DNA of 53,442 nt from a virus, in IMG/VR virus record IMGVR_UViG_3300048062_000147; one strand, 5' to 3'. Made by a program: the position numbers and the translations under genes. Below, piece after piece: positions 1 to 53,442 of this stretch; the first letter of the stretch is position 1; every line of letters starts with the position of its first letter. The notes beneath the pieces were generated by a model. The model saw only the letters and a list, made by a program, of their open reading frames with translations, had not been told where the DNA came from and ran no database searches.

Positions 1-127
1 GCTCACCGAATGATCCAGTCAAAGCAACAGCAGTTGCAGATGCAGCAGCAGCTCCTGAACCAACACCTTCAGAATCAGAGATACCGTCGATTACCGCACG
101 GATAGATCCGTTCAACAATACAACGTC
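1..127. repeat. Exact 127-nt duplicate of 53316..53442 (closure overlap of a circular or terminally redundant genome)
   Basis: Base-by-base comparison of the window start with its end. All 127 nt are identical, and the duplication lies inside one continuous reading frame. Confidence 0.95.
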
Positions 128-472
128 GTTGTTACGCAAGAAGGTAGAACCTGATGCGATTACGATCTCACAAGATGCAGCGCCAGAAGCGATGTCTGCA
201 GTACCTGAAGGAGTTACAGTAGCTTTGCTGTGAAGACGAGACTCTTCCCAGTACTGTACTTCGTCGTTAGAACCGCTAGCTTTTACAGCTCCGGTCATTT
301 TCAAGAAACCAGTGATACCTTGGTTACCGTAAGTTTTAACCAAAAGGTCACGGTTATCTGGTGCGTTTACTTCATCAATGAAGTCACCCAATGAAGTATA
401 CTTCGCTGGGTCTAGTGATTTAAATCCTGCTGAGACGCCGCCGCCGTTAACAGGAGGAGTTCCTAATGCCAT
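1..472 (-). CDS. Major capsid protein candidate, 5' part (ATG at 472; gene split by linearisation, continues at 53442..52378)
   Basis: The minus-strand frame is open from ATG 472-470 (MALGTPPVNGGGVSAGFKSLDPAKYTSLGDFIDEV...) to nt 1. It is in frame with ORF 52378..53433 through the 127-nt overlap, giving one protein of about 469 aa. The gene lies directly downstream of the scaffold-like gene and is followed by a strong terminator. Function is assigned by position and size only. Confidence 0.65.
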   Translation of the reverse strand, partial: MALGTPPVNGGGVSAGFKSLDPAKYTSLGDFIDEVNAPDNRDLLVKTYGNQGITGFLKMTGAVKASGSNDEVQYWEESRLHSKATVTPSGTADIASGAASCEIVIASGSTFLRNNDVVLLNGSIRAVIDGISDSEGVGSGAAAASATAVALTGSFGE

Positions 473-492
473 AGTATTTTATTTTTTAGGCT

Positions 493-1617
493 TTATAAAA
501 ATCTTAATGTTTTGTCCACATTCAGAGCATCAAGTATTTGCTGCTCTAAATTATTGGTATTATTACCCGTTCCAACATTCGGGCTCTTTGTCGATATATT
601 TGCAGCTTGATCAACGATTCTACGCTGTCCATCACTTAAGCCTTGCTGATAAATACTCTTTGCAATCGCATCTATATTATCCACCAAGGCTCGGTGTGAG
701 TTAAACGTGTCGTAATCCCACTGACCATTCTGATCAACATATTGATCAAAGAAGGTTTCTATGTTGCTGTTCTTGTCTATTAGCTGACCTCTGTAATCCT
801 CACTAATGCCAAATTCAAACTCCCCGCCGGGAAGCTCGAAACTCAATGCTTCTAGAGCATTGGTTTCTCTTTTCATAGAGCTGATCCATTGTTCGTCAAT
901 AGGGCTTTGAACAGCTGTCTCTTTTTCTACTTCAGGGATTGTGTAGTTGCTACGCAAACCTTCAATAGACTGTCGAGATTTATTTGCATCGATCTTAAGC
1001 TGTAATTTAGACAACTTGATTTCGTCTTCAGTGTATAGGTCTTCATCGATCTTGTACTTGTTTCCAACTAACATATCGATTTCCTCAGAATTTAAGTCTG
1101 GATATTCAGCTGTCATAGACATCTTTACCACTGTGAGGTCATCCATTTCGGATGGGTTCATAGCTTGGTATCTGAACCAGTCTTCTGGAGATCGACCTGT
1201 TTCTTCAACGAAATCAGCAATCACCTTAATTCGCTCATCAATCTCTGCTTGTCGTGGAGTTGTAGGATTCCGAAGATCCTCAAGACTGCTTAGGTCCATC
1301 CCTAGCTTTTCGCTAAGATATCCCATAACAAGCCCGTCAACATCTTCGTTGTCGTACGACTCTACGTTATTTTCCGTATTTAAAGAACTGTCTGGTTGTG
1401 GGTCGTAACCCCCAACCGTTTCAGTCTGCTCATTAGATACTGGCTCTTGAACAGGCTGTGTATTTTCTTCTCCTGCAGAAAAATCAAAATCAGGCGCTAC
1501 GCCTTCTGGGATTCCTGCTGGAGCTGTGGTCTCCTCTTGAACTGCTTCTGGTGTATCGCTTACCTCAAAACCAGCATCTTCAATAGATTCCAATAAATCA
1601 TTTTCAACTGAACTCAT
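493..1617 (-). CDS. Scaffolding protein candidate
   Basis: 374 aa with a very acidic, low-complexity N-terminus and helical, charged repeats. It sits immediately upstream of the capsid gene. Assignment is positional. Confidence 0.5.
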   Translation of the reverse strand: MSSVENDLLESIEDAGFEVSDTPEAVQEETTAPAGIPEGVAPDFDFSAGEENTQPVQEPVSNEQTETVGGYDPQPDSSLNTENNVESYDNEDVDGLVMGYLSEKLGMDLSSLEDLRNPTTPRQAEIDERIKVIADFVEETGRSPEDWFRYQAMNPSEMDDLTVVKMSMTAEYPDLNSEEIDMLVGNKYKIDEDLYTEDEIKLSKLQLKIDANKSRQSIEGLRSNYTIPEVEKETAVQSPIDEQWISSMKRETNALEALSFELPGGEFEFGISEDYRGQLIDKNSNIETFFDQYVDQNGQWDYDTFNSHRALVDNIDAIAKSIYQQGLSDGQRRIVDQAANISTKSPNVGTGNNTNNLEQQILDALNVDKTLRFL

Positions 1618-1639
1618 AATATATATTTAATTAATGTTG

Positions 1640-1647
1640 CAAAATTA
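1640..1647 (-). promoter_or_regulatory. Bacteroidota-type -7 box TAATTTTG ahead of the scaffold/capsid genes
   Basis: Perfect TAnnTTTG on the minus strand, 22 nt upstream of ATG 1617. Confidence 0.45.
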
Positions 1648-1653
1648 ACGATT

Positions 1654-1896
1654 CTAACGATATCTTTTTACAATACGTTGTATGTCAGGAGAGTACTTAG
1701 CAAACTGCTCCCCTTTATTAGTCGCTGCTTTCTTTTGGGCTGTGGCTTTTTTGTAAAGCCCAGCCTTCTTCAGTGCAGCGACAGCTTTAGCTGGGAAGTA
1801 CGCCTCTCCAGTATCCTTGCTCTTTTTACCGCTGGCTGTACTCCATTTCTGTTTTGTCCAATTTCTAAGGGACTGCTGTGACTTCTTGAGTGCCAT
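1654..1896 (-). CDS. Small lysine-rich basic protein, unknown function
   Basis: 80-aa ORF tightly packed with its neighbours. Its start overlaps the stop of the upstream gene at 1896. Confidence 0.6.
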   Translation of the reverse strand: MALKKSQQSLRNWTKQKWSTASGKKSKDTGEAYFPAKAVAALKKAGLYKKATAQKKAATNKGEQFAKYSPDIQRIVKRYR

Positions 1897-2078
1897 TAGT
1901 TTTTATAGCCGCCTCCTGCAGCTTTATACTCTTTAGCGAGTAGCTGTGCTTTACGAGCAGACCACTGTCCGGGATTACCACCACGGCTGCCCGCCATAAT
2001 TTGCTTAAACAGCTTTTTTCTAAGCGTTGGCTTAGTATAGTTGCCGGCTTCGTTTACTCTTGACTTCTTAGCCTTCAT
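1896..2078 (-). CDS. Small lysine-rich basic protein (GQWSARKAQ motif), unknown function
   Basis: 60-aa ORF, compact spacing, basic composition. Confidence 0.6.
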   Translation of the reverse strand: MKAKKSRVNEAGNYTKPTLRKKLFKQIMAGSRGGNPGQWSARKAQLLAKEYKAAGGGYKN

Positions 2079-2083
2079 AGCTG

Positions 2084-2266
2084 TTACTCTCCTTTAGCTG
2101 CATCTACAGCATCCTTCAACTCTTCTTTAACATTGGAGTATCTACGACGTGCTTCAGCATATGCTGCTAGAGCTTTCTCATCTAGATCAGTGAATCCCAA
2201 CCAATAGCACCAGAAGCGCTTGTGAGTTTCCTTGATCCAAAGCCAAAATACTTTTAGGTGTTTCAT
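2084..2266 (-). CDS. Hypothetical small protein
   Basis: 60-aa ORF, 1-nt gap to the upstream gene. Confidence 0.5.
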   Translation of the reverse strand: MKHLKVFWLWIKETHKRFWCYWLGFTDLDEKALAAYAEARRRYSNVKEELKDAVDAAKGE

Positions 2267-2267
2267 A

Positions 2268-2579
2268 CTATTTGTTTTTTAATCTTTCATTTTCTTTTTC
2301 GAGGAACTCTACCTTAACTCTAAGGGCAGATACCTCTTGGGTTAGTGCAAGTACCTGATTTCTCAGTTCGTCTTTCTCGTCGCTACTAGTGGCAAGAAGA
2401 GACTCTAAGTTTCTTACCCTGTTCTTTAAATCGTCTCTGTATTGCACTCCGTCATTGTTCTCTAACTTAGACTTCTTTTCTTCAGACCTTACTTTGAGTC
2501 TAGCCTCAAAGAATTTCCATATACCAGCAGACCCAGCTACTGTAGCGATGGTTATTATTATTTGTGTTACGTTATCCAT
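2268..2579 (-). CDS. Membrane-anchored coiled-coil protein
   Basis: N-terminal hydrophobic helix (IIITIATVAGSAGIWKFF) followed by a heptad-like charged region. Confidence 0.6.
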   Translation of the reverse strand: MDNVTQIIITIATVAGSAGIWKFFEARLKVRSEEKKSKLENNDGVQYRDDLKNRVRNLESLLATSSDEKDELRNQVLALTQEVSALRVKVEFLEKENERLKNK

Positions 2580-2937
2580 TTCTGTGTAGCTGTTCTGTTT
2601 TTAATCTCTTGAGGTTTCCAAAAGAAGATATAACCAATATTAACCACCCGTAATGAGATGGCGTAGGTAGACCTATGGTCATTAAATACATAGTCAAGCT
2701 TGTGGTGTACAATCCAAAGGTTAATGTCGCTGCAATAACCCTGCAATTTAAATCTCCTTTAGATATGCAGTACAGCTGATAGACTCCTACAGCTATTAGA
2801 GCTAACTGATAAACAGGCATAAATCCAAGCTCTACAAAAGTGGCGATAGGCGCAAGCACTATAAGAGCTGCGCCTAGTGTAATCTCTGTAGGCTGGCTAT
2901 CACTATATCTCCACAACTGACGTAGTCTATCAAACAC
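2572..2937 (-). CDS. Multi-pass membrane protein (paralog of 2930..3316)
   Basis: 121 aa with about 4 hydrophobic helices. It shares the N-terminal motif LWRYSDSQPTEI with the neighbouring gene (LFWYSDSEPNEI). Confidence 0.6.
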   Translation of the reverse strand: MFDRLRQLWRYSDSQPTEITLGAALIVLAPIATFVELGFMPVYQLALIAVGVYQLYCISKGDLNCRVIAATLTFGLYTTSLTMYLMTIGLPTPSHYGWLILVISSFGNLKRLKTEQLHRNG

Positions 2938-3316
2938 CTTTCTCTATCTTTTCTTTAAACACTCTAATCGTATTCCAACAGGCGAACAATCCAATAACTA
3001 TCCATCCCGTACGGCTGCCTTCCATTAGACCCGTCATACATAAGTTTACAATAGTCATTATGGCGATCAACGTAGCGATCTGAACAGCTAACAATCGCAT
3101 ATGTAATGTACCGTTCCATACGACAGCCCACATCTGAAATGCTCCTGCAGCTATCGCTCCAGCAACTAACAACCAGCTAGGGTTATGATGCTCTACAATA
3201 ATACTAGCGGGCAGTGCGATCAAATGGCAGAAGGAGATAAGTATCTCATTAGGCTCGCTATCACTATACCAGAATAGATCTTTAACTTTCGCTAGTCCTC
3301 TTTTCTTCATCACCAT
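2930..3316 (-). CDS. Multi-pass membrane protein (paralog of 2572..2937)
   Basis: 128 aa with about 4 hydrophobic helices and the same N-terminal WYSDSxPxEI motif. The start may be ATG 3316 or ATG 3310. Confidence 0.6.
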   Translation of the reverse strand: MVMKKRGLAKVKDLFWYSDSEPNEILISFCHLIALPASIIVEHHNPSWLLVAGAIAAGAFQMWAVVWNGTLHMRLLAVQIATLIAIMTIVNLCMTGLMEGSRTGWIVIGLFACWNTIRVFKEKIEKGV

Positions 3317-3603
3317 TTAACTTTATCTGCCCAATAAGCAGCGGACAGCTTACCCTTGGCAATATTCTTTCTGTGACGTGCTTTAAAAGAAGCACGTTTC
3401 TTCTTCATCTTTTCTGACTCTCCTGCCTTTGGCTTCCCAGCGGTCTTAGCCCCCTGCTCACCAAAGCGGATCGTCTTAATATTATCGCCTACTTTAGCGA
3501 CAACAATATGAGATTTCTTAGGGTGATCGGGTGTTCGCTTCGGCTTGTTATAGCCGCTCACACCCGCCCGTTCAAGTCTTGAATCTCTCTTCTTTACTTT
3601 CAT
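3310..3603 (-). CDS. Small lysine-rich basic protein, unknown function
   Basis: I place the start at internal ATG 3603 (MKVKKRDSRLERAG...). The longer track ORF would read through the terminator hairpin at 3624-3647. Confidence 0.55.
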   Translation of the reverse strand: MKVKKRDSRLERAGVSGYNKPKRTPDHPKKSHIVVAKVGDNIKTIRFGEQGAKTAGKPKAGESEKMKKKRASFKARHRKNIAKGKLSAAYWADKVKW

Positions 3604-3613
3604 AACAGCAAAG

Positions 3614-3650
3614 GTATAAAAAAAGAGGTCGCATTTCTGCAACCTCTCTA
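3614..3650 (-). terminator. Intrinsic terminator after the 73-aa gene
   Basis: Hairpin AGAGGT-N12-ACCTCT at 3624-3647. It is followed on the minus strand by T7, which is the plus-strand A-run 3618-3624. Confidence 0.6.
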
Positions 3651-3676
3651 CTGATAATCTATTGATTTTTAAGCTA

Positions 3677-3898
3677 TTAAGCCTCTTTAATTTCACCAGT
3701 GTTTAAGTCAATCTCGTTTACACCATACTTCTCGCCTAAAGAAGCCTGTTGTGACTGTAGCTCAGCTATTAGTTCTTTAGCTGTTTCTACAGCTTCTAGC
3801 TTTCTCATTTCAAATGAGGCGATGTCTATGTGGACCTGATTGACTTTAGCCACAATATCCTTAAGAGCCTGTAGCTCTTCGTCTGTTACCTTTTCCAT
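3677..3898 (-). CDS. Hypothetical coiled-coil protein
   Basis: 73-aa ORF, helical and charged. Confidence 0.55.
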   Translation of the reverse strand: MEKVTDEELQALKDIVAKVNQVHIDIASFEMRKLEAVETAKELIAELQSQQASLGEKYGVNEIDLNTGEIKEA

Positions 3899-3923
3899 TG
3901 TATTAAATTTATTTAAGTATAAG

Positions 3924-4127
3924 TTACGCTAAGACCGCTTCAATTTCATCTAGCTCGGTGCCTGTAATAGCGTCAGTAAACCAATCAAATGATATTAGCA
4001 TTGCTAAGTGGTCTTTATTTGCTTGGATGATTTCTGTTTCAGAAGCATCAGCATCATTGATAACGTCAACAGAATCTTGCCAAGTGCTTAGGTAATGGTC
4101 TTTTACTTCTTGTTCGAATTCACTCAT
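3924..4127 (-). CDS. Hypothetical acidic protein
   Basis: 67-aa ORF, 1 nt downstream of the tail fibre gene stop. Confidence 0.55.
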   Translation of the reverse strand: MSEFEQEVKDHYLSTWQDSVDVINDADASETEIIQANKDHLAMLISFDWFTDAITGTELDEIEAVLA

Positions 4128-4128
4128 T

Positions 4129-5781
4129 TTATTTTGACTTTAGTAATTCAACTTCTGCTTGAAGTTCTTTAATGGCGTTGACAAGTACAGGGACTAATTT
4201 AGCATATTGTATAGATAGCGTTCCATCTCCCATTTCTTTAACAACATCTGGCACAACTTGCTTCATTTCCTGAGCGATAAAACCAATATCGTGTCTGCCG
4301 TCTGCTTTTAAATCATACTCTACGGGGCGCATCTGAGCAACATCATCAAGTCCGTAAGGAAGGTCTTCAACATTTTCCTTTAACTTGATATCTGAAGGAC
4401 TGCTTAAAGTACCGTAACAATATAAATCCGTGATGTTGGAATCACCAAGCATCACTGTATTACCACCTTGCCCAATAGCATCGTTACCAATGGCTATTTC
4501 ATTTGTTACAGTGACTGCTGAAGGATGAGTTTCATTTCCTATAAAAACACAATCCGTTAAAGCTGTGACGTTTGAACCGCCAGAAGTAACCCTCCCGGCT
4601 TCATTACCTATAAGTACATTGAAGCTAGATGTTGTTTGCCAATAGCCTGCTTGATAGCCTATCATAACATTTTTGGTGGCTGTTGTTAGTCTTTGACCTG
4701 CCCCTTGTTGTCCAATGAGAACATTCCTAGCCCCTGAAGTTATTGAGTTTCCAGCATAACTACCAATTGCAACATTTCTATTAGCGCTAGAGCCGCTTGC
4801 GCCACCCAATGCGAAGTACCCCACTGCAGTATTGTCACCTCCTGTTGGATTGTTTATGGCGTATGCGCCAACGGCAACTGACGTACCGCCAGTAGTATTG
4901 TCTTCAAGAGCCTTATACCCAACAGCAGTATTCGTTGATGCTGTTGTATTTTGCTCCATTGCATCTACCCCTATAGCAACGTTATTTGAACCAGTGGTAT
5001 TCATTTCTAAAGCCCACGCACCTACAGCTACGTTTTGGGCGGCTGTTGATTGAGTACGTGCAGCTTGATAACCTACTGCTGTATTTCTTTGCCCGCTAGT
5101 TTGATTTTGAAGTGCTGATGTACCTATCGCAACTTGAAAATTACCAGTCATACCTACACCACCGCCTAGAGCATAATCACCAATAGCAATACCCTTACCT
5201 GTAGTAATTTTTTGACCAGCTCTATACCCAATACCTACAGAGCGAGTAGAACTGACTTCTTGCAAGCTATATGCCCCAACCGCCACATTCTCAGATGTGC
5301 TTGTAGTGTTGGTATCGCTCATTGCATTATATCCAATAGCAACATTGTCAATAGCGCTGGTAATATCCTCAAGGGCTTTGCTACCAATTGCAATGTTTCT
5401 TTGGCCAGTGGTCATTGCCGCCAACGCATCCGTGCCAAAAGCAATGCTGTATCTTTCGGCCCCTACATCAATGTTGCCTAAGGCATTTGTGCCTATCGTG
5501 TAACTATCTGTTTGGCCGCTAATAGGCGATACACCACCGCCGCCACCTGAACCGTTTGCCGCTGCCGTAATACGACCTTGTGCATCAACAGTGATATCAG
5601 CTGTTGTATAACTGCCTGCTGTTACAGCTGTGTCGGCTAGCTGGTCAGGACCGATTGAGTCGTCAGCAACGATGTTATCTGGATCTATTCTTACGTTATC
5701 GGAGCCTAAGTAACCCACCAAGAAATCTACGTTTGCTGGGTCTGTCTTTAATGTAAAGTCACTAAATTTTTTATTTGCCAT
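4129..5781 (-). CDS. Tail fibre with YadA/Hep_Hag-like repeats and a C-terminal intramolecular chaperone (peptidase S74-like) domain
   Basis: At least 14 tandem repeats of about 14 aa of the type N(V/T)A(V/I)G..A, such as NVAIGYNAM, NTAVGYQAA and NVAVGAWAL. The C-terminus reads SSPSDIKLKENVEDL...GFIAQEMKQVVPDVV...LVPVLVNAIKELQAEVELLK, typical of auto-cleaving fibre chaperone domains. Confidence 0.85.
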   Translation of the reverse strand: MANKKFSDFTLKTDPANVDFLVGYLGSDNVRIDPDNIVADDSIGPDQLADTAVTAGSYTTADITVDAQGRITAAANGSGGGGGVSPISGQTDSYTIGTNALGNIDVGAERYSIAFGTDALAAMTTGQRNIAIGSKALEDITSAIDNVAIGYNAMSDTNTTSTSENVAVGAYSLQEVSSTRSVGIGYRAGQKITTGKGIAIGDYALGGGVGMTGNFQVAIGTSALQNQTSGQRNTAVGYQAARTQSTAAQNVAVGAWALEMNTTGSNNVAIGVDAMEQNTTASTNTAVGYKALEDNTTGGTSVAVGAYAINNPTGGDNTAVGYFALGGASGSSANRNVAIGSYAGNSITSGARNVLIGQQGAGQRLTTATKNVMIGYQAGYWQTTSSFNVLIGNEAGRVTSGGSNVTALTDCVFIGNETHPSAVTVTNEIAIGNDAIGQGGNTVMLGDSNITDLYCYGTLSSPSDIKLKENVEDLPYGLDDVAQMRPVEYDLKADGRHDIGFIAQEMKQVVPDVVKEMGDGTLSIQYAKLVPVLVNAIKELQAEVELLKSK

Positions 5782-5787
5782 TTTATC

Positions 5788-5925
5788 TTATGATTCTATG
5801 ATTAAAAAGTCGCCATTCTCCGCTACCATATAAGAATCATCCTCCGCCAATATCTCAAAGAATGGTGTAGGATCATCATCTGAAACAGAAGGTGTTTTGA
5901 GGATATTTATTCCTAATATTAACAT
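5788..5925 (-). CDS. Possible 45-aa acidic protein (below the ORF-track cutoff)
   Basis: ATG 5925-5923 overlaps the TAA of the upstream gene (TAATG). It encodes MLILGINILKTPSVSDDDPTPFFEILAEDDSYMVAENGDFLIIES and fills an otherwise empty 140-nt gap. Confidence 0.35.
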   Translation of the reverse strand: MLILGINILKTPSVSDDDPTPFFEILAEDDSYMVAENGDFLIIES

Positions 5926-6191
5926 TATAGTACTTCTCTGTATGCTAATATTTTACCTGAGTCACAAGTAACAGAAGTGAACCTTCCGAAGATTGTAAGA
6001 CCCTTTGGTATTGTTGTGTCTGTAACGCTGTCGCCCTCTGTTGCAGTAGCATCAATCTGGGCGTCTTCCAAAGCTGTGATAGCGATATAGTTGTGAGAGT
6101 TCACCGTTTCCGATGCACCCACCAAATCGAATCCAGCCTGACCAAAAGCCTGAAGATTGAAGTTAGCGTCTCTCTGTAATTTTTGAGCCAT
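5925..6191 (-). CDS. Hypothetical protein
   Basis: 88-aa ORF downstream of the portal gene, with its own TAnnTTTG box. Confidence 0.55.
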   Translation of the reverse strand: MAQKLQRDANFNLQAFGQAGFDLVGASETVNSHNYIAITALEDAQIDATATEGDSVTDTTIPKGLTIFGRFTSVTCDSGKILAYREVL

Positions 6192-6207
6192 TATTATTTG
6201 TTTTTTG

Positions 6208-6215
6208 CAAAGTTA
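6208..6215 (-). promoter_or_regulatory. -7 box TAACTTTG
   Basis: Perfect TAnnTTTG on the minus strand, 16 nt upstream of ATG 6191. Confidence 0.4.
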
Positions 6216-6221
6216 GTGTTT

Positions 6222-8630
6222 TTATGAAAACATATCTGATTCATCAGGGAGCTCGCCTCGGTAACCCTTGCGCTGGCTTATAAGCTTAGACTGCTCTACA
6301 GCCTGCTTCTTAACACGCCCGTCTTTACGGTCTTCCTTCATAGCTTCTTTATCAGAGGCTACTCGGCTTTCAATCTGCTGCTCCATCACACCAAACTCGC
6401 CCTTCATTTTCTCAAGCTCCATACGCATCTGGTGTTCTAGCTGTGCTAGCTGAGACTTGAGCTGGTATTCCATCTGCTTCTTCTGCATCTCAAGCTGTAC
6501 CAGTGCCTGCTGCTTCTGAACCTCAGCCTGTGCAGCTACCTGAGATGCCTGAGCGTTAGCCTGAGCTTGCGCTTGGATATTCATCTGCTGCATCTCCTGT
6601 TGCTTAGCAATACGCTTCTTACGGCGGATGATCAATAGACGCTCTGCCTGATCAACATCCTTGATGTTTCTAATGGCGATGGCGTCTTCAAGATCGATCT
6701 CTCTCTGACCTAGTGCGATCTGAATATTCTGCTCCAAGTACTGGCGATCTCTATCGCTGAGGTCTGACAATACACGGATGCCGAAGTTGTACATCGGTAG
6801 ATCCTTAAAGCTATTCAGTACCTCCATATTGGTCTTACCAATAGCCTTCTCGTACACGTTGTATAAGACAGATTGTGAAGGAAGGATCTGTAGACATTTT
6901 AGAATGTCTTCACAGACCTTCCTATATAATATCATACTAGCATTAGTCACATCGTACAGCGCATTGTTTGCTGCCGCCATAGCCATCTGGTTCACCCCTA
7001 CTAAGGCTTCACCTTTTGGCGTAGAACCGTCTACCACCTCGTTGATACCCGTAGCATCACGGATCATACGTAGGTAGTGGTTATACAGAGCGATAAGCTC
7101 GTTGATGTTTCTGATGCTGTTGTCGATCTGACGAACGGGCGGGTTTTGGAAACCGCCCTCTGGGTTCTTACTGCGGTAGTAGAACACACCAGTTTGCTCG
7201 TAGATGTCCTGAATCTCTAGGGGTTGCAGGTCTCCACCACGACCGAGGTCTACATTCTCTAGACCTTCAACATCGATGATGATACCGTCAGGCTTTGCCT
7301 TGGCAATAGCTTGCTGGATCTTCAGGTGAGACAGCTGTAGTTGATCCGCAAAACCAATGACGCTAGAGACAAGGCTCTTAGGAACCATATTCCTAATGTT
7401 TGTCGCTACCACAGAGTAGGACATCTGCGCACGGGTGATGTCGTGGATATTCTTAGGGACGTTGTTCTTTTGTCCGTAGTTCAAGATGTGCTCTGTGCCG
7501 ATGATGTACATACCTCCGTACACGGTGGCGTTATTCATCTGTACAGGCTCTCTATCGTATACACTGTTCTTTGGTGTTTCGTAGGTATTCCCCTTGTAGT
7601 AGAATCCAATGTTTCCGAATCTAGACTTCTTCTTCTCGTAGATCATAGAATCGACAGATAAGAACTCGAAGTCTAATACCTCTAGGGTGAACTCATCGTA
7701 GCCGTAAGTGTAACGGCTGAGGCGCTGGTCGTAATAGTTCTCCATAAAGCGAGAAGCATTATTACCGTACTTGTTCATTACTGTCTTAGCAATCTTCTGG
7801 TACTCCTCTTCAGAGAGCTGGTCGCCACAAAGACGCTTCAGCTCTTGGATAGAGATGCGCTTGATGTGTCCTGCGTATACGATGTCTGAGAATGTAGGGT
7901 CGTCAGTGTAGCTGTGTACAAAGAACGCCGGGTCTACATACTCTTCGTTGATCCCGTAGTTCGGGTCGTTGCTGCGCTTGGTCACTGCCATACCACAGCT
8001 TACCAAATCCTCCACACATCTGCGGTATACACGCTCGTCGAAGTTGTTCCAACTCAGCGTCATATTGGTAGCTAGCTGTGCAGCGATCTCTGCATCAGTC
8101 TTAATATTTGTATCTAAGAAGATTTCTACTTCTTCTGGTGTTTCTGGCAATGATTCAGGATCTACGTCAACATTCAATCCAGATTTTTTTGCCTCTTCGA
8201 ACATCTCCTTGTTCTCGATACGTAGTGCTATCTTTTTCTTTTTGACGTCCTTCTCTGATCTAGAGAGTGGGTCGATAGCTTCTACCTGTGGGTATCTGTA
8301 TGAGGAGATGATTTTATTGACAACGATTTTAGCGAACTTGGGGACGATGGGAACTGGAGTCCAGTCCAGTGTCATCATAGTACCGTCACCATTATTTGGA
8401 TCCAGCGAGTTTAGAATCTGTTTATATATCGTGGTGTCTTGGGTACCGTTAGCATAAGACCTAGAAGTTTCGAACTCCTTGTATCTGCGCTTATAGAGGC
8501 TGCCCTCGGTATCTATGCCGCCCCATTGAGCCATCAATGACTTCGCATACGCTAGCCCGTATGCCTTACTCATTTTCTCTTCCGTGGGCGCTAGAGGATC
8601 CGGAAAAGTATACTTATTTTGATTATTCAT
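6222..8630 (-). CDS. Portal protein
   Basis: 802 aa, immediately downstream of TerL. It has a C-terminal Q/A/E-rich coiled-coil tail. Assignment is by size and position. Confidence 0.75.
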   Translation of the reverse strand: MNNQNKYTFPDPLAPTEEKMSKAYGLAYAKSLMAQWGGIDTEGSLYKRRYKEFETSRSYANGTQDTTIYKQILNSLDPNNGDGTMMTLDWTPVPIVPKFAKIVVNKIISSYRYPQVEAIDPLSRSEKDVKKKKIALRIENKEMFEEAKKSGLNVDVDPESLPETPEEVEIFLDTNIKTDAEIAAQLATNMTLSWNNFDERVYRRCVEDLVSCGMAVTKRSNDPNYGINEEYVDPAFFVHSYTDDPTFSDIVYAGHIKRISIQELKRLCGDQLSEEEYQKIAKTVMNKYGNNASRFMENYYDQRLSRYTYGYDEFTLEVLDFEFLSVDSMIYEKKKSRFGNIGFYYKGNTYETPKNSVYDREPVQMNNATVYGGMYIIGTEHILNYGQKNNVPKNIHDITRAQMSYSVVATNIRNMVPKSLVSSVIGFADQLQLSHLKIQQAIAKAKPDGIIIDVEGLENVDLGRGGDLQPLEIQDIYEQTGVFYYRSKNPEGGFQNPPVRQIDNSIRNINELIALYNHYLRMIRDATGINEVVDGSTPKGEALVGVNQMAMAAANNALYDVTNASMILYRKVCEDILKCLQILPSQSVLYNVYEKAIGKTNMEVLNSFKDLPMYNFGIRVLSDLSDRDRQYLEQNIQIALGQREIDLEDAIAIRNIKDVDQAERLLIIRRKKRIAKQQEMQQMNIQAQAQANAQASQVAAQAEVQKQQALVQLEMQKKQMEYQLKSQLAQLEHQMRMELEKMKGEFGVMEQQIESRVASDKEAMKEDRKDGRVKKQAVEQSKLISQRKGYRGELPDESDMFS

Positions 8631-8655
8631 CGTTTCGCTGAATCTTTATCAACTG

Positions 8656-8663
8656 CAAATATA
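8656..8663 (-). promoter_or_regulatory. -7 box TATATTTG
   Basis: Perfect TAnnTTTG on the minus strand, 25 nt upstream of portal ATG 8630. Confidence 0.4.
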
Positions 8664-8672
8664 ACCATTTTA

Positions 8673-10796
8673 TCAACGCTGGATAATCTTGCCCTTTCTG
8701 AAGAACGTCTTGTCTGTATTGTCTTTTTTAACTTTCTTTTTCTTAACTCTTTGTGCTGCCAGAAGCGCTAAACCAGAAGATATAGTAAGGTCATATTGCG
8801 TACGGTTATCTATGCGAAAATTGATCCAGTCTTCCAGCGTTCTGTTGAAGTACATAGGCTGGTAATTTCCGTTATCGTCCATACCTACATACTCGTGGAT
8901 ATAGGACTCTATCGCCTGTGCGTGTGCCTGTATCACATCCTGTGAGTTCGACGGGATTCCCTTGGTCTTTACCGTAACTCTAGCTGTTGACTTCAGATGT
9001 TCAGGGCGGTCCATCAAGTACTCGTCGTAGCCCCGCATCTCGAAGTAGCGTGCTATACCGTACTTGTTGTTCTCTATTAGTATTTTATACCCATAGAATA
9101 CCGCAGCCATCAGCACATCCTCGTAGAAGATCCTAGCCAATGGCGGACGTGATGCATACTCCACTACAAACATATTAGAGGGGTACTCCATATTAAACTT
9201 GTTGTAGAGATGGAAGGCTCCCTTAGAGCCTCTTCCATCGACCGTAGCGTCGAGGTCATAGCTATCCACACCTCCCACGCCTAGCCAATCGTTACCCGGA
9301 GACTTTTTGCCGTGGTCCATAGATACATTGTTACGCATACCCATAGGCGGCATCCAAGATACTCGGAACCTACCGTTGACATCCGGCTTGAAAATTACGC
9401 TACTATCTTGTTTCCCGTCTACCCATACGAAGTTACCCCTGACTACAGGTTGTGGGTAGAGGTCTTGGTTGTATTCTATTTGCTCGTAGATCTTTGAGAT
9501 ATTAAAGAGGCTAGACTTAGTGGAGTCTCTGAAGGCTTCCTCTGCCGTAAAAGGGAACTGGCGTATGCTTTCGTTAAGCTCATTGCTATCACCTGACAAT
9601 CCTTTGCGTTCATTCTTGAGATAGGTTTTAGACCCTATATCTATCTGTTCCCCATCCACACCCATTACAGGTTCTTCAGGGTCATCAACAACGGGATTAC
9701 CATAGATATCAAAGAAGCCTTCCAAGGCTTCGTAGGCGGGGACGAATATACGGTATAGCATACTCTTGGTTCTGCCGTTAGAGTTTCGGTCGTTGGGGTT
9801 GGACATATCCCACAGGTCACGGTAGTTTCTACCGCCCTTATCCAGTGGGTTAACTGTTGATCCGATGATCGCCTTACCGACAAATTTACGCCCTACCATA
9901 AGACAGGTACGCTGGATACGCCAGACCTCTAGAATGTCTTCGGGCTTCTCAAACTTACCGCCCTCATCAATAAACAACAGCTTTAGTTTCTCACCATCGT
10001 ATGCATTGGATGTGGTGTTGCGCCAGTTTACTATTGTGTTCAGAGCCTGCCCCTTGAAGCTGGTCTTGTTGTTCTTGGTGATACGCTTACTAGGCTCACG
10101 GAAGGCGAGCTCAGTTCTGGGATTTGTGGTACCGTCCTGAATAGGTTTGAAGAAGAAAGGGTACTGTCGGTACATCCCCACCACCTTCTTCATAAAAATG
10201 TTCTCCTGTGCGTCCTTACCGGTCTTTGACATAATCCCTATGGTGACATCGTAGGTTGACGTACCTACGTCGTCAACCTTGCTGGCAGCGATGTTAGTGT
10301 ATCCAGAACGGCGACACTTGGTATACAGCTGTCCAGCGCATCTAGGATCTACGATGCACGCTTCCATATGGTAGGAGATATCTCTCTGAAATCGCATATA
10401 ATACCCGTAGAAGCTGGCGTCGATCTTACTCCACTGGAGCATCATATAGTGGGAACCCGTTATATAAGTAGGCTCCCCGTTATTGAAAAACCACAGCCCC
10501 TTTTTACGTCTTTCAAATTCCTGATCGATGTAGGTCTCGTACTTCTTTTTGAACTCTTTGGGCATATCGTACCACTCATCCATACTACGTATTCTGGACA
10601 GCTCGGTGGGCATCTCCTGACGCTCCCATCGCTGCTCACTCTTAGGCTTATCGTGGTATAGGATCTTGTTCTTTGGTGGTACTTTAGGGAGCTGTATAAA
10701 CAGGTCAGAGAGCTCTATCACCTCACCAGATGTATCGTCTGGACAGATGTTGATCACCTTCTCATCGTAACCTTCTATGTCTTTTAGACCTGCCAT
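8673..10796 (-). CDS. terL: Terminase large subunit
   Basis: 707 aa with a Walker-A-like KCRRSGYT, Walker-B LLFIDEGG and a C-terminal nuclease-like acidic motif GGVDSYD. It is adjacent to the portal gene. Confidence 0.9.
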   Translation of the reverse strand: MAGLKDIEGYDEKVINICPDDTSGEVIELSDLFIQLPKVPPKNKILYHDKPKSEQRWERQEMPTELSRIRSMDEWYDMPKEFKKKYETYIDQEFERRKKGLWFFNNGEPTYITGSHYMMLQWSKIDASFYGYYMRFQRDISYHMEACIVDPRCAGQLYTKCRRSGYTNIAASKVDDVGTSTYDVTIGIMSKTGKDAQENIFMKKVVGMYRQYPFFFKPIQDGTTNPRTELAFREPSKRITKNNKTSFKGQALNTIVNWRNTTSNAYDGEKLKLLFIDEGGKFEKPEDILEVWRIQRTCLMVGRKFVGKAIIGSTVNPLDKGGRNYRDLWDMSNPNDRNSNGRTKSMLYRIFVPAYEALEGFFDIYGNPVVDDPEEPVMGVDGEQIDIGSKTYLKNERKGLSGDSNELNESIRQFPFTAEEAFRDSTKSSLFNISKIYEQIEYNQDLYPQPVVRGNFVWVDGKQDSSVIFKPDVNGRFRVSWMPPMGMRNNVSMDHGKKSPGNDWLGVGGVDSYDLDATVDGRGSKGAFHLYNKFNMEYPSNMFVVEYASRPPLARIFYEDVLMAAVFYGYKILIENNKYGIARYFEMRGYDEYLMDRPEHLKSTARVTVKTKGIPSNSQDVIQAHAQAIESYIHEYVGMDDNGNYQPMYFNRTLEDWINFRIDNRTQYDLTISSGLALLAAQRVKKKKVKKDNTDKTFFRKGKIIQR

Positions 10797-10840
10797 TTAA
10801 ATTATATTTTGTAGCTTTACATTAAATTAACATTGCGACT

Positions 10841-10969
10841 ATGAAGAAAATTATTCTAGTTATCATCGGTATGTTAATGCTTACGTCCTGTGCAACAGGC
10901 TCCCACGTATATACAAATTGTGTGAAAGCAGACTGCGAGATTGCAGCTGTTCACCACCACGTATACTAA
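10841..10969 (+). CDS. Small lipoprotein (42 aa) encoded antisense to the late arm
   Basis: MKKIILVIIGMLMLTSCATGSHVYTNCVKADCEIAAVHHHVY. It has a signal peptide with lipobox LTSC and lies in the gap upstream of terL. Its 3' end overlaps the convergent gene by 4 nt. Confidence 0.5.
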   Translation: MKKIILVIIGMLMLTSCATGSHVYTNCVKADCEIAAVHHHVY

Positions 10970-11262
10970 CGCTGAGCATACCTTTCTGCTAACCCGCCAG
11001 AGAAATCTCTGGCATCCTCAATCCCTCCAGTCTCCTTAAGCTCCTTAATCATTGTTTCGAGCTTCTGGTATTCTGTGATCAACTCTTTAGCATCTAGAGC
11101 TGACTCTTTTATGCTCTTGAGTTCCGCCCTACGACCGGACCCTGTGAGGTCCGAGTCTACGGGCTTTTTGATCTCTTCGGTGATGTTGTGTATGGCTTGA
11201 GCCATAGCATCCAGTAGATCCTCACCAGCCCTTACACTGCTGAACATTTTCTTGCGTCCCAT
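10966..11262 (-). CDS. Hypothetical protein (small terminase subunit possible by position only)
   Basis: 98-aa ORF, the last minus-strand gene upstream of terL (about 170 nt gap holding the plus-strand lipoprotein gene). No motif recognised. Confidence 0.5.
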   Translation of the reverse strand: MGRKKMFSSVRAGEDLLDAMAQAIHNITEEIKKPVDSDLTGSGRRAELKSIKESALDAKELITEYQKLETMIKELKETGGIEDARDFSGGLAERYAQR

Positions 11263-11849
11263 TAGAATCCAGTGGCGTAGATATCATCCATATGTACACG
11301 GTAGAGTATCTGTCCGTCTACCTCCATTTCGTAGTCGGTGTTCTTCATTATCATAACCTTGTCGCCGGATTTCAGCCCTAGCTCCTGCACACGTGGGGAA
11401 TCATACAGCACATACCCGAACTGGTTGTACTTAGGCTTCTTTGTAGATACTACGATGCCTGATTCTGTGACCTCCTCGTCCTTCTGCTCTTCTGGAGTTA
11501 GGAAGATCCAATCTGAGATAAGCTCTACCTCACCAGTGTCCTGACACTTAAAGGCGTAGGCTTGGCAGGCGTGACCGTTATTAGGGTTGAAACGTATGTA
11601 GTAGATGTCGTCCTGTACGATCTGTCCACGCCCGTTACCAGCGATCACTACGTGATGGTGGAAGTAGAGGGTATCGCCAACCTTCACATTGGTCTCATAC
11701 TTCTCTGGGATGGCTACTACTTCAGCCTCCATCTTCCTGTTCTTAAACTCGTTGAATTTTGGGTCGAGATATAGGCTGGTGTCGCCCATCTGTATCTCGT
11801 CATTGAACGCCTTTGGGAGGCGTACAAAGAAGTCGTATATACTACGCAT
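11262..11849 (-). CDS. GroES/Cpn10-like domain protein
   Basis: The C-terminal half (ESGIVVSTKKPKYNQFGYVLYDSPRVQELGLKSGDKVMIMKNTDYEMEVDGQILYRVHMDDIYA) follows the GroES pattern (GGIVL...GEVLAVG...VKVGDxVxF...DILA). The N-terminal half has a weaker second copy (AEVVAIPEKYETNVKVGDTLYF). Confidence 0.45.
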   Translation of the reverse strand: MRSIYDFFVRLPKAFNDEIQMGDTSLYLDPKFNEFKNRKMEAEVVAIPEKYETNVKVGDTLYFHHHVVIAGNGRGQIVQDDIYYIRFNPNNGHACQAYAFKCQDTGEVELISDWIFLTPEEQKDEEVTESGIVVSTKKPKYNQFGYVLYDSPRVQELGLKSGDKVMIMKNTDYEMEVDGQILYRVHMDDIYATGF

Positions 11850-11869
11850 ATGAATTAAATTTAGTTTCC

Positions 11870-12100
11870 TTAAAACTCTAGGTCGTACTCAATAAGTACG
11901 GGAACGTTCTCCACGCTCTTCCAAAGCATCACACCATTCTTAGGATGCTTTATATATACTAGGTATCTTTTTTCTTTGTATTTGTGTAGGTAGGCATCGT
12001 CTAGGATGATGGCGTCTACCTTGGAGTCTCCAGCCTTCTGACCTACATAGTAAGCCATAGCTTTCAGGGGGTCTACCCCAATGATTATTTTACGTATCAT
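11870..12100 (-). CDS. Hypothetical protein
   Basis: 76-aa ORF, compact spacing. Confidence 0.5.
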   Translation of the reverse strand: MIRKIIIGVDPLKAMAYYVGQKAGDSKVDAIILDDAYLHKYKEKRYLVYIKHPKNGVMLWKSVENVPVLIEYDLEF

Positions 12101-12105
12101 TTCGT

Positions 12106-12432
12106 TTAATTTAATTCGTTACCGCCCATACGGTTGATCCAGTAATTAATGTTACCGGGGCTGTCTCGCTGTTCTATCCTGTATGACTCTACCAAGTATG
12201 ATAGTAGGTCATCTAGCTCCTCTTCGCTATCCACGGATATTGAAGATAATAGATTCATATTTACTTCTACCCCCTCGCCATCGTCGGCAAATGCAGCAGT
12301 GTCCATATTCAAGAACCCTACAGCCATAGCCACAAGAACCTCGTCCTCTAGTTCGTATTTTTTAACCACCTCAAGGATCTGGAGCATCAGCTCCTGAATC
12401 TCCTCGATGCAGTCTCTATGACTCTCTTTCAT
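12106..12432 (-). CDS. Hypothetical acidic protein
   Basis: 108-aa ORF, D/E-rich. Confidence 0.55.
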   Translation of the reverse strand: MKESHRDCIEEIQELMLQILEVVKKYELEDEVLVAMAVGFLNMDTAAFADDGEGVEVNMNLLSSISVDSEEELDDLLSYLVESYRIEQRDSPGNINYWINRMGGNELN

Positions 12433-12441
12433 AATGTATGT

Positions 12442-13149
12442 TTAAGATGTAGCTATCTGTAGTAACTCTACACAAGACCCAGCTTCTATAGTGGTACCAC
12501 CTCCAGCTGTAGCAACGTTTACCGTGATGTAATCTGCAGCTTCTAGCTTTTGAGCGTAGAAGAATGAAGTCATATCATCTTGAGCGGTAACCTTGCTTCT
12601 GTACGATTTACAAATCTCTGCCCCGTTTTTCCTTACCTCTATTGTAATATTTGGGTTTGTGGTATTGTTTATAGAAGAAAGGCTTACATCAATTCTATAT
12701 ATGCCGGGGTTATTAACCGCTATTCTAGTGCCCGCCCCTCCGAAGGTGTAGTTAGTGCCGTCGTCCTGTGCAAATGATGCATTAACATCTGCGTTATCGA
12801 CTGTTGCGAAAACCATATCCGCATTGGTACCAGTTGCAAGGGCATTATTAGCAGCTTGTCTTGCAATGATTCTAGGTGGCTCGTCTTTAAATGCAGATGT
12901 ACCTAGCTCACGTTTTACCACATTGTCAGAACCGTTGATAAACAACGCTGTCTGCTCAGAGTTATCTGTTGAAGGGGCTGAGGTAAAGTTTAGTGTTCCG
13001 TCTACCTCTACCGTAGTTGTTGACAGCTTCAGTGCTGATGCGTCTCCGGTTCCGTCCTCTACATCTTTAGTGGTTGAGGTAAGCCCACCTTCCACGTGAA
13101 GGAGGTTCCCGAACTTATCTTTTATCTTTTGTCCTGAGAGCGTGCTCAT
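12442..13149 (-). CDS. Receptor-binding / tail-fibre-like protein
   Basis: 235 aa with a fibre-like N-terminus (MSTLSGQKIKDKFGNLLHVEGG). The C-terminal beta-rich domain (GIYRIDVSLSS...ITIEVRKNG) resembles jelly-roll head domains. Confidence 0.45.
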   Translation of the reverse strand: MSTLSGQKIKDKFGNLLHVEGGLTSTTKDVEDGTGDASALKLSTTTVEVDGTLNFTSAPSTDNSEQTALFINGSDNVVKRELGTSAFKDEPPRIIARQAANNALATGTNADMVFATVDNADVNASFAQDDGTNYTFGGAGTRIAVNNPGIYRIDVSLSSINNTTNPNITIEVRKNGAEICKSYRSKVTAQDDMTSFFYAQKLEAADYITVNVATAGGGTTIEAGSCVELLQIATS

Positions 13150-13155
13150 AAATAT

Positions 13156-13163
13156 TAATTTTG
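13156..13163 (+). promoter_or_regulatory. -7 box TAATTTTG for the plus-strand gene 13188..13664
   Basis: Perfect TAnnTTTG, 24 nt upstream of ATG 13188. Confidence 0.45.
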
Positions 13164-13165
13164 TA

Positions 13166-13173
13166 CAAAGATA
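13166..13173 (-). promoter_or_regulatory. -7 box TATCTTTG for the minus-strand gene 12442..13149
   Basis: Perfect TAnnTTTG on the minus strand, 16 nt upstream of ATG 13149. It is back-to-back with the plus-strand box, 2 nt away. Confidence 0.45.
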
Positions 13174-13187
13174 TTAAATTCAATGTT

Positions 13188-13664
13188 ATGCCTAAGAGCG
13201 AGGTGTCTAGGAAGAAGATGTATCGAGACTTCTCCGTTATCAAAGACAGATACATAAAATCCAACGACCTGAAGTACCTGAATCTAGCCCTACGTGATAT
13301 GGCTAAGAACTACAATATATCCGAGGCGGAGATCCGGTTTATGGTATTCATATATGATCTAGAGTTCTTCACCATAGACTACGCATCGAAGGCTTACTTC
13401 TATAGTAAGCGGAAGATGTGGCAACGACTCATCCAGCCCCTCAAGGCGAAGGGCTACATATATAAGCACTTCGACAGGCTCTCTGGATCTGAGACTATGG
13501 AGGAGTATATGTTTCGTGAAGAAACAAAGTACAGCTACCGTGTTAGGTATGCGCTATCGCAGAACGGCAGGCTGATGGTCAGCAAGTTTTATAGAAAGAT
13601 GGCTGGGGAGGAGCAAATAAACGTACCTGTAGATCCCAGAGCCAAAGGAGGCACCAAGCTGTAA
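13188..13664 (+). CDS. Winged-helix-like DNA-binding protein candidate
   Basis: I place the start at ATG 13188 (MPKSEV...). The protein is basic, and a segment (YALSQNGRLMVSKFY) resembles a wHTH recognition helix and wing. Its orientation is opposite to the surrounding late arm. Confidence 0.45.
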   Translation: MPKSEVSRKKMYRDFSVIKDRYIKSNDLKYLNLALRDMAKNYNISEAEIRFMVFIYDLEFFTIDYASKAYFYSKRKMWQRLIQPLKAKGYIYKHFDRLSGSETMEEYMFREETKYSYRVRYALSQNGRLMVSKFYRKMAGEEQINVPVDPRAKGGTKL

Positions 13665-13883
13665 TTACTTACTATGCTGGGTGATCACTTTGAACGGAGC
13701 TTTTAGTGAAGCTCCTTCGTGGGGAACGAATTTCCCCTCGTGAGGCATAAGATAGAAACGACCCTTTACATCCATCCAGTGGTATCCCTTTGGGGCTTCG
13801 ATCATAACCTTCTTGTCTGACTTGCCGCCTTCCTTATACTGCTTCTTTTTAGATGATGCGTAGGAATTTTTTTTAGCTCTCAT
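13665..13883 (-). CDS. Hypothetical basic protein
   Basis: 72-aa ORF with its own TAnnTTTG box. It is convergent with 13188..13664. Confidence 0.5.
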   Translation of the reverse strand: MRAKKNSYASSKKKQYKEGGKSDKKVMIEAPKGYHWMDVKGRFYLMPHEGKFVPHEGASLKAPFKVITQHSK

Positions 13884-13905
13884 AATGCTGATATAGAATA
13901 AGTTA

Positions 13906-13913
13906 CAAATATA
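13906..13913 (-). promoter_or_regulatory. -7 box TATATTTG
   Basis: Perfect TAnnTTTG on the minus strand, 22 nt upstream of ATG 13883. Confidence 0.4.
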
Positions 13914-13992
13914 CTGTAATTTTTTTTCACATTTTTTTTGGTTGGTATGATTTTATTTGTTTATCATTGTATCAGAATCAAACTTTAATACT

Positions 13993-14334
13993 ATGAGAAA
14001 ATTAATGATCATTTTGGCAGTGTGCTTGGGGAGTCAAGCAATTGCACAGCAACTACCGGAAGAACTTCAAGGCTTAGGCATTGAGTTGGACCACGTCAAC
14101 GAAACAAAATTCGGACTACACGAATGCTACGAATTCTACGGACACATCGACAGCATCTACGCTATTTACGATATCGTAGCGGATATGTCTACAATTGGAG
14201 CTCCATTCCTGTTCGAGACTGATGATGAAGAGGTATTCGAATTCGAACGCCCCGGACTCAGTGGTATAGTGTGTATCAATAAATACGTCGATCGATTAGC
14301 GATCATCTACACAAGGCATCCTGAAGAGCTATAA
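13993..14334 (+). CDS. Secreted protein (signal peptide), unknown function
   Basis: I place the start at ATG 13993 (MRKLMIILAVCLGSQAIAQQ...), a classic signal peptide. The gene is followed by a strong bidirectional terminator. Confidence 0.6.
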   Translation: MRKLMIILAVCLGSQAIAQQLPEELQGLGIELDHVNETKFGLHECYEFYGHIDSIYAIYDIVADMSTIGAPFLFETDDEEVFEFERPGLSGIVCINKYVDRLAIIYTRHPEEL

Positions 14335-14370
14335 AAAGAAAGCCCCCTCAAACGAGGGGGCTTTTTTATT
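14330..14370. terminator. Bidirectional intrinsic terminator
   Basis: Hairpin GCCCCCTC-AAAC-GAGGGGGC at 14341-14360, flanked by an A-run upstream and T6 downstream. It lies between convergent genes. Confidence 0.8.
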
Positions 14371-14386
14371 TCAGTAGAGTTTAGAT

Positions 14387-15358
14387 TTAGTATTCAAACT
14401 CAATCTCATTTCTCTTGCTCTCGTAATCTGCGAAGCCTTTAGAGTCAGTTAAATCACTAGCTAGGCGGCGCAACTTCTTGCGGTCGTTAGTAATCGCAGC
14501 GATCTCAGCTTTAAGATCCTGAGCCTTCTTGCTGTTTTTACCAAGCTTTCCAAACTTACCATACTCACTCTTTAAGTTACTGAGTGTTTCGTTAACTGCT
14601 TTAATATCCGCTTGATAAGCTTTCACCCCTGCATCGTACTCAGAGCTAGGCTTGGATTCCTTCTTAGGCTTTGCGGCACTACGATCTTTTGGAGCTCCTA
14701 GCTCAGCGAACTCTGATAGCTTATCTTCAGAGAATTGACCTGAAGATGTACCGTCAGGTAACAAAACAGTTCTACGGCTTCCTTTAAAACCTCTTTTAGG
14801 ATCACCAGTCTCTTTCTGCATACGTTTTACCTCTGCGGATTGCTCAGGAGTTAATTGCTCCATAGTGACGCCTTCATCAGTTTTTGATATCATAGAAGGC
14901 TCAACCTCTACCAATCCTGTTCCAAGTCTTAGATTCTCAAAATCTTTACTGTGCATATTGCGTGCAGAAGGGGTTCCCTCAGTAACACCTTGCGGGTAAA
15001 ACATAAAATTACCGCTGGTAAGCATTGTCCGAAGGTTACCCATATTACCCCTAGCTAATTCTGTGTGAGCTTTCTCTCTAAACTGTTCTGCTTCTTCCCC
15101 TTTCTCAATGACTCCTCTTCTTATGTTGTAGTCGATAAGGAAGTCTACTTTATCCATAGCTTTGTTCAAGGAGTTGCCTTTCCATTGTAAAGTTTTAACC
15201 AATCCTTCCTTGCCTGTAGCCTTGTCATCAACAACAGTTACTGTATCGAATGTTCCGCCTTTCTTTGGTGGATCTGTTTCTCCGCCATCCTTATAGGTCT
15301 TCATCGCTTTAACCAGTGCGCCATATTCAGCGTACAACGATTTCTTTTTTGTCTTCAT
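14387..15358 (-). CDS. Hypothetical protein, K/E-rich
   Basis: 323-aa ORF. No motif recognised. Confidence 0.6.
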   Translation of the reverse strand: MKTKKKSLYAEYGALVKAMKTYKDGGETDPPKKGGTFDTVTVVDDKATGKEGLVKTLQWKGNSLNKAMDKVDFLIDYNIRRGVIEKGEEAEQFREKAHTELARGNMGNLRTMLTSGNFMFYPQGVTEGTPSARNMHSKDFENLRLGTGLVEVEPSMISKTDEGVTMEQLTPEQSAEVKRMQKETGDPKRGFKGSRRTVLLPDGTSSGQFSEDKLSEFAELGAPKDRSAAKPKKESKPSSEYDAGVKAYQADIKAVNETLSNLKSEYGKFGKLGKNSKKAQDLKAEIAAITNDRKKLRRLASDLTDSKGFADYESKRNEIEFEY

Positions 15359-15407
15359 ACTTCTCTTTATTGTATATACTTGAGTATTAGTTTTACACTT
15401 GTAGATG

Positions 15408-15415
15408 CAAAGATA
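15408..15415 (-). promoter_or_regulatory. -7 box TATCTTTG
   Basis: Perfect TAnnTTTG on the minus strand, 49 nt upstream of ATG 15358. Confidence 0.35.
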
Positions 15416-15432
15416 GTTATTTATTGTATTGA

Positions 15433-16143
15433 TTATTTCTTTAAGGCTGCCTTCACAGCCATCTGTGCTACACGAGAAACGCCTGAGAAAAAATCTTCGT
15501 CCATAACGTCGCTAACCTTATCCGCTTGGTCGTCATCTTCGTCGTTAGCTTGGTCGTCACCTTCATAGTAATCGCTCTCCATAAAAGACGCTGTGGAATC
15601 TTCAAACAGATCGTAGTCTGTGGACGCACCACCTGCGTGGTGGTACTTACCCCAGAAGTCTTTAGCGGTGATGTCGCCGCTGGCATACTTGCCGAGGTCT
15701 GCACTAGGATGCTGCAGGTACTTTCCAATAAACAATACCTTCTGCTGTTCAGCTGTTAGTTTAGAAGCGTCTAGTGTTTTTTGCTTGTAGGCTTCTTCTA
15801 GCCAATCAGGAATAGGTATGTTATTATCCTTGAGCTCTCTGTAGGTTCTATTCACTGAAGTTATGCCGTCGGCTTTCTCACCAGCCTCAAACATAAACAG
15901 CCCCTTGCCTACACCTTGAGGTACTAAGTTCCCCTCGGCATCTTCTATCAATTGTACAGCACTAGATTTCATACGCTGACGTGGACCTGTTTCGTGATAT
16001 GCGATGATATCCATTAGCTGTTCGTACTGCTGGGGTGTTCCACCTTTCTTAGAGATCAGGTGATTCATCATAGCATCGTACCCACTACCATTATTCTTTT
16101 TGGTCTTGATAGGATTGTTGTTTGCCTTCTTCTTTATTATCAT
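15433..16143 (-). CDS. Lytic transglycosylase (SLT/lysozyme-like) protein, probably virion-associated
   Basis: I place the start at ATG 16143 (MIIKKK...). It has a catalytic-Glu context IAYHETG followed by GVGKGLFMFE, as in SLT-family murein hydrolases. It is the first gene of the late arm. Confidence 0.55.
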   Translation of the reverse strand: MIIKKKANNNPIKTKKNNGSGYDAMMNHLISKKGGTPQQYEQLMDIIAYHETGPRQRMKSSAVQLIEDAEGNLVPQGVGKGLFMFEAGEKADGITSVNRTYRELKDNNIPIPDWLEEAYKQKTLDASKLTAEQQKVLFIGKYLQHPSADLGKYASGDITAKDFWGKYHHAGGASTDYDLFEDSTASFMESDYYEGDDQANDEDDDQADKVSDVMDEDFFSGVSRVAQMAVKAALKK

Positions 16144-16147
16144 AGTG

Positions 16148-16155
16148 CAAAGGTA
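16148..16155 (-). promoter_or_regulatory. -7 box TACCTTTG, only 4 nt from ATG (TTTGCACTATG module)
   Basis: Perfect TAnnTTTG. The same 11-mer TTTGCACTATG recurs at 45241-45251 ahead of gene 44284..45243. Confidence 0.4.
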
Positions 16156-16170
16156 CAGAATTGAACACAT

Positions 16171-17296
16171 ATATAGAGAGAGGTGTAAATAGCTGTTATA
16201 TTGTTAGGCTTGCCTAAACTAGAAGGAATGGAAGGTTTAGTTTGAGCTAAACCTTCTGTAACCCCCGTAAATATTAATTTGACTTTCTCCGAAAAAAGTT
16301 GTAACTTCGCTCTAGATTCCTCACGCAATCAGGATTCTTTCCACTTGAATCCTTCTTGCTTTATCTAATTACTCACCCTGTAGCTGGAGGGTCGTCGCCC
16401 CAAGCAGAGACCCGCTCAGCTACTTTGTGAGAGCGGCAAGAACTATCCCTACAGTAAACACCCCCAGATCCTGTCAGTTCGCACAGCTTTGAGTAGCTGT
16501 TTGCTCCTGCCAGTATCCTCCTTTCTCCTGCACGAAAACCTCCCCCGACTGGCTTGATCCTACTTAACAGCTTTATGTCCATTCAAAATCGCTCTAAACA
16601 GCTCATATACCCGTTAAAAAAGGGATGAGTAATGTTTAGGTGGGGGATAATATATAGTATAGGACGTTGGCGCACGCAATCCGAAGTGGAATCTGAAACC
16701 CCACCCCCTACAGATAAAGCATTGATTGTCAAAACTTTTAGCGTTTGCTATCTACAGTACTGGTTCAGCTATAGCTATGTAACTATCTGGCTTTCAGTCG
16801 GTTAGCTGATCCGGTGGAACAGACTAGTTGCCGGAGGTGTTCTGTCCATAGGTGGAACAATCCCCACCCCACCATACACCTCAACCCAACACACTCTCAC
16901 ACGCTCACACATCCACGCTCCTGCCGTTTCTCAGGGCTGATGGATACCAACCTTGGGGCAGTCCCTCACGTGCGCATAGGTCATACTATGGCAAGATTTA
17001 GATGCCTAGGTATTTACACTCAATTGTGAAAAAAAGTGTGTATAACCCTTGTGTAATCCAAATAGCTGTCGTACCATTGTAGTGTTGAAAGGGACAAAGC
17101 GCCGTAACGCTGACTCCGACTAGTTAGGTCTAGTGACGTTCTTTACTTATTGGATACTAAGTTATAATCAGTCTGATGAGGGGTAGCAATCTACTACCCT
17201 GAGTGCTTCGGCACTCGACCCCTGAGATGGGGCGAAACCACGGGATATGGGGAGCATATCAACTAATAACAGCGGAAGCGCTTCGGTGCTTCCGTT
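16171..17296 (+). ncRNA. Candidate large structured non-coding RNA / non-coding control region between the diverging arms
   Basis: About 1.15 kb without a credible ORF. By hand count, G+C is 100/180 at 16381-16560, against 18/60 in early gene sequence at 18361-18420. There are many local hairpins, including 16231-16256 (10 bp), 16331-16353, 16412-16436, 16481-16504, 16602-16629, 17180-17200, 17201-17216 (UUCG loop), 17219-17232, 17244-17260 and 17274-17293 (UUCG loop with a G-U pair valid only on the plus strand). The strand and the boundaries are inferred. Confidence 0.45.
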
Positions 17297-17313
17297 GGTT
17301 ACTGATAACTTAA
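17158..17313 (+). ncRNA. Hammerhead-ribozyme-like element (type I topology); predicted cleavage between U17300 and A17301
   Basis: Core C3-A9 is CTGATGA at 17173-17179, and G12-A14 is GAA at 17234-17236. Helix I pairs 17158-17172 with 17301-17312 (5+7 bp with a 3-nt bulge). Helix III pairs A17237-C-C-A17240 with T17296-G-G-T17299, including the A15.1-U16.1 pair. H17 is U17300. Helix II is non-canonical: a single G17180-C17233 pair closes a junction of three hairpins. Confidence 0.4.
17274..17313 (+). promoter_or_regulatory. Hairpin + 17-mer cassette 1
   Basis: Hairpin GGAAGCGC-UUCG-GUGCUUCC at 17274-17293, then a 3-nt spacer, then GGTTACTGATAACTTAA at 17297-17313. ATG 17326 is 12 nt downstream. 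No U-tract. Confidence 0.9.
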
Positions 17314-17325
17314 ATTATATGTCTT

Positions 17326-17529
17326 ATGAAGAATCCACTAGTAGATGTCAAGCCATTCGTATTCCGAGGTGATGTAATCGGAAAGGTATTCACCTTCGAT
17401 TTGGGCAACTACCTGAACTACGGAGTCATTGAGATAACCACCGACTTGAGCGGTGATATTGTAGATTACTCAGGTTGTGGTTACAACACGGCAAATACTC
17501 TGATTCGATGTGTGCATCTAACAGATTAG
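17326..17529 (+). CDS. Early small protein, unknown function
   Basis: 67-aa ORF between cassettes 1 and 2. Confidence 0.6.
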   Translation: MKNPLVDVKPFVFRGDVIGKVFTFDLGNYLNYGVIEITTDLSGDIVDYSGCGYNTANTLIRCVHLTD

Positions 17530-17540
17530 AATAGATTAAA

Positions 17541-17574
17541 GAAGGGCAACGCCCTTCGGTCACTGATAACTTAA
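17541..17574 (+). promoter_or_regulatory. Hairpin + 17-mer cassette 2 (C variant)
   Basis: Hairpin GAAGGGC-AAC-GCCCTTC at 17541-17557, abutting GGTCACTGATAACTTAA at 17558-17574. ATG 17587 is 12 nt downstream. Confidence 0.9.
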
Positions 17575-17586
17575 TACTATTGCTTT

Positions 17587-17757
17587 ATGACAACGCAACA
17601 AATCACCCCGAAACAAGCTAACGAATTACTCGATTGCATCCGTAGAGACCTCGACACCCTCATTGGATTGGGTGAGAGCTACGCACACTTTCAATCTGCT
17701 CAGGCTACCCACAAGTACCTGAAGAAAGCAAAGAAAGCCCTTGAGGGACTTTCTTGA
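17587..17757 (+). CDS. Early small protein (56 aa, below the ORF-track cutoff)
   Basis: MTTQQITPKQANELLDCIRRDLDTLIGLGESYAHFQSAQATHKYLKKAKKALEGLS. It fills the space between cassettes 2 and 3 exactly, with the standard 12-nt spacing. Confidence 0.6.
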   Translation: MTTQQITPKQANELLDCIRRDLDTLIGLGESYAHFQSAQATHKYLKKAKKALEGLS

Positions 17758-17766
17758 TTGACCCAA

Positions 17767-17798
17767 GCCTCCGATGGAGGCGGTTACTGATAACTTAA
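17767..17798 (+). promoter_or_regulatory. Hairpin + 17-mer cassette 3
   Basis: GCCTCC-GAT-GGAGGC at 17767-17781, abutting GGTTACTGATAACTTAA at 17782-17798. ATG 17811 is 12 nt downstream. Confidence 0.9.
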
Positions 17799-17810
17799 AA
17801 CTATTGCCTT

Positions 17811-18008
17811 ATGAACGCAAAAGAATTAATTGAGCAACTCACTCATCTAGCAAAGTCTAATGGTGTAGCACTAGAGAACATTGATGTTTACTACCGATTT
17901 GATTTTGATTCCGATATCGAAGATGTTAATTTCTTGTTCGAAGATTTATACGACCAAGAGACAAACAGCGTACTAGAAACCATAGTACTGACAACTAAAT
18001 CGGAATAA
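17811..18008 (+). CDS. Early small acidic protein
   Basis: 65-aa ORF, D/E-rich. Confidence 0.6.
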   Translation: MNAKELIEQLTHLAKSNGVALENIDVYYRFDFDSDIEDVNFLFEDLYDQETNSVLETIVLTTKSE

Positions 18009-18015
18009 CGATTAA

Positions 18016-18048
18016 GCCTCCTTCGGGAGGCGGTTACTGATAACTTAA
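18016..18048 (+). promoter_or_regulatory. Hairpin + 17-mer cassette 4
   Basis: GCCTCC-TTCG-GGAGGC at 18016-18031, abutting the 17-mer at 18032-18048. ATG 18060 is 11 nt downstream. Confidence 0.9.
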
Positions 18049-18059
18049 ACAAACGAATT

Positions 18060-18305
18060 ATGGACAACGTAAAAGAGCAATTGCTGTCAATGGAGATTGG
18101 TATCTACCAAGAAATCACATTCAGCAATGGTATACTTAAATCCACAAAAGAATTGTGCCGTATCGCAGAAGGCGAATGGGTAGTAGAATCTCATAGCTGT
18201 GGATGGTCTACAGCCTATATGAATCTAGATACAGCCGTAGCTTACCTAGAGGGAAAAATCAAGGGATACGAACTAAGATGGGAGGACAACGAAATCATCC
18301 TATAA
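18060..18305 (+). CDS. Early small protein
   Basis: 81-aa ORF. Confidence 0.6.
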   Translation: MDNVKEQLLSMEIGIYQEITFSNGILKSTKELCRIAEGEWVVESHSCGWSTAYMNLDTAVAYLEGKIKGYELRWEDNEIIL

Positions 18306-18310
18306 ACTAA

Positions 18311-18344
18311 GAGGTGCAATGCACCTCGGTCACTGATAACTTAA
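18311..18344 (+). promoter_or_regulatory. Hairpin + 17-mer cassette 5 (C variant)
   Basis: GAGGTGC-AAT-GCACCTC at 18311-18327, abutting GGTCACTGATAACTTAA at 18328-18344. ATG 18356 is 11 nt downstream. Confidence 0.9.
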
Positions 18345-18355
18345 TTAAATGCTTT

Positions 18356-18604
18356 ATGAAAAATCATTTCGAAGAAATTAAATTTCACATCTTACTTGCT
18401 GAATACACTTCAACGAGGATTGAAGAAATGTCTGCAAATCGGATATTCAATTCAGGTAAAGAAGAGGGTGAGGACTTTGAATTTATTTACTCTTTACAAG
18501 ATAACTACTTTGATAGAGTAATGAGATTGAGTGTAGGTCAATCTATGCCCTTTCTAACTAGCAGAGATGCATCTTGGTACTCTGTAATTGTTAGGGTAAA
18601 ATAA
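18356..18604 (+). CDS. Early small protein
   Basis: I moved the start to ATG 18356 (MKNHFEEIKF...). The track start at 18314 (GTG) would translate the cassette itself. Confidence 0.6.
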   Translation: MKNHFEEIKFHILLAEYTSTRIEEMSANRIFNSGKEEGEDFEFIYSLQDNYFDRVMRLSVGQSMPFLTSRDASWYSVIVRVK

Positions 18605-18614
18605 CAAGATTCAA

Positions 18615-18648
18615 GAAGGGCAACGCCCTTCGGTTACTGATAACTTAA
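18615..18648 (+). promoter_or_regulatory. Hairpin + 17-mer cassette 6
   Basis: GAAGGGC-AAC-GCCCTTC at 18615-18631, abutting the 17-mer at 18632-18648. ATG 18660 is 11 nt downstream. Confidence 0.9.
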
Positions 18649-18659
18649 AACCTTTTACA

Positions 18660-18854
18660 ATGGAAAAGCTAACAAACGAAATCATCGAACGCCTAGAATA
18701 CGTAGATGGAGATGGCGTTGAATTCGAGGTGTACCAAGATCCCGAAACCAACAAATTCTACCAAGTAGAGATTGAGATTGTGAGACACTTTGAATGTGCT
18801 GAAGAGGTGAGTGGGAACTCCTTTATTGATTTGGACAAGCTCATCGATTTTTAA
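18660..18854 (+). CDS. Early small acidic protein
   Basis: 64-aa ORF. Confidence 0.6.
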   Translation: MEKLTNEIIERLEYVDGDGVEFEVYQDPETNKFYQVEIEIVRHFECAEEVSGNSFIDLDKLIDF

Positions 18855-18861
18855 TGAGCAA

Positions 18862-18894
18862 CCCTCCTGATGGAGGGGGTTACTGATAACTTAA
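18862..18894 (+). promoter_or_regulatory. Hairpin + 17-mer cassette 7
   Basis: CCCTCC-TGAT-GGAGGG at 18862-18877, abutting the 17-mer at 18878-18894. ATG 18906 is 11 nt downstream. Confidence 0.9.
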
Positions 18895-18905
18895 ACAAAT
18901 GTATT

Positions 18906-19205
18906 ATGATGATTAATGCTAATGAGACTATGGTCTTTAACGATGTATTGATACACACAGCTAGAACTTGGGAGCGTATAAGGGTAGACCGAGAACATAA
19001 AGAAATGCCTTACGACAATATCGAGTCTTGCGACTGTATCGTATCTGTTGCTGGAGATATTTTTGAGTCCGAGCTGATTCAAAAGTTTCTAAAGTCTACT
19101 GCGAGAGAGCGTAGAGGATTTTGGGAAAGAGAAACCAAGGAAGGTTTCTCGGATGACTACATTGAGAACCTTGCACACGATAAGATATGCAATGACTACT
19201 TGTGA
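18906..19205 (+). CDS. Early small protein
   Basis: I moved the start to ATG 18906 (MMINANE...), which is in frame with the track ORF. Confidence 0.6.
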   Translation: MMINANETMVFNDVLIHTARTWERIRVDREHKEMPYDNIESCDCIVSVAGDIFESELIQKFLKSTARERRGFWERETKEGFSDDYIENLAHDKICNDYL

Positions 19206-19209
19206 TTAA

Positions 19210-19243
19210 GAGAGGCTAAGCCTCTCGGTTACTGATAACTTAA
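19210..19243 (+). promoter_or_regulatory. Hairpin + 17-mer cassette 8
   Basis: GAGAGGC-TAA-GCCTCTC at 19210-19226, abutting the 17-mer at 19227-19243. ATG 19256 is 12 nt downstream. Confidence 0.9.
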
Positions 19244-19255
19244 TTTTATTGAACT

Positions 19256-19477
19256 ATGCTTTACGCAATGTACTACCAACTAGGAAATACCATAACGTAC
19301 ATTATCTCAGGAGATAATTACGAGGACACCTACTACTACGAAATCGATGCCAACATCGATGATTGCAAGGTCATTGTATCGCCTTTCGATTGTGATGATT
19401 CACCACGATTTAGAGACTACATCAAGCACCTGATTGAACGTGCAACGCCAACCAGATTTCAAGTGGTGTACGAATAG
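19256..19477 (+). CDS. Early small protein
   Basis: 73-aa ORF. Confidence 0.6.
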   Translation: MLYAMYYQLGNTITYIISGDNYEDTYYYEIDANIDDCKVIVSPFDCDDSPRFRDYIKHLIERATPTRFQVVYE

Positions 19478-19482
19478 CAAAA

Positions 19483-19515
19483 GCCACCTTCGGGTGGCGG
19501 TTACTGATAACTTAA
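19483..19515 (+). promoter_or_regulatory. Hairpin + 17-mer cassette 9
   Basis: GCCACC-TTCG-GGTGGC at 19483-19498, abutting the 17-mer at 19499-19515. ATG 19526 is 10 nt downstream. Confidence 0.9.
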
Positions 19516-19525
19516 ATTGATGACT

Positions 19526-19894
19526 ATGAAAACTTTATTAGCTGTTATTGTAGCGCTGACCTTTGGGTCTTGCGCTCCAAATGTCTACGGAGATTTATAC
19601 GAGGTTACCAGCGTGGTAACTAAGCCGAACGAAGGACCTATCGAGGTCTACTCATCTACTAGAGATTTTGTCCGCACCGATATCAAAATGACCAACGACA
19701 GCATCTTCCTTATGGAGGCTGTAGGTCAGGACAACAAATTGGTGGTGACTCAATCATTCGATTACTTGAGTGTAGTGGACTTCAAAGAGGGCAATAATGA
19801 AGAAGGTGAGCCATTCGAACTCTCACTAATTAATGCCGACTCAACGTGTGTTACTACGTACTTGTTGTACGACTTGAATAACCACTACGAGTAG
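19526..19894 (+). CDS. Early lipoprotein candidate
   Basis: I place the start at ATG 19526 (MKTLLAVIVALTFGSCAPN...): a signal peptide with Cys at position 17. Confidence 0.55.
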   Translation: MKTLLAVIVALTFGSCAPNVYGDLYEVTSVVTKPNEGPIEVYSSTRDFVRTDIKMTNDSIFLMEAVGQDNKLVVTQSFDYLSVVDFKEGNNEEGEPFELSLINADSTCVTTYLLYDLNNHYE

Positions 19895-19900
19895 TCTAAG

Positions 19901-19934
19901 AGGGGCTGTTGCCCCTTGGTTACTGATAACTTAA
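19901..19934 (+). promoter_or_regulatory. Hairpin + 17-mer cassette 10
   Basis: AGGGGC-TGTT-GCCCCT at 19901-19916, then a 1-nt spacer and the 17-mer at 19918-19934. ATG 19946 is 11 nt downstream. Confidence 0.9.
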
Positions 19935-19945
19935 TTAAACGTATT

Positions 19946-20212
19946 ATGGACTACCCATTCAAAGAGGGTGATACTTACTTCACCCTAGAAGGAATAACCT
20001 TCGAAGAGCTTCAGCTGTTAAACAGCAATGGAGAGAACCCACAAATCTTCACAGTGGTAGAGAGCACTTGGGACTTCGTGAGCGAAGAGATGCACGATGA
20101 AGACCCAAACAAAGTGTACTTCAAAACACGTGAAGAGGCAGAATCTCGCAACATCACATTTGATGAACTTGCAGAGGCTGTTGAGGCTAGTGCTAAAAAA
20201 ATCCCTCGTTGA
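19946..20212 (+). CDS. Early small acidic protein
   Basis: I moved the start to ATG 19946 (MDYPFKEGD...). The stop codon lies inside the hairpin of cassette 11. Confidence 0.6.
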   Translation: MDYPFKEGDTYFTLEGITFEELQLLNSNGENPQIFTVVESTWDFVSEEMHDEDPNKVYFKTREEAESRNITFDELAEAVEASAKKIPR

Positions 20213-20234
20213 GGGATGGTTACTGATAACTTAA
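20201..20234 (+). promoter_or_regulatory. Hairpin + 17-mer cassette 11
   Basis: ATCCCTC-GTT-GAGGGAT at 20201-20217, abutting the 17-mer at 20218-20234. ATG 20246 is 11 nt downstream. Confidence 0.9.
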
Positions 20235-20245
20235 ACAAATGTATT

Positions 20246-20407
20246 ATGACTGCGAATGATTTTGCATCTATCTGCGCCAACGCTGAGGTATCTGCGTTTG
20301 TGGCGCTAGAGAACAAACGTGTTGTTGAGCTCCTGAAGAAGGACAAGAAGCAACCATCAATTAATAACCAACTAATCCTTTCTGGATTGTTACAAACAGA
20401 ATTTTGA
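20246..20407 (+). CDS. Early small protein (53 aa)
   Basis: I moved the start to ATG 20246 (MTANDFASICANAEV...). Confidence 0.55.
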   Translation: MTANDFASICANAEVSAFVALENKRVVELLKKDKKQPSINNQLILSGLLQTEF

Positions 20408-20408
20408 T

Positions 20409-20762
20409 ATGAACAAAGTAGATTTTATACAGCTGTTACAAGCGCACGACTGGACCTACCAGTACAGCGATGACCCCAGCAAGTACAAACGAGGTCAGGC
20501 TCAACGTGAAGCCATCAACAAGGCTAGAAAGGAGCTTGGCGTAGAGGGTGATGCCCTCTACGAAACCTACAGCAAAGTACCTGAGGCTAGAATCGTTATC
20601 CCGGTGAAAGCCGAACGCACTATGCCCAAGGTAATGTGCCGTAACACTGGTCGTATGGGGCACTTAATCGATAAGAGTCCGAACGGATTTATGGAGGTTA
20701 AATTCAGCGACGGATACCGCACGGAATTCCTACGCCAGACCGACATCATCAAGCTAGGCTAA
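20409..20762 (+). CDS. Early protein, unknown function
   Basis: 117-aa ORF that starts 1 nt after the upstream stop. It has no cassette of its own. Confidence 0.6.
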   Translation: MNKVDFIQLLQAHDWTYQYSDDPSKYKRGQAQREAINKARKELGVEGDALYETYSKVPEARIVIPVKAERTMPKVMCRNTGRMGHLIDKSPNGFMEVKFSDGYRTEFLRQTDIIKLG

Positions 20763-20786
20763 GTCTAGCGGTTACTGATAACTTAA
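20753..20786 (+). promoter_or_regulatory. Hairpin + 17-mer cassette 12 (weak hairpin)
   Basis: GCTAG-N7-CTAGC at 20753-20769, abutting the 17-mer at 20770-20786. ATG 20798 is 11 nt downstream. Confidence 0.85.
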
Positions 20787-20797
20787 ATTAATGTTTT

Positions 20798-21094
20798 ATG
20801 ACAAAAGACACAATGACCATTTTTTATGAGATTGAAAGAGAGGTTAAGCCTTTCTTTGACCAGGCAAGAATCAACCTATATGGTGATGTAGCAAAGACAT
20901 CGTTAAAAGGAACACAGCGAGATGAATACATCTTTGATGGGTATGTGGAGTATTTTAAATCAATACCCAAAGATAAAGTTGGGAAACGAACCTATGTATT
21001 TGGCAAGGTGATTAAGTATGGTAGGATTCTCAGCAAAAAGCATAACCATCCATACAATGTATTCGAGATGTGCAACCTTGTGACTAAGGAGTAA
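20798..21094 (+). CDS. Early protein, unknown function
   Basis: 98-aa ORF. Confidence 0.6.
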   Translation: MTKDTMTIFYEIEREVKPFFDQARINLYGDVAKTSLKGTQRDEYIFDGYVEYFKSIPKDKVGKRTYVFGKVIKYGRILSKKHNHPYNVFEMCNLVTKE

Positions 21095-21106
21095 AAACTA
21101 AACAAA

Positions 21107-21140
21107 GCCCCTCGCTGAGGGGCGGTTACTGATAACTTAA
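21107..21140 (+). promoter_or_regulatory. Hairpin + 17-mer cassette 13
   Basis: GCCCCTC-GCT-GAGGGGC at 21107-21123, abutting the 17-mer at 21124-21140. ATG 21153 is 12 nt downstream. Confidence 0.9.
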
Positions 21141-21152
21141 ATTTATAATCTT

Positions 21153-21620
21153 ATGGGATTAGATATGTACTTGCACAAGAAAACATTTGTGCGTAATTGG
21201 GACCATATGAAAGAGTCCGAAAGAAATCACGTGTCCGTAAAGGGTGCTGAATCAAAACACATCGTAGGCGCTAGAGTATCGGAGATTACCGAGCAAATAG
21301 CCTATTGGAGAAAGGCAAACCACATACACAATTGGTTTGTTGAGAACGTTCAGAATGGCGAAGATGACTGCGGTGAATACTACCTCACCGAAGAGCACGT
21401 TAAGTCGCTTAACAAAGCTTGTAAGAAGGTCTTGGATGACAATTCTTTAGCTGAAGAGCTGTTACCTACAGCTAGTGGTTTCTTCTTTGGGGGCGTAGAG
21501 TACGACGAGTACTACTTTGAATCAGTGTTAGACACTTGGAATATAACAAGTGCCTTGATTCGGGAGATGAAAAGTTGGAATAGCGTTAGAACTGACCTTT
21601 CTTACCAAGCTTCTTGGTAG
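21153..21620 (+). CDS. Conserved-looking phage protein (MGLDMYL...YWRKANHIHNWF motif), unknown function
   Basis: 155-aa ORF. Confidence 0.65.
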   Translation: MGLDMYLHKKTFVRNWDHMKESERNHVSVKGAESKHIVGARVSEITEQIAYWRKANHIHNWFVENVQNGEDDCGEYYLTEEHVKSLNKACKKVLDDNSLAEELLPTASGFFFGGVEYDEYYFESVLDTWNITSALIREMKSWNSVRTDLSYQASW

Positions 21621-21629
21621 AAAATTAAG

Positions 21630-21662
21630 GAGGGCATTGCCCTCTGGTTACTGATAACTTAA
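21630..21662 (+). promoter_or_regulatory. Hairpin + 17-mer cassette 14 (last copy)
   Basis: GAGGGC-ATT-GCCCTC at 21630-21644, then a 1-nt spacer and the 17-mer at 21646-21662. ATG 21673 is 10 nt downstream. Confidence 0.9.
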
Positions 21663-21672
21663 TTAAATGACT

Positions 21673-21936
21673 ATGAAATACGATTTAGAAGTAACCGGAG
21701 TAGTGTACACACAAACTCCTATGGGGACATCTTATAGATGCACAACGAACGTGGATGGTGTAACAATACACTACACTAGCATCATAGGGATAACCTTCAT
21801 AGAGGGCACGTGGTCGAAGATAAAACACTACCAGCACCTAACAGAGGCACAGCTAGAAAACCTGATCGATAAGTACGAGGAGAGTAAAAGCTTGCACGTT
21901 AACCAATTAAACAGTAGATTTGACTATGGAAACTGA
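21673..21936 (+). CDS. Hypothetical protein
   Basis: I place the start at ATG 21673 (MKYDLEV...), using the same TGACTATG context as 19526. Confidence 0.55.
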   Translation: MKYDLEVTGVVYTQTPMGTSYRCTTNVDGVTIHYTSIIGITFIEGTWSKIKHYQHLTEAQLENLIDKYEESKSLHVNQLNSRFDYGN

Positions 21937-22129
21937 ATTTATGCAGACCTTAAGCAAGGCTGAATTAAAAGCGGTTGAGCTTGGTTTGAGATTCCTATTG
22001 GATGACATAACCGAAGAGCTTAAGCACTACGAAGAGTCACGGATGGATGAAGCTGTGCAGACCTCAAGGGAGGTCTTAGAAGTACTTTATAGCGTACTTA
22101 AAAAGGTACGTGAAAAGGGGATGGAGTAA
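21926..22129 (+). CDS. Hypothetical protein
   Basis: I place the start at ATG 21926 (METEFMQ...). It overlaps the upstream gene by 11 nt. Confidence 0.5.
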   Translation: METEFMQTLSKAELKAVELGLRFLLDDITEELKHYEESRMDEAVQTSREVLEVLYSVLKKVREKGME

Positions 22130-22140
22130 AAGATAAGACT

Positions 22141-22278
22141 ATGAAAGAAGACTTGATGGAGATATTCAAGGATATGAATATCGTTACCATATTTGTAATC
22201 GTAATGCTATTACCAATGGCTATAGGTTACGTTTTAACGACAGCTATTCAAAAGCTGTTTGGTTTATTCACCAGATAA
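22141..22278 (+). CDS. Possible 45-aa single-pass membrane peptide
   Basis: MKEDLMEIFKDMNIVTIFVIVMLLPMAIGYVLTTAIQKLFGLFTR. It fills an otherwise empty gap and has a clear TM helix. Confidence 0.4.
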   Translation: MKEDLMEIFKDMNIVTIFVIVMLLPMAIGYVLTTAIQKLFGLFTR

Positions 22279-22289
22279 AAACAAAAGAG

Positions 22290-22490
22290 ATGACAAAAGA
22301 AGAAACAATCAAGAAGATGAATGAGAGCACCAACCTTATGACCAAGGGTCAGATGATGGATGAGCTCTACTCAGTAATCGAAAGGATGAAAAACAGAGCT
22401 GAAGCAGATTACGATGCTCTGAATCTGTTAGATGCATCACGCATCGAATGTCTACTAGAAAACTACGAGATTCTAGCTAAGACTGAATAA
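22290..22490 (+). CDS. Hypothetical protein
   Basis: 66-aa ORF. Confidence 0.55.
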   Translation: MTKEETIKKMNESTNLMTKGQMMDELYSVIERMKNRAEADYDALNLLDASRIECLLENYEILAKTE

Positions 22491-22512
22491 GTAACTAAAT
22501 TAAATTAACTAT

Positions 22513-23094
22513 ATGACTTTAGGAGAAAAGCTGTCTTTGATACAGCAAGAATTCAAGGCTCAAAAGAGCCGTTACAACAGCTTCGGTAAGTACAACTTCC
22601 GTTCAGCTGAAGACATCTTAGAAGGACTGAAGCTCTTCAACAAGAAGTACAAGGTATACTTTGTGGTTAAGGAAGAGGTAACGACCTCTTTCATCGGTGC
22701 GACAACTCCGGTGATGGTCTCTAAGGCTACGATACACGATATCGAAAGCGATGCATCAGTCTCGGCAACAGCCATTGTGGGTGTTGACCTAGCGCAGAAG
22801 GGGATGCAAATACCACAAGCATTCGGTAGTGCTTCTTCTTATGGGAAGAAGTACGCACTTGGAAACCTATTATTGATCGATGACACCGCAGATGCAGATG
22901 CTACGAACAGCCACGGCAACTCCGCAGCTCCGAGCAAAGCCCCTGCGAAGAAGGATGATAGCTTCCAGCAGTCTATCGATTACTTGAAGTCTACTCCAGA
23001 CGACAAGAAGGGAGCTGTACTGCAGATGATTTTAGACAAATACGGCAACAAGTTTTCTGAGAAACAAGTAGCCGCACTTAGAAAGTTTGTCTAA
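22513..23094 (+). CDS. erf: ERF-family single-strand annealing protein
   Basis: KSRYNSFGKYNFRSAEDILEGLK and GSASSYGKKYALGNLLLIDD match the hallmark ERF segments. An exonuclease gene follows directly. Confidence 0.7.
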   Translation: MTLGEKLSLIQQEFKAQKSRYNSFGKYNFRSAEDILEGLKLFNKKYKVYFVVKEEVTTSFIGATTPVMVSKATIHDIESDASVSATAIVGVDLAQKGMQIPQAFGSASSYGKKYALGNLLLIDDTADADATNSHGNSAAPSKAPAKKDDSFQQSIDYLKSTPDDKKGAVLQMILDKYGNKFSEKQVAALRKFV

Positions 23095-23903
23095 TGGAGT
23101 TTGCTAAGTTATTGGTGGAGCGGACGGGTAAACCATACCTGTCCTACTCCGCCCTAAAATACGCCGCAGATGGTGGGAAACAGCAGGATATGAAGCTGTT
23201 TGAACTCTATGTGCGGGGGTTACTGAAGAAGGATAGCCCAGCGCTAACCTTCGGTAGCTTATACGATATGATGCTACTCGAACCGGAGAAGGTTAATGAG
23301 AGCTTCTACGTTCTTGACGACAGCGAAATCATCGCTGAACTAAAAGACGAATACAAGAACCCCAGAGCCTCGAAAGCCTACAAGGAATGGAAGGCGTCAC
23401 AAGAATCGGATGGGCGCACTCAGGTGAATGAGGAGGATTGGCAGATGGCTGTCGATATGATTAATCGTTTGGACAGCTCCGAGATTGTGGACCCTGAGAC
23501 CGGGGAGATGATCCCGGTACGCAACTTCCTTCAGGGACAAGCTCAGGTTGAATTCAATACTTGGATAGAAGAGATACCGGTACGAGGTTTCTTCGATGTA
23601 TTGGGTGACGGCTTCGTAACGGACAGCAAGTCCACAAGAAACGTATATGGCTTCAAGTACGATGTCAAGTCTTTTGACTATGACATCCAAGCCTACATCT
23701 ACACTCAGGTAGCGAAGACAGATACCTTCTATTGGGTAGCTCAAGGCAAGTCTAAGCCCTATCTAACAGCTGTTTACAAAGCTTCTCCGCAGATTATTGC
23801 TTCTGGGGAGCGTAAGTTTTGGTCCGGCGTTAGAAACATTGAGAGATGGCTCCGAGACCCATCAAAGGGCACGGAGACATTTGCTATCTACCAAGAGATA
23901 TGA
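23094..23903 (+). CDS. PD-(D/E)XK (YqaJ/RecB-like) exonuclease
   Basis: 269 aa, start overlapping the erf stop. It has the acidic-Lys motif FDVLGDGFVTDSKS and is the classical partner of an annealing protein. Confidence 0.6.
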   Translation: MEFAKLLVERTGKPYLSYSALKYAADGGKQQDMKLFELYVRGLLKKDSPALTFGSLYDMMLLEPEKVNESFYVLDDSEIIAELKDEYKNPRASKAYKEWKASQESDGRTQVNEEDWQMAVDMINRLDSSEIVDPETGEMIPVRNFLQGQAQVEFNTWIEEIPVRGFFDVLGDGFVTDSKSTRNVYGFKYDVKSFDYDIQAYIYTQVAKTDTFYWVAQGKSKPYLTAVYKASPQIIASGERKFWSGVRNIERWLRDPSKGTETFAIYQEI

Positions 23904-23927
23904 GTGTATAAATTTGTTTATTAATCC

Positions 23928-23965
23928 GAGACAACATACATTTGTCTCACAACTTAAATTTAATT
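23928..23965 (+). promoter_or_regulatory. Hairpin + ACTTAAATTTAATT element (second cassette type)
   Basis: GAGACA-N9-TGTCTC at 23928-23948, followed by ACAACTTAAATTTAATTAG. ATG is at 23970. It shares only the AACTTAA part with the 17-mer. Confidence 0.5.
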
Positions 23966-23969
23966 AGTT

Positions 23970-24233
23970 ATGGCAGAAGAGAAAATTTTTGCAAACGGAT
24001 TCTCTTTCAAGAGAAGAGAGAACGCTCCTGATTTTGTTATCGGGAATCAATCAATCAAGGTTGACGATGCTATCAGCTTTCTGAACAAGCATCAAAAGAA
24101 CGGTTGGGTCAACCTTGACGTCAAGCAAGCAAAGAATGGTAACTATTACCTAGAACTTGACACTTGGGAGCCGAAAGGCGGCGCTAAGGCGACACACAAC
24201 CCAACAACACCAAGCGGTGACCTTCCGTTCTAA
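23970..24233 (+). CDS. Small SSB-like protein
   Basis: 87 aa ending in GDLPF, which matches the D-(I/L)-P-F tip typical of the bacterial SSB C-terminus. It lies next to the recombination genes. The OB fold is not verifiable by eye. Confidence 0.45.
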   Translation: MAEEKIFANGFSFKRRENAPDFVIGNQSIKVDDAISFLNKHQKNGWVNLDVKQAKNGNYYLELDTWEPKGGAKATHNPTTPSGDLPF

Positions 24234-24252
24234 ACAGGTTATCAGTGATAGG

Positions 24253-24286
24253 GGCGGAGCTGAGAGGCTCCGCCTTCCTATTTATT
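24253..24286 (+). terminator. Intrinsic terminator candidate
   Basis: GGCGGAGC-TGAGAG-GCTCCGCC at 24253-24274, followed by the T-rich TTCCTATTTATT. Confidence 0.45.
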
Positions 24287-24300
24287 ACCTAGAGGTAGAG

Positions 24301-24507
24301 ATGGCTTACTTCAAGACAAAAGCTTGGAGAAAGATGAACACGTGGGTGGTCACCTTCGTGGAAGACAAAGACAGAATACTTAAGGATGATTTCAAAACAA
24401 ACTCCAGACTCAACGATGAATTCTACGGGTCAAAATTCAAAGGACAGAGAGGGCTCAGAATCGACAGAGTCATCAGCAAAAAAAGAATCGGATACACCAA
24501 CTGGTGA
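24301..24507 (+). CDS. Hypothetical protein
   Basis: I place the start at ATG 24301 (MAYFKTKAW...). The longer track ORF overlaps the SSB-like gene and the terminator hairpin. Confidence 0.5.
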   Translation: MAYFKTKAWRKMNTWVVTFVEDKDRILKDDFKTNSRLNDEFYGSKFKGQRGLRIDRVISKKRIGYTNW

Positions 24508-24780
24508 TCAGATATTTATCTACTGGGAACAATGAGAGAAACACATCCAATATTAGACAGCAAAGAATTCAAGTCGCTGCCTTGGCGCAAACGTATTATC
24601 GTTAGGCTCAAGGTGGCTTTCGCTGAATTCATATCAATGCTTTAACGAGGTATAACATAATGTCGGGGAGGAGTATTTTTTGGTTTGACATTTGCCTTCG
24701 TGGTGAAGGCGCCTCCCCACATTTACCTGACTAAACGTGTACCAAAGTGGTACACGAGTAACCTTCAAAACAAAAGAGAG

Positions 24781-25335
24781 ATGAATTGGCTAAAACGATT
24801 ATTCACCAGGGAAAAGAAAGAAAAATGGACAGCTACTTACTGTTCGGATAACTACGAAGTTAGTAACCTAGGAAGGGTGCGGAGTCTAGACAGGCTTACC
24901 ACTGACGGAAGGCTTTATAAAGGAAGACTAAAGAAGTTAAGCCTATGTAAAACTGGCTACCTTAAAGTGAATGTCACCATTGATGGGAAAAATAAAGTAT
25001 ATAACGTCCATCAGTTAGTATACTGCTCCTTTAACAAGGGTGAGCTGAGTGGCTATAAATATGTAGTAGATCATATTAACGGTGACCCTTTAGACAATAG
25101 ATTAGATAACCTTCAATTTGTTTCGCAATGGGAAAATGTTATGAAGGGGAGAGCAAACAAGTACAACTTACCTAAGTACATTACAGCTTGTCCTTACCAC
25201 TACGACAGGAGTAAGTTGATGTATTGTTACATACCTGTCATTAACAAAAAGCAGCGTGTTCTTAAATCGTCTATAGATCTACAAAAAGTTTTGAAGTTTA
25301 AAGAGGAGCATCAAAAAAGTTTGTCTATCGAATAG
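24781..25335 (+). CDS. HNH homing endonuclease (NUMOD4 + HNH_3 type)
   Basis: YEVSNLGRVRS (NUMOD4-like) and VDHINGDPLDNRLDNLQ (HNH). I place the start at ATG 24781, because the track's upstream extension is a structured leader. Confidence 0.9.
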   Translation: MNWLKRLFTREKKEKWTATYCSDNYEVSNLGRVRSLDRLTTDGRLYKGRLKKLSLCKTGYLKVNVTIDGKNKVYNVHQLVYCSFNKGELSGYKYVVDHINGDPLDNRLDNLQFVSQWENVMKGRANKYNLPKYITACPYHYDRSKLMYCYIPVINKKQRVLKSSIDLQKVLKFKEEHQKSLSIE

Positions 25336-25338
25336 TAG

Positions 25339-25446
25339 AAACCTTTAACACCAAAGAGAAATGAAAAAAGTAAGGGTATAACCTCACGGAAATTGAATTG
25401 AGTCAAGTTATAACCTTACAAAACCTTTAACACCAAAGAGAAATGA
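25339..25446 (+). repeat. 26-nt perfect direct repeat AAACCTTTAACACCAAAGAGAAATGA (25339-25364 and 25421-25446)
   Basis: Both copies were read directly. Each ends in an ATG. The first opens a 6-codon ORF and the second a 28-codon ORF. Confidence 0.9.
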
Positions 25447-25529
25447 TAGAGCTAAAATGGTTTGTGGTTTTTTTGACTATAGCATTGAGTATGATATTCA
25501 TATACCTCACAGGAAAGGATGATAATTAA
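25443..25529 (+). CDS. Possible 28-aa membrane peptide
   Basis: MIELKWFVVFLTIALSMIFIYLTGKDDN, starting at the ATG of the second repeat copy. Confidence 0.3.
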   Translation: MIELKWFVVFLTIALSMIFIYLTGKDDN

Positions 25530-25710
25530 TAACGCAATAGAGATGAAAGAAGAGAACTTGAACATTGAGTGGTGGCATAAGAGGATGATCCTATATGCCT
25601 TGAAAAAATTTGATACACAACAAGAAGCGGCAGATGCCCTTGGTTGTAGCACTAGACATTTAATCAGGAAAAAAAGAGAGTACTATGAAGACAAACTACA
25701 AGACAAGTAG
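25519..25710 (+). CDS. Fis/NtrC-type HTH DNA-binding protein
   Basis: QEAADALGCSTRHLIRKKREY resembles the HTH_8 pattern (LGISRRTLYRKLKEY). Confidence 0.55.
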   Translation: MIINNAIEMKEENLNIEWWHKRMILYALKKFDTQQEAADALGCSTRHLIRKKREYYEDKLQDK

Positions 25711-25858
25711 AACAGCTGAAGCTCGTGAGACAATCATTAGGATTGCTCGCTACGCTAGTAAGAATATGATGAGAACTAAAAATAAATCAGAGCAGTACGC
25801 AAAGATTATCGATGCGTGTATGCGTGATATCAATGACTATGGAATCGAACAAGATTAA
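25685..25858 (+). CDS. Possible 57-aa basic protein
   Basis: MKTNYKTSRTAEARETIIRIARYASKNMMRTKNK..., an ORF below the track cutoff that bridges two genes. Confidence 0.35.
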   Translation: MKTNYKTSRTAEARETIIRIARYASKNMMRTKNKSEQYAKIIDACMRDINDYGIEQD

Positions 25859-26102
25859 AGATGCTATCATAGAAAGATACGCTGATAGTGATGACATATT
25901 ATTCGCTGACGGTCTTGACAATGCAATTGTTGGGTTTGACCCAAACAACTGGAAGGTTGTATACTCACGTAGCATATGCATCTCTATACTCTGTGAAGAT
26001 ATGAGTGAAGAGGAAGCCATTGACCACCTTGAGTACAACACATTCAATGCATACGTGGGGAAAAAGACTCCATTGTGGATAGATGACTTTGGGTGGTACT
26101 GA
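25833..26102 (+). CDS. Hypothetical protein
   Basis: I place the start at ATG 25833 (MTMESNKIKD...). Confidence 0.55.
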   Translation: MTMESNKIKDAIIERYADSDDILFADGLDNAIVGFDPNNWKVVYSRSICISILCEDMSEEEAIDHLEYNTFNAYVGKKTPLWIDDFGWY

Positions 26103-26206
26103 TGACAGCTCCTGATGTTATTTTAGCTGTTGTTGTAATTGCTCTATGGAATGGGTACTTAATTTATAGAATGAATAGAGATGACAAGAAAAAGAAAGCA
26201 CGTTAA
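26102..26206 (+). CDS. Possible 34-aa membrane peptide
   Basis: MTAPDVILAVVVIALWNGYLIYRMNRDDKKKKAR. Its ATG overlaps the upstream TGA. Confidence 0.3.
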   Translation: MTAPDVILAVVVIALWNGYLIYRMNRDDKKKKAR

Positions 26207-26366
26207 AGAGGTTCAGAAGTATTTAGATATGCTTATGCTGGACCAAGTAAACCTCAGCATATATGCTAGTAGGTTTGGATGGAGTGATCAGATACAGCAC
26301 CAGCTGTCAAACTCAGCACTGCTAATTAGAAAGTATCAACGCCGACTCAGGCTAATCAAGATGTAA
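26181..26366 (+). CDS. Hypothetical basic protein
   Basis: 61-aa ORF. Confidence 0.45.
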   Translation: MTRKRKHVKEVQKYLDMLMLDQVNLSIYASRFGWSDQIQHQLSNSALLIRKYQRRLRLIKM

Positions 26367-26713
26367 TGAGGGAATGCAGTATTTGTAAAGAGCTAAAGAC
26401 GATAGACAACTTCCACAGAAGAGGTAATGGTCATAGAACAGAATGCAAGTCCTGCAAATCTATAATAGACTCCAAGAGAAAAAGAGATAGAGATCCTTTC
26501 TTTTCAGTGTACTACATTCCTGAACATCATTACGTAGGTATGACTAATTCTATTAAATATAGAATGCAAGAACACAAAACGAAAGGAAAGATAGTAGACG
26601 GCTATGAAGTAATAGGCACCTATGAAAGAGCTGTAGATGCACATCTCGTTGAAACTACGCTGCATACTATGGGATACTTTGGGTTCTATTATAAAGGAAG
26701 TAAAAAGAAATAG
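26366..26713 (+). CDS. GIY-YIG-like nuclease with N-terminal CxxC...CxxC zinc finger
   Basis: CSICKE...CKSCK followed by VYYIPEHHYVGMTNSIKYRMQEH, which fits the pattern GIY-x-YVG-x-R-x-H. Confidence 0.55.
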   Translation: MRECSICKELKTIDNFHRRGNGHRTECKSCKSIIDSKRKRDRDPFFSVYYIPEHHYVGMTNSIKYRMQEHKTKGKIVDGYEVIGTYERAVDAHLVETTLHTMGYFGFYYKGSKKK

Positions 26714-26715
26714 AT

Positions 26716-27162
26716 ATGATTTACTCAGCTAGAAAATTTAACTCAAGAGAATACGATAAGTATGACAGTTGGGCTAAGGATATTGCATCAGTTTTTTTAG
26801 AGTCTAGAGGTCATTACATTATTAGCGGTGAAGAGGATTACAATCACGACCTAGTAACAAAGAGATATAATCAGCTGTATTACTTTGAGCTAGAGGTTAA
26901 GGTAGGATATCCATTCACATCTGATCAAGATTATAGATTTGACACTGTTAGTTTCTTAGGCAGGAAGAAAAGGCTTCACGATATCAAGCCTTTTTTCTAT
27001 GTTATAATTTGCAAAGAAACTTCAGCAGCACTGTATTGCACTTCTGATATTATTTATGACGACGATCACATAGAGTATGTGGATGTTAATTCGAACAATA
27101 GAACTGGTAATGATAAAATGTATAGAGTTCCAGTAAGTAAATGCGGATTTTTTAATTTATAG
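26716..27162 (+). CDS. PD-(D/E)XK nuclease-fold protein candidate
   Basis: HDLV...YYFELEVKVG fits D-x(n)-E-x-K. Confidence 0.4.
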   Translation: MIYSARKFNSREYDKYDSWAKDIASVFLESRGHYIISGEEDYNHDLVTKRYNQLYYFELEVKVGYPFTSDQDYRFDTVSFLGRKKRLHDIKPFFYVIICKETSAALYCTSDIIYDDDHIEYVDVNSNNRTGNDKMYRVPVSKCGFFNL

Positions 27163-27164
27163 AT

Positions 27165-27371
27165 ATGGCATATTTAGACAACAAAGAACACAAGAAGATT
27201 ATCGACTGCGTACTCGAACAGAACGCAAAGCTGTTCCAGAACTTAGGCGAGGACTGCCCCAAGGCAGACTATGAAAAAGCAAAGCTTGAAGAACGTAGGA
27301 AGCTACGTAGGATAATGGATTTAGATCCTGAGAAAATAGGTAGGCTAGTTAAAGACTCACTCGATGACTAA
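27165..27371 (+). CDS. Hypothetical protein
   Basis: 68-aa ORF. Confidence 0.5.
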   Translation: MAYLDNKEHKKIIDCVLEQNAKLFQNLGEDCPKADYEKAKLEERRKLRRIMDLDPEKIGRLVKDSLDD

Positions 27372-27852
27372 GGATGATATCAAAAGAGTTTGTGACAACA
27401 CAAAGAATCTCTTAGTAAAAAAGAACGAGGCATACGGCGACAGCGCACTCAATCCACTAGGCATCTTCGGAAATGGAGATGCCGTCGTGTCTCTAGGGGC
27501 TAGGATGGATGACAAGCTGATGCGCCTGAAGGGTCTTGGCATAGGCAAAGAATCGATAGATACTTTGTACGACCTACACGGATACATAACTTTACTTATT
27601 ATCGCAATCGAAAGAAAAGAAAACCTAAACAGCTTAGATTCTGTATGTGATGACGATAGTAATACAACAAAATTAATTTCAGATGCTAGAGAAAACCATA
27701 ACGATGTTCAAGAACGTCAGGGATACGACCGACCCACAACACACTACCATACAAATCTCACTGGAGCGTATCAAGAGTGGCAAACAGAAATCCTTGATAG
27801 AGAGGGTACGTGGAGTACACAGCGTGGACCAGAACGGGAATCCGATTCCTGA
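27364..27852 (+). CDS. Small helical protein (DUF1599/MazG-like pattern KNEAYGDS...DKLMRL); 3' end uncertain
   Basis: The N-terminal 90 aa look like a real domain. The last 56 codons overlap the primase gene out of frame and are low-complexity. Confidence 0.45.
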   Translation: MTKDDIKRVCDNTKNLLVKKNEAYGDSALNPLGIFGNGDAVVSLGARMDDKLMRLKGLGIGKESIDTLYDLHGYITLLIIAIERKENLNSLDSVCDDDSNTTKLISDARENHNDVQERQGYDRPTTHYHTNLTGAYQEWQTEILDREGTWSTQRGPERESDS

Positions 27853-29506
27853 CAAAGAAGCTAAGCTTGAGCTTCCTGTAGTGATGTACAGCGGGAAGTT
27901 CTCCGGACGTAAAGACAATGACTTAGAAGAGCACAGCAGTGTCATCGTATTAGACTTTGACCACATAAACGTAGATGAATCCAAGCGTGTTCTAGCTACA
28001 GATGACTACGTACTTGCCTGTTGGGTGTCTCCAAGTGGAGACGGACTTAAAGCTTTGGTTAAAGTATCTACACCTAGCAAACACCGTGATCACTTCCGTG
28101 CCATATCTTCTTATATGGAACGTCAGTACGGGCTAGAGGTAGACCCTACGGGACAGAATGAAGCTCGCCTATGCTTCGAGTCATACGACCCGGAGATAAT
28201 CGTTAACGAGGATGCTAAGGTTTTCTCTTCGCTTCTTTCAGAGCGCAGTGAAAACCAAACCGCACAGTCCGCACCCAACACAGACTACAACAAGTTAGCT
28301 GTTCTTGCTGCTATGATTCGTAGGGCAGAAGACGGAGCCAAACACCAAGAGCTGCTGAAGGCGGCGAATCTTGCAGGAGGTTTCATTGCCGCAGGACGTG
28401 TAGAGGAAGACGAGGCTAAGCGTCTGCTCATCAAAGAGATACTCAAAAGAGATGTCGATAGCGAGGAAGCAGCTATAAATACCATACGAGAAGGTATTGA
28501 GCGTGGAAAGACTATGCCTGTACAGGACGTGGTTGACAATGAGAACAGAATTAAAAGAGAGATGCTCATCAACGATGGGGATATGTCTTTTATTTCCGAC
28601 TCCGATTCAGACTACCAATGGATACACAAGTTTGCCATTGGAGAGATCCCCAAAGGTCTCGACACTGGCAACGCAAGGCTAGACCAGTACTTCAGATACA
28701 AGCCTGAGTTTGTTATTATCAATGGACACTCTAACGTGGGTAAGACTACGATGGCACTGTACCTGATGGTGAATTCATCCATACGTCACGGATGGAGATG
28801 GATTGTATACAGCTCTGAGAATAAGACAGCCGCTATCAAGATGCGCCTGATGGAGTTCATACTAGATATCCCTATCAATATGATGACCTATGCTGAGCGC
28901 ACAGCTGCATTCAGCTGGGTATCTGAACACTTCAAGGTGATATCGAACTCAGATGTATACAGCTATATGGACCTGATCATCTTTGCTGAGAAGCTCATCC
29001 AGTACGAGGGTAACTACCAAGGCTTCTTCGTAGATCCTTACAACAGCTTGAAGATACAGATGGGTCAGGGGTCAGCACTGTCTACACACGACTACCATTA
29101 CGAAGCGGCTAGTGAGCTGTTGACCTTCACCAATAGACACGATATGGCTATGTGGCTTAACGCACACTCAGTGACTGAGGCGCAGAGACAGAAGGGTCCA
29201 GACGGATTGCCTGTCGCTCCGTTCGCAGAGCAGACTGAAGGAGGCGGTAAGTTCGTGAACCGCAGCGATTCTTTTCTGACGTTTCACAGACGGGTCCAAG
29301 CACCTACCTCTGATGAACGTAGAACTATGGAGTTCCACGTTCGTAAGGTACGCTCACAAGAAACTGGTGGTGAACCTACTCCATTGGATGAGCCATTCCT
29401 ATTCAGAATGAACATAGAGCGCACTGGATTCGAGACACTTGATACTCATAGGAGATTATTTGAGCCATTGGTGATAAAAAATGAGCAAACTTACTTTGAA
29501 ATCTGA
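27683..29506 (+). CDS. Primase-helicase (VirE-N/BT4734-like primase domain + P-loop DnaB/RecA-like domain)
   Basis: The N-terminus (FKNVRDT...LERIKSGK...LPVVMYSGKFSGR...VIVLDFDH) fits the BT4734/VirE N-terminal domain. It has Walker A INGHSNVGKTT and a Walker-B-like FFVDPYNS. Confidence 0.7.
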   Translation: MLEKTITMFKNVRDTTDPQHTTIQISLERIKSGKQKSLIERVRGVHSVDQNGNPIPDKEAKLELPVVMYSGKFSGRKDNDLEEHSSVIVLDFDHINVDESKRVLATDDYVLACWVSPSGDGLKALVKVSTPSKHRDHFRAISSYMERQYGLEVDPTGQNEARLCFESYDPEIIVNEDAKVFSSLLSERSENQTAQSAPNTDYNKLAVLAAMIRRAEDGAKHQELLKAANLAGGFIAAGRVEEDEAKRLLIKEILKRDVDSEEAAINTIREGIERGKTMPVQDVVDNENRIKREMLINDGDMSFISDSDSDYQWIHKFAIGEIPKGLDTGNARLDQYFRYKPEFVIINGHSNVGKTTMALYLMVNSSIRHGWRWIVYSSENKTAAIKMRLMEFILDIPINMMTYAERTAAFSWVSEHFKVISNSDVYSYMDLIIFAEKLIQYEGNYQGFFVDPYNSLKIQMGQGSALSTHDYHYEAASELLTFTNRHDMAMWLNAHSVTEAQRQKGPDGLPVAPFAEQTEGGGKFVNRSDSFLTFHRRVQAPTSDERRTMEFHVRKVRSQETGGEPTPLDEPFLFRMNIERTGFETLDTHRRLFEPLVIKNEQTYFEI

Positions 29507-29517
29507 TTGCTATTGAT

Positions 29518-29525
29518 TAGATTTG
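29518..29525 (+). promoter_or_regulatory. TAGATTTG box, 4 nt from ATG 29530
   Basis: Perfect TAnnTTTG on the plus strand. The very short distance to the ATG makes its function uncertain. Confidence 0.3.
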
Positions 29526-29529
29526 TTAT

Positions 29530-29907
29530 ATGTACGTAGATTATAACGAAGTCATAATCATCCTCCCTAAGCCACCAAGCCTCAACAAGTGGTATTCAGG
29601 CAAGCACTGGTCTATAAGAAAGAGCCAGAAGGAAAGCTACACTAAGCACATAAAGGAACAGCTAGATACGATCGATCCATTTTGTATGGATCGTTTCGTG
29701 ATTGACGTAACCTATAACTGTCGCTACGATGTAGACAATGCCATCACTTGTGCCAAGTTTCTTGCAGACTACTTGCGTGCTGAGGGATATGTTGAAGATG
29801 ACAACCCTAAGTTTTTCACTTCACAGTCAACAACATATAACCCAGAATTAAAGAAAGATGAGTTCAGAGCAAAAATTAAATGCTATGGATATAAAAGCCG
29901 TGAGTAA
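29530..29907 (+). CDS. rusA: RusA-family Holliday junction resolvase
   Basis: PKPPSLNKWYSGKHW...R and VDNAITCAKFLADYLRAEGYVEDDNP match the RusA pattern. Confidence 0.7.
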   Translation: MYVDYNEVIIILPKPPSLNKWYSGKHWSIRKSQKESYTKHIKEQLDTIDPFCMDRFVIDVTYNCRYDVDNAITCAKFLADYLRAEGYVEDDNPKFFTSQSTTYNPELKKDEFRAKIKCYGYKSRE

Positions 29908-30100
29908 ATCCTACTACACGGCTCTTTATATGGTGCACGATTTAACAACAGACCTTTACGAATCCATTCACGATGAGAAAGGCAATCCTATTCTAGACGA
30001 AGAGTTCTTATACCAGCTGATACAGCAGTACAAGAAGGTCGTTCGTGGGGAACTAGATATGATTAAATCTGCAGCAGCACAGTACAATGAGTCAAGATAA
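29858..30100 (+). CDS. Hypothetical protein (start uncertain)
   Basis: 80-aa ORF overlapping the rusA 3' end. An alternative start is ATG 29885. Confidence 0.45.
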   Translation: MSSEQKLNAMDIKAVSKSYYTALYMVHDLTTDLYESIHDEKGNPILDEEFLYQLIQQYKKVVRGELDMIKSAAAQYNESR

Positions 30101-31055
30101 GATAGTACTAGTATTTTTGGATGCATTGCAAGGTGTAAACTTCCACAGATTGCAGACACCATTCTTGAGGCTGATGTCTAGAGGTATGCGTGTACATTTC
30201 TTCAAGGACTTTGATGAGCTGAAGACATTCAATACTGATGTTATCTCTCACATCGTAGTGTCTAGAAGATGTACCGTAAACAATTACAAGGCATTCAGTG
30301 AATGGCTCAAGGCTAACGACATCAAGCTGGTGCTTGATCTCGATGACTACTGGGAACTGCCAAAGCATAATGCGGCACACGACTTTTATAAGAAGCATAA
30401 GTCTATTGAGATTCTGGAGTCTATAAAGATGTGTGACATAATCTGGACACCGTCTAGATATCTAGGCAATCGTATGTCAAAGGTTAATCCAAAGGCAGAG
30501 GTTCACATCATACCCAATACACTGGACCTTACCCACAGCCAATGGCAGCAGAAGAAGAAGCCTAGCAAGGAGGTAAGGTTCGGATACCTTGGTGCGAAGA
30601 ACCACGGCAAGGACATCAACCTGATATCTTATGACTTCACCGGAAAGCAAATGCACTGCGTGAATATAGAGGACTACCCAGCGAGGTTCAAGGCTTCACA
30701 CATAATGCAACCGGGAACCATTGGAGACTACGGAAAGATGTACGAGAACTTTGATGTTTCTCTGGCGCCGCTTCAAGGCGGCACCTTCAACAAATCTAAG
30801 AGTGATCTTAAGGTTGTTGAGGCAGGGTACACAAGAAGCTCTATCATAGCCTCCAACACCACCCCCTACAAGGAGAGCATAGAGAACAACGTAACAGGCT
30901 TGCTGTGCTCTACACCAAGGGACTGGAAGCACGCCATTGAATCTATGACCAAGGAGAAGCATCGTGAGCTGTCAGGTAATCTGAACAAGCACATCAAGAA
31001 GCACTACGACTTGGACAAGTTGAATAAAATACGAACAGACTCTCTAGGACTTTAA
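30087..31055 (+). CDS. GT-B fold glycosyltransferase (group-1-like)
   Basis: 322 aa. The C-terminal half (FGYLGAKNHGKD...SKSDLKVVEAGYTRSSIIASNTTPYKESIENNVTGLL...DW..AI) follows the GT1 C-terminal domain pattern. Confidence 0.6.
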   Translation: MSQDKIVLVFLDALQGVNFHRLQTPFLRLMSRGMRVHFFKDFDELKTFNTDVISHIVVSRRCTVNNYKAFSEWLKANDIKLVLDLDDYWELPKHNAAHDFYKKHKSIEILESIKMCDIIWTPSRYLGNRMSKVNPKAEVHIIPNTLDLTHSQWQQKKKPSKEVRFGYLGAKNHGKDINLISYDFTGKQMHCVNIEDYPARFKASHIMQPGTIGDYGKMYENFDVSLAPLQGGTFNKSKSDLKVVEAGYTRSSIIASNTTPYKESIENNVTGLLCSTPRDWKHAIESMTKEKHRELSGNLNKHIKKHYDLDKLNKIRTDSLGL

Positions 31056-31056
31056 T

Positions 31057-31461
31057 ATGTTTATCAAAGAACAAGAGCTGTTCGAAGCCTTAAAGAACAG
31101 CTTCATACCAGACCTAACGCCAAGCCATAAGAAGATGGCAAGGTATGACTGCTACTCTAAGTCTCACAACCTAGACATAGAACTCAAGTGCAGGAAGAAA
31201 CACTACGACGATTTACTGATTGAAAAGAAGAAGTACGATGCACTCGTATTGAGAGCTGTTACCTTTGGCTCGTCGCCAGTGTATATCAATTCAACACCCA
31301 TTGGTGTATGGGCGTTCAGGATACTTGAGATAGGCGAACCCTCTTGGGAAACAAGGGGGATGCCAAAGACCTCAGAGTTTTCACAACGCCAGTTTATCGA
31401 TAAGATTGTAGGCTATTATCATATTGATTTAGGGGTGGAGATTACGGACAAAATTAAATAA
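31057..31461 (+). CDS. PD-(D/E)XK nuclease-fold protein candidate
   Basis: YDCYS...LDIELKCRKKHY fits D-x(n)-E-x-K. Confidence 0.4.
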   Translation: MFIKEQELFEALKNSFIPDLTPSHKKMARYDCYSKSHNLDIELKCRKKHYDDLLIEKKKYDALVLRAVTFGSSPVYINSTPIGVWAFRILEIGEPSWETRGMPKTSEFSQRQFIDKIVGYYHIDLGVEITDKIK

Positions 31462-31523
31462 CCGTCAGGTTATATTTTGTACCTTGCATCTCCTTTGTTT
31501 AACCCTGTAAAATACATTATGAT

Positions 31524-31646
31524 ATGGCTGAAGATATCAACCTCAGCGAAGACTTCGCAGACTTCGTAAACGAACTAGCAACCAGCGAAAAGAATAGCAA
31601 TGCGTGTTCAATCGACAACCCAGAATGCGAAGGCTGTGGGAGCTAA
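31524..31646 (+). CDS. Possible 40-aa acidic Cys-tail peptide
   Basis: MAEDINLSEDFADFVNELATSEKNSNACSIDNPECEGCGS. It is followed by the hairpin at 31665-31689. Confidence 0.3.
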   Translation: MAEDINLSEDFADFVNELATSEKNSNACSIDNPECEGCGS

Positions 31647-31664
31647 GCGAAGAATGTAATTCAA

Positions 31665-31706
31665 GAGAGGGGTCTTTACAACCCCTCTCGCCACTTAATT
31701 TAATTG
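31665..31706 (+). promoter_or_regulatory. Hairpin + ACTTAATTTAATT element (second cassette type)
   Basis: GAGAGGGGT-N7-ACCCCTCTC at 31665-31689, followed by GCCACTTAATTTAATTGACT. ATG is at 31710. Confidence 0.5.
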
Positions 31707-31709
31707 ACT

Positions 31710-32258
31710 ATGAATAAAACACAACGAGAAATCGAGGACGTGCTGCAGGTACGTCTATCCTTTATGCAGCTAGAGGATTACTGGGACAGGTACTCAAGAA
31801 AGAACAACGTCACTAGCAGCAGACTACACGAAAACGTAATACACCGACACGCATTCTGCCACGCAGTAAGGGAGAATGCTAGAATGTCCCTGCAGAAAAT
31901 TGGTAAGATCATTGGGCGTGATCACGCAACAGTTATATGGGGATGCAAGAATCACGAGATGAACTATAGGTTCGACTCTGATTACAGGATTGTATACGAC
32001 AACATCAACCAAGAGATACAGCATATGCTTCTAGAGAACGGCGTGGTCCCCAAGACCATAGCCGATGGTAACGATGTCAGGGATGTACACTTCAAGTTTC
32101 TAGATCTTTCAAAGAAGTTAAGAAGATCTATCAATACAGTCAACAGCTACAAGGTTGAGATCAATAAGGTAGAGGTATACAAGAAGCATATCGCCGAACT
32201 TCAAGCTAAAAACCAAAGGCTTAATAAAGAATTATCTAGATTAAAGAATCTACTCTAA
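31710..32258 (+). CDS. DnaA-domain-IV-like HTH DNA-binding protein with C-terminal coiled coil
   Basis: VIHRHAFCHAVRENARMSLQKIGKIIGRDHATVIWGCKNHE parallels the DnaA C-terminus (R..AMYL.RE.T..SL..IG..FG.RDHTTVLHA). Confidence 0.6.
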   Translation: MNKTQREIEDVLQVRLSFMQLEDYWDRYSRKNNVTSSRLHENVIHRHAFCHAVRENARMSLQKIGKIIGRDHATVIWGCKNHEMNYRFDSDYRIVYDNINQEIQHMLLENGVVPKTIADGNDVRDVHFKFLDLSKKLRRSINTVNSYKVEINKVEVYKKHIAELQAKNQRLNKELSRLKNLL

Positions 32259-32275
32259 CAATTAAATTAAATACT

Positions 32276-32752
32276 ATGGGTACTCACTCAAAAATTAAAA
32301 TGCCACCTAAGCTGTTTAAAAAAATAACTAGAGAATATAAGCGCCGATATAAACTTAATCCATTAGAAGCCACCAGAAAGAGGGAGAACGTAATCAGTAG
32401 GCACTGCCTAGGTCTGATCCTGCAGGATGAATTTCATATGGGGGCTACAGATATCAGCTCCCTGATAGGATGCGACCACGCCAACATACTCTACGGAAAC
32501 AAGAAGGCGGAGGAACAGATAGCTGTTAGGAATGCACAGTACGTTAAATCGCTGGAGAACTGGAGGCGCATCTTCAAGAGGAACGACATAGAGGTATCCG
32601 ATGCTGAGGACACAACAAACACAATAAAGAATAGAATAACAGCTGTTATTAGTGATGGCATCACAGATTCGCTTATACTCAAAGAAGAAGTAGGAGACGT
32701 CTTAATAGATGTGTTAAGAACTTTCGCACCAGAATATGTGGAGGAAGACTAA
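32276..32752 (+). CDS. Second DnaA-domain-IV-like HTH protein (divergent paralog)
   Basis: RENVISRHCLGLILQDEFHMGATDISSLIGCDHANILYG has the same architecture as the preceding gene. Confidence 0.5.
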   Translation: MGTHSKIKMPPKLFKKITREYKRRYKLNPLEATRKRENVISRHCLGLILQDEFHMGATDISSLIGCDHANILYGNKKAEEQIAVRNAQYVKSLENWRRIFKRNDIEVSDAEDTTNTIKNRITAVISDGITDSLILKEEVGDVLIDVLRTFAPEYVEED

Positions 32753-32812
32753 CCTTTGCGTATCTTTGACCTGATTCTTATCCTGCTTTTCTCATAGTCA
32801 TCTCTAAGCAGC

Positions 32813-32846
32813 GAAGGGTTCCTTAACGGGAACCCTTCTTTTTTTT
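32813..32846 (+). terminator. Intrinsic terminator ending the plus-strand arm
   Basis: GAAGGGTTCC-TTAACG-GGAACCCTTC at 32813-32838, followed by T8. Confidence 0.85.
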
Positions 32847-32942
32847 AGCCTTAGCGTAACAGCATTGCCCGTCACACTCCTTTGGCTCTATTTCACAATA
32901 CTCAATCTTTCTAGGGGTATTGTCTCTCTTTCTCTTACTCAT
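32823..32942 (-). CDS. Possible 39-aa basic Cys-rich peptide, last gene of the late arm
   Basis: MSKRKRDNTPRKIEYCEIEPKECDGQCCYAKAKKKKGSR. Its ATG overlaps the spanin stop (AATGAGTAA). Its stop codon sits in the loop of the 32813-32838 hairpin. Confidence 0.3.
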   Translation of the reverse strand: MSKRKRDNTPRKIEYCEIEPKECDGQCCYAKAKKKKGSR

Positions 32943-33369
32943 TAAACAGATACTTATCGATTAGTCTTTTTCCTATTGCCAGTGCTAACAGTATTAGCGC
33001 AAAGTAAAAAACTAATCCCTGTATCTTTTGCAAGAATGTTTTTTGTTCAACATATACAACTTTTTCAAATGGTACTTCAATCTGTTTCACTATCGTATCC
33101 GAGTCGCATTTGGCGTCTATAATAAGTGTGTCCACATTCCTTATTACTTTCACTTTCAGCCTTTCCTTCTCTACCACTATAGTATCTTGTTGCTTCGTAA
33201 TCACAGTATCCGTGGTAACCACAGGCGGCACTACAACCGTGTCCGTCACAACCAGCGTGTCTTTTTCCAGAATCATAGGATCTTTTTTCACCGCTCGCTT
33301 TAGGTGCCATTGAGCGCTGCAGCTCATCAATGAGCTTATTATAATTAACTGTACCAGCCATTTCATCAA
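32935..33369 (-). CDS. Unimolecular spanin candidate (N-terminal lipoprotein signal + C-terminal TM helix)
   Basis: MMKWLVQLIIISSLMSC (lipobox LMSC), a V/T-rich beta-type middle, and a C-terminal GLVFYFALILLALAIG helix. It lies directly after the endolysin. Confidence 0.55.
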   Translation of the reverse strand: MMKWLVQLIIISSLMSCSAQWHLKRAVKKDPMILEKDTLVVTDTVVVPPVVTTDTVITKQQDTIVVEKERLKVKVIRNVDTLIIDAKCDSDTIVKQIEVPFEKVVYVEQKTFLQKIQGLVFYFALILLALAIGKRLIDKYLFNE

Positions 33370-34043
33370 GATAGTGATTTAATCATTTCAATCATTTCAG
33401 GTTGAGGGAAGATATCTGTCTTGTCCTTACGCACAGAGTTGTGGGTGTACAGTCCAGCCTCGCCACGCAATGCCTTCTTAGATACGCTCCACATATCTTC
33501 TTCGCTGTAGTCTAACGGGATGCCGTAGATCTCGTTCCAGTATCTCAACAGATTTTCTACACTGCGTATCTGTTCGTCAGAATATCTGTGGTAGAATCTG
33601 TGTCCTTTGTACGGAGTCTCTAGTTCACACACCTCTTCCTTCGGCACTGTTCTGTCAACGTAGTTGTAGAACTTACCGTTCTTTTCTTCGAGCCATCCCC
33701 AAGCGTTGATCTCTACACCGATAGCAATCTTGTCTAGCCTCTGATAAGGGATGTCGTATGCTTGGAATGTACTTCTCTTTATACCTAAGTGATAAGCCCA
33801 GTATCTACTACTGAATGCCTGAGCGATTACACCGTCGCCTTCTTTGGCGCCTGTATTTGAGATACAGACGCAAGTGGCGATCCTGCCTCGGCTGTCTCTA
33901 CCCCAGTGCTTAATTGTGTTTACACCGCTGGAGTTACCCGCAGTGTGGTGCAAGTAAATCTGTTTCTTAGGGTGCTCTTCTTTTACATACTCACCGTCTG
34001 GTAGCGGCACCTGAATAATGTCCTTTAGGAAATCGTGTGACAT
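33366..34043 (-). CDS. Endolysin, N-acetylmuramoyl-L-alanine amidase (Amidase_2/PGRP type)
   Basis: Motifs YLHHTAG, IGVEINAWG and YSDEQIRSVENLLRYW match a T7-lysozyme-like zinc amidase. Confidence 0.8.
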   Translation of the reverse strand: MSHDFLKDIIQVPLPDGEYVKEEHPKKQIYLHHTAGNSSGVNTIKHWGRDSRGRIATCVCISNTGAKEGDGVIAQAFSSRYWAYHLGIKRSTFQAYDIPYQRLDKIAIGVEINAWGWLEEKNGKFYNYVDRTVPKEEVCELETPYKGHRFYHRYSDEQIRSVENLLRYWNEIYGIPLDYSEEDMWSVSKKALRGEAGLYTHNSVRKDKTDIFPQPEMIEMIKSLS

Positions 34044-34046
34044 AAT

Positions 34047-34271
34047 TTATTTTTGTTTAGCAAATTTTTCTAATCCAGAAACACCTAATGATCCAAGGGT
34101 CACTATAACAAAGCTGTTATATGTAAACTCGTTGATGTGTAGGTCTTTCCCAAACGCACCAGTGATCACATCGGCAAGCATCACTAGTACCATTACAGCA
34201 AAGGAGAGAAAACCTATAATGGTTTTCTCGTTCCAATTGTTGTCGTCCTTAAATATATCTGTGAACTTCAT
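34047..34271 (-). CDS. Holin candidate
   Basis: 74 aa with two TM helices and a charged C-terminus, immediately upstream of the endolysin. Confidence 0.6.
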   Translation of the reverse strand: MKFTDIFKDDNNWNEKTIIGFLSFAVMVLVMLADVITGAFGKDLHINEFTYNSFVIVTLGSLGVSGLEKFAKQK

Positions 34272-37200
34272 TATATATCTTCAATCTTTAGCTGTATGTA
34301 TTGCTTGTTGAAATCGGCAACCAATTTGTATCTAGCCTTTTCAAGCTGGTCCAGTCTAGCTTCTTGCTTTAGTGGATCCTTGATGCCTGCCGCCTCGTCC
34401 TCAAGCTTACTAATTTTTTTCAAACGAGATTTGTAATCCTTACCCATCTTATGCATTTTATATATCTTCTTGGCATCTGCCCCTTCGATTATGCCTGCCT
34501 TTACTTCCTTGAACTTTTGGTTAACATCAACAGTTCTTTCATAGAAGCTGTTTATATTTGAATACTCGTATGGCTGTCCGTTGAAGGTACGTACAAAAGG
34601 AATCTGTCTAGATTCTAGCTCGTCCCAGTTACCAGTCAAAATCTTATCTATAACATTTGCAGATCTTGTCACAAACTTACCCGCACCACCAGTAATAGTT
34701 TCAACTACAAAATCAGCCTTATCTGGATTTACATCTATGTATCCTGATCTATACGCAGACCCTCCAGTAACTTCGTTCAACCATTTAGCGATTGACTGTG
34801 TCCATCTGTAACCACTTTCTTTTCCTAATTGAGACTCCGGCTTTGGTGCAGGGTCGTATATGAAATTCTCGTTATATATCTTCTGTCCAAAATAATCTTC
34901 GTTAAGACCTATAGCCACTGGGATCTGAGTAGCAGTAGGCAAAATAAATTTAATAAAGAATGAAGAAGCATCTTTACTGGTAGGAAAGTTAATCGGGGAG
35001 AAAGAACCTATCGCAGTCTGCCCTATTGCCGATGCTACTTCTCCCGGAGTCTTAGTTCCATTCAATCCTTCAGATATGTAAGAACCTGCTACATAGAATA
35101 CGTTCGACCCATATGGCAAAGGTATCTTCCAATAGTCCTTGCCGTTAGGCTTCATAATGATTATGTTTCTTTCTTTTTCGAATTCCGGTATCTTAGAGAA
35201 GAAAGATTCTTCATCCTCATCTTCATCGCTCATCCATTCATTGAATACCGACATAACACCGCCCATAACAAACAAACCTACAGCCATCTTCTGCGCTCTG
35301 GTAAGGTGATACTTTCTATTCCCCTCGCTGTCTATTTTGTATGCAGGCTTTAAGCTACGTAACAATCTAGAGCTACCCTGAACAGAGGCATTGAAGAACA
35401 GATATAGGGTGTTACCCATCTGTCCTAATGAACCAGTTTTGTTAAAGTTAACTGTCAAGTTCTTTCCGAGCTCGGCGGCTTTGGCTCTAGGGGTGCCAGC
35501 CTTCCGAGCATTGACATATGCTGATAAACGAACTGCATTCTCTACAGAAGAGTTTACACGCTCAACTAAGTTAGCTGCAGCTTTGATTGCATTATCTCCT
35601 TTACCTCTTATCAACTTCTCAATGTCCTTGTTTATTTGATCTGCAGGCTTACTATAGAACCATTCAGTCTTAGCGCCGTCCTCCAAGAACTCCTTGTAGT
35701 ACTGATCCATATCCTTGTTTCTGGAGGCTTCCTTCTTGCCAGTCCATCCACCCTCAACAGCGAATATAGTTTTAAGTGCAGGGTACACATCTTTAACTGT
35801 CTTGCCTACAATGTTCTTATCTTTTATAAGTCCATCGTCTAGATCCTGTTCAGCATACAAGTTCAATACAGCTGTCTGAATATCTCTAGAGAAGTTACGG
35901 AATACGAAATCAGGATCGTATGTGGTAATCAAGCTACTAAGCATTCTGTTGAACCCACCTATATATTTAGTGAACCATTCAGCCTTAACTACATTAGCTC
36001 CTCTAAGAACATTAGCTAGATCAGCATCCTTAAATCTGACAAACTTGTAGTCACCATCAATACGGACAGATACCATACTCTCGTCAAGAAGATAATCGGA
36101 AACAGATTTAGCAACTGCTATCACCTTACCATCACGCATTGAGGTCTTATAATCTTTAGACGTTTCTGGATCTACAATTTCGTAAATATCTTTGTTCGGG
36201 TTGTTCTTAGCGAGTTCATAGAACCTTTTCATAACGTCGTTCTTAGCACCTCTAATAATTGTAGTGGTGTTAGAGATGATAGCCTGAGTCAAAGGAGAGT
36301 CTGCTTTTCTTTGACGTCCCTTAGCTCTTCTCTCTCTGGCACGTACCTCTAGTTTGCCACCGCCTTCAATAAACTCTGAGCCGAACTGCTCATCTGCGAA
36401 ACCTCTAAGCGGTACGTAGTTTTTATACGTAGCGTTAAATGCATCTATAGTGCCCTGAGATTCTAGACCAGACTCAACCAATCTATTTCTAGTATCTGCT
36501 ATCAACTCTCTGATAGCTGTTACTGCTGTGCGAATCTTCGGAGACAGCTGAGACACATCTGGAGATGTTAGATTGAGATCGTACTTAGCCAATATCTTTC
36601 TAGCTTCTACATCAGTCATACCAGAACCATCCTTCACTAACGCATTGTCATAGAAGAATCTGTAAGGTGTTGATCCATAGATCAATAGAAGGTCAGTCAA
36701 GTCAGACGACTTCAGATCTCTCTTGTTGGCTTCAATCTCTAGGTACTGTTCTTTAGAGATGCCTAGTAGCTGAGCGACATCTGTCGGTGTCATACCGCTT
36801 GTCTTTCTCATTCTAGATAAGTTCTTGCCAATATCTGTAGAGATAGTGCGAAGATATCTGTTTCGCTCCTGAGCGTGCATAGCATACAGCAACTCGTTAA
36901 CATCGTCTACTGACAGACCAGACTTCTTGATCTTGCTAGTGATGTCTTTTATTCTGTCTTCTGTTTTGTCTAGCTCGCTCTTAGCTTTACCGTGCATCAA
37001 TACTTCCGCATTACGGAAGTCTTGGTCTAGACCAACAGGCTTACCTGTAGCGTACTCAATATCTTCTTGGATGACAATGATGTCTCTGTAGCTGTCTTGT
37101 ATTCTACGTCTAGTAAGATCTACGAAACGCTCAAAAGCATTTCTTTCTCTTGACTTCCAAGTATCTGAGGCGGCAACATCTTGATCCACCTTATTGTCTA

Positions 37201-40200
37201 TCTGAGATCTAAACACACCTTCTTTATTGTCCTCAATGGCAGAGTATGTTTCCTTAGCGTTCTCTTCTTGTTTTACTTGGTCTTCAATCTGGAATCGTAC
37301 CGTTTCCCCCTTAGAGTTCTTGTACTCCTGAAGCTCCATAGGTTCAACCTTAGCTACCTTTGGAATAGCTCCAGCACTTGACGTAACATTAGATACAGCA
37401 AATTTAGGATCGGCTTTAGTGGATACCTCTGGACCAGACATATTGTACTTAGTGTACTCGTTAGTCAGGTCATAAGACTTGTAGTATTTGTTTGGCTGTA
37501 AGATACTTTTGATTACAGCTTTAACAGTCCATCCGAATGATGGGTGGTGATCTGGATCTCCCGGCTTAGTCTTAGATACCTCAAAGGTATTAGGATCAAA
37601 CTCTACAAAGCTCATAATCTCACCACCTTCAACACCTTGATTAAGAGGGTCTGCAATAAGATTGTAGAACTGATTCAAGTTCTTAATACCGATAGCATTT
37701 TGGAATTCTTTACTCGCAGCGATCTTCTGGTTAAGAGCTTTACGTAAGTTAGGAGAATAGTTGTTCTCAGCGTCAAGAAGCTCCACTAGTTTCATAGGGT
37801 TCTTCTTAAACGAGTTTAGATTTTTAAGTCTAGAGTTATTCTTTTCGTTGAACGCCTTGAATGCTTTGGAACCTTCTTTAGACTTGATGGCTTCGTTGAA
37901 CACTTCCATCAATCTAGCTTTGCTCATAATCTTGTTATCAAGCACTGCCTTTACCAGCTCCTCAAAGATATGGTGCTGGAACTGCCAAGAATCTGTCAAG
38001 GTTCCTGAGTGTGGGGCAAACAGATCAGCATTACCTTCTTTGGCGTTTCTGATAAACCCTTCTGCCTGTGACTTAGAGTTGAACGCAGCTAGGTTGGAAA
38101 CCTCGCCGAGTTCTTTACCATTGCGCTCAAGCATTAGGGGCACATAGTTTCTACCACCCAACAGCTCAATAGAAATACCATTACCTAGTTCGGTTGTACC
38201 CGCACTAGTATAATCATACATATTGGTAACGAAGTTTCTACCTTCTAGCTCATTGATGTCTATGTCAGTAACAAACTTGTTGACGAATCCTCTAGCGTCA
38301 TCAGACGCTTTAGGAGCGTCGATGACCTCTATCTGTTCTTTAGGTATGGAAATAGTGCCTACCTCTCCAGATTCGCCCTGCTCTTCAATCTGAATTTCCT
38401 TCTCTTGTAGGTATGGGTTTGCAACAAACTCATCAGGCAACAAGCCTACTTTCTGAGGGGCAAATTTCATTGTAGCGTAAGCCTTGTCTGTAAACTCCTG
38501 TGCCTCTTCAAGCTTCCCTTCCTTACGAAGGGCTCTACCTTTGTCTCTGAGTTTAAATGCTTCGTCGTTAACTCCAGAGAAGTTTACATAGCTGTTCTGA
38601 CCTCTAGTCTCAGCTGTCAATGCTTTACGTGCTAGTGGGCTGTACATTCTAGAGTGTACATCCCAGGCGTTCTCCTCTCCGATAGGACCGAAACCGTTAC
38701 CTCTCTCTGCGTGTCCAAAGAAGTCGTGTACAAATCTAAAGACATCATTTAATAATAGTGTTCGACCATTTACATCTTTGTATTTTGTCTCTGCTAGAAG
38801 CGGGTTGTCTTTTCTTTGATCAGCTGTGATGCCTGCATCACCGAACCCTGAGTCTGTACTGAAGATTCGCATATTCTTGTTCTTGCGAAGATCTTCGATC
38901 AACTCATTACTGTTGTTGTACGGCTCGTTATTATTTACCTCTACTTTGTATCCACCCTTAATAATAGCCTCGTACTGCTCTATAGTTTCATCAGCCATAG
39001 CCTTATATGCAGCAGCAACCTCTGGACTGGTAGGGTTGTTCTTCATCGCTGTATAGGCGTCAGAGATCCTTTTTGCGAGCTTTTTGTCAATCTTTCTAAT
39101 CAGATTACCATCTGTGTGTTTGAGCCCCTTAGACTCCATATAAGCGATAGCTATAGTGCGTGCATCCTTGAGTGGTTCATTGGCTATTCTAGAACCTACC
39201 GGAACGTCTAACTGTAACCTAGAAGCCTCATAAGGATTCTTGCTGTTCACAACAGCTGCTGCCTCTGGGTTTATCTCAACTGTTAGCTCGGTACGTCCTT
39301 CAAGTGCATCTAAGAATCCATTGACAAAGTCAAACGCTTCCTCCTTAGACTTAATAGCTGTGTCGTCTATCTTGAGTCCTAGTACATCGTTAAGTATTCT
39401 AACAACAGCTTTTCTGATTCGCTCAATAGTTGACAGAGACATCTTCTGTACATCAATGCCGTCCTTGACCTCTGCAACAAACTCAGCTAAGAACTCCTCG
39501 GCAATCACTGCATCCTCAAGAGTTAGACCCTTGCCGTACACCTCTCTGTTGAGGTATTCTTTTTGGAAAGCTGTTAGCTTATTGGCTAACGCTTTCTCTA
39601 CCTTGGTACCTTTACTCAATTGTAATCTCACCTCATTAGTGAATCGCACAATCTGTTTTGAGTTTAGATCAACAGCTTTAACATAAGCGTGCATCATCTC
39701 GTGAGACAAGCTGCCTAGGCTAGCTTTGTCTGCATTTACTACTACAGCAGATGTGCCATCCTCAAGTGTTCTGAATTGAGCTCTTGACGAAGACCCTGTA
39801 ACGTTCTGCATATCAGCATCGCTAACTACATATACATTTACAGGAGCAGCACCAATAGACGATAACGCACTATTGAAACTCTCAATCATCTGTGGTGCCT
39901 TATCACTAAGATTGATAGCATCCACAGAAGCAGTTTCTAGCTGTTGTCTATCAGCGCTTGGTTCTTCAGCGACAGCTGCTTCTTCCACTGCAGCCTGATC
40001 AACCATTACTTCAACACCATATGTTTTCTTGCCTCTTCTACCAGTTGTTTCGGTAGATAATACAAGTAGGCTTGGATCCTCCACAGACAATCTTTCCTGA
40101 AGGGCTTCCACTGCTGCCATTGCCTCTTCTTCTGTGGCGTAGGTCATTTCCTCTTCAGGGAATATTCTTCGCCCTGTAGTAGGATCTTCTGCAACAGCTT

Positions 40201-42997
40201 CTTCTACTACTGCTTCTTCTACTGGTACTTCTTCTGTAACAGCTTCTTCAGCTGTTACTTCTTCAGGTGCTTGAACATCTCTATCTGCCGCAACCTCTTC
40301 AACGCCTGCTTCTTCGATAGGTTCGCCTTCGACAACGGCTTGCCCTTCTTCGACAGGACTTGGTACCCCTGCTTCTTCTTGACTAACATCTTCTAAGTAT
40401 TTACTTTCGATCGCTGTCTTTCTGCTTCTGGCATCTACAAGTTTGGATCTAGCCTCTTGCTTTTCTTCGACAGTTTCGGCTACACCGAACTGTCTAGACA
40501 ACTCACGTATTTCTGTATTGATATCTGATATATCGGCTTGGTCTTCCGCTGAGAACTCCGCAGGAGCTTCAGCTATTGGAGCCTCTTCTACTACCACTTC
40601 TTCAACCGTAGGTTCTGCAACCATCGGCTCCTCGACTACAGGCTCTTCAGCAACAGCTTCTTCTACAGGAGCTTCCTGTTCTACTACAGAAAACTTATCA
40701 GCTAATAGATCTGTTACCTCTGAATCATTTGTAGCTTCCCAAGAGCCTTGGGTAATCTCTTCAGGAGTGGCTGCCTCTAGCTGTTCTATAAATTGTTCTC
40801 TACTGAGGAACTTACCATCACGAAGATATGTAGCATTTCTTCGCTCAGCCATATTAACTAGCTCAGCATCTATTTCTTTTATCCTGTCGGTCTTATCCTT
40901 TACAAGGTTTTTATCTTTGCCTTGTATCTGTTCGTCAAGGGTTTGCTTTTCGACAAGTAGCTCAAGAGCTTTCTTTTGATCGGCAGTGTTTAAGTCGGTT
41001 GGGATCTGTGTGGTTACGCCAATGATTCTGTTAAACTCATCAAAATTTTGCTTAGCCTCAGCTTCCGTCATCTCACCAGCAGAGACTTTTTGTCTTAGGC
41101 TTTGACCATACATAGTGGTAAACTCAGAGTCGGTAGACATATCCTTAAGCATATTAAACGCATCATCGTCTATTAAGCTCATCTCCTTGTTATTCACTGC
41201 ATTGACCACAGCTCCCGGAGTAGATAGCACAAAACCACCTACAGCTTCTTGAGCACCGCCCTTTAAAACCTCACCAGCAAATTCAATCCAAGTGTTAGGG
41301 GTCTGGAACATATCCTTATCCTTGGAGATATTGTATATTTCCTTTATGCTGATTTCAGCAGCCTGTTGCGCTGCACCTGTTTCAAATTCTGCAAGACCAC
41401 CGGCACCCACAGTAAGGATACCACGAGCCATCATATTCTCAACATCCTCTCTAATAAACTGAGAAAATGCCTTAGCTGACGTTGAGTTTGTAGATCTGCC
41501 TAGAGCTCTCGCTACTAAGCCATTGAGTAGACCCTTCTGGTTTATGATGTTTCTAAAACCATATGTTTCTAGCACAGCGACAGTTACACCAACTGGAGCT
41601 GTAATGTAGTACTTTTCACTTTCAGATATATCGTCAAACTCTGGATTGCTCTCCATCTCTTGGTTCAACTGATCTGTTGTTAGGGCATACATATTTGCAG
41701 TACGCTGAGCCCAACCCATAGGACCAGCACCACCAGCCATAGCAGGTAATGATTCAGCAAGTCCAAGAATAGCACCGCCCCAGAAGCCTTCCTTCTGCAT
41801 ATCACGCCACTGCTCTGTGGTTCCCTTGTCTCCAAACAGCTCACGAGCACCTTCACGTGTAGCGTCTACAATACCCATCTCTGGATCTGTATTTGCAGCT
41901 ACAAATGAATATGGGTTTCTGAAGTACCCCTCCCCAAACTTTACGCCTTTCTTAGCGTTGTCTTTAGCCTTCTCATCTATAATCTGTCCAAGGGTTTTCC
42001 CAGCTGAGCGAGTACCATATTGCTGAAAGCTAACTGGACCAAACTCCGCTCCGAAATCTTCAGTTGTTTCTGCAGGCTCCTCTGGAACACTGTATTTCAT
42101 TTGCTCCTTAATCTCAGCTACAGTCATATCTTCATAACCTTCAGGAAGAAGGTCTGAATATCCTAACTGCTCTGCAGCGCTTATAAATGTTTCTCTATAG
42201 CCCTTCTCTCCCATCGCTGGTGTTGGGAAGTATTCTACCATAAAGTCTGTGATCATACTCATCTGACCTGCAGAAATAGAACCCACGCCTGATAAAACGC
42301 TGTTCCAGATACCTCCAGCCCAGTTACCTTTCTGAGACTGCACGTCAACGAAATCACCCACCATCTTATCTAGACGGGTACCTTGTTCCTTGAAGTACTT
42401 CTCTCTCTCAACAAGATCTGCATATTCTTGCTGTAGTGCTATATCCCTCTCTTTGAATTCGTCGTATTCTAACTTAAGAGATGGATTGATGTTGATCTGC
42501 TCTTCTGTGAGGCCTCCAAATTTATCGTTGTATTCAACCTTAATCTCTTGAGCACGGGCGGTCCAAGAATCTATATCTTCTTTATACTTCTTGGTTTCCT
42601 CATTGAATATATTCGATGCCTTTTCTACGTCTTCTTGGCTGCGAATAATGTTTTGCTGTTTAGAAAAGTCAAGTGAGTAATCGTTTATAGCTTCACTATC
42701 TACTGTATCTTGAGGGAAGAACGCATCCTCAGGTTGTTCTGTATATGTCGAATCGCCATCCAAAGATACTGAAGGAATAGCGGCGTCTTTTTTTTTTACT
42801 GTAGGCTCAGGGAACTTATACTGATTAAGGAACTCTTCCTTACTCTTGGTATAGAAACCATCTCTGCTAACAACATCGAAAACCTTTTCTTTGTATTCCG
42901 GTTCTTCTAGATACTTGAAAGCAAACTCTTCCCAAGTTTTAGTATAGTAACCTTCTCTTACAAGAAGGTCATAAAGTTTTACTAATTCGTCGTCCAT
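34271..42997 (-). CDS. Giant (2908 aa) polyvalent internal-virion/ejection protein candidate
   Basis: It occupies the position of T7 gp16. Features: a zincin motif HEMMH at nt 39689-39703; a His-rich motif HDFFGH at 38711-38728; an embedded XRE-type HTH (MTPTDVAQLLGISKEQYLEIEANKRDL, nt about 36715-36793); an E/V/A-rich acidic low-complexity tract (nt about 40120-40630); N-terminal tandem repeats (R(E/D)G(Y/F)YTK..EEF); and a C-terminal hydrophobic segment. Confidence 0.6.
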   Translation of the reverse strand: MDDELVKLYDLLVREGYYTKTWEEFAFKYLEEPEYKEKVFDVVSRDGFYTKSKEEFLNQYKFPEPTVKKKDAAIPSVSLDGDSTYTEQPEDAFFPQDTVDSEAINDYSLDFSKQQNIIRSQEDVEKASNIFNEETKKYKEDIDSWTARAQEIKVEYNDKFGGLTEEQININPSLKLEYDEFKERDIALQQEYADLVEREKYFKEQGTRLDKMVGDFVDVQSQKGNWAGGIWNSVLSGVGSISAGQMSMITDFMVEYFPTPAMGEKGYRETFISAAEQLGYSDLLPEGYEDMTVAEIKEQMKYSVPEEPAETTEDFGAEFGPVSFQQYGTRSAGKTLGQIIDEKAKDNAKKGVKFGEGYFRNPYSFVAANTDPEMGIVDATREGARELFGDKGTTEQWRDMQKEGFWGGAILGLAESLPAMAGGAGPMGWAQRTANMYALTTDQLNQEMESNPEFDDISESEKYYITAPVGVTVAVLETYGFRNIINQKGLLNGLVARALGRSTNSTSAKAFSQFIREDVENMMARGILTVGAGGLAEFETGAAQQAAEISIKEIYNISKDKDMFQTPNTWIEFAGEVLKGGAQEAVGGFVLSTPGAVVNAVNNKEMSLIDDDAFNMLKDMSTDSEFTTMYGQSLRQKVSAGEMTEAEAKQNFDEFNRIIGVTTQIPTDLNTADQKKALELLVEKQTLDEQIQGKDKNLVKDKTDRIKEIDAELVNMAERRNATYLRDGKFLSREQFIEQLEAATPEEITQGSWEATNDSEVTDLLADKFSVVEQEAPVEEAVAEEPVVEEPMVAEPTVEEVVVEEAPIAEAPAEFSAEDQADISDINTEIRELSRQFGVAETVEEKQEARSKLVDARSRKTAIESKYLEDVSQEEAGVPSPVEEGQAVVEGEPIEEAGVEEVAADRDVQAPEEVTAEEAVTEEVPVEEAVVEEAVAEDPTTGRRIFPEEEMTYATEEEAMAAVEALQERLSVEDPSLLVLSTETTGRRGKKTYGVEVMVDQAAVEEAAVAEEPSADRQQLETASVDAINLSDKAPQMIESFNSALSSIGAAPVNVYVVSDADMQNVTGSSSRAQFRTLEDGTSAVVVNADKASLGSLSHEMMHAYVKAVDLNSKQIVRFTNEVRLQLSKGTKVEKALANKLTAFQKEYLNREVYGKGLTLEDAVIAEEFLAEFVAEVKDGIDVQKMSLSTIERIRKAVVRILNDVLGLKIDDTAIKSKEEAFDFVNGFLDALEGRTELTVEINPEAAAVVNSKNPYEASRLQLDVPVGSRIANEPLKDARTIAIAYMESKGLKHTDGNLIRKIDKKLAKRISDAYTAMKNNPTSPEVAAAYKAMADETIEQYEAIIKGGYKVEVNNNEPYNNSNELIEDLRKNKNMRIFSTDSGFGDAGITADQRKDNPLLAETKYKDVNGRTLLLNDVFRFVHDFFGHAERGNGFGPIGEENAWDVHSRMYSPLARKALTAETRGQNSYVNFSGVNDEAFKLRDKGRALRKEGKLEEAQEFTDKAYATMKFAPQKVGLLPDEFVANPYLQEKEIQIEEQGESGEVGTISIPKEQIEVIDAPKASDDARGFVNKFVTDIDINELEGRNFVTNMYDYTSAGTTELGNGISIELLGGRNYVPLMLERNGKELGEVSNLAAFNSKSQAEGFIRNAKEGNADLFAPHSGTLTDSWQFQHHIFEELVKAVLDNKIMSKARLMEVFNEAIKSKEGSKAFKAFNEKNNSRLKNLNSFKKNPMKLVELLDAENNYSPNLRKALNQKIAASKEFQNAIGIKNLNQFYNLIADPLNQGVEGGEIMSFVEFDPNTFEVSKTKPGDPDHHPSFGWTVKAVIKSILQPNKYYKSYDLTNEYTKYNMSGPEVSTKADPKFAVSNVTSSAGAIPKVAKVEPMELQEYKNSKGETVRFQIEDQVKQEENAKETYSAIEDNKEGVFRSQIDNKVDQDVAASDTWKSRERNAFERFVDLTRRRIQDSYRDIIVIQEDIEYATGKPVGLDQDFRNAEVLMHGKAKSELDKTEDRIKDITSKIKKSGLSVDDVNELLYAMHAQERNRYLRTISTDIGKNLSRMRKTSGMTPTDVAQLLGISKEQYLEIEANKRDLKSSDLTDLLLIYGSTPYRFFYDNALVKDGSGMTDVEARKILAKYDLNLTSPDVSQLSPKIRTAVTAIRELIADTRNRLVESGLESQGTIDAFNATYKNYVPLRGFADEQFGSEFIEGGGKLEVRARERRAKGRQRKADSPLTQAIISNTTTIIRGAKNDVMKRFYELAKNNPNKDIYEIVDPETSKDYKTSMRDGKVIAVAKSVSDYLLDESMVSVRIDGDYKFVRFKDADLANVLRGANVVKAEWFTKYIGGFNRMLSSLITTYDPDFVFRNFSRDIQTAVLNLYAEQDLDDGLIKDKNIVGKTVKDVYPALKTIFAVEGGWTGKKEASRNKDMDQYYKEFLEDGAKTEWFYSKPADQINKDIEKLIRGKGDNAIKAAANLVERVNSSVENAVRLSAYVNARKAGTPRAKAAELGKNLTVNFNKTGSLGQMGNTLYLFFNASVQGSSRLLRSLKPAYKIDSEGNRKYHLTRAQKMAVGLFVMGGVMSVFNEWMSDEDEDEESFFSKIPEFEKERNIIIMKPNGKDYWKIPLPYGSNVFYVAGSYISEGLNGTKTPGEVASAIGQTAIGSFSPINFPTSKDASSFFIKFILPTATQIPVAIGLNEDYFGQKIYNENFIYDPAPKPESQLGKESGYRWTQSIAKWLNEVTGGSAYRSGYIDVNPDKADFVVETITGGAGKFVTRSANVIDKILTGNWDELESRQIPFVRTFNGQPYEYSNINSFYERTVDVNQKFKEVKAGIIEGADAKKIYKMHKMGKDYKSRLKKISKLEDEAAGIKDPLKQEARLDQLEKARYKLVADFNKQYIQLKIEDI

Positions 42998-43006
42998 ACC
43001 TTAGTA

Positions 43007-44284
43007 TTAATCTAGTTCGCCTCTTCCGCCCTGTTGCGAGGCTCCTTCACCAGATTGATTAGATCCGGGTTTCTGAGTCAAGGGTTGCAAGTCGTAAGTG
43101 TATTGATATTTATTTTGAATCCTACCTATCTCTAGAGCTGTTGCCGGTCTGTAGACCATTCTCTTTTCTTTCTTTGTTGTTGGGTCTTCGTACTCATTTT
43201 CTGCTGGTACTGTAACTTCGACCTCTTCTTCTACATTTACATATACGTTTCCGTCAGCGCCCATACCTATTTGAGAAACACCATCTACCTTAGTGGGTAG
43301 TGTCAAGAAGTTAATCTCAACATATTTACTGCCATCCCTGCGATCACTTTCTGCGAACGGACCATCAACATCTCCAGTGTAGACCTCCTGTGTCATTTCG
43401 CTCATCTTCTTCAATCTTCCAGAACCGCCTGATCCGCCACCACTTGGTCGAGATGGTCGAGCCACCTTAAGTGGTAAAAGATCGATGTAATTATCAACCA
43501 AAGAATTTACGTAGAAGTCGATATACTCTTGTTTGTTCTCCGAGTTTCTAACCAGCTCAAGCTCTTCTAAACTGTTGATTCTTCCGTCACCGTCACCGGC
43601 AAAACCAGACTGAGGGTTGTTAGCTGTTGTTGCCCCCCATATAGCGGCACGCTCTAAAGATTCTGGTGAACCAGACATCTTCTTAGTGGCGATGTCTGTA
43701 ATGCGTTCTCTTAATGCATCTACATCTAGGTTACCTCTTCTGTCATAGAATGTAGAAACCACATTAGAGGTCTCTTTCTGTAGGATTCTAGCTTGATCGT
43801 AAGGATTCAATAAGGCATAGGATCCTGCTGAAGGTAATGCGTTTGGATTCTCTAGGGCGGTTACCATATCTGCAAGATCTCGCTTCTGTGTTCTGAAGCC
43901 TCGATCCCAATCAAGAAACTCCGAACCACTCATAGCAAACTTAGTAGGGTCTGCGTTAAAAGCAGCTACCTGCTTGCGGTGCTCTTTAGCAAGCACCTGA
44001 GCGGTACCTGCTATCTGTGTATAGTCTGCGTATGCGCTCTTTAAGTTGTTTCTGGATTCAGGATTGTCATTCTCTGCAACTATATCCATAGCGCCCTGCA
44101 CCTTGTCCCAAGCTGTTTGAACAGATTCCTTATCACCGTCTAAGTACAGATTCTTCTCCTCTACGAATTTATCTAAGTAGGAATTTGTAGCAGCTTCATC
44201 CTGTCTCTTCTGATTGATGCGCTGTTGAGCGAGTCCAGCGAAATCTGGAGTCTCAATTATATTTGCTGGTACGAAATCTGACAT
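43007..44284 (-). CDS. Internal virion (core) protein candidate
   Basis: 425 aa with a Gly-rich linker SGGGSGGSG. The position is equivalent to T7 gp15. Assignment is positional only. Confidence 0.4.
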   Translation of the reverse strand: MSDFVPANIIETPDFAGLAQQRINQKRQDEAATNSYLDKFVEEKNLYLDGDKESVQTAWDKVQGAMDIVAENDNPESRNNLKSAYADYTQIAGTAQVLAKEHRKQVAAFNADPTKFAMSGSEFLDWDRGFRTQKRDLADMVTALENPNALPSAGSYALLNPYDQARILQKETSNVVSTFYDRRGNLDVDALRERITDIATKKMSGSPESLERAAIWGATTANNPQSGFAGDGDGRINSLEELELVRNSENKQEYIDFYVNSLVDNYIDLLPLKVARPSRPSGGGSGGSGRLKKMSEMTQEVYTGDVDGPFAESDRRDGSKYVEINFLTLPTKVDGVSQIGMGADGNVYVNVEEEVEVTVPAENEYEDPTTKKEKRMVYRPATALEIGRIQNKYQYTYDLQPLTQKPGSNQSGEGASQQGGRGELD

Positions 44285-45243
44285 TACTTAAATTGTGGTT
44301 TATTCAGCAAAGAGCTTACAAATTTATGCAATTTTGAGTTGCCAGAAGATGATAGCTGTTTTAGTTTTTTAGCTTGGCTAGGATTGAATATGTATTCGCC
44401 GCCAGTCATTTCACCGATCTTAGCGCCATCCTTGATAATATCTATAGGGTTCGTTTTATGTGAAAAATCACCCGGTGTCTTCTGTACCCCGCCATCGTCG
44501 AATTCTTCGCCATCGTCGAATTCTTCTGGAATCTCTTCTAGTTGGGTTTCAGTTACATTAAGTTTGCCTACGCCCTCTGCAAGTTTTTTGAACTCAGATA
44601 AAGTAGGGGTCTGGAAAGATTTACCACCAGACGGTATAGTTGAGACCTCTTTGAACAGCTCGTCTTGAGCTTCTTCTGTAAGTTTTTGAGCGTTTCTTCT
44701 AGCGGCTCTTTTATTCTCTCCGCCAGCATCCATAGCTCCCAGACCTGTTACAGCTGTCTTGGCTATATCTGTAAGCCCGCCAACAACATTTTGTGTTCCG
44801 GCTGCAATAGCAGCTGTTGCTTCTCCACGCTCTCTACCTTCTCTTGCTACGTCTCTAGTGCGTTGGTTCTCAGCACCTTGAATGTTAGCACGCATCGCAG
44901 CCATTATATCTGCTTGCTGTTGACCCAAGACCCCAGTACGACCTTTTATACCAGCCTCTGTAACAGCTCCAATACCTCCGATTACCCCTCGTGACCCTGC
45001 ACGCTGCAAAGCTTCTGTAGAGGTAGCCATAGACTTGTTTATCTCGTCTAGCTGTCGCTGTCGTACATCACTCTGTCTAGCCTGAGCAAGCATCTCGGCA
45101 TATTCTTTGGGTCTCCCCGTTGGAGCTACATAGGCTTCTGATAAAGCTCTTTTACCTCTCGCTCTTTGTGATGCGCCGTAAACAGCCTTGCCTACACCGG
45201 CAGCGCCCTGTAGCGCTAGTAATGACATTGTTACTGGATCCAT
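44284..45243 (-). CDS. Internal virion (core) protein candidate
   Basis: 319 aa with a G/A-rich N-terminal half. The position is equivalent to T7 gp14. Assignment is positional only. Confidence 0.4.
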   Translation of the reverse strand: MDPVTMSLLALQGAAGVGKAVYGASQRARGKRALSEAYVAPTGRPKEYAEMLAQARQSDVRQRQLDEINKSMATSTEALQRAGSRGVIGGIGAVTEAGIKGRTGVLGQQQADIMAAMRANIQGAENQRTRDVAREGRERGEATAAIAAGTQNVVGGLTDIAKTAVTGLGAMDAGGENKRAARRNAQKLTEEAQDELFKEVSTIPSGGKSFQTPTLSEFKKLAEGVGKLNVTETQLEEIPEEFDDGEEFDDGGVQKTPGDFSHKTNPIDIIKDGAKIGEMTGGEYIFNPSQAKKLKQLSSSGNSKLHKFVSSLLNKPQFK

Positions 45244-45247
45244 AGTG

Positions 45248-45255
45248 CAAAAATA
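45248..45255 (-). promoter_or_regulatory. -7 box TATTTTTG, 4 nt from ATG (TTTGCACTATG module)
   Basis: Perfect TAnnTTTG. The 11-mer is identical to the one at 16141-16151. Confidence 0.4.
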
Positions 45256-45261
45256 CTAATT

Positions 45262-48200
45262 TTAATTATGCAGCTTAGAGTCTGCAAATACTGTGTTAAT
45301 AGCAAACAACTCAATTGGTGATGAGGTTGTTTTTGTGAGTTTTAGCTGTATGTAATAGTCTCTGATTTGATCTCCTTCGATAGAGCTGTTACCAACAACC
45401 ACTAATAAATCTCCATCAGATACCGTGACATTACCGCTTAGCGTCAGTGTCTTCTCCGCTGTTATAGACAGCGGGTAGACACTTAGGCTGTCTAATTGTG
45501 AGCCGTTTAATTTGTATACCGTAGCGGTAGATCCTAATGGGAATGACATCGTGTTTATAGGGCTGTCAAAGGTAATACTGTTGCCTCCAACAACATCTGA
45601 AGCTACATTACCTAATGCAAATATCTCGCTAGTACTGGTGACAGAGGTTATAGATGATCCGTGAGATGTAGTGTCTCCGTGAATAGAGGCGTAATAGAAG
45701 CCTTCTTTTTCGGTCCATACCCCGCTAGGCGCTATGTCTGGATCGTATACAGTTCCTGCTAGGGTAGCTGTTTGGTTGGTCGTTGTAGCGACCACCTGCC
45801 AAGTAGCATCTCCCTCTAGAGATAGGGATTCAAAACTCTTGATAGCGGAAGGTGCACGGTTAGACACAGACTCAACAATAGACTCTGCAACAGCTCCACC
45901 GTAGTAGGTGTTTCTATCAGCATCTTCACTATGCTTGTATATCTTTCCTGACTTGAATGTATACATATCGCTGTTTAAAGATACAATAGATTCCGGAGTA
46001 AACGAATATCTTGTGGTCCAAGCCTTGTCATTTGTTCCGTAAGCTATGGTAAATGCGGCTAGTGCTACAGCATCTGAAGTTATGGTACCTGTATCGTCAG
46101 ATGTACAATAATCATTATCAAATACAAAGGTTTGTTCATCTGTATTTACAGTTATTGCAGCAAAGAAGTTAAAGTTTGAGTTTGTTGCTACACCGTATCT
46201 AGTTACAGTTTCCGTTTCAGCGGAATCAATAAATATAGACCCGCCATCTGCAATGTCGTCCATATATACAATTGCCTGAAGGCTATCCTGAAACTCGTCA
46301 CATATGCTGTTAAAAGTTCTTTCCTCTGTATTAAAACTAAATACAGCTACATCGTTTACAGTTACAGGAGCAAGGACTTTGGTTCCGCTACTGTCTAACT
46401 GTGCGCTATAGATGTATTCATCCGTATTGATAGCTACTTGAGCCTTTGTAATGGTATCGGATGATACTATATACTCATTGTTGTCTACATCTATACCTCC
46501 GACAACTTTAGTGGGTGAATACTTAGTAATCACGCCAAACTTAGCATCAAAGTATGAAGACATATTAGCATCGCTAATTATCGTGATTCCTTGTGAATCG
46601 ATTCGTAGTACCCTACCCTTTTTAACATCAGCAAAATATACCATACCATCTCTTGAAGAGACGCTTTCTGAGTGTGAGGTTCCGTATTCTCCGACATAAT
46701 ATTGTTCTGATTGAAGTACGTTATTAGATAGCGCTACAAGGTTATCTCCGCTGCTAGCCTGTATTACATTTCTGTTTACAGCTATAACACCAGCTCTGTT
46801 TTCCTGTATGAAATACAGCCTTTGGTTATATCCTTCCAGACCTTTTACTGAGCCATACTCATAATCCAAGTCCATAAAATTACTTAGGGACAGGTTAAAT
46901 GATGACAATCCGTTAAAGGTACCTTCGTGTAGGTACGGCTCTGAATACGTTATAGAGCCGCTACGCTTAACTGTTTTTGCATCAGGGATGTGTGACAATG
47001 GCCTACCTATAGATGAGCTCTTAGAAGAGAAAAAATCACTTACACTATAATCATCTATATATTTAGTAATACCAACTGTTCTCAGGTATATTCTGTAGTT
47101 GTCTGACTCAAGCTGTTCGTTTGCTACAAATATAGATCTTGGTCGGAAATACGCATCTCCATTGGACAGATCAATAACCTTCTCTGGGTTCGAAACAGTA
47201 AAGAAGTAAGACCCAAGGACAAAAGAAGGTCCAGTTTTATACTTGCCATAATAAGTATTTCCAGATTGCCAAGTATTTAATATCGTGATATCTGGTTGCC
47301 CAGATGTTTGTAGAACATCCCCTTTAAAGAATTTTGTACTACTAGATATTGAATCAGCGGCAACAGTTGCTGTGAACGTGGTAGCTGTTCTCTCATCCTC
47401 GTGTACACCATTAACTACCTCGTAACTTTTTCCTACTTCGTAATATATATTGTCCCCTTCTTCCGGCTTTTTATTATAGACCTCTACAACACAATCCTCA
47501 AACCACTTACTAGCCTTCTTGTTTATTTTAGACATAGTAAAGTTTACAGCCTCCGTGTTCTCCTCTACGATTAAAAAATTACCAGTGGTCGCATCTATTG
47601 ACGAGACTGAAGAACTATCTAATATTGGGTTATTGTCGCTGTCGTCTAATATTCCATATCCTATAACATTGAATTCTGAAGTCTCATATCCGCCGCTATA
47701 ACTTATGATACGAAGCTTATCGCCCTTTTCAAACGTATATCCCAGTAGAGCACCAGTTGAACTGTCGTAACTGTTCTCCTTACCTGTTAGAGTATTAAGA
47801 GATACATAAATTACATCCGAAGCCGAAAAAGATCTAATCGTTTCTGATGTTCTAAAGGGAATAAATGCACCACCAACACCATATATAAATTTGCTAATTG
47901 TGCCGCCTCTACCTGTATATACTGGAGACCATCTACTAGCCCAAGAAGGAGCTGATTCAGGAAGCCTCATAACAATAGATGCCGCCCCGTACAGATCGTT
48001 TTCATTTGATCTATCGTTAAGGGAATTTATATATACATCCCCTAACTCTTGAACACCGCTGCTTCGATTTCTGCTATCGTAGTAAACAATACCTAATTTA
48101 TGCGAAGATCCAGACTTAAATGTTTTTGTCTCTGATCTAAAGTCAGCTAAGAAAAAACTACCCACACTTAATTCAGCGCCAGAGCTAAACACCGTATATA

Positions 48201-49893
48201 CGCTACTTGCGTATAGGTATAAACTGATCGTGTCTGATGAAGCGATATTCATTTTAACCCCTGACTTATAATATTCACTAACGGTAAGCTCTGCAGATAC
48301 AGGTCTGTACTGTATAGTAGCTGTTGTCCCTCCGGGTGGAGAAGAAGCAAGAACCGATAAATACTCGATGGTTCCTTTTAAGTTACCCGTACCGGTATTG
48401 AATGTTTGTATAGATGAAGTGTCTACAGGTTTTCTTAAGGGTATTGAATAGGTCACGCCATCAAGAACCGCATTAACGGCATCAATTATTTGTTGACGTG
48501 TATATCCAGACGGTATATCTATGTATTCCTGAATCTGTATACCAGAAGAATCAAACTTACAACCAAAAGTATCCGGGTTTGTTACCGAATTTATATTGAC
48601 TGAACTGTAAGCGAAATTGCTCGATGAATCACTTTCGTAGTACGATACAGCGGCGTTAGGAAATGTAAGCGCAGCGCTTGATATATTTTTTATAGTTATT
48701 GCATTCGTATCTAAAAAAAAGTTTACAAAAACTTTTGAGTCCGAAGAAACGGATAAGGGTATAGAAGAGTAGTCTATATCAACCGTAGATTCAGTAGTTG
48801 TGCTAAGTGTAGCTACCACATCATATACTTGAGGGCTTTGCTTGTAATTAGCTATAAGTGCTACATCATTTTCCTCTAGTGTATTCGGGTATCCTTCAGT
48901 ATAGCCACCATACATCAATCTGCCGTCAACGATCTCTTGAGAATCCGCTAACTGAGGGACGTTATCAAACAGCTTGTTTTTATCTGTAACGCTCAAGGCA
49001 TTCCCGACAACCGAATTTGAAAACTGTGCCGTAGCAGGGTTGGAGGTGAAAGAATTGTTTAGTTCTTCGATCTGATAGAATGTACCATCATTACCCTCTC
49101 TAACAAATACCTGAATTTTATCTACATCAGCCACCGTGTTTTTGACAAACACGTTAATCTGATTATAGAATTCTTTTTGAGACTTTGTATTAAAACCATC
49201 TCTCAGCTGCGCCACTGAAGTGGTCAATGAAGAGTATGGCGATAGTGCTGATATCTCTCCGTCCTGATAGATGTATCTATAAGCGAACTGGAATACCTTA
49301 TCACTTATTCTATTTTCTTTTACATCTCCGTTATTTACAATGCTGTAGGTAGGTGGATCTAAAGGAGGCTGTTTAGCTGTTGTTAAGTACAACAGCTTTT
49401 CCTCATCCGTACCCGAAGTAAACTTAGATGGGTATCCACCACGCAAAGCTTTTGAAACATTGATTTTTTTAGGCTCACTATTAGCTGTGCTAAAGTACAC
49501 AAGCTCATCACCGTCTAGCGACGTTACAATGTTAGCCTTGACAAATGCATCCTCAGTGAAACCTAAAACAGAATCTTTGTATACTTGGTATGCTGTATCT
49601 TTTGTTGCTGAATATCTATATATAGAGTGATCACCATTATTGTTCCATACAAAATAGAATATGGAGTTTTTTTGATCGTTAGCTACAGAACCTATAACCT
49701 TGTTGGTACCTGCAGGCAATGCGGTGTCTAACGTAATCTCGTCATTACCGTATGCGTTCTTAATGACAAAGGCATCTCCTTCGTCATCAGAAGAAATACG
49801 CACGTTAAGAGCATCAGTCATTTCTGTACTCTTAACTAAGCGGACATCATCGTCACTGTTAAGGTATCTTGGGGTTAACTTATGTAGAGCCAT
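45262..49893 (-). CDS. Large (1543 aa) tail nozzle/tailspike-like structural protein
   Basis: S/T/N-rich and beta-rich, in the position of T7 gp12. No catalytic motif recognised. Confidence 0.45.
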   Translation of the reverse strand: MALHKLTPRYLNSDDDVRLVKSTEMTDALNVRISSDDEGDAFVIKNAYGNDEITLDTALPAGTNKVIGSVANDQKNSIFYFVWNNNGDHSIYRYSATKDTAYQVYKDSVLGFTEDAFVKANIVTSLDGDELVYFSTANSEPKKINVSKALRGGYPSKFTSGTDEEKLLYLTTAKQPPLDPPTYSIVNNGDVKENRISDKVFQFAYRYIYQDGEISALSPYSSLTTSVAQLRDGFNTKSQKEFYNQINVFVKNTVADVDKIQVFVREGNDGTFYQIEELNNSFTSNPATAQFSNSVVGNALSVTDKNKLFDNVPQLADSQEIVDGRLMYGGYTEGYPNTLEENDVALIANYKQSPQVYDVVATLSTTTESTVDIDYSSIPLSVSSDSKVFVNFFLDTNAITIKNISSAALTFPNAAVSYYESDSSSNFAYSSVNINSVTNPDTFGCKFDSSGIQIQEYIDIPSGYTRQQIIDAVNAVLDGVTYSIPLRKPVDTSSIQTFNTGTGNLKGTIEYLSVLASSPPGGTTATIQYRPVSAELTVSEYYKSGVKMNIASSDTISLYLYASSVYTVFSSGAELSVGSFFLADFRSETKTFKSGSSHKLGIVYYDSRNRSSGVQELGDVYINSLNDRSNENDLYGAASIVMRLPESAPSWASRWSPVYTGRGGTISKFIYGVGGAFIPFRTSETIRSFSASDVIYVSLNTLTGKENSYDSSTGALLGYTFEKGDKLRIISYSGGYETSEFNVIGYGILDDSDNNPILDSSSVSSIDATTGNFLIVEENTEAVNFTMSKINKKASKWFEDCVVEVYNKKPEEGDNIYYEVGKSYEVVNGVHEDERTATTFTATVAADSISSSTKFFKGDVLQTSGQPDITILNTWQSGNTYYGKYKTGPSFVLGSYFFTVSNPEKVIDLSNGDAYFRPRSIFVANEQLESDNYRIYLRTVGITKYIDDYSVSDFFSSKSSSIGRPLSHIPDAKTVKRSGSITYSEPYLHEGTFNGLSSFNLSLSNFMDLDYEYGSVKGLEGYNQRLYFIQENRAGVIAVNRNVIQASSGDNLVALSNNVLQSEQYYVGEYGTSHSESVSSRDGMVYFADVKKGRVLRIDSQGITIISDANMSSYFDAKFGVITKYSPTKVVGGIDVDNNEYIVSSDTITKAQVAINTDEYIYSAQLDSSGTKVLAPVTVNDVAVFSFNTEERTFNSICDEFQDSLQAIVYMDDIADGGSIFIDSAETETVTRYGVATNSNFNFFAAITVNTDEQTFVFDNDYCTSDDTGTITSDAVALAAFTIAYGTNDKAWTTRYSFTPESIVSLNSDMYTFKSGKIYKHSEDADRNTYYGGAVAESIVESVSNRAPSAIKSFESLSLEGDATWQVVATTTNQTATLAGTVYDPDIAPSGVWTEKEGFYYASIHGDTTSHGSSITSVTSTSEIFALGNVASDVVGGNSITFDSPINTMSFPLGSTATVYKLNGSQLDSLSVYPLSITAEKTLTLSGNVTVSDGDLLVVVGNSSIEGDQIRDYYIQLKLTKTTSSPIELFAINTVFADSKLHN

Positions 49894-49894
49894 A

Positions 49895-50638
49895 TTAGTA
49901 CTTAGGCGATAGTTTGTTATTGCGTCTTATCATCGCTAATGCGTCATTCTTACCGAACGACTTCATTCTGGCATTAGCCTTGCGTCTTTCATTATAGTAT
50001 TCTTGTCTCGCTCTCATCTTCTCGTTGTAAGGCACATTGCTTTTACGTTCGATGATACGGTAGTATATGTACGATCTAAGCGCCTCTTCAGCAAATATGT
50101 GTACAGATGGGTCTGTTGCTCTAGCTTCGTCTGCTACATACTCTATAAGAACCTTATTAACCGAGGTGTTCAAGGCTACTTCAATACGCCCCTCTTCAAA
50201 GTTGATTCTATACTCGCCAGATCCTTGACCACCGCCTAGACCATATAGACGACCTTGTGAGCTGTCACTGATATAGTTTCGATAAACATACGACTCAAAT
50301 CCAGCCATATAATCAGACAATGTATCTGGAGCTGCATTTGGCAATAGGTTTAGATTCGGGTTCTCTACAAAGCTGTATAGTATACCGTCAGTGCCTAGAA
50401 CCCCAAGCTTAGTCAATGCAACAAAGTCTGATGGGAAGTCTACCTTCCCTAGGGCTGTATCTACGGTGAGCTGGGCTGTTTTGATCTTTTTATTAAGATC
50501 AAAGCCCATCTCTCTAATCCCACGCAATGCAATATTACGCAGCGTTGTATCGCTAGCGTTTGATGCGTAGTCATCAGAGCCTTGTGTAAGGATGAAATCG
50601 TTTATTATTTGGGTTACAGATACTGATTCCTGTGACAT
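49895..50638 (-). CDS. Virion structural protein (adaptor/tail-tube-A-like by position)
   Basis: 247-aa ORF, start overlapping the upstream stop. Confidence 0.4.
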   Translation of the reverse strand: MSQESVSVTQIINDFILTQGSDDYASNASDTTLRNIALRGIREMGFDLNKKIKTAQLTVDTALGKVDFPSDFVALTKLGVLGTDGILYSFVENPNLNLLPNAAPDTLSDYMAGFESYVYRNYISDSSQGRLYGLGGGQGSGEYRINFEEGRIEVALNTSVNKVLIEYVADEARATDPSVHIFAEEALRSYIYYRIIERKSNVPYNEKMRARQEYYNERRKANARMKSFGKNDALAMIRRNNKLSPKY

Positions 50639-51381
50639 TATTTAACTTGTTCTGCCGTGATCTCTTTAGCTGCGTAGTTCACAACATCTGCATCACGAAG
50701 GTTAATACCTATTAGCTGTGCTACCTCTACAACTAAATCTACAAAATAGTGCTCAGGCAATTCAAAGTCCACACTGGAGCTGGCAGAGTATAGCTCTACG
50801 CCAGCGACAGCTGTAGAATATCCAAACTTAGGCTGGTCTACAGATTTAGCACCTGAAGTGGGATTCAATCCCTGTGGTAGTTTGTAATATCTCATTACCA
50901 TTGTAGAGACATCCGTAGGGAATATCTCTATGTCCGAAGACACCAAAGCCACTGGGTTTGTTGATGTCGGTTTAGAAAGGTCGCTAGAGAGCACTCTGTC
51001 TATATCGTCTTGATCATAAAGGATAGATACCTGATTACCAGAATATGAGCCACCACTAAATGTAGCAGCTGTTCTCATAGAGATGATTCTGCCTAAATCA
51101 GAAGGCTTTGGAAAAACATCACCAGACTTTGTTAAGCTGGCTGTTTTAGCGAATACGCTAAGATCCTCCTTTACTTGTTTATCTTTACTTAGGTCTCTGC
51201 CTGCATCCAATGTCGCACGTCTGAAACGCAGCGCATTGCTAAACTGATCGAACAACCTGTTATATATATTCATCTGTGCTACTGAAGCAAACTCATTAAA
51301 GATAGCTGGAGTGACAAAGCCTTTCTGGTCTTTGTTTACTATCCCTTTGAGGGTGCTATACACTCGATTTACACTTGCCAT
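50638..51381 (-). CDS. Virion structural protein (head-tail connector-like by position)
   Basis: 247-aa ORF with its own TAnnTTTG box. Confidence 0.4.
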   Translation of the reverse strand: MASVNRVYSTLKGIVNKDQKGFVTPAIFNEFASVAQMNIYNRLFDQFSNALRFRRATLDAGRDLSKDKQVKEDLSVFAKTASLTKSGDVFPKPSDLGRIISMRTAATFSGGSYSGNQVSILYDQDDIDRVLSSDLSKPTSTNPVALVSSDIEIFPTDVSTMVMRYYKLPQGLNPTSGAKSVDQPKFGYSTAVAGVELYSASSSVDFELPEHYFVDLVVEVAQLIGINLRDADVVNYAAKEITAEQVK

Positions 51382-51402
51382 TATAGAATTGCTTTACTAT
51401 GG

Positions 51403-51410
51403 CAAAGATA
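51403..51410 (-). promoter_or_regulatory. -7 box TATCTTTG
   Basis: Perfect TAnnTTTG on the minus strand, 21 nt upstream of ATG 51381. Confidence 0.45.
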
Positions 51411-51442
51411 ATAAATAAAAGGGGCTGCAAAATGCAACCCCT
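51410..51442 (-). terminator. Intrinsic terminator after the 273-aa gene
   Basis: Minus-strand hairpin GGGGTTGCA-TTT-TGCAGCCCC (one mismatch) followed by TTTTATTTATT. Confidence 0.6.
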
Positions 51443-51469
51443 TTCTGTAAGTATATGTAAATGAGAGAA

Positions 51470-52291
51470 TTAGATTTTCTCCAACTCGTCCAATACTCTT
51501 TCGTAAGCCGATGCTCCTTTGTCTGTCAAGAAGAATCTGGTAGCCACATCGATAACATCTGTTCCTGCTGGAGCAATTACGATGAGACGATTGCTGTCGT
51601 ACCAGTACATACCGTCTTTTCTAGCGTTAAGAATCTGGTACTGGGTAGCCTGAACAACAGCTGAACGACACTTCACTTGTGGGTTGTCGAACAACTGAAT
51701 GAACTTAGATGGATCACCTTTAGCCTCTAGAAGTAGCTCACGCTTGATCTCAGCGTTTTTCTGGTTGATATCGATGTTCAGATACATTGCCACTGATAAA
51801 AGCTCGTCAATCGGCTTCTCACGCACCAATGAAACTGCTTCGTGCTGAGAGAATTCTTTTTCTAGCATTTCTTCAGCTGTTGCAGTTTTGTCGATAGTCT
51901 TAAATGAGCTACCACCATTAGCCGCATTGCCGGGGTGTCTGTCTAAGAACTCTTTCAGGTTTGGCTTTGTATAAGGCACTGCCAACATCTTGTCACGGAA
52001 CATAATGTGTTCACGGCGTGCGAACTCACCTTGCTCGTCTCTAAAGATAGAAGGCTCATTAGGACAGTAACGGATGGCTCGAACACGTCCTGTGCCCTCG
52101 TCAAAGATTGTTACTTCTGATGGGATTTTACATACGATACCCCCGCCCTTGATTACTTCGTAAACAGTGGTGGTAGAAGGGCTGTATGATTGCTTGATCT
52201 TGAAGCTAGACTTAGCTTCTTGAGGTGCTGCAACTGGTGCAGGTTTTGAAACGCTAGCTTTAGGGCTAGCTTTAGCTTTAGCTGTTGCCAT
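51470..52291 (-). CDS. Hypothetical abundant late protein (A/K/P-rich N-terminal tail)
   Basis: 273-aa ORF bracketed by two terminators next to the capsid gene. No motif recognised. Confidence 0.6.
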   Translation of the reverse strand: MATAKAKASPKASVSKPAPVAAPQEAKSSFKIKQSYSPSTTTVYEVIKGGGIVCKIPSEVTIFDEGTGRVRAIRYCPNEPSIFRDEQGEFARREHIMFRDKMLAVPYTKPNLKEFLDRHPGNAANGGSSFKTIDKTATAEEMLEKEFSQHEAVSLVREKPIDELLSVAMYLNIDINQKNAEIKRELLLEAKGDPSKFIQLFDNPQVKCRSAVVQATQYQILNARKDGMYWYDSNRLIVIAPAGTDVIDVATRFFLTDKGASAYERVLDELEKI

Positions 52292-52315
52292 TTGTATTCG
52301 TATTAAATATAATTA

Positions 52316-52355
52316 AAAACAAAAAGAATATAAGGGGGAGGTTTCGCCTCCCCCC
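52316..52355 (-). terminator. Strong intrinsic terminator after the capsid gene
   Basis: GGGGGAGG-N5-CCTCCCCC at 52334-52354, followed on the minus strand by a T-rich run. Confidence 0.85.
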
Positions 52356-52377
52356 TCTATTCATATCAATAGTCTAA

Positions 52378-53442
52378 TTAAAGACCGTTGTTCTTGATAA
52401 GTACGTGTTGGTTAGCAGCACGAGTAATCAAGTTACACTCAGAACGGTAGTTGAACTGTAGGCTATCAGTGTTAGCGTTAGTAACACCCAAGATAGAACC
52501 TGTCATCCAGTGCTCCATTTCACGAGAGTATCCGTTAGCAGCTTTGTAATTCATTTCCAAAGCAGCTGCACGATTACCACTCTTAGGATCTACTACAGTA
52601 GTCAAAGGAATCATAACACCGTTGTAGTCAGAGCTACCCAACAATGTTGGATCGTTCAACAATTTCCAAGACTTAGTGTGGAAAGTGTAACCACCACGAC
52701 GGAAGCTTTGGAATCCTAGCTCGATAGCACCTTGCTGGCTGTTAGAGAATGCACCGAAAGCTTGAGCACCTGTAGTTACACCGGTACCAGCAGTAGCCAA
52801 ACCTTGAGCAACCATATCATCCAATGCTAGCATAGTAGCGCTGTTTGCGTAGATACAGTATTCTGGAGCAGCACCTTGCTTATCCAACTCTTTAACGATA
52901 GCGTCGATGTCAGACAATGTAGCGAAGTCACCGTCTGCAGAAGTAGAAGCTACGATACCACGATCTTCGATAGCAGCGAAGTAACCTTCAGAACCTACAA
53001 CGCTTGTTCCATTGATAGAGAGACCTGCAGTAGCAGTTTTCTCACCCAACAACATCATCATTTCACGCTTGTCTAGGAAGCGCTGACGAGTATCCATTTC
53101 GCCTTTAACGTACCAGCGGTAGTCACCTTTACCCAAGTTGATCCAACCGATGTTGGTAGCTTGAGAACCAGAAACTTTGAAAGTTTCTTTCAAGATCATA
53201 TATGGGTTAGTGCGCTTAACTACGTTAGACTCAATGAATTGAGAAGGCTGGTCTGAACCTTGAGCGAACAAGTTACCAACGATTGGCACATCCTGAGCAG
53301 TACCTGTTGCGATAAGCTCACCGAATGATCCAGTCAAAGCAACAGCAGTTGCAGATGCAGCAGCAGCTCCTGAACCAACACCTTCAGAATCAGAGATACC
53401 GTCGATTACCGCACGGATAGATCCGTTCAACAATACAACGTC
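52378..53442 (-). CDS. Major capsid protein candidate, 3' part (continues from 472..1 through the 127-nt overlap)
   Basis: The ORF is open to the window end, and its frame is continuous with 1..472. Confidence 0.65.
   Translation of the reverse strand, partial: DVVLLNGSIRAVIDGISDSEGVGSGAAAASATAVALTGSFGELIATGTAQDVPIVGNLFAQGSDQPSQFIESNVVKRTNPYMILKETFKVSGSQATNIGWINLGKGDYRWYVKGEMDTRQRFLDKREMMMLLGEKTATAGLSINGTSVVGSEGYFAAIEDRGIVASTSADGDFATLSDIDAIVKELDKQGAAPEYCIYANSATMLALDDMVAQGLATAGTGVTTGAQAFGAFSNSQQGAIELGFQSFRRGGYTFHTKSWKLLNDPTLLGSSDYNGVMIPLTTVVDPKSGNRAAALEMNYKAANGYSREMEHWMTGSILGVTNANTDSLQFNYRSECNLITRAANQHVLIKNNGL

Follow-up and report, generated by a model that had tools for sequence, protein, structure and literature searches.

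Polyvalent proteins, as described by Iyer, Burroughs, Anand, de Souza, and Aravind (2017; PMC5512222), join many unrelated domains in one giant polypeptide. They feature a zincin-like peptidase domain as a hub, LPD domains (LPD38 is restricted to phage polyvalent proteins), a cassette-like variation of architecture, and, as also noted by Iyer et al., HTH domains; the encoding phages have portal-terminase packaging. The 2908-aa giant protein described here, from an IMG/VR virus, follows this general plan, including the packaging type of its phage. However, its N-terminal module, HDFFGH domain, and domain X match no Pfam LPD or effector family, and its HExxH domain falls below the cut-off of every Pfam zincin model.

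Similar in size are the giant proteins of 933W-type Stx phages, VT2-Sakai orf71 (2806 aa) and phi24B gp47 (2811 aa), each of which, like the giant protein, is encoded by the last large gene of a podovirus virion block. The proteins share a C-terminal module including LPD38; aa 2124-2900 are 33% identical, the similarity from aa 1922 onward being weaker, and the BLASTP match to orf71 spans aa 1922-2900. In contrast, the N-terminal two-thirds are unrelated, comprising LPD5, LPD1, and a MuF-C peptidase in the Stx phages, and an N-terminal module, an HExxH clade, the HDFFGH domain, and domain X in the giant protein. Mass spectrometry identified phi24B gp47 in purified virions, and it was proposed to be an ejection protein (bioRxiv 10.64898/2026.04.10.717836). 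The same C-terminal module, at ~22% identity (E about 1e-22 to 4e-24), is observed in Bcep22 gp75, JC1 gp69, and the Ralstonia GP4 giant, which are annotated as DarB-like and are longer (4500-4600 aa). Of these, JC1 gp69 is virion-associated, being represented by 51 unique peptides in mass spectrometry of purified particles (PMC9144972).

Two further systems are comparable in delivery or gene order. The N4 virion RNA polymerase gp50 is an ejected giant with an HExxH motif embedded in its C-terminal C1 subdomain (PMC13434306; PMC5512222), whereas the giant protein has no T7-like polymerase core. In PhicrAss001, the gene for muzzle gp44 is followed by those for C1, C2, and large cargo (cargo proteins gp45-gp50; PMC10172136). 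The locus analyzed here has a similar order, with a crAss_MUZ-type gene, two mid-size proteins, and a very large protein, and in both cases the host is probably from Bacteroidota. Unlike crassviruses, the phage has a genome half the size and its giant protein carries no RNA-polymerase signature; comparison with crassvirus cargo proteins through PDB chains revealed no sequence similarity.

Genome context of the giant gene

The preliminary description reported one ORF of 8.7 kb covering about 16% of the genome. Translation confirms a single ATG-to-stop ORF on the minus strand, which takes up 16.3% of the 53,442-base window, that is, the whole stretch of DNA analyzed (Table 1). It closes the virion block as its last large gene, preceded by the muzzle gene and two smaller genes, and the same arrangement is found in the relatives L008, L009, and L010. 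The muzzle assignment is based on crAss_MUZ (E=2e-16), crAss_MUZ_C (E=1e-7), and phrog_14478, a virion structural protein family. The 319-aa and 425-aa proteins have no PHROG or Pfam match; by analogy, their genes occupy the position of those for crassvirus cargo proteins C1 and C2. The probable endolysin directly downstream of the giant gene matches Amidase_2 at E=1.2e-6 (29.3 bits, cut-off 26).

The portal resembles that of P22, and its nearest counterparts are those of Flavobacterium and Cellulophaga podophages. The ~53-kb phage is a podovirus of the Bacteroidota type that combines this P22-like portal with a muzzle of the crassvirus type. The earlier placement of the giant protein at the position of the largest core protein of T7-like phages is therefore rejected, the more so as the window contains no RNA-polymerase-sized ORF. 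Crassvirus cargo or 933W-type giant proteins provide the fitting analogy instead.

Table 1. Features of the giant protein and neighboring genes (coordinates in the window)
Feature	Protein position (aa)	Coordinates	Strand	Basis
Amidase_2 protein, probable endolysin, 225 aa		33366..34043	-	Pfam PF01510
Whole ORF, large polyvalent protein	1-2908	34271..42997	-	ORF list, translation, Pfam LPD38 and HTH matches, PHROG families
Conserved C-terminal module	1887-2908	34274..37339	-	tblastn, BLASTP, PHROG families 14770 and 616
LPD38 domain	2600-2802	34592..35200	-	Pfam PF18857
Semi-hydrophobic segment within LPD38, FFIKFILPTATQIPVAIGL	2680-2698	34904..34960	-	Kyte-Doolittle score 1.55
Semi-hydrophobic segment, MAVGLFVMGGVMSVFNEWM	2571-2589	35231..35287	-	Kyte-Doolittle score 1.35
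XRE-type HTH	2057-2114	36656..36829	-	Pfam HTH_19, HTH_3
Domain X	~1535-1885	37343..38395	-	homologue matches, alignment A4
HDFFGH domain	1262-1535	38393..39214	-	homologues, alignment A3, AF2 model
Zincin-like HExxH domain (predicted)	~1030-1245	39263..39910	-	homologues, conservation, AF2 model
Acidic E/V/A/P-rich low-complexity linker	~751-1020	39938..40747	-	composition
N-terminal module	~119-760	40718..42643	-	homologue alignment
Two tandem ~28-aa repeats, KLYDLLVREGYYTKTWEEF / KVFDVVSRDGFYTKSKEEF	6-64	42806..42982	-	self-alignment
Two unannotated proteins, 319 aa and 425 aa, between muzzle and giant genes		43007..45243	-	ORF list
Crassvirus-type muzzle (tail-tip gatekeeper) protein, 1543 aa, two genes upstream of the giant		45262..49893	-	Pfam, PHROG

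Modular architecture

LPD38 and the HTH were the only families found by Pfam profile searches, and methylase and helicase domains were not detected; fibre, beta-helix, and baseplate domains were absent from the Pfam and PHROG results. The protein also matches PHROG families 14770, 616, 10691, and 3170. By this domain content it is assigned to the phage-type large polyvalent proteins, a class that is already known, whereas several of its modules are uncharacterised. Homologue alignments divide it into an N-terminal module, an acidic linker, a zincin-like HExxH domain, the HDFFGH domain, domain X, and a C-terminal module. All sequence motifs listed in the preliminary description were located within this scheme: HEMMH (expected at aa ~1099), HDFFGH...GEENAWDVH (~1424), the XRE-type HTH (~2069-2095), long E/V/A-rich acidic tracts, and N-terminal tandem repeats.

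The two repeat copies (aa 6-33 and 37-64) align with a local score of 67, which was reached by none of 2000 shuffles (mean 21, maximum 42); P0019 has an N-terminus resembling this region. The N-terminal module consists of coiled-coil-like stretches and Gly/Ala-rich semi-hydrophobic segments (FWGGAILGLAESLPAM, LAEFETGAAQQ, GAQEAVGG). It is common to the giant proteins P0014, P0021 (29% identity), and P0017, has a conserved core in alignment A6, and yielded no match in PDB, PHROG, Pfam, or NCBIfam. The linker that follows, probably a flexible spacer, contains 76 D/E and 19 K/R residues (net charge -57), with E/V/A/P reaching 72% per 50-aa window; its DNA includes short degenerate tandem repeats (40185-40264). 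Acidic tracts of this kind are also present in P0017, P0018, and P0010.

The HEMMH motif occupies aa 1099-1103 (nt 39689-39703). We found 15 homologues of the surrounding domain, 12 of them in proteins over 2000 aa and every one embedded in a larger protein (584-3760 aa). H1099, E1100, and H1103, together with the downstream E1168, a putative third metal ligand, are invariant in 13 aligned homologues at 20-53% identity. The AF2 model (pLDDT 81.8) shows a helix, three strands, and then the HExxH helix, a predicted zincin-like topology. Members of the domain family match weakly to six zincin families (SprT-like, DA1, M91, M78, DUF5700, and eCIS_core), none reaching the Pfam cut-off, and Foldseek of the model against PDB gave no zincin (best E=0.38). 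In BFVD, the model matches segments of polyvalent proteins and, marginally, an N4-like virion RNA polymerase from Vibrio phage SBP1 (prob 0.85, E=0.08).

The HDFFGH motif (aa 1424-1429, followed by GEENAWDVH) lies in a domain for which 121 homologue clusters were identified, none with a Pfam match to the domain. Its core is invariant in 39 aligned sequences (Y1331, Q1341, Y1360, N1417, R1421, H1424, D1425, H1429, E1441, E1463, Q1467, and N1468), and the AF2 model has pLDDT 92.1 and pTM 0.90. Neither sequence nor fold comparison with PDB gave a match; phrog_3170 and Mycobacterium phage Rizal gp102 match the domain, and three other phage types have stand-alone copies directly after their portal gene. 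The domain is strongly conserved, uncharacterised, and putatively enzyme-like. Domain X (350 residues) is another uncharacterised conserved domain, with motifs MYDYT, SNxAAFN, PHxG...SWQFQ, NNYSxxLRK, and DHHPSF and no match in PDB. Among 5.8 billion proteins, 12 of the 13 matches fall on this domain, which in some homologues is fused to ART-PolyVal, LPD23, or DUF6782.

tblastn shows homology between the last ~780-1000 aa and the C-terminal parts of Stx-phage and Bcep22/GP4-like giants; the module is common to the 933W, VT2-Sakai orf71, phi24B gp47-type, Bcep22/GP4 'DarB-like', and Vibrio phage giants. LPD38 is recognized at E=4.2e-32 (112 bits, cut-off 27). The C-terminal hydrophobic segments reported earlier do exist as two moderately hydrophobic stretches, but both score below the usual Kyte-Doolittle transmembrane threshold of 1.6 and are too weak to be called transmembrane helices. 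The one at aa 2571-2589 precedes the acidic patch SDEDEDEE and has a conserved counterpart in VT2-Sakai orf71.

The HTH scores 28.3 bits with HTH_19 on the whole protein; the isolated segment exceeds the cut-offs of both HTH_19 (35.2, cut-off 30.2) and HTH_3 (25.4, cut-off 23). It is situated in a 77-aa linker between the conserved motifs HAQERN and GSGMTD. In the Stx giants, which lack the HTH, the spacing is 14 aa (VT2-Sakai orf71), leaving ~60 extra residues in the giant protein; the HTH is thus a discrete ~60-residue insertion in a loop of the C-terminal module. The insertion is conserved in five relatives and was found at 3 of 72 IMG/VR viral loci, while 36 genome loci contained one confirmed case (L262). 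The earlier suggestion that such a domain is unusual in an injected protein holds as regards its rarity, but HTH domains in polyvalent proteins have been recorded before. Because the segment has zero net charge and the recognition helix of relatives carries acidic residues, it may not bind DNA.

An example of module exchange is provided by P0014, which is 87-93% identical over common segments, lacks aa 1245-1534, and has another 245-aa module elsewhere. In this ~90%-identical relative, the lack of the HDFFGH module and the presence of a different one at another place demonstrate that modules are swapped like cassettes. Homologues with individual modules carry polyvalent effectors, namely C5 DNA methylase, Pol-beta nucleotidyltransferase, ART-PolyVal, and LPD23; DUF7178 is also combined with these modules in relatives.

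Possible functions of the giant protein

LPD38, the effector-bearing homologues, the gene position, and the C-terminal homologues found in virions support the multi-effector polyvalent ejection protein proposed in the preliminary description. The giant protein is probably carried in the virion and delivered along with the DNA; packaging is inferred from virion homologues that are only 22-33% identical. The adjoining amidase gene would also suit a late protein acting in the producing cell or an external virion part (scaffold, tail accessory, or lysis helper), and phi24B gp47 is absent from cryo-EM maps, so that its internal location is itself inferred. Still, this is unlikely: fibre, beta-helix, and baseplate domains are missing, the homologues are abundant in virions yet missing from ordered external density, and the architecture is of the LPD type described for delivered proteins. 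Annotation of the Bcep22, BcepMigl, and GP4 giants as DarB-like would suit an anti-restriction protein that chiefly coats or modifies incoming DNA, which the HTH could bind (predicted). The literature traces the DarB-like label to regions with methylase and helicase. Pfam detects neither in the giant protein, which shares only the C-terminal chassis with these proteins, and such a role is improbable.

A cryptic virion RNA polymerase or a transcription factor for the early promoters of the phage, as in crassviruses and N4, would agree with the crassvirus-like order of muzzle and cargo genes, the HTH, the apparent lack of another polymerase or sigma factor in the window, and 14 near-identical hairpin-plus-17-mer elements before early genes that resemble a phage-specific promoter set. 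This reading is very improbable. As noted earlier, the protein has no DxDGD motif, the single DxDxD match being the acidic patch at aa 2591. Sequence and profile searches gave no similarity in PDB, which presumably includes the published structures of phi14:2 gp66 and the N4 virion RNA polymerase. The C-terminal module is common to lambdoid Stx phages, and lambdoid phages use the host polymerase; the HTH-bearing relative L009/L189 has no such repeated element within the 9 kb upstream of its helicase gene. Finally, a five-residue HExxH is fairly often expected by chance in 2908 residues, but chance matches in unstructured sequence are refuted by conservation of HExxH with its distal Glu and of the HDFFGH core. 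Rather than falling in non-homologous regions, the motifs belong to conserved domains confidently predicted to fold (pLDDT 82 and 92), and the HTH exceeds its Pfam cut-offs.

Delivered polyvalent cargo is thus the reading that we consider quite probable. Expressed late, the giant protein would enter the capsid as internal cargo and leave it through the short, muzzle-gated tail, either before the DNA or along with it. The C-terminal ~1000 aa, with LPD38 and two semi-hydrophobic segments, may represent a common chassis with virion-associated giants of other podoviruses, probably mediating virion incorporation and/or envelope interaction during ejection; the HTH in its loop would give the delivered protein a predicted contact with double-stranded DNA. 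The central region would be a string of exchangeable effector modules, in which the zincin-like domain probably cleaves the polyprotein, or a host target, once delivered, and the HDFFGH domain probably acts as a metal-dependent enzyme.

Modular architecture of the giant protein

A single uninterrupted ORF (34271-42997, minus strand; 2908 codons) covers 16.3% of the window according to the ORF list and its translation. The motifs listed for its product in the preliminary description, HEMMH at aa 1099 and HDFFGH...GEENAWDVH at aa 1424, are both present, and a motif scan found no DxDGD motif in the protein, also as described. The acidic E/V/A/P tract proved to be one linker with a net charge of -57, and the N-terminal tandem repeats are two in number, ~28 aa each, with an alignment score reached by 0 of 2000 shuffles. 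C-terminal hydrophobic segments had also been reported; two such stretches exist (aa 2571-2589 and 2680-2698), but their hydrophobicity is only moderate.

Six modules were delimited by local BLAST of two sets of relatives against the giant protein. An exhaustive HMMER search with aa 1010-1271 yielded 15 relatives, 12 of them longer than 2000 aa and all with the HExxH domain as part of a larger chain; this mode of search was necessary because a word-indexed homologue search with the HExxH region returned no relatives. The word-indexed search with aa 1531-2130 gave 13 relatives.

Features of the giant protein, of its genome and of stand-alone HDFFGH genes in other contigs
Feature	Position	Strand	Remarks
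N-terminal module	aa ~119-760	-	
Acidic linker	aa ~751-1020	-	
HExxH domain	aa ~1030-1245	-	
HDFFGH domain	aa 1262-1535; 38393-39214	-	
Domain X	aa ~1535-1885; 37343-38395	-	~350 aa, many invariant residues
C-terminal module	aa 1887-2908	-	
Muzzle protein	45262-49893	-	1543 aa; Pfam crAss_MUZ E=2e-16, crAss_MUZ_C E=1e-7; two genes upstream of the giant gene
Two proteins between muzzle and giant	43007-45243	-	319 aa and 425 aa
GroES-like co-chaperonin	11262-11849		
Erf-like annealing protein	22513-23094		
Exonuclease	23094-23903		
HNH/NUMOD4 endonuclease	24685-25335		
Primase-helicase	27683-29506		
Glycosyltransferase	30087-31055		
Protein with DnaA C-terminal HTH	31704-32258		
Stand-alone HDFFGH proteins	L006:8001-8963; L257:2204-3193; L260:5001-5972; L007:8001-8756		~250-330 aa; directly after portal (DUF4055)

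The set of modules is not fixed among relatives. The homologue P0014 (2899 aa; locus L008:4208-12907), from a 53,168-bp IMG/VR contig, is 87-93% identical to the giant protein over the shared parts. Its alignment skips a 290-aa segment, and since aa 1244 joins aa 1535 directly, P0014 lacks the HDFFGH domain. Between domain X and the C-terminal module it carries instead a different, unannotated module of 245 aa (P0014 aa 1633-1877). The difference between these ~90% identical proteins is a recent cassette exchange within one gene. Other relatives fuse the HExxH or N-terminal modules to C5 DNA methylase, Pol-beta nucleotidyltransferase, ART-PolyVal, LPD23, DUF6782, or DUF7178. Such cassette behaviour is the defining trait of polyvalent proteins.

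The earlier assignment to this class is supported by the large polyvalent protein-associated domain LPD38 (Pfam PF18857) at aa 2600-2802 (E=4.2e-32; 112 bits against a cut-off of 27), by the six modules, by an architecture that varies among relatives through the P0014 swap and added effectors, and by the location of the gene among the virion genes of a portal-terminase phage. Domains LPD1-40 were defined in polyvalent proteins by Iyer et al. (2017; PMC5512222), and LPD38 was reported solely in those of the phage type (PMC5512222). The class itself has already been described, and none of the present findings alters it.

The C-terminal module links the protein to giants of other phages. In tblastn, aa 2124-2900 share ~33% identity with the C-terminal end of the ~2800-aa giants of 933W-type Stx phages, with weaker similarity starting at aa 1922. 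Giants of Vibrio phages and a Ruegeria phage terminate in this module too, and so do those of Bcep22, BcepMigl, and Ralstonia GP4 that are called "DarB-like". Two homologues are known from virions: the 933W-type phi24B gp47 is abundant by mass spectrometry and invisible in cryo-EM, and was proposed to be an ejection protein (bioRxiv 10.64898/2026.04.10.717836), and the Bcep22-type JC1 gp69 is virion-associated with 51 unique peptides (PMC9144972). By analogy with these two, the giant protein is probably packed in the particle and transferred to the host.

Genomic setting and alternative assignments

The portal, large terminase subunit, structural proteins, and muzzle protein are encoded on one strand together with the giant gene. 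The portal is P22-like, its nearest relatives being portals of Flavobacterium, Cellulophaga, Tenacibaculum, and Maribacter podophages (29-32% identity). The host is likely a member of Bacteroidota, because the nearest genome-collection relative of the HTH-bearing module resides in a Sphingobacteriales MAG. It may be noted that the genome encoding this crassvirus-type muzzle protein measures only ~53 kb.

On the minus strand, the muzzle gene is followed by the genes for the 319-aa, 425-aa, and 2908-aa proteins and then by that for an Amidase_2 protein; related IMG/VR contigs of 53-59 kb show the muzzle-to-giant arrangement too. In gene order, it parallels the cargo block of PhicrAss001, where muzzle gp44 is followed by cargo C1 gp45, cargo C2 gp46, the very large cargo gp47, gp49, and gp50 (PMC10172136); gp44-gp47, gp49, and gp50 were all detected in virions (PMC10172136). 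The 319-aa protein, whose N-terminus is Gly/Ala-rich (LLALQGAAGVGKAVYGA), and the 425-aa protein have no PHROG or Pfam match and are candidates for smaller ejection or cargo proteins. No homology was found between the 425-aa protein and the 421-aa orf70 of VT2-Sakai.

The preliminary description had placed the gene at the position where T7-like phages encode the largest ejected core protein. That context is wrong. A T7 gp16 assignment would call for a T7-like genome, with a single-subunit RNA polymerase and a portal/nozzle block of the T7 type, and for a protein that begins with a lytic transglycosylase domain; the genome has the P22-like portal and a muzzle tail tip, the protein has no transglycosylase match, and no ORF in the window is large enough for an RNA polymerase of the T7 or crassvirus type, none being detected. 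In the whole window, neither a DNA polymerase nor an RNA polymerase gene was recognized; the genes assigned to replication are those for the primase-helicase, the Erf-like annealing protein, the exonuclease, and the protein with a DnaA C-terminal HTH. The giant protein could itself have been a virion RNA polymerase of the crassvirus/YonO type, such as phi14:2 gp66. This would require the double-psi beta-barrel catalytic motif (DxDGD/DxDxD) and similarity to gp66. Such a motif is confined to an acidic patch, and the whole protein gave no PDB sequence match at E<=1; the reading was rejected. The "DarB-like" naming of some giants raises P1 DarB-like anti-restriction as another function, but the methyltransferase and helicase domains were not found, the Pfam matches being limited to LPD38 and the HTH.

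Conserved domains of the variable middle

The HExxH region was analyzed in a 13-sequence alignment whose members are 20-53% identical to the giant protein. Residues H1099, E1100, H1103, and E1168 are invariant, the last lying in the motif AEEFLAE. The AF2 model built on this alignment (mean pLDDT 81.8, pTM 0.79) begins with a helix, followed by three strands, the HExxH helix, and further helices, one of them containing E1168. The HExxH motif thus lies in a predicted helix and a candidate third metal ligand, Glu, in a later one, and this predicted layout fits the one described for the zincin-like peptidase of polyvalent proteins (PMC5512222). In a zincin fold, a mixed beta-sheet packs before the active-site helix, and the topology of the model fits this as well. 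The Foldseek comparison proposed in the preliminary description gave no PDB match for this model (best E=0.38). In BFVD it matches segments of proteins annotated as polyvalent or ART-PolyVal, as well as "structural proteins" of Cellulophaga phi17:2 and Tenacibaculum phages and an N4-like virion RNA polymerase (E from 7e-4 to 0.1, prob 0.8-1.0). No curated zincin family model reached the Pfam cut-off in the giant protein or the 13 members. Below threshold, zincin families come up repeatedly in Pfam: SprT-like in 4 of 13 members (best E=0.007), and also DA1, M91, M78, DUF5700, and eCIS_core. In the PDB profile search, the alignment retrieved IrrE at E about 1. We conclude that this region is a putative zincin-like domain of a clade outside all curated models.

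The best-conserved part of the giant protein is the HDFFGH domain. Its family comprises 121 clusters, most of them stand-alone proteins of 250-330 aa, and all are named only "hypothetical protein" except for one mis-annotated entry. None of the 121 clusters has a Pfam match to the domain (two carry unrelated Pfam matches), and the family has no NCBIfam relative. Mycobacterium phage Rizal gp102 (phrog_3170) belongs to it, and the domain also occurs within the giants of Octadecabacter virus BD1, Planktothrix phage Pag-Yong1, and related cyanophages. Where the gene stands alone, it directly follows the portal gene in three other phage types and precedes those for scaffold and capsid, a slot usual for head-internal proteins; several contigs of 40-95 kb have it beside the portal. 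DUF7178 is either fused to the family or encoded two genes away (homologues P0019 and P0018, locus L007).

In 39 sequences, Y1331, Q1341, Y1360, N1417, R1421, H1424, D1425, H1429, E1441, E1463, Q1467, and N1468 are invariant, a pattern that is typical of, and may represent, a metal-dependent active site. Confidence in the AF2 model is very high (pLDDT 92.1, pTM 0.90). The domain has no PDB relative by profile search, and the best Foldseek hit has E=0.11 at a TM of about 0.1. The motif resembles HELLGH/HDLFGH of aromatic amino-acid hydroxylases, but a 2-His-1-carboxylate site of that kind was rejected, as searches for Pfam Biopterin_H and for a PDB sequence or fold match gave nothing in its favor. 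The HD doublet was also considered as that of an HD-type phosphohydrolase, and this reading is unsupported by the Pfam, PDB sequence, and fold searches.

Domain X has no Pfam, NCBIfam, or PDB match and lies outside every whole-protein PHROG match. A search space of 5.8 billion proteins yields only 12 detectable relatives. TARA Oceans (marine) samples are the source of at least two of these, and in several the domain is joined to ART-PolyVal, LPD23, or DUF6782. The N-terminal module lacks Pfam, NCBIfam, PDB, and PHROG matches. PDB profile searches with the alignments of the HExxH domain, the HDFFGH domain, domain X, and the N-terminal module gave chance-level matches only.

The HTH insertion, the early-gene elements, and the proposed function

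The XRE-type HTH noticed earlier occupies aa 2057-2114. On the isolated segment aa 1900-2130, both HTH_19 (35.2 bits against 30.2) and HTH_3 (25.4 against 23) pass the Pfam cut-offs; for the whole protein, HTH_19 stays just under its cut-off at 28.3 bits, and an NCBIfam scan showed nothing beyond weak HTH matches. Each of the four relatives scanned (P0013, P0014, P0018, and P0019) reaches the cut-off of HTH_3 or HTH_19. The motifs HAPERN and GSGMT are separated by 14 residues in orf71, the giant of VT2-Sakai, and by 77 in the giant protein, the extra residues being the HTH. The insertion is kept in five relatives; its recognition helix is variable, with partly acidic residues, and the segment has a net charge of zero. 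Among 72 IMG/VR loci with both flanking motifs, the linker is 11-39 aa in 69, and a 77-79-aa HTH insertion is present in three. Among 36 reference-genome loci, L262 is the sole confirmed HTH carrier; L283 (23% identity) has a similar match length and is not among the confirmed carriers. The preliminary description considered an HTH unusual in such a protein. By these sequence counts it is indeed uncommon and clade-specific, yet not unprecedented, because Iyer et al. mention rare "other HTH domains" in polyvalent proteins (PMC5512222).

A separate observation concerns the early region. Fourteen near-identical copies of the 18-mer CGGTTACTGATAACTTAA are located at 17296-21662 on the plus strand (chance expectation 0.09). 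Each lies directly 3' of a GC-rich hairpin whose sequence varies (5-7 bp stem, compensatory changes) and 10-13 nt upstream of the ATG of a small early ORF. The 17-mer form of the element, GGTTACTGATAACTTAA, contains the dyad GTTA-N4-TAAC. Multiple copies of the motif are also carried by the two near-identical IMG/VR contigs and by four other contigs. Hairpin and repeat together resemble an early promoter or a regulatory cassette specific to the phage; despite these promoter-like elements, no phage RNA polymerase or sigma factor was recognized in the window.

Beside the observed anatomy, conservation, homology, and context, we infer a functional scheme for the protein. The conserved C-terminal chassis would most likely serve virion incorporation and/or an envelope-spanning role in ejection, with effectors carried in the variable middle. 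The zincin-like domain may process the polyprotein or host targets, the acidic tract would act as a spacer, and the HTH could supply a DNA contact. It is quite improbable that either or both of two further proposals hold: that the HTH is a sequence-specific anchor or pioneer regulator on the early elements, and that the HDFFGH domain represents a new fold of metal-dependent enzyme acting as a capsid-delivered effector. If the former were true, the HTH would bind the phage's own 14 hairpin-plus-GGTTACTGATAACTTAA elements upon DNA entry and would couple protein ejection to early transcription control or genome internalization, in a phage with a muzzle but no virion RNA polymerase. However, a link between HTH and repeat is unsupported, because the more distant HTH-bearing phage (L009/L189) lacks the element in the region upstream of its helicase gene.

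In summary, the analysis extends the 933W/Bcep22-type virion chassis to marine podoviruses, likely of Bacteroidota, with a crassvirus-type muzzle, and joins two hitherto separate literatures, on polyvalent proteins and on crassvirus cargo. It delimits three conserved domain families without a Pfam, NCBIfam, or PDB relative: the N-terminal module, the HDFFGH domain, and domain X. Among them, the HDFFGH domain is a good target in the search for a new delivered-effector activity, because it is widespread, lies near the portal in other phages, and combines an invariant His/Asp/His/Glu core with a confident model that matches no known fold. The module swaps between 90%-identical phages provide a natural experiment on the roles of the modules.
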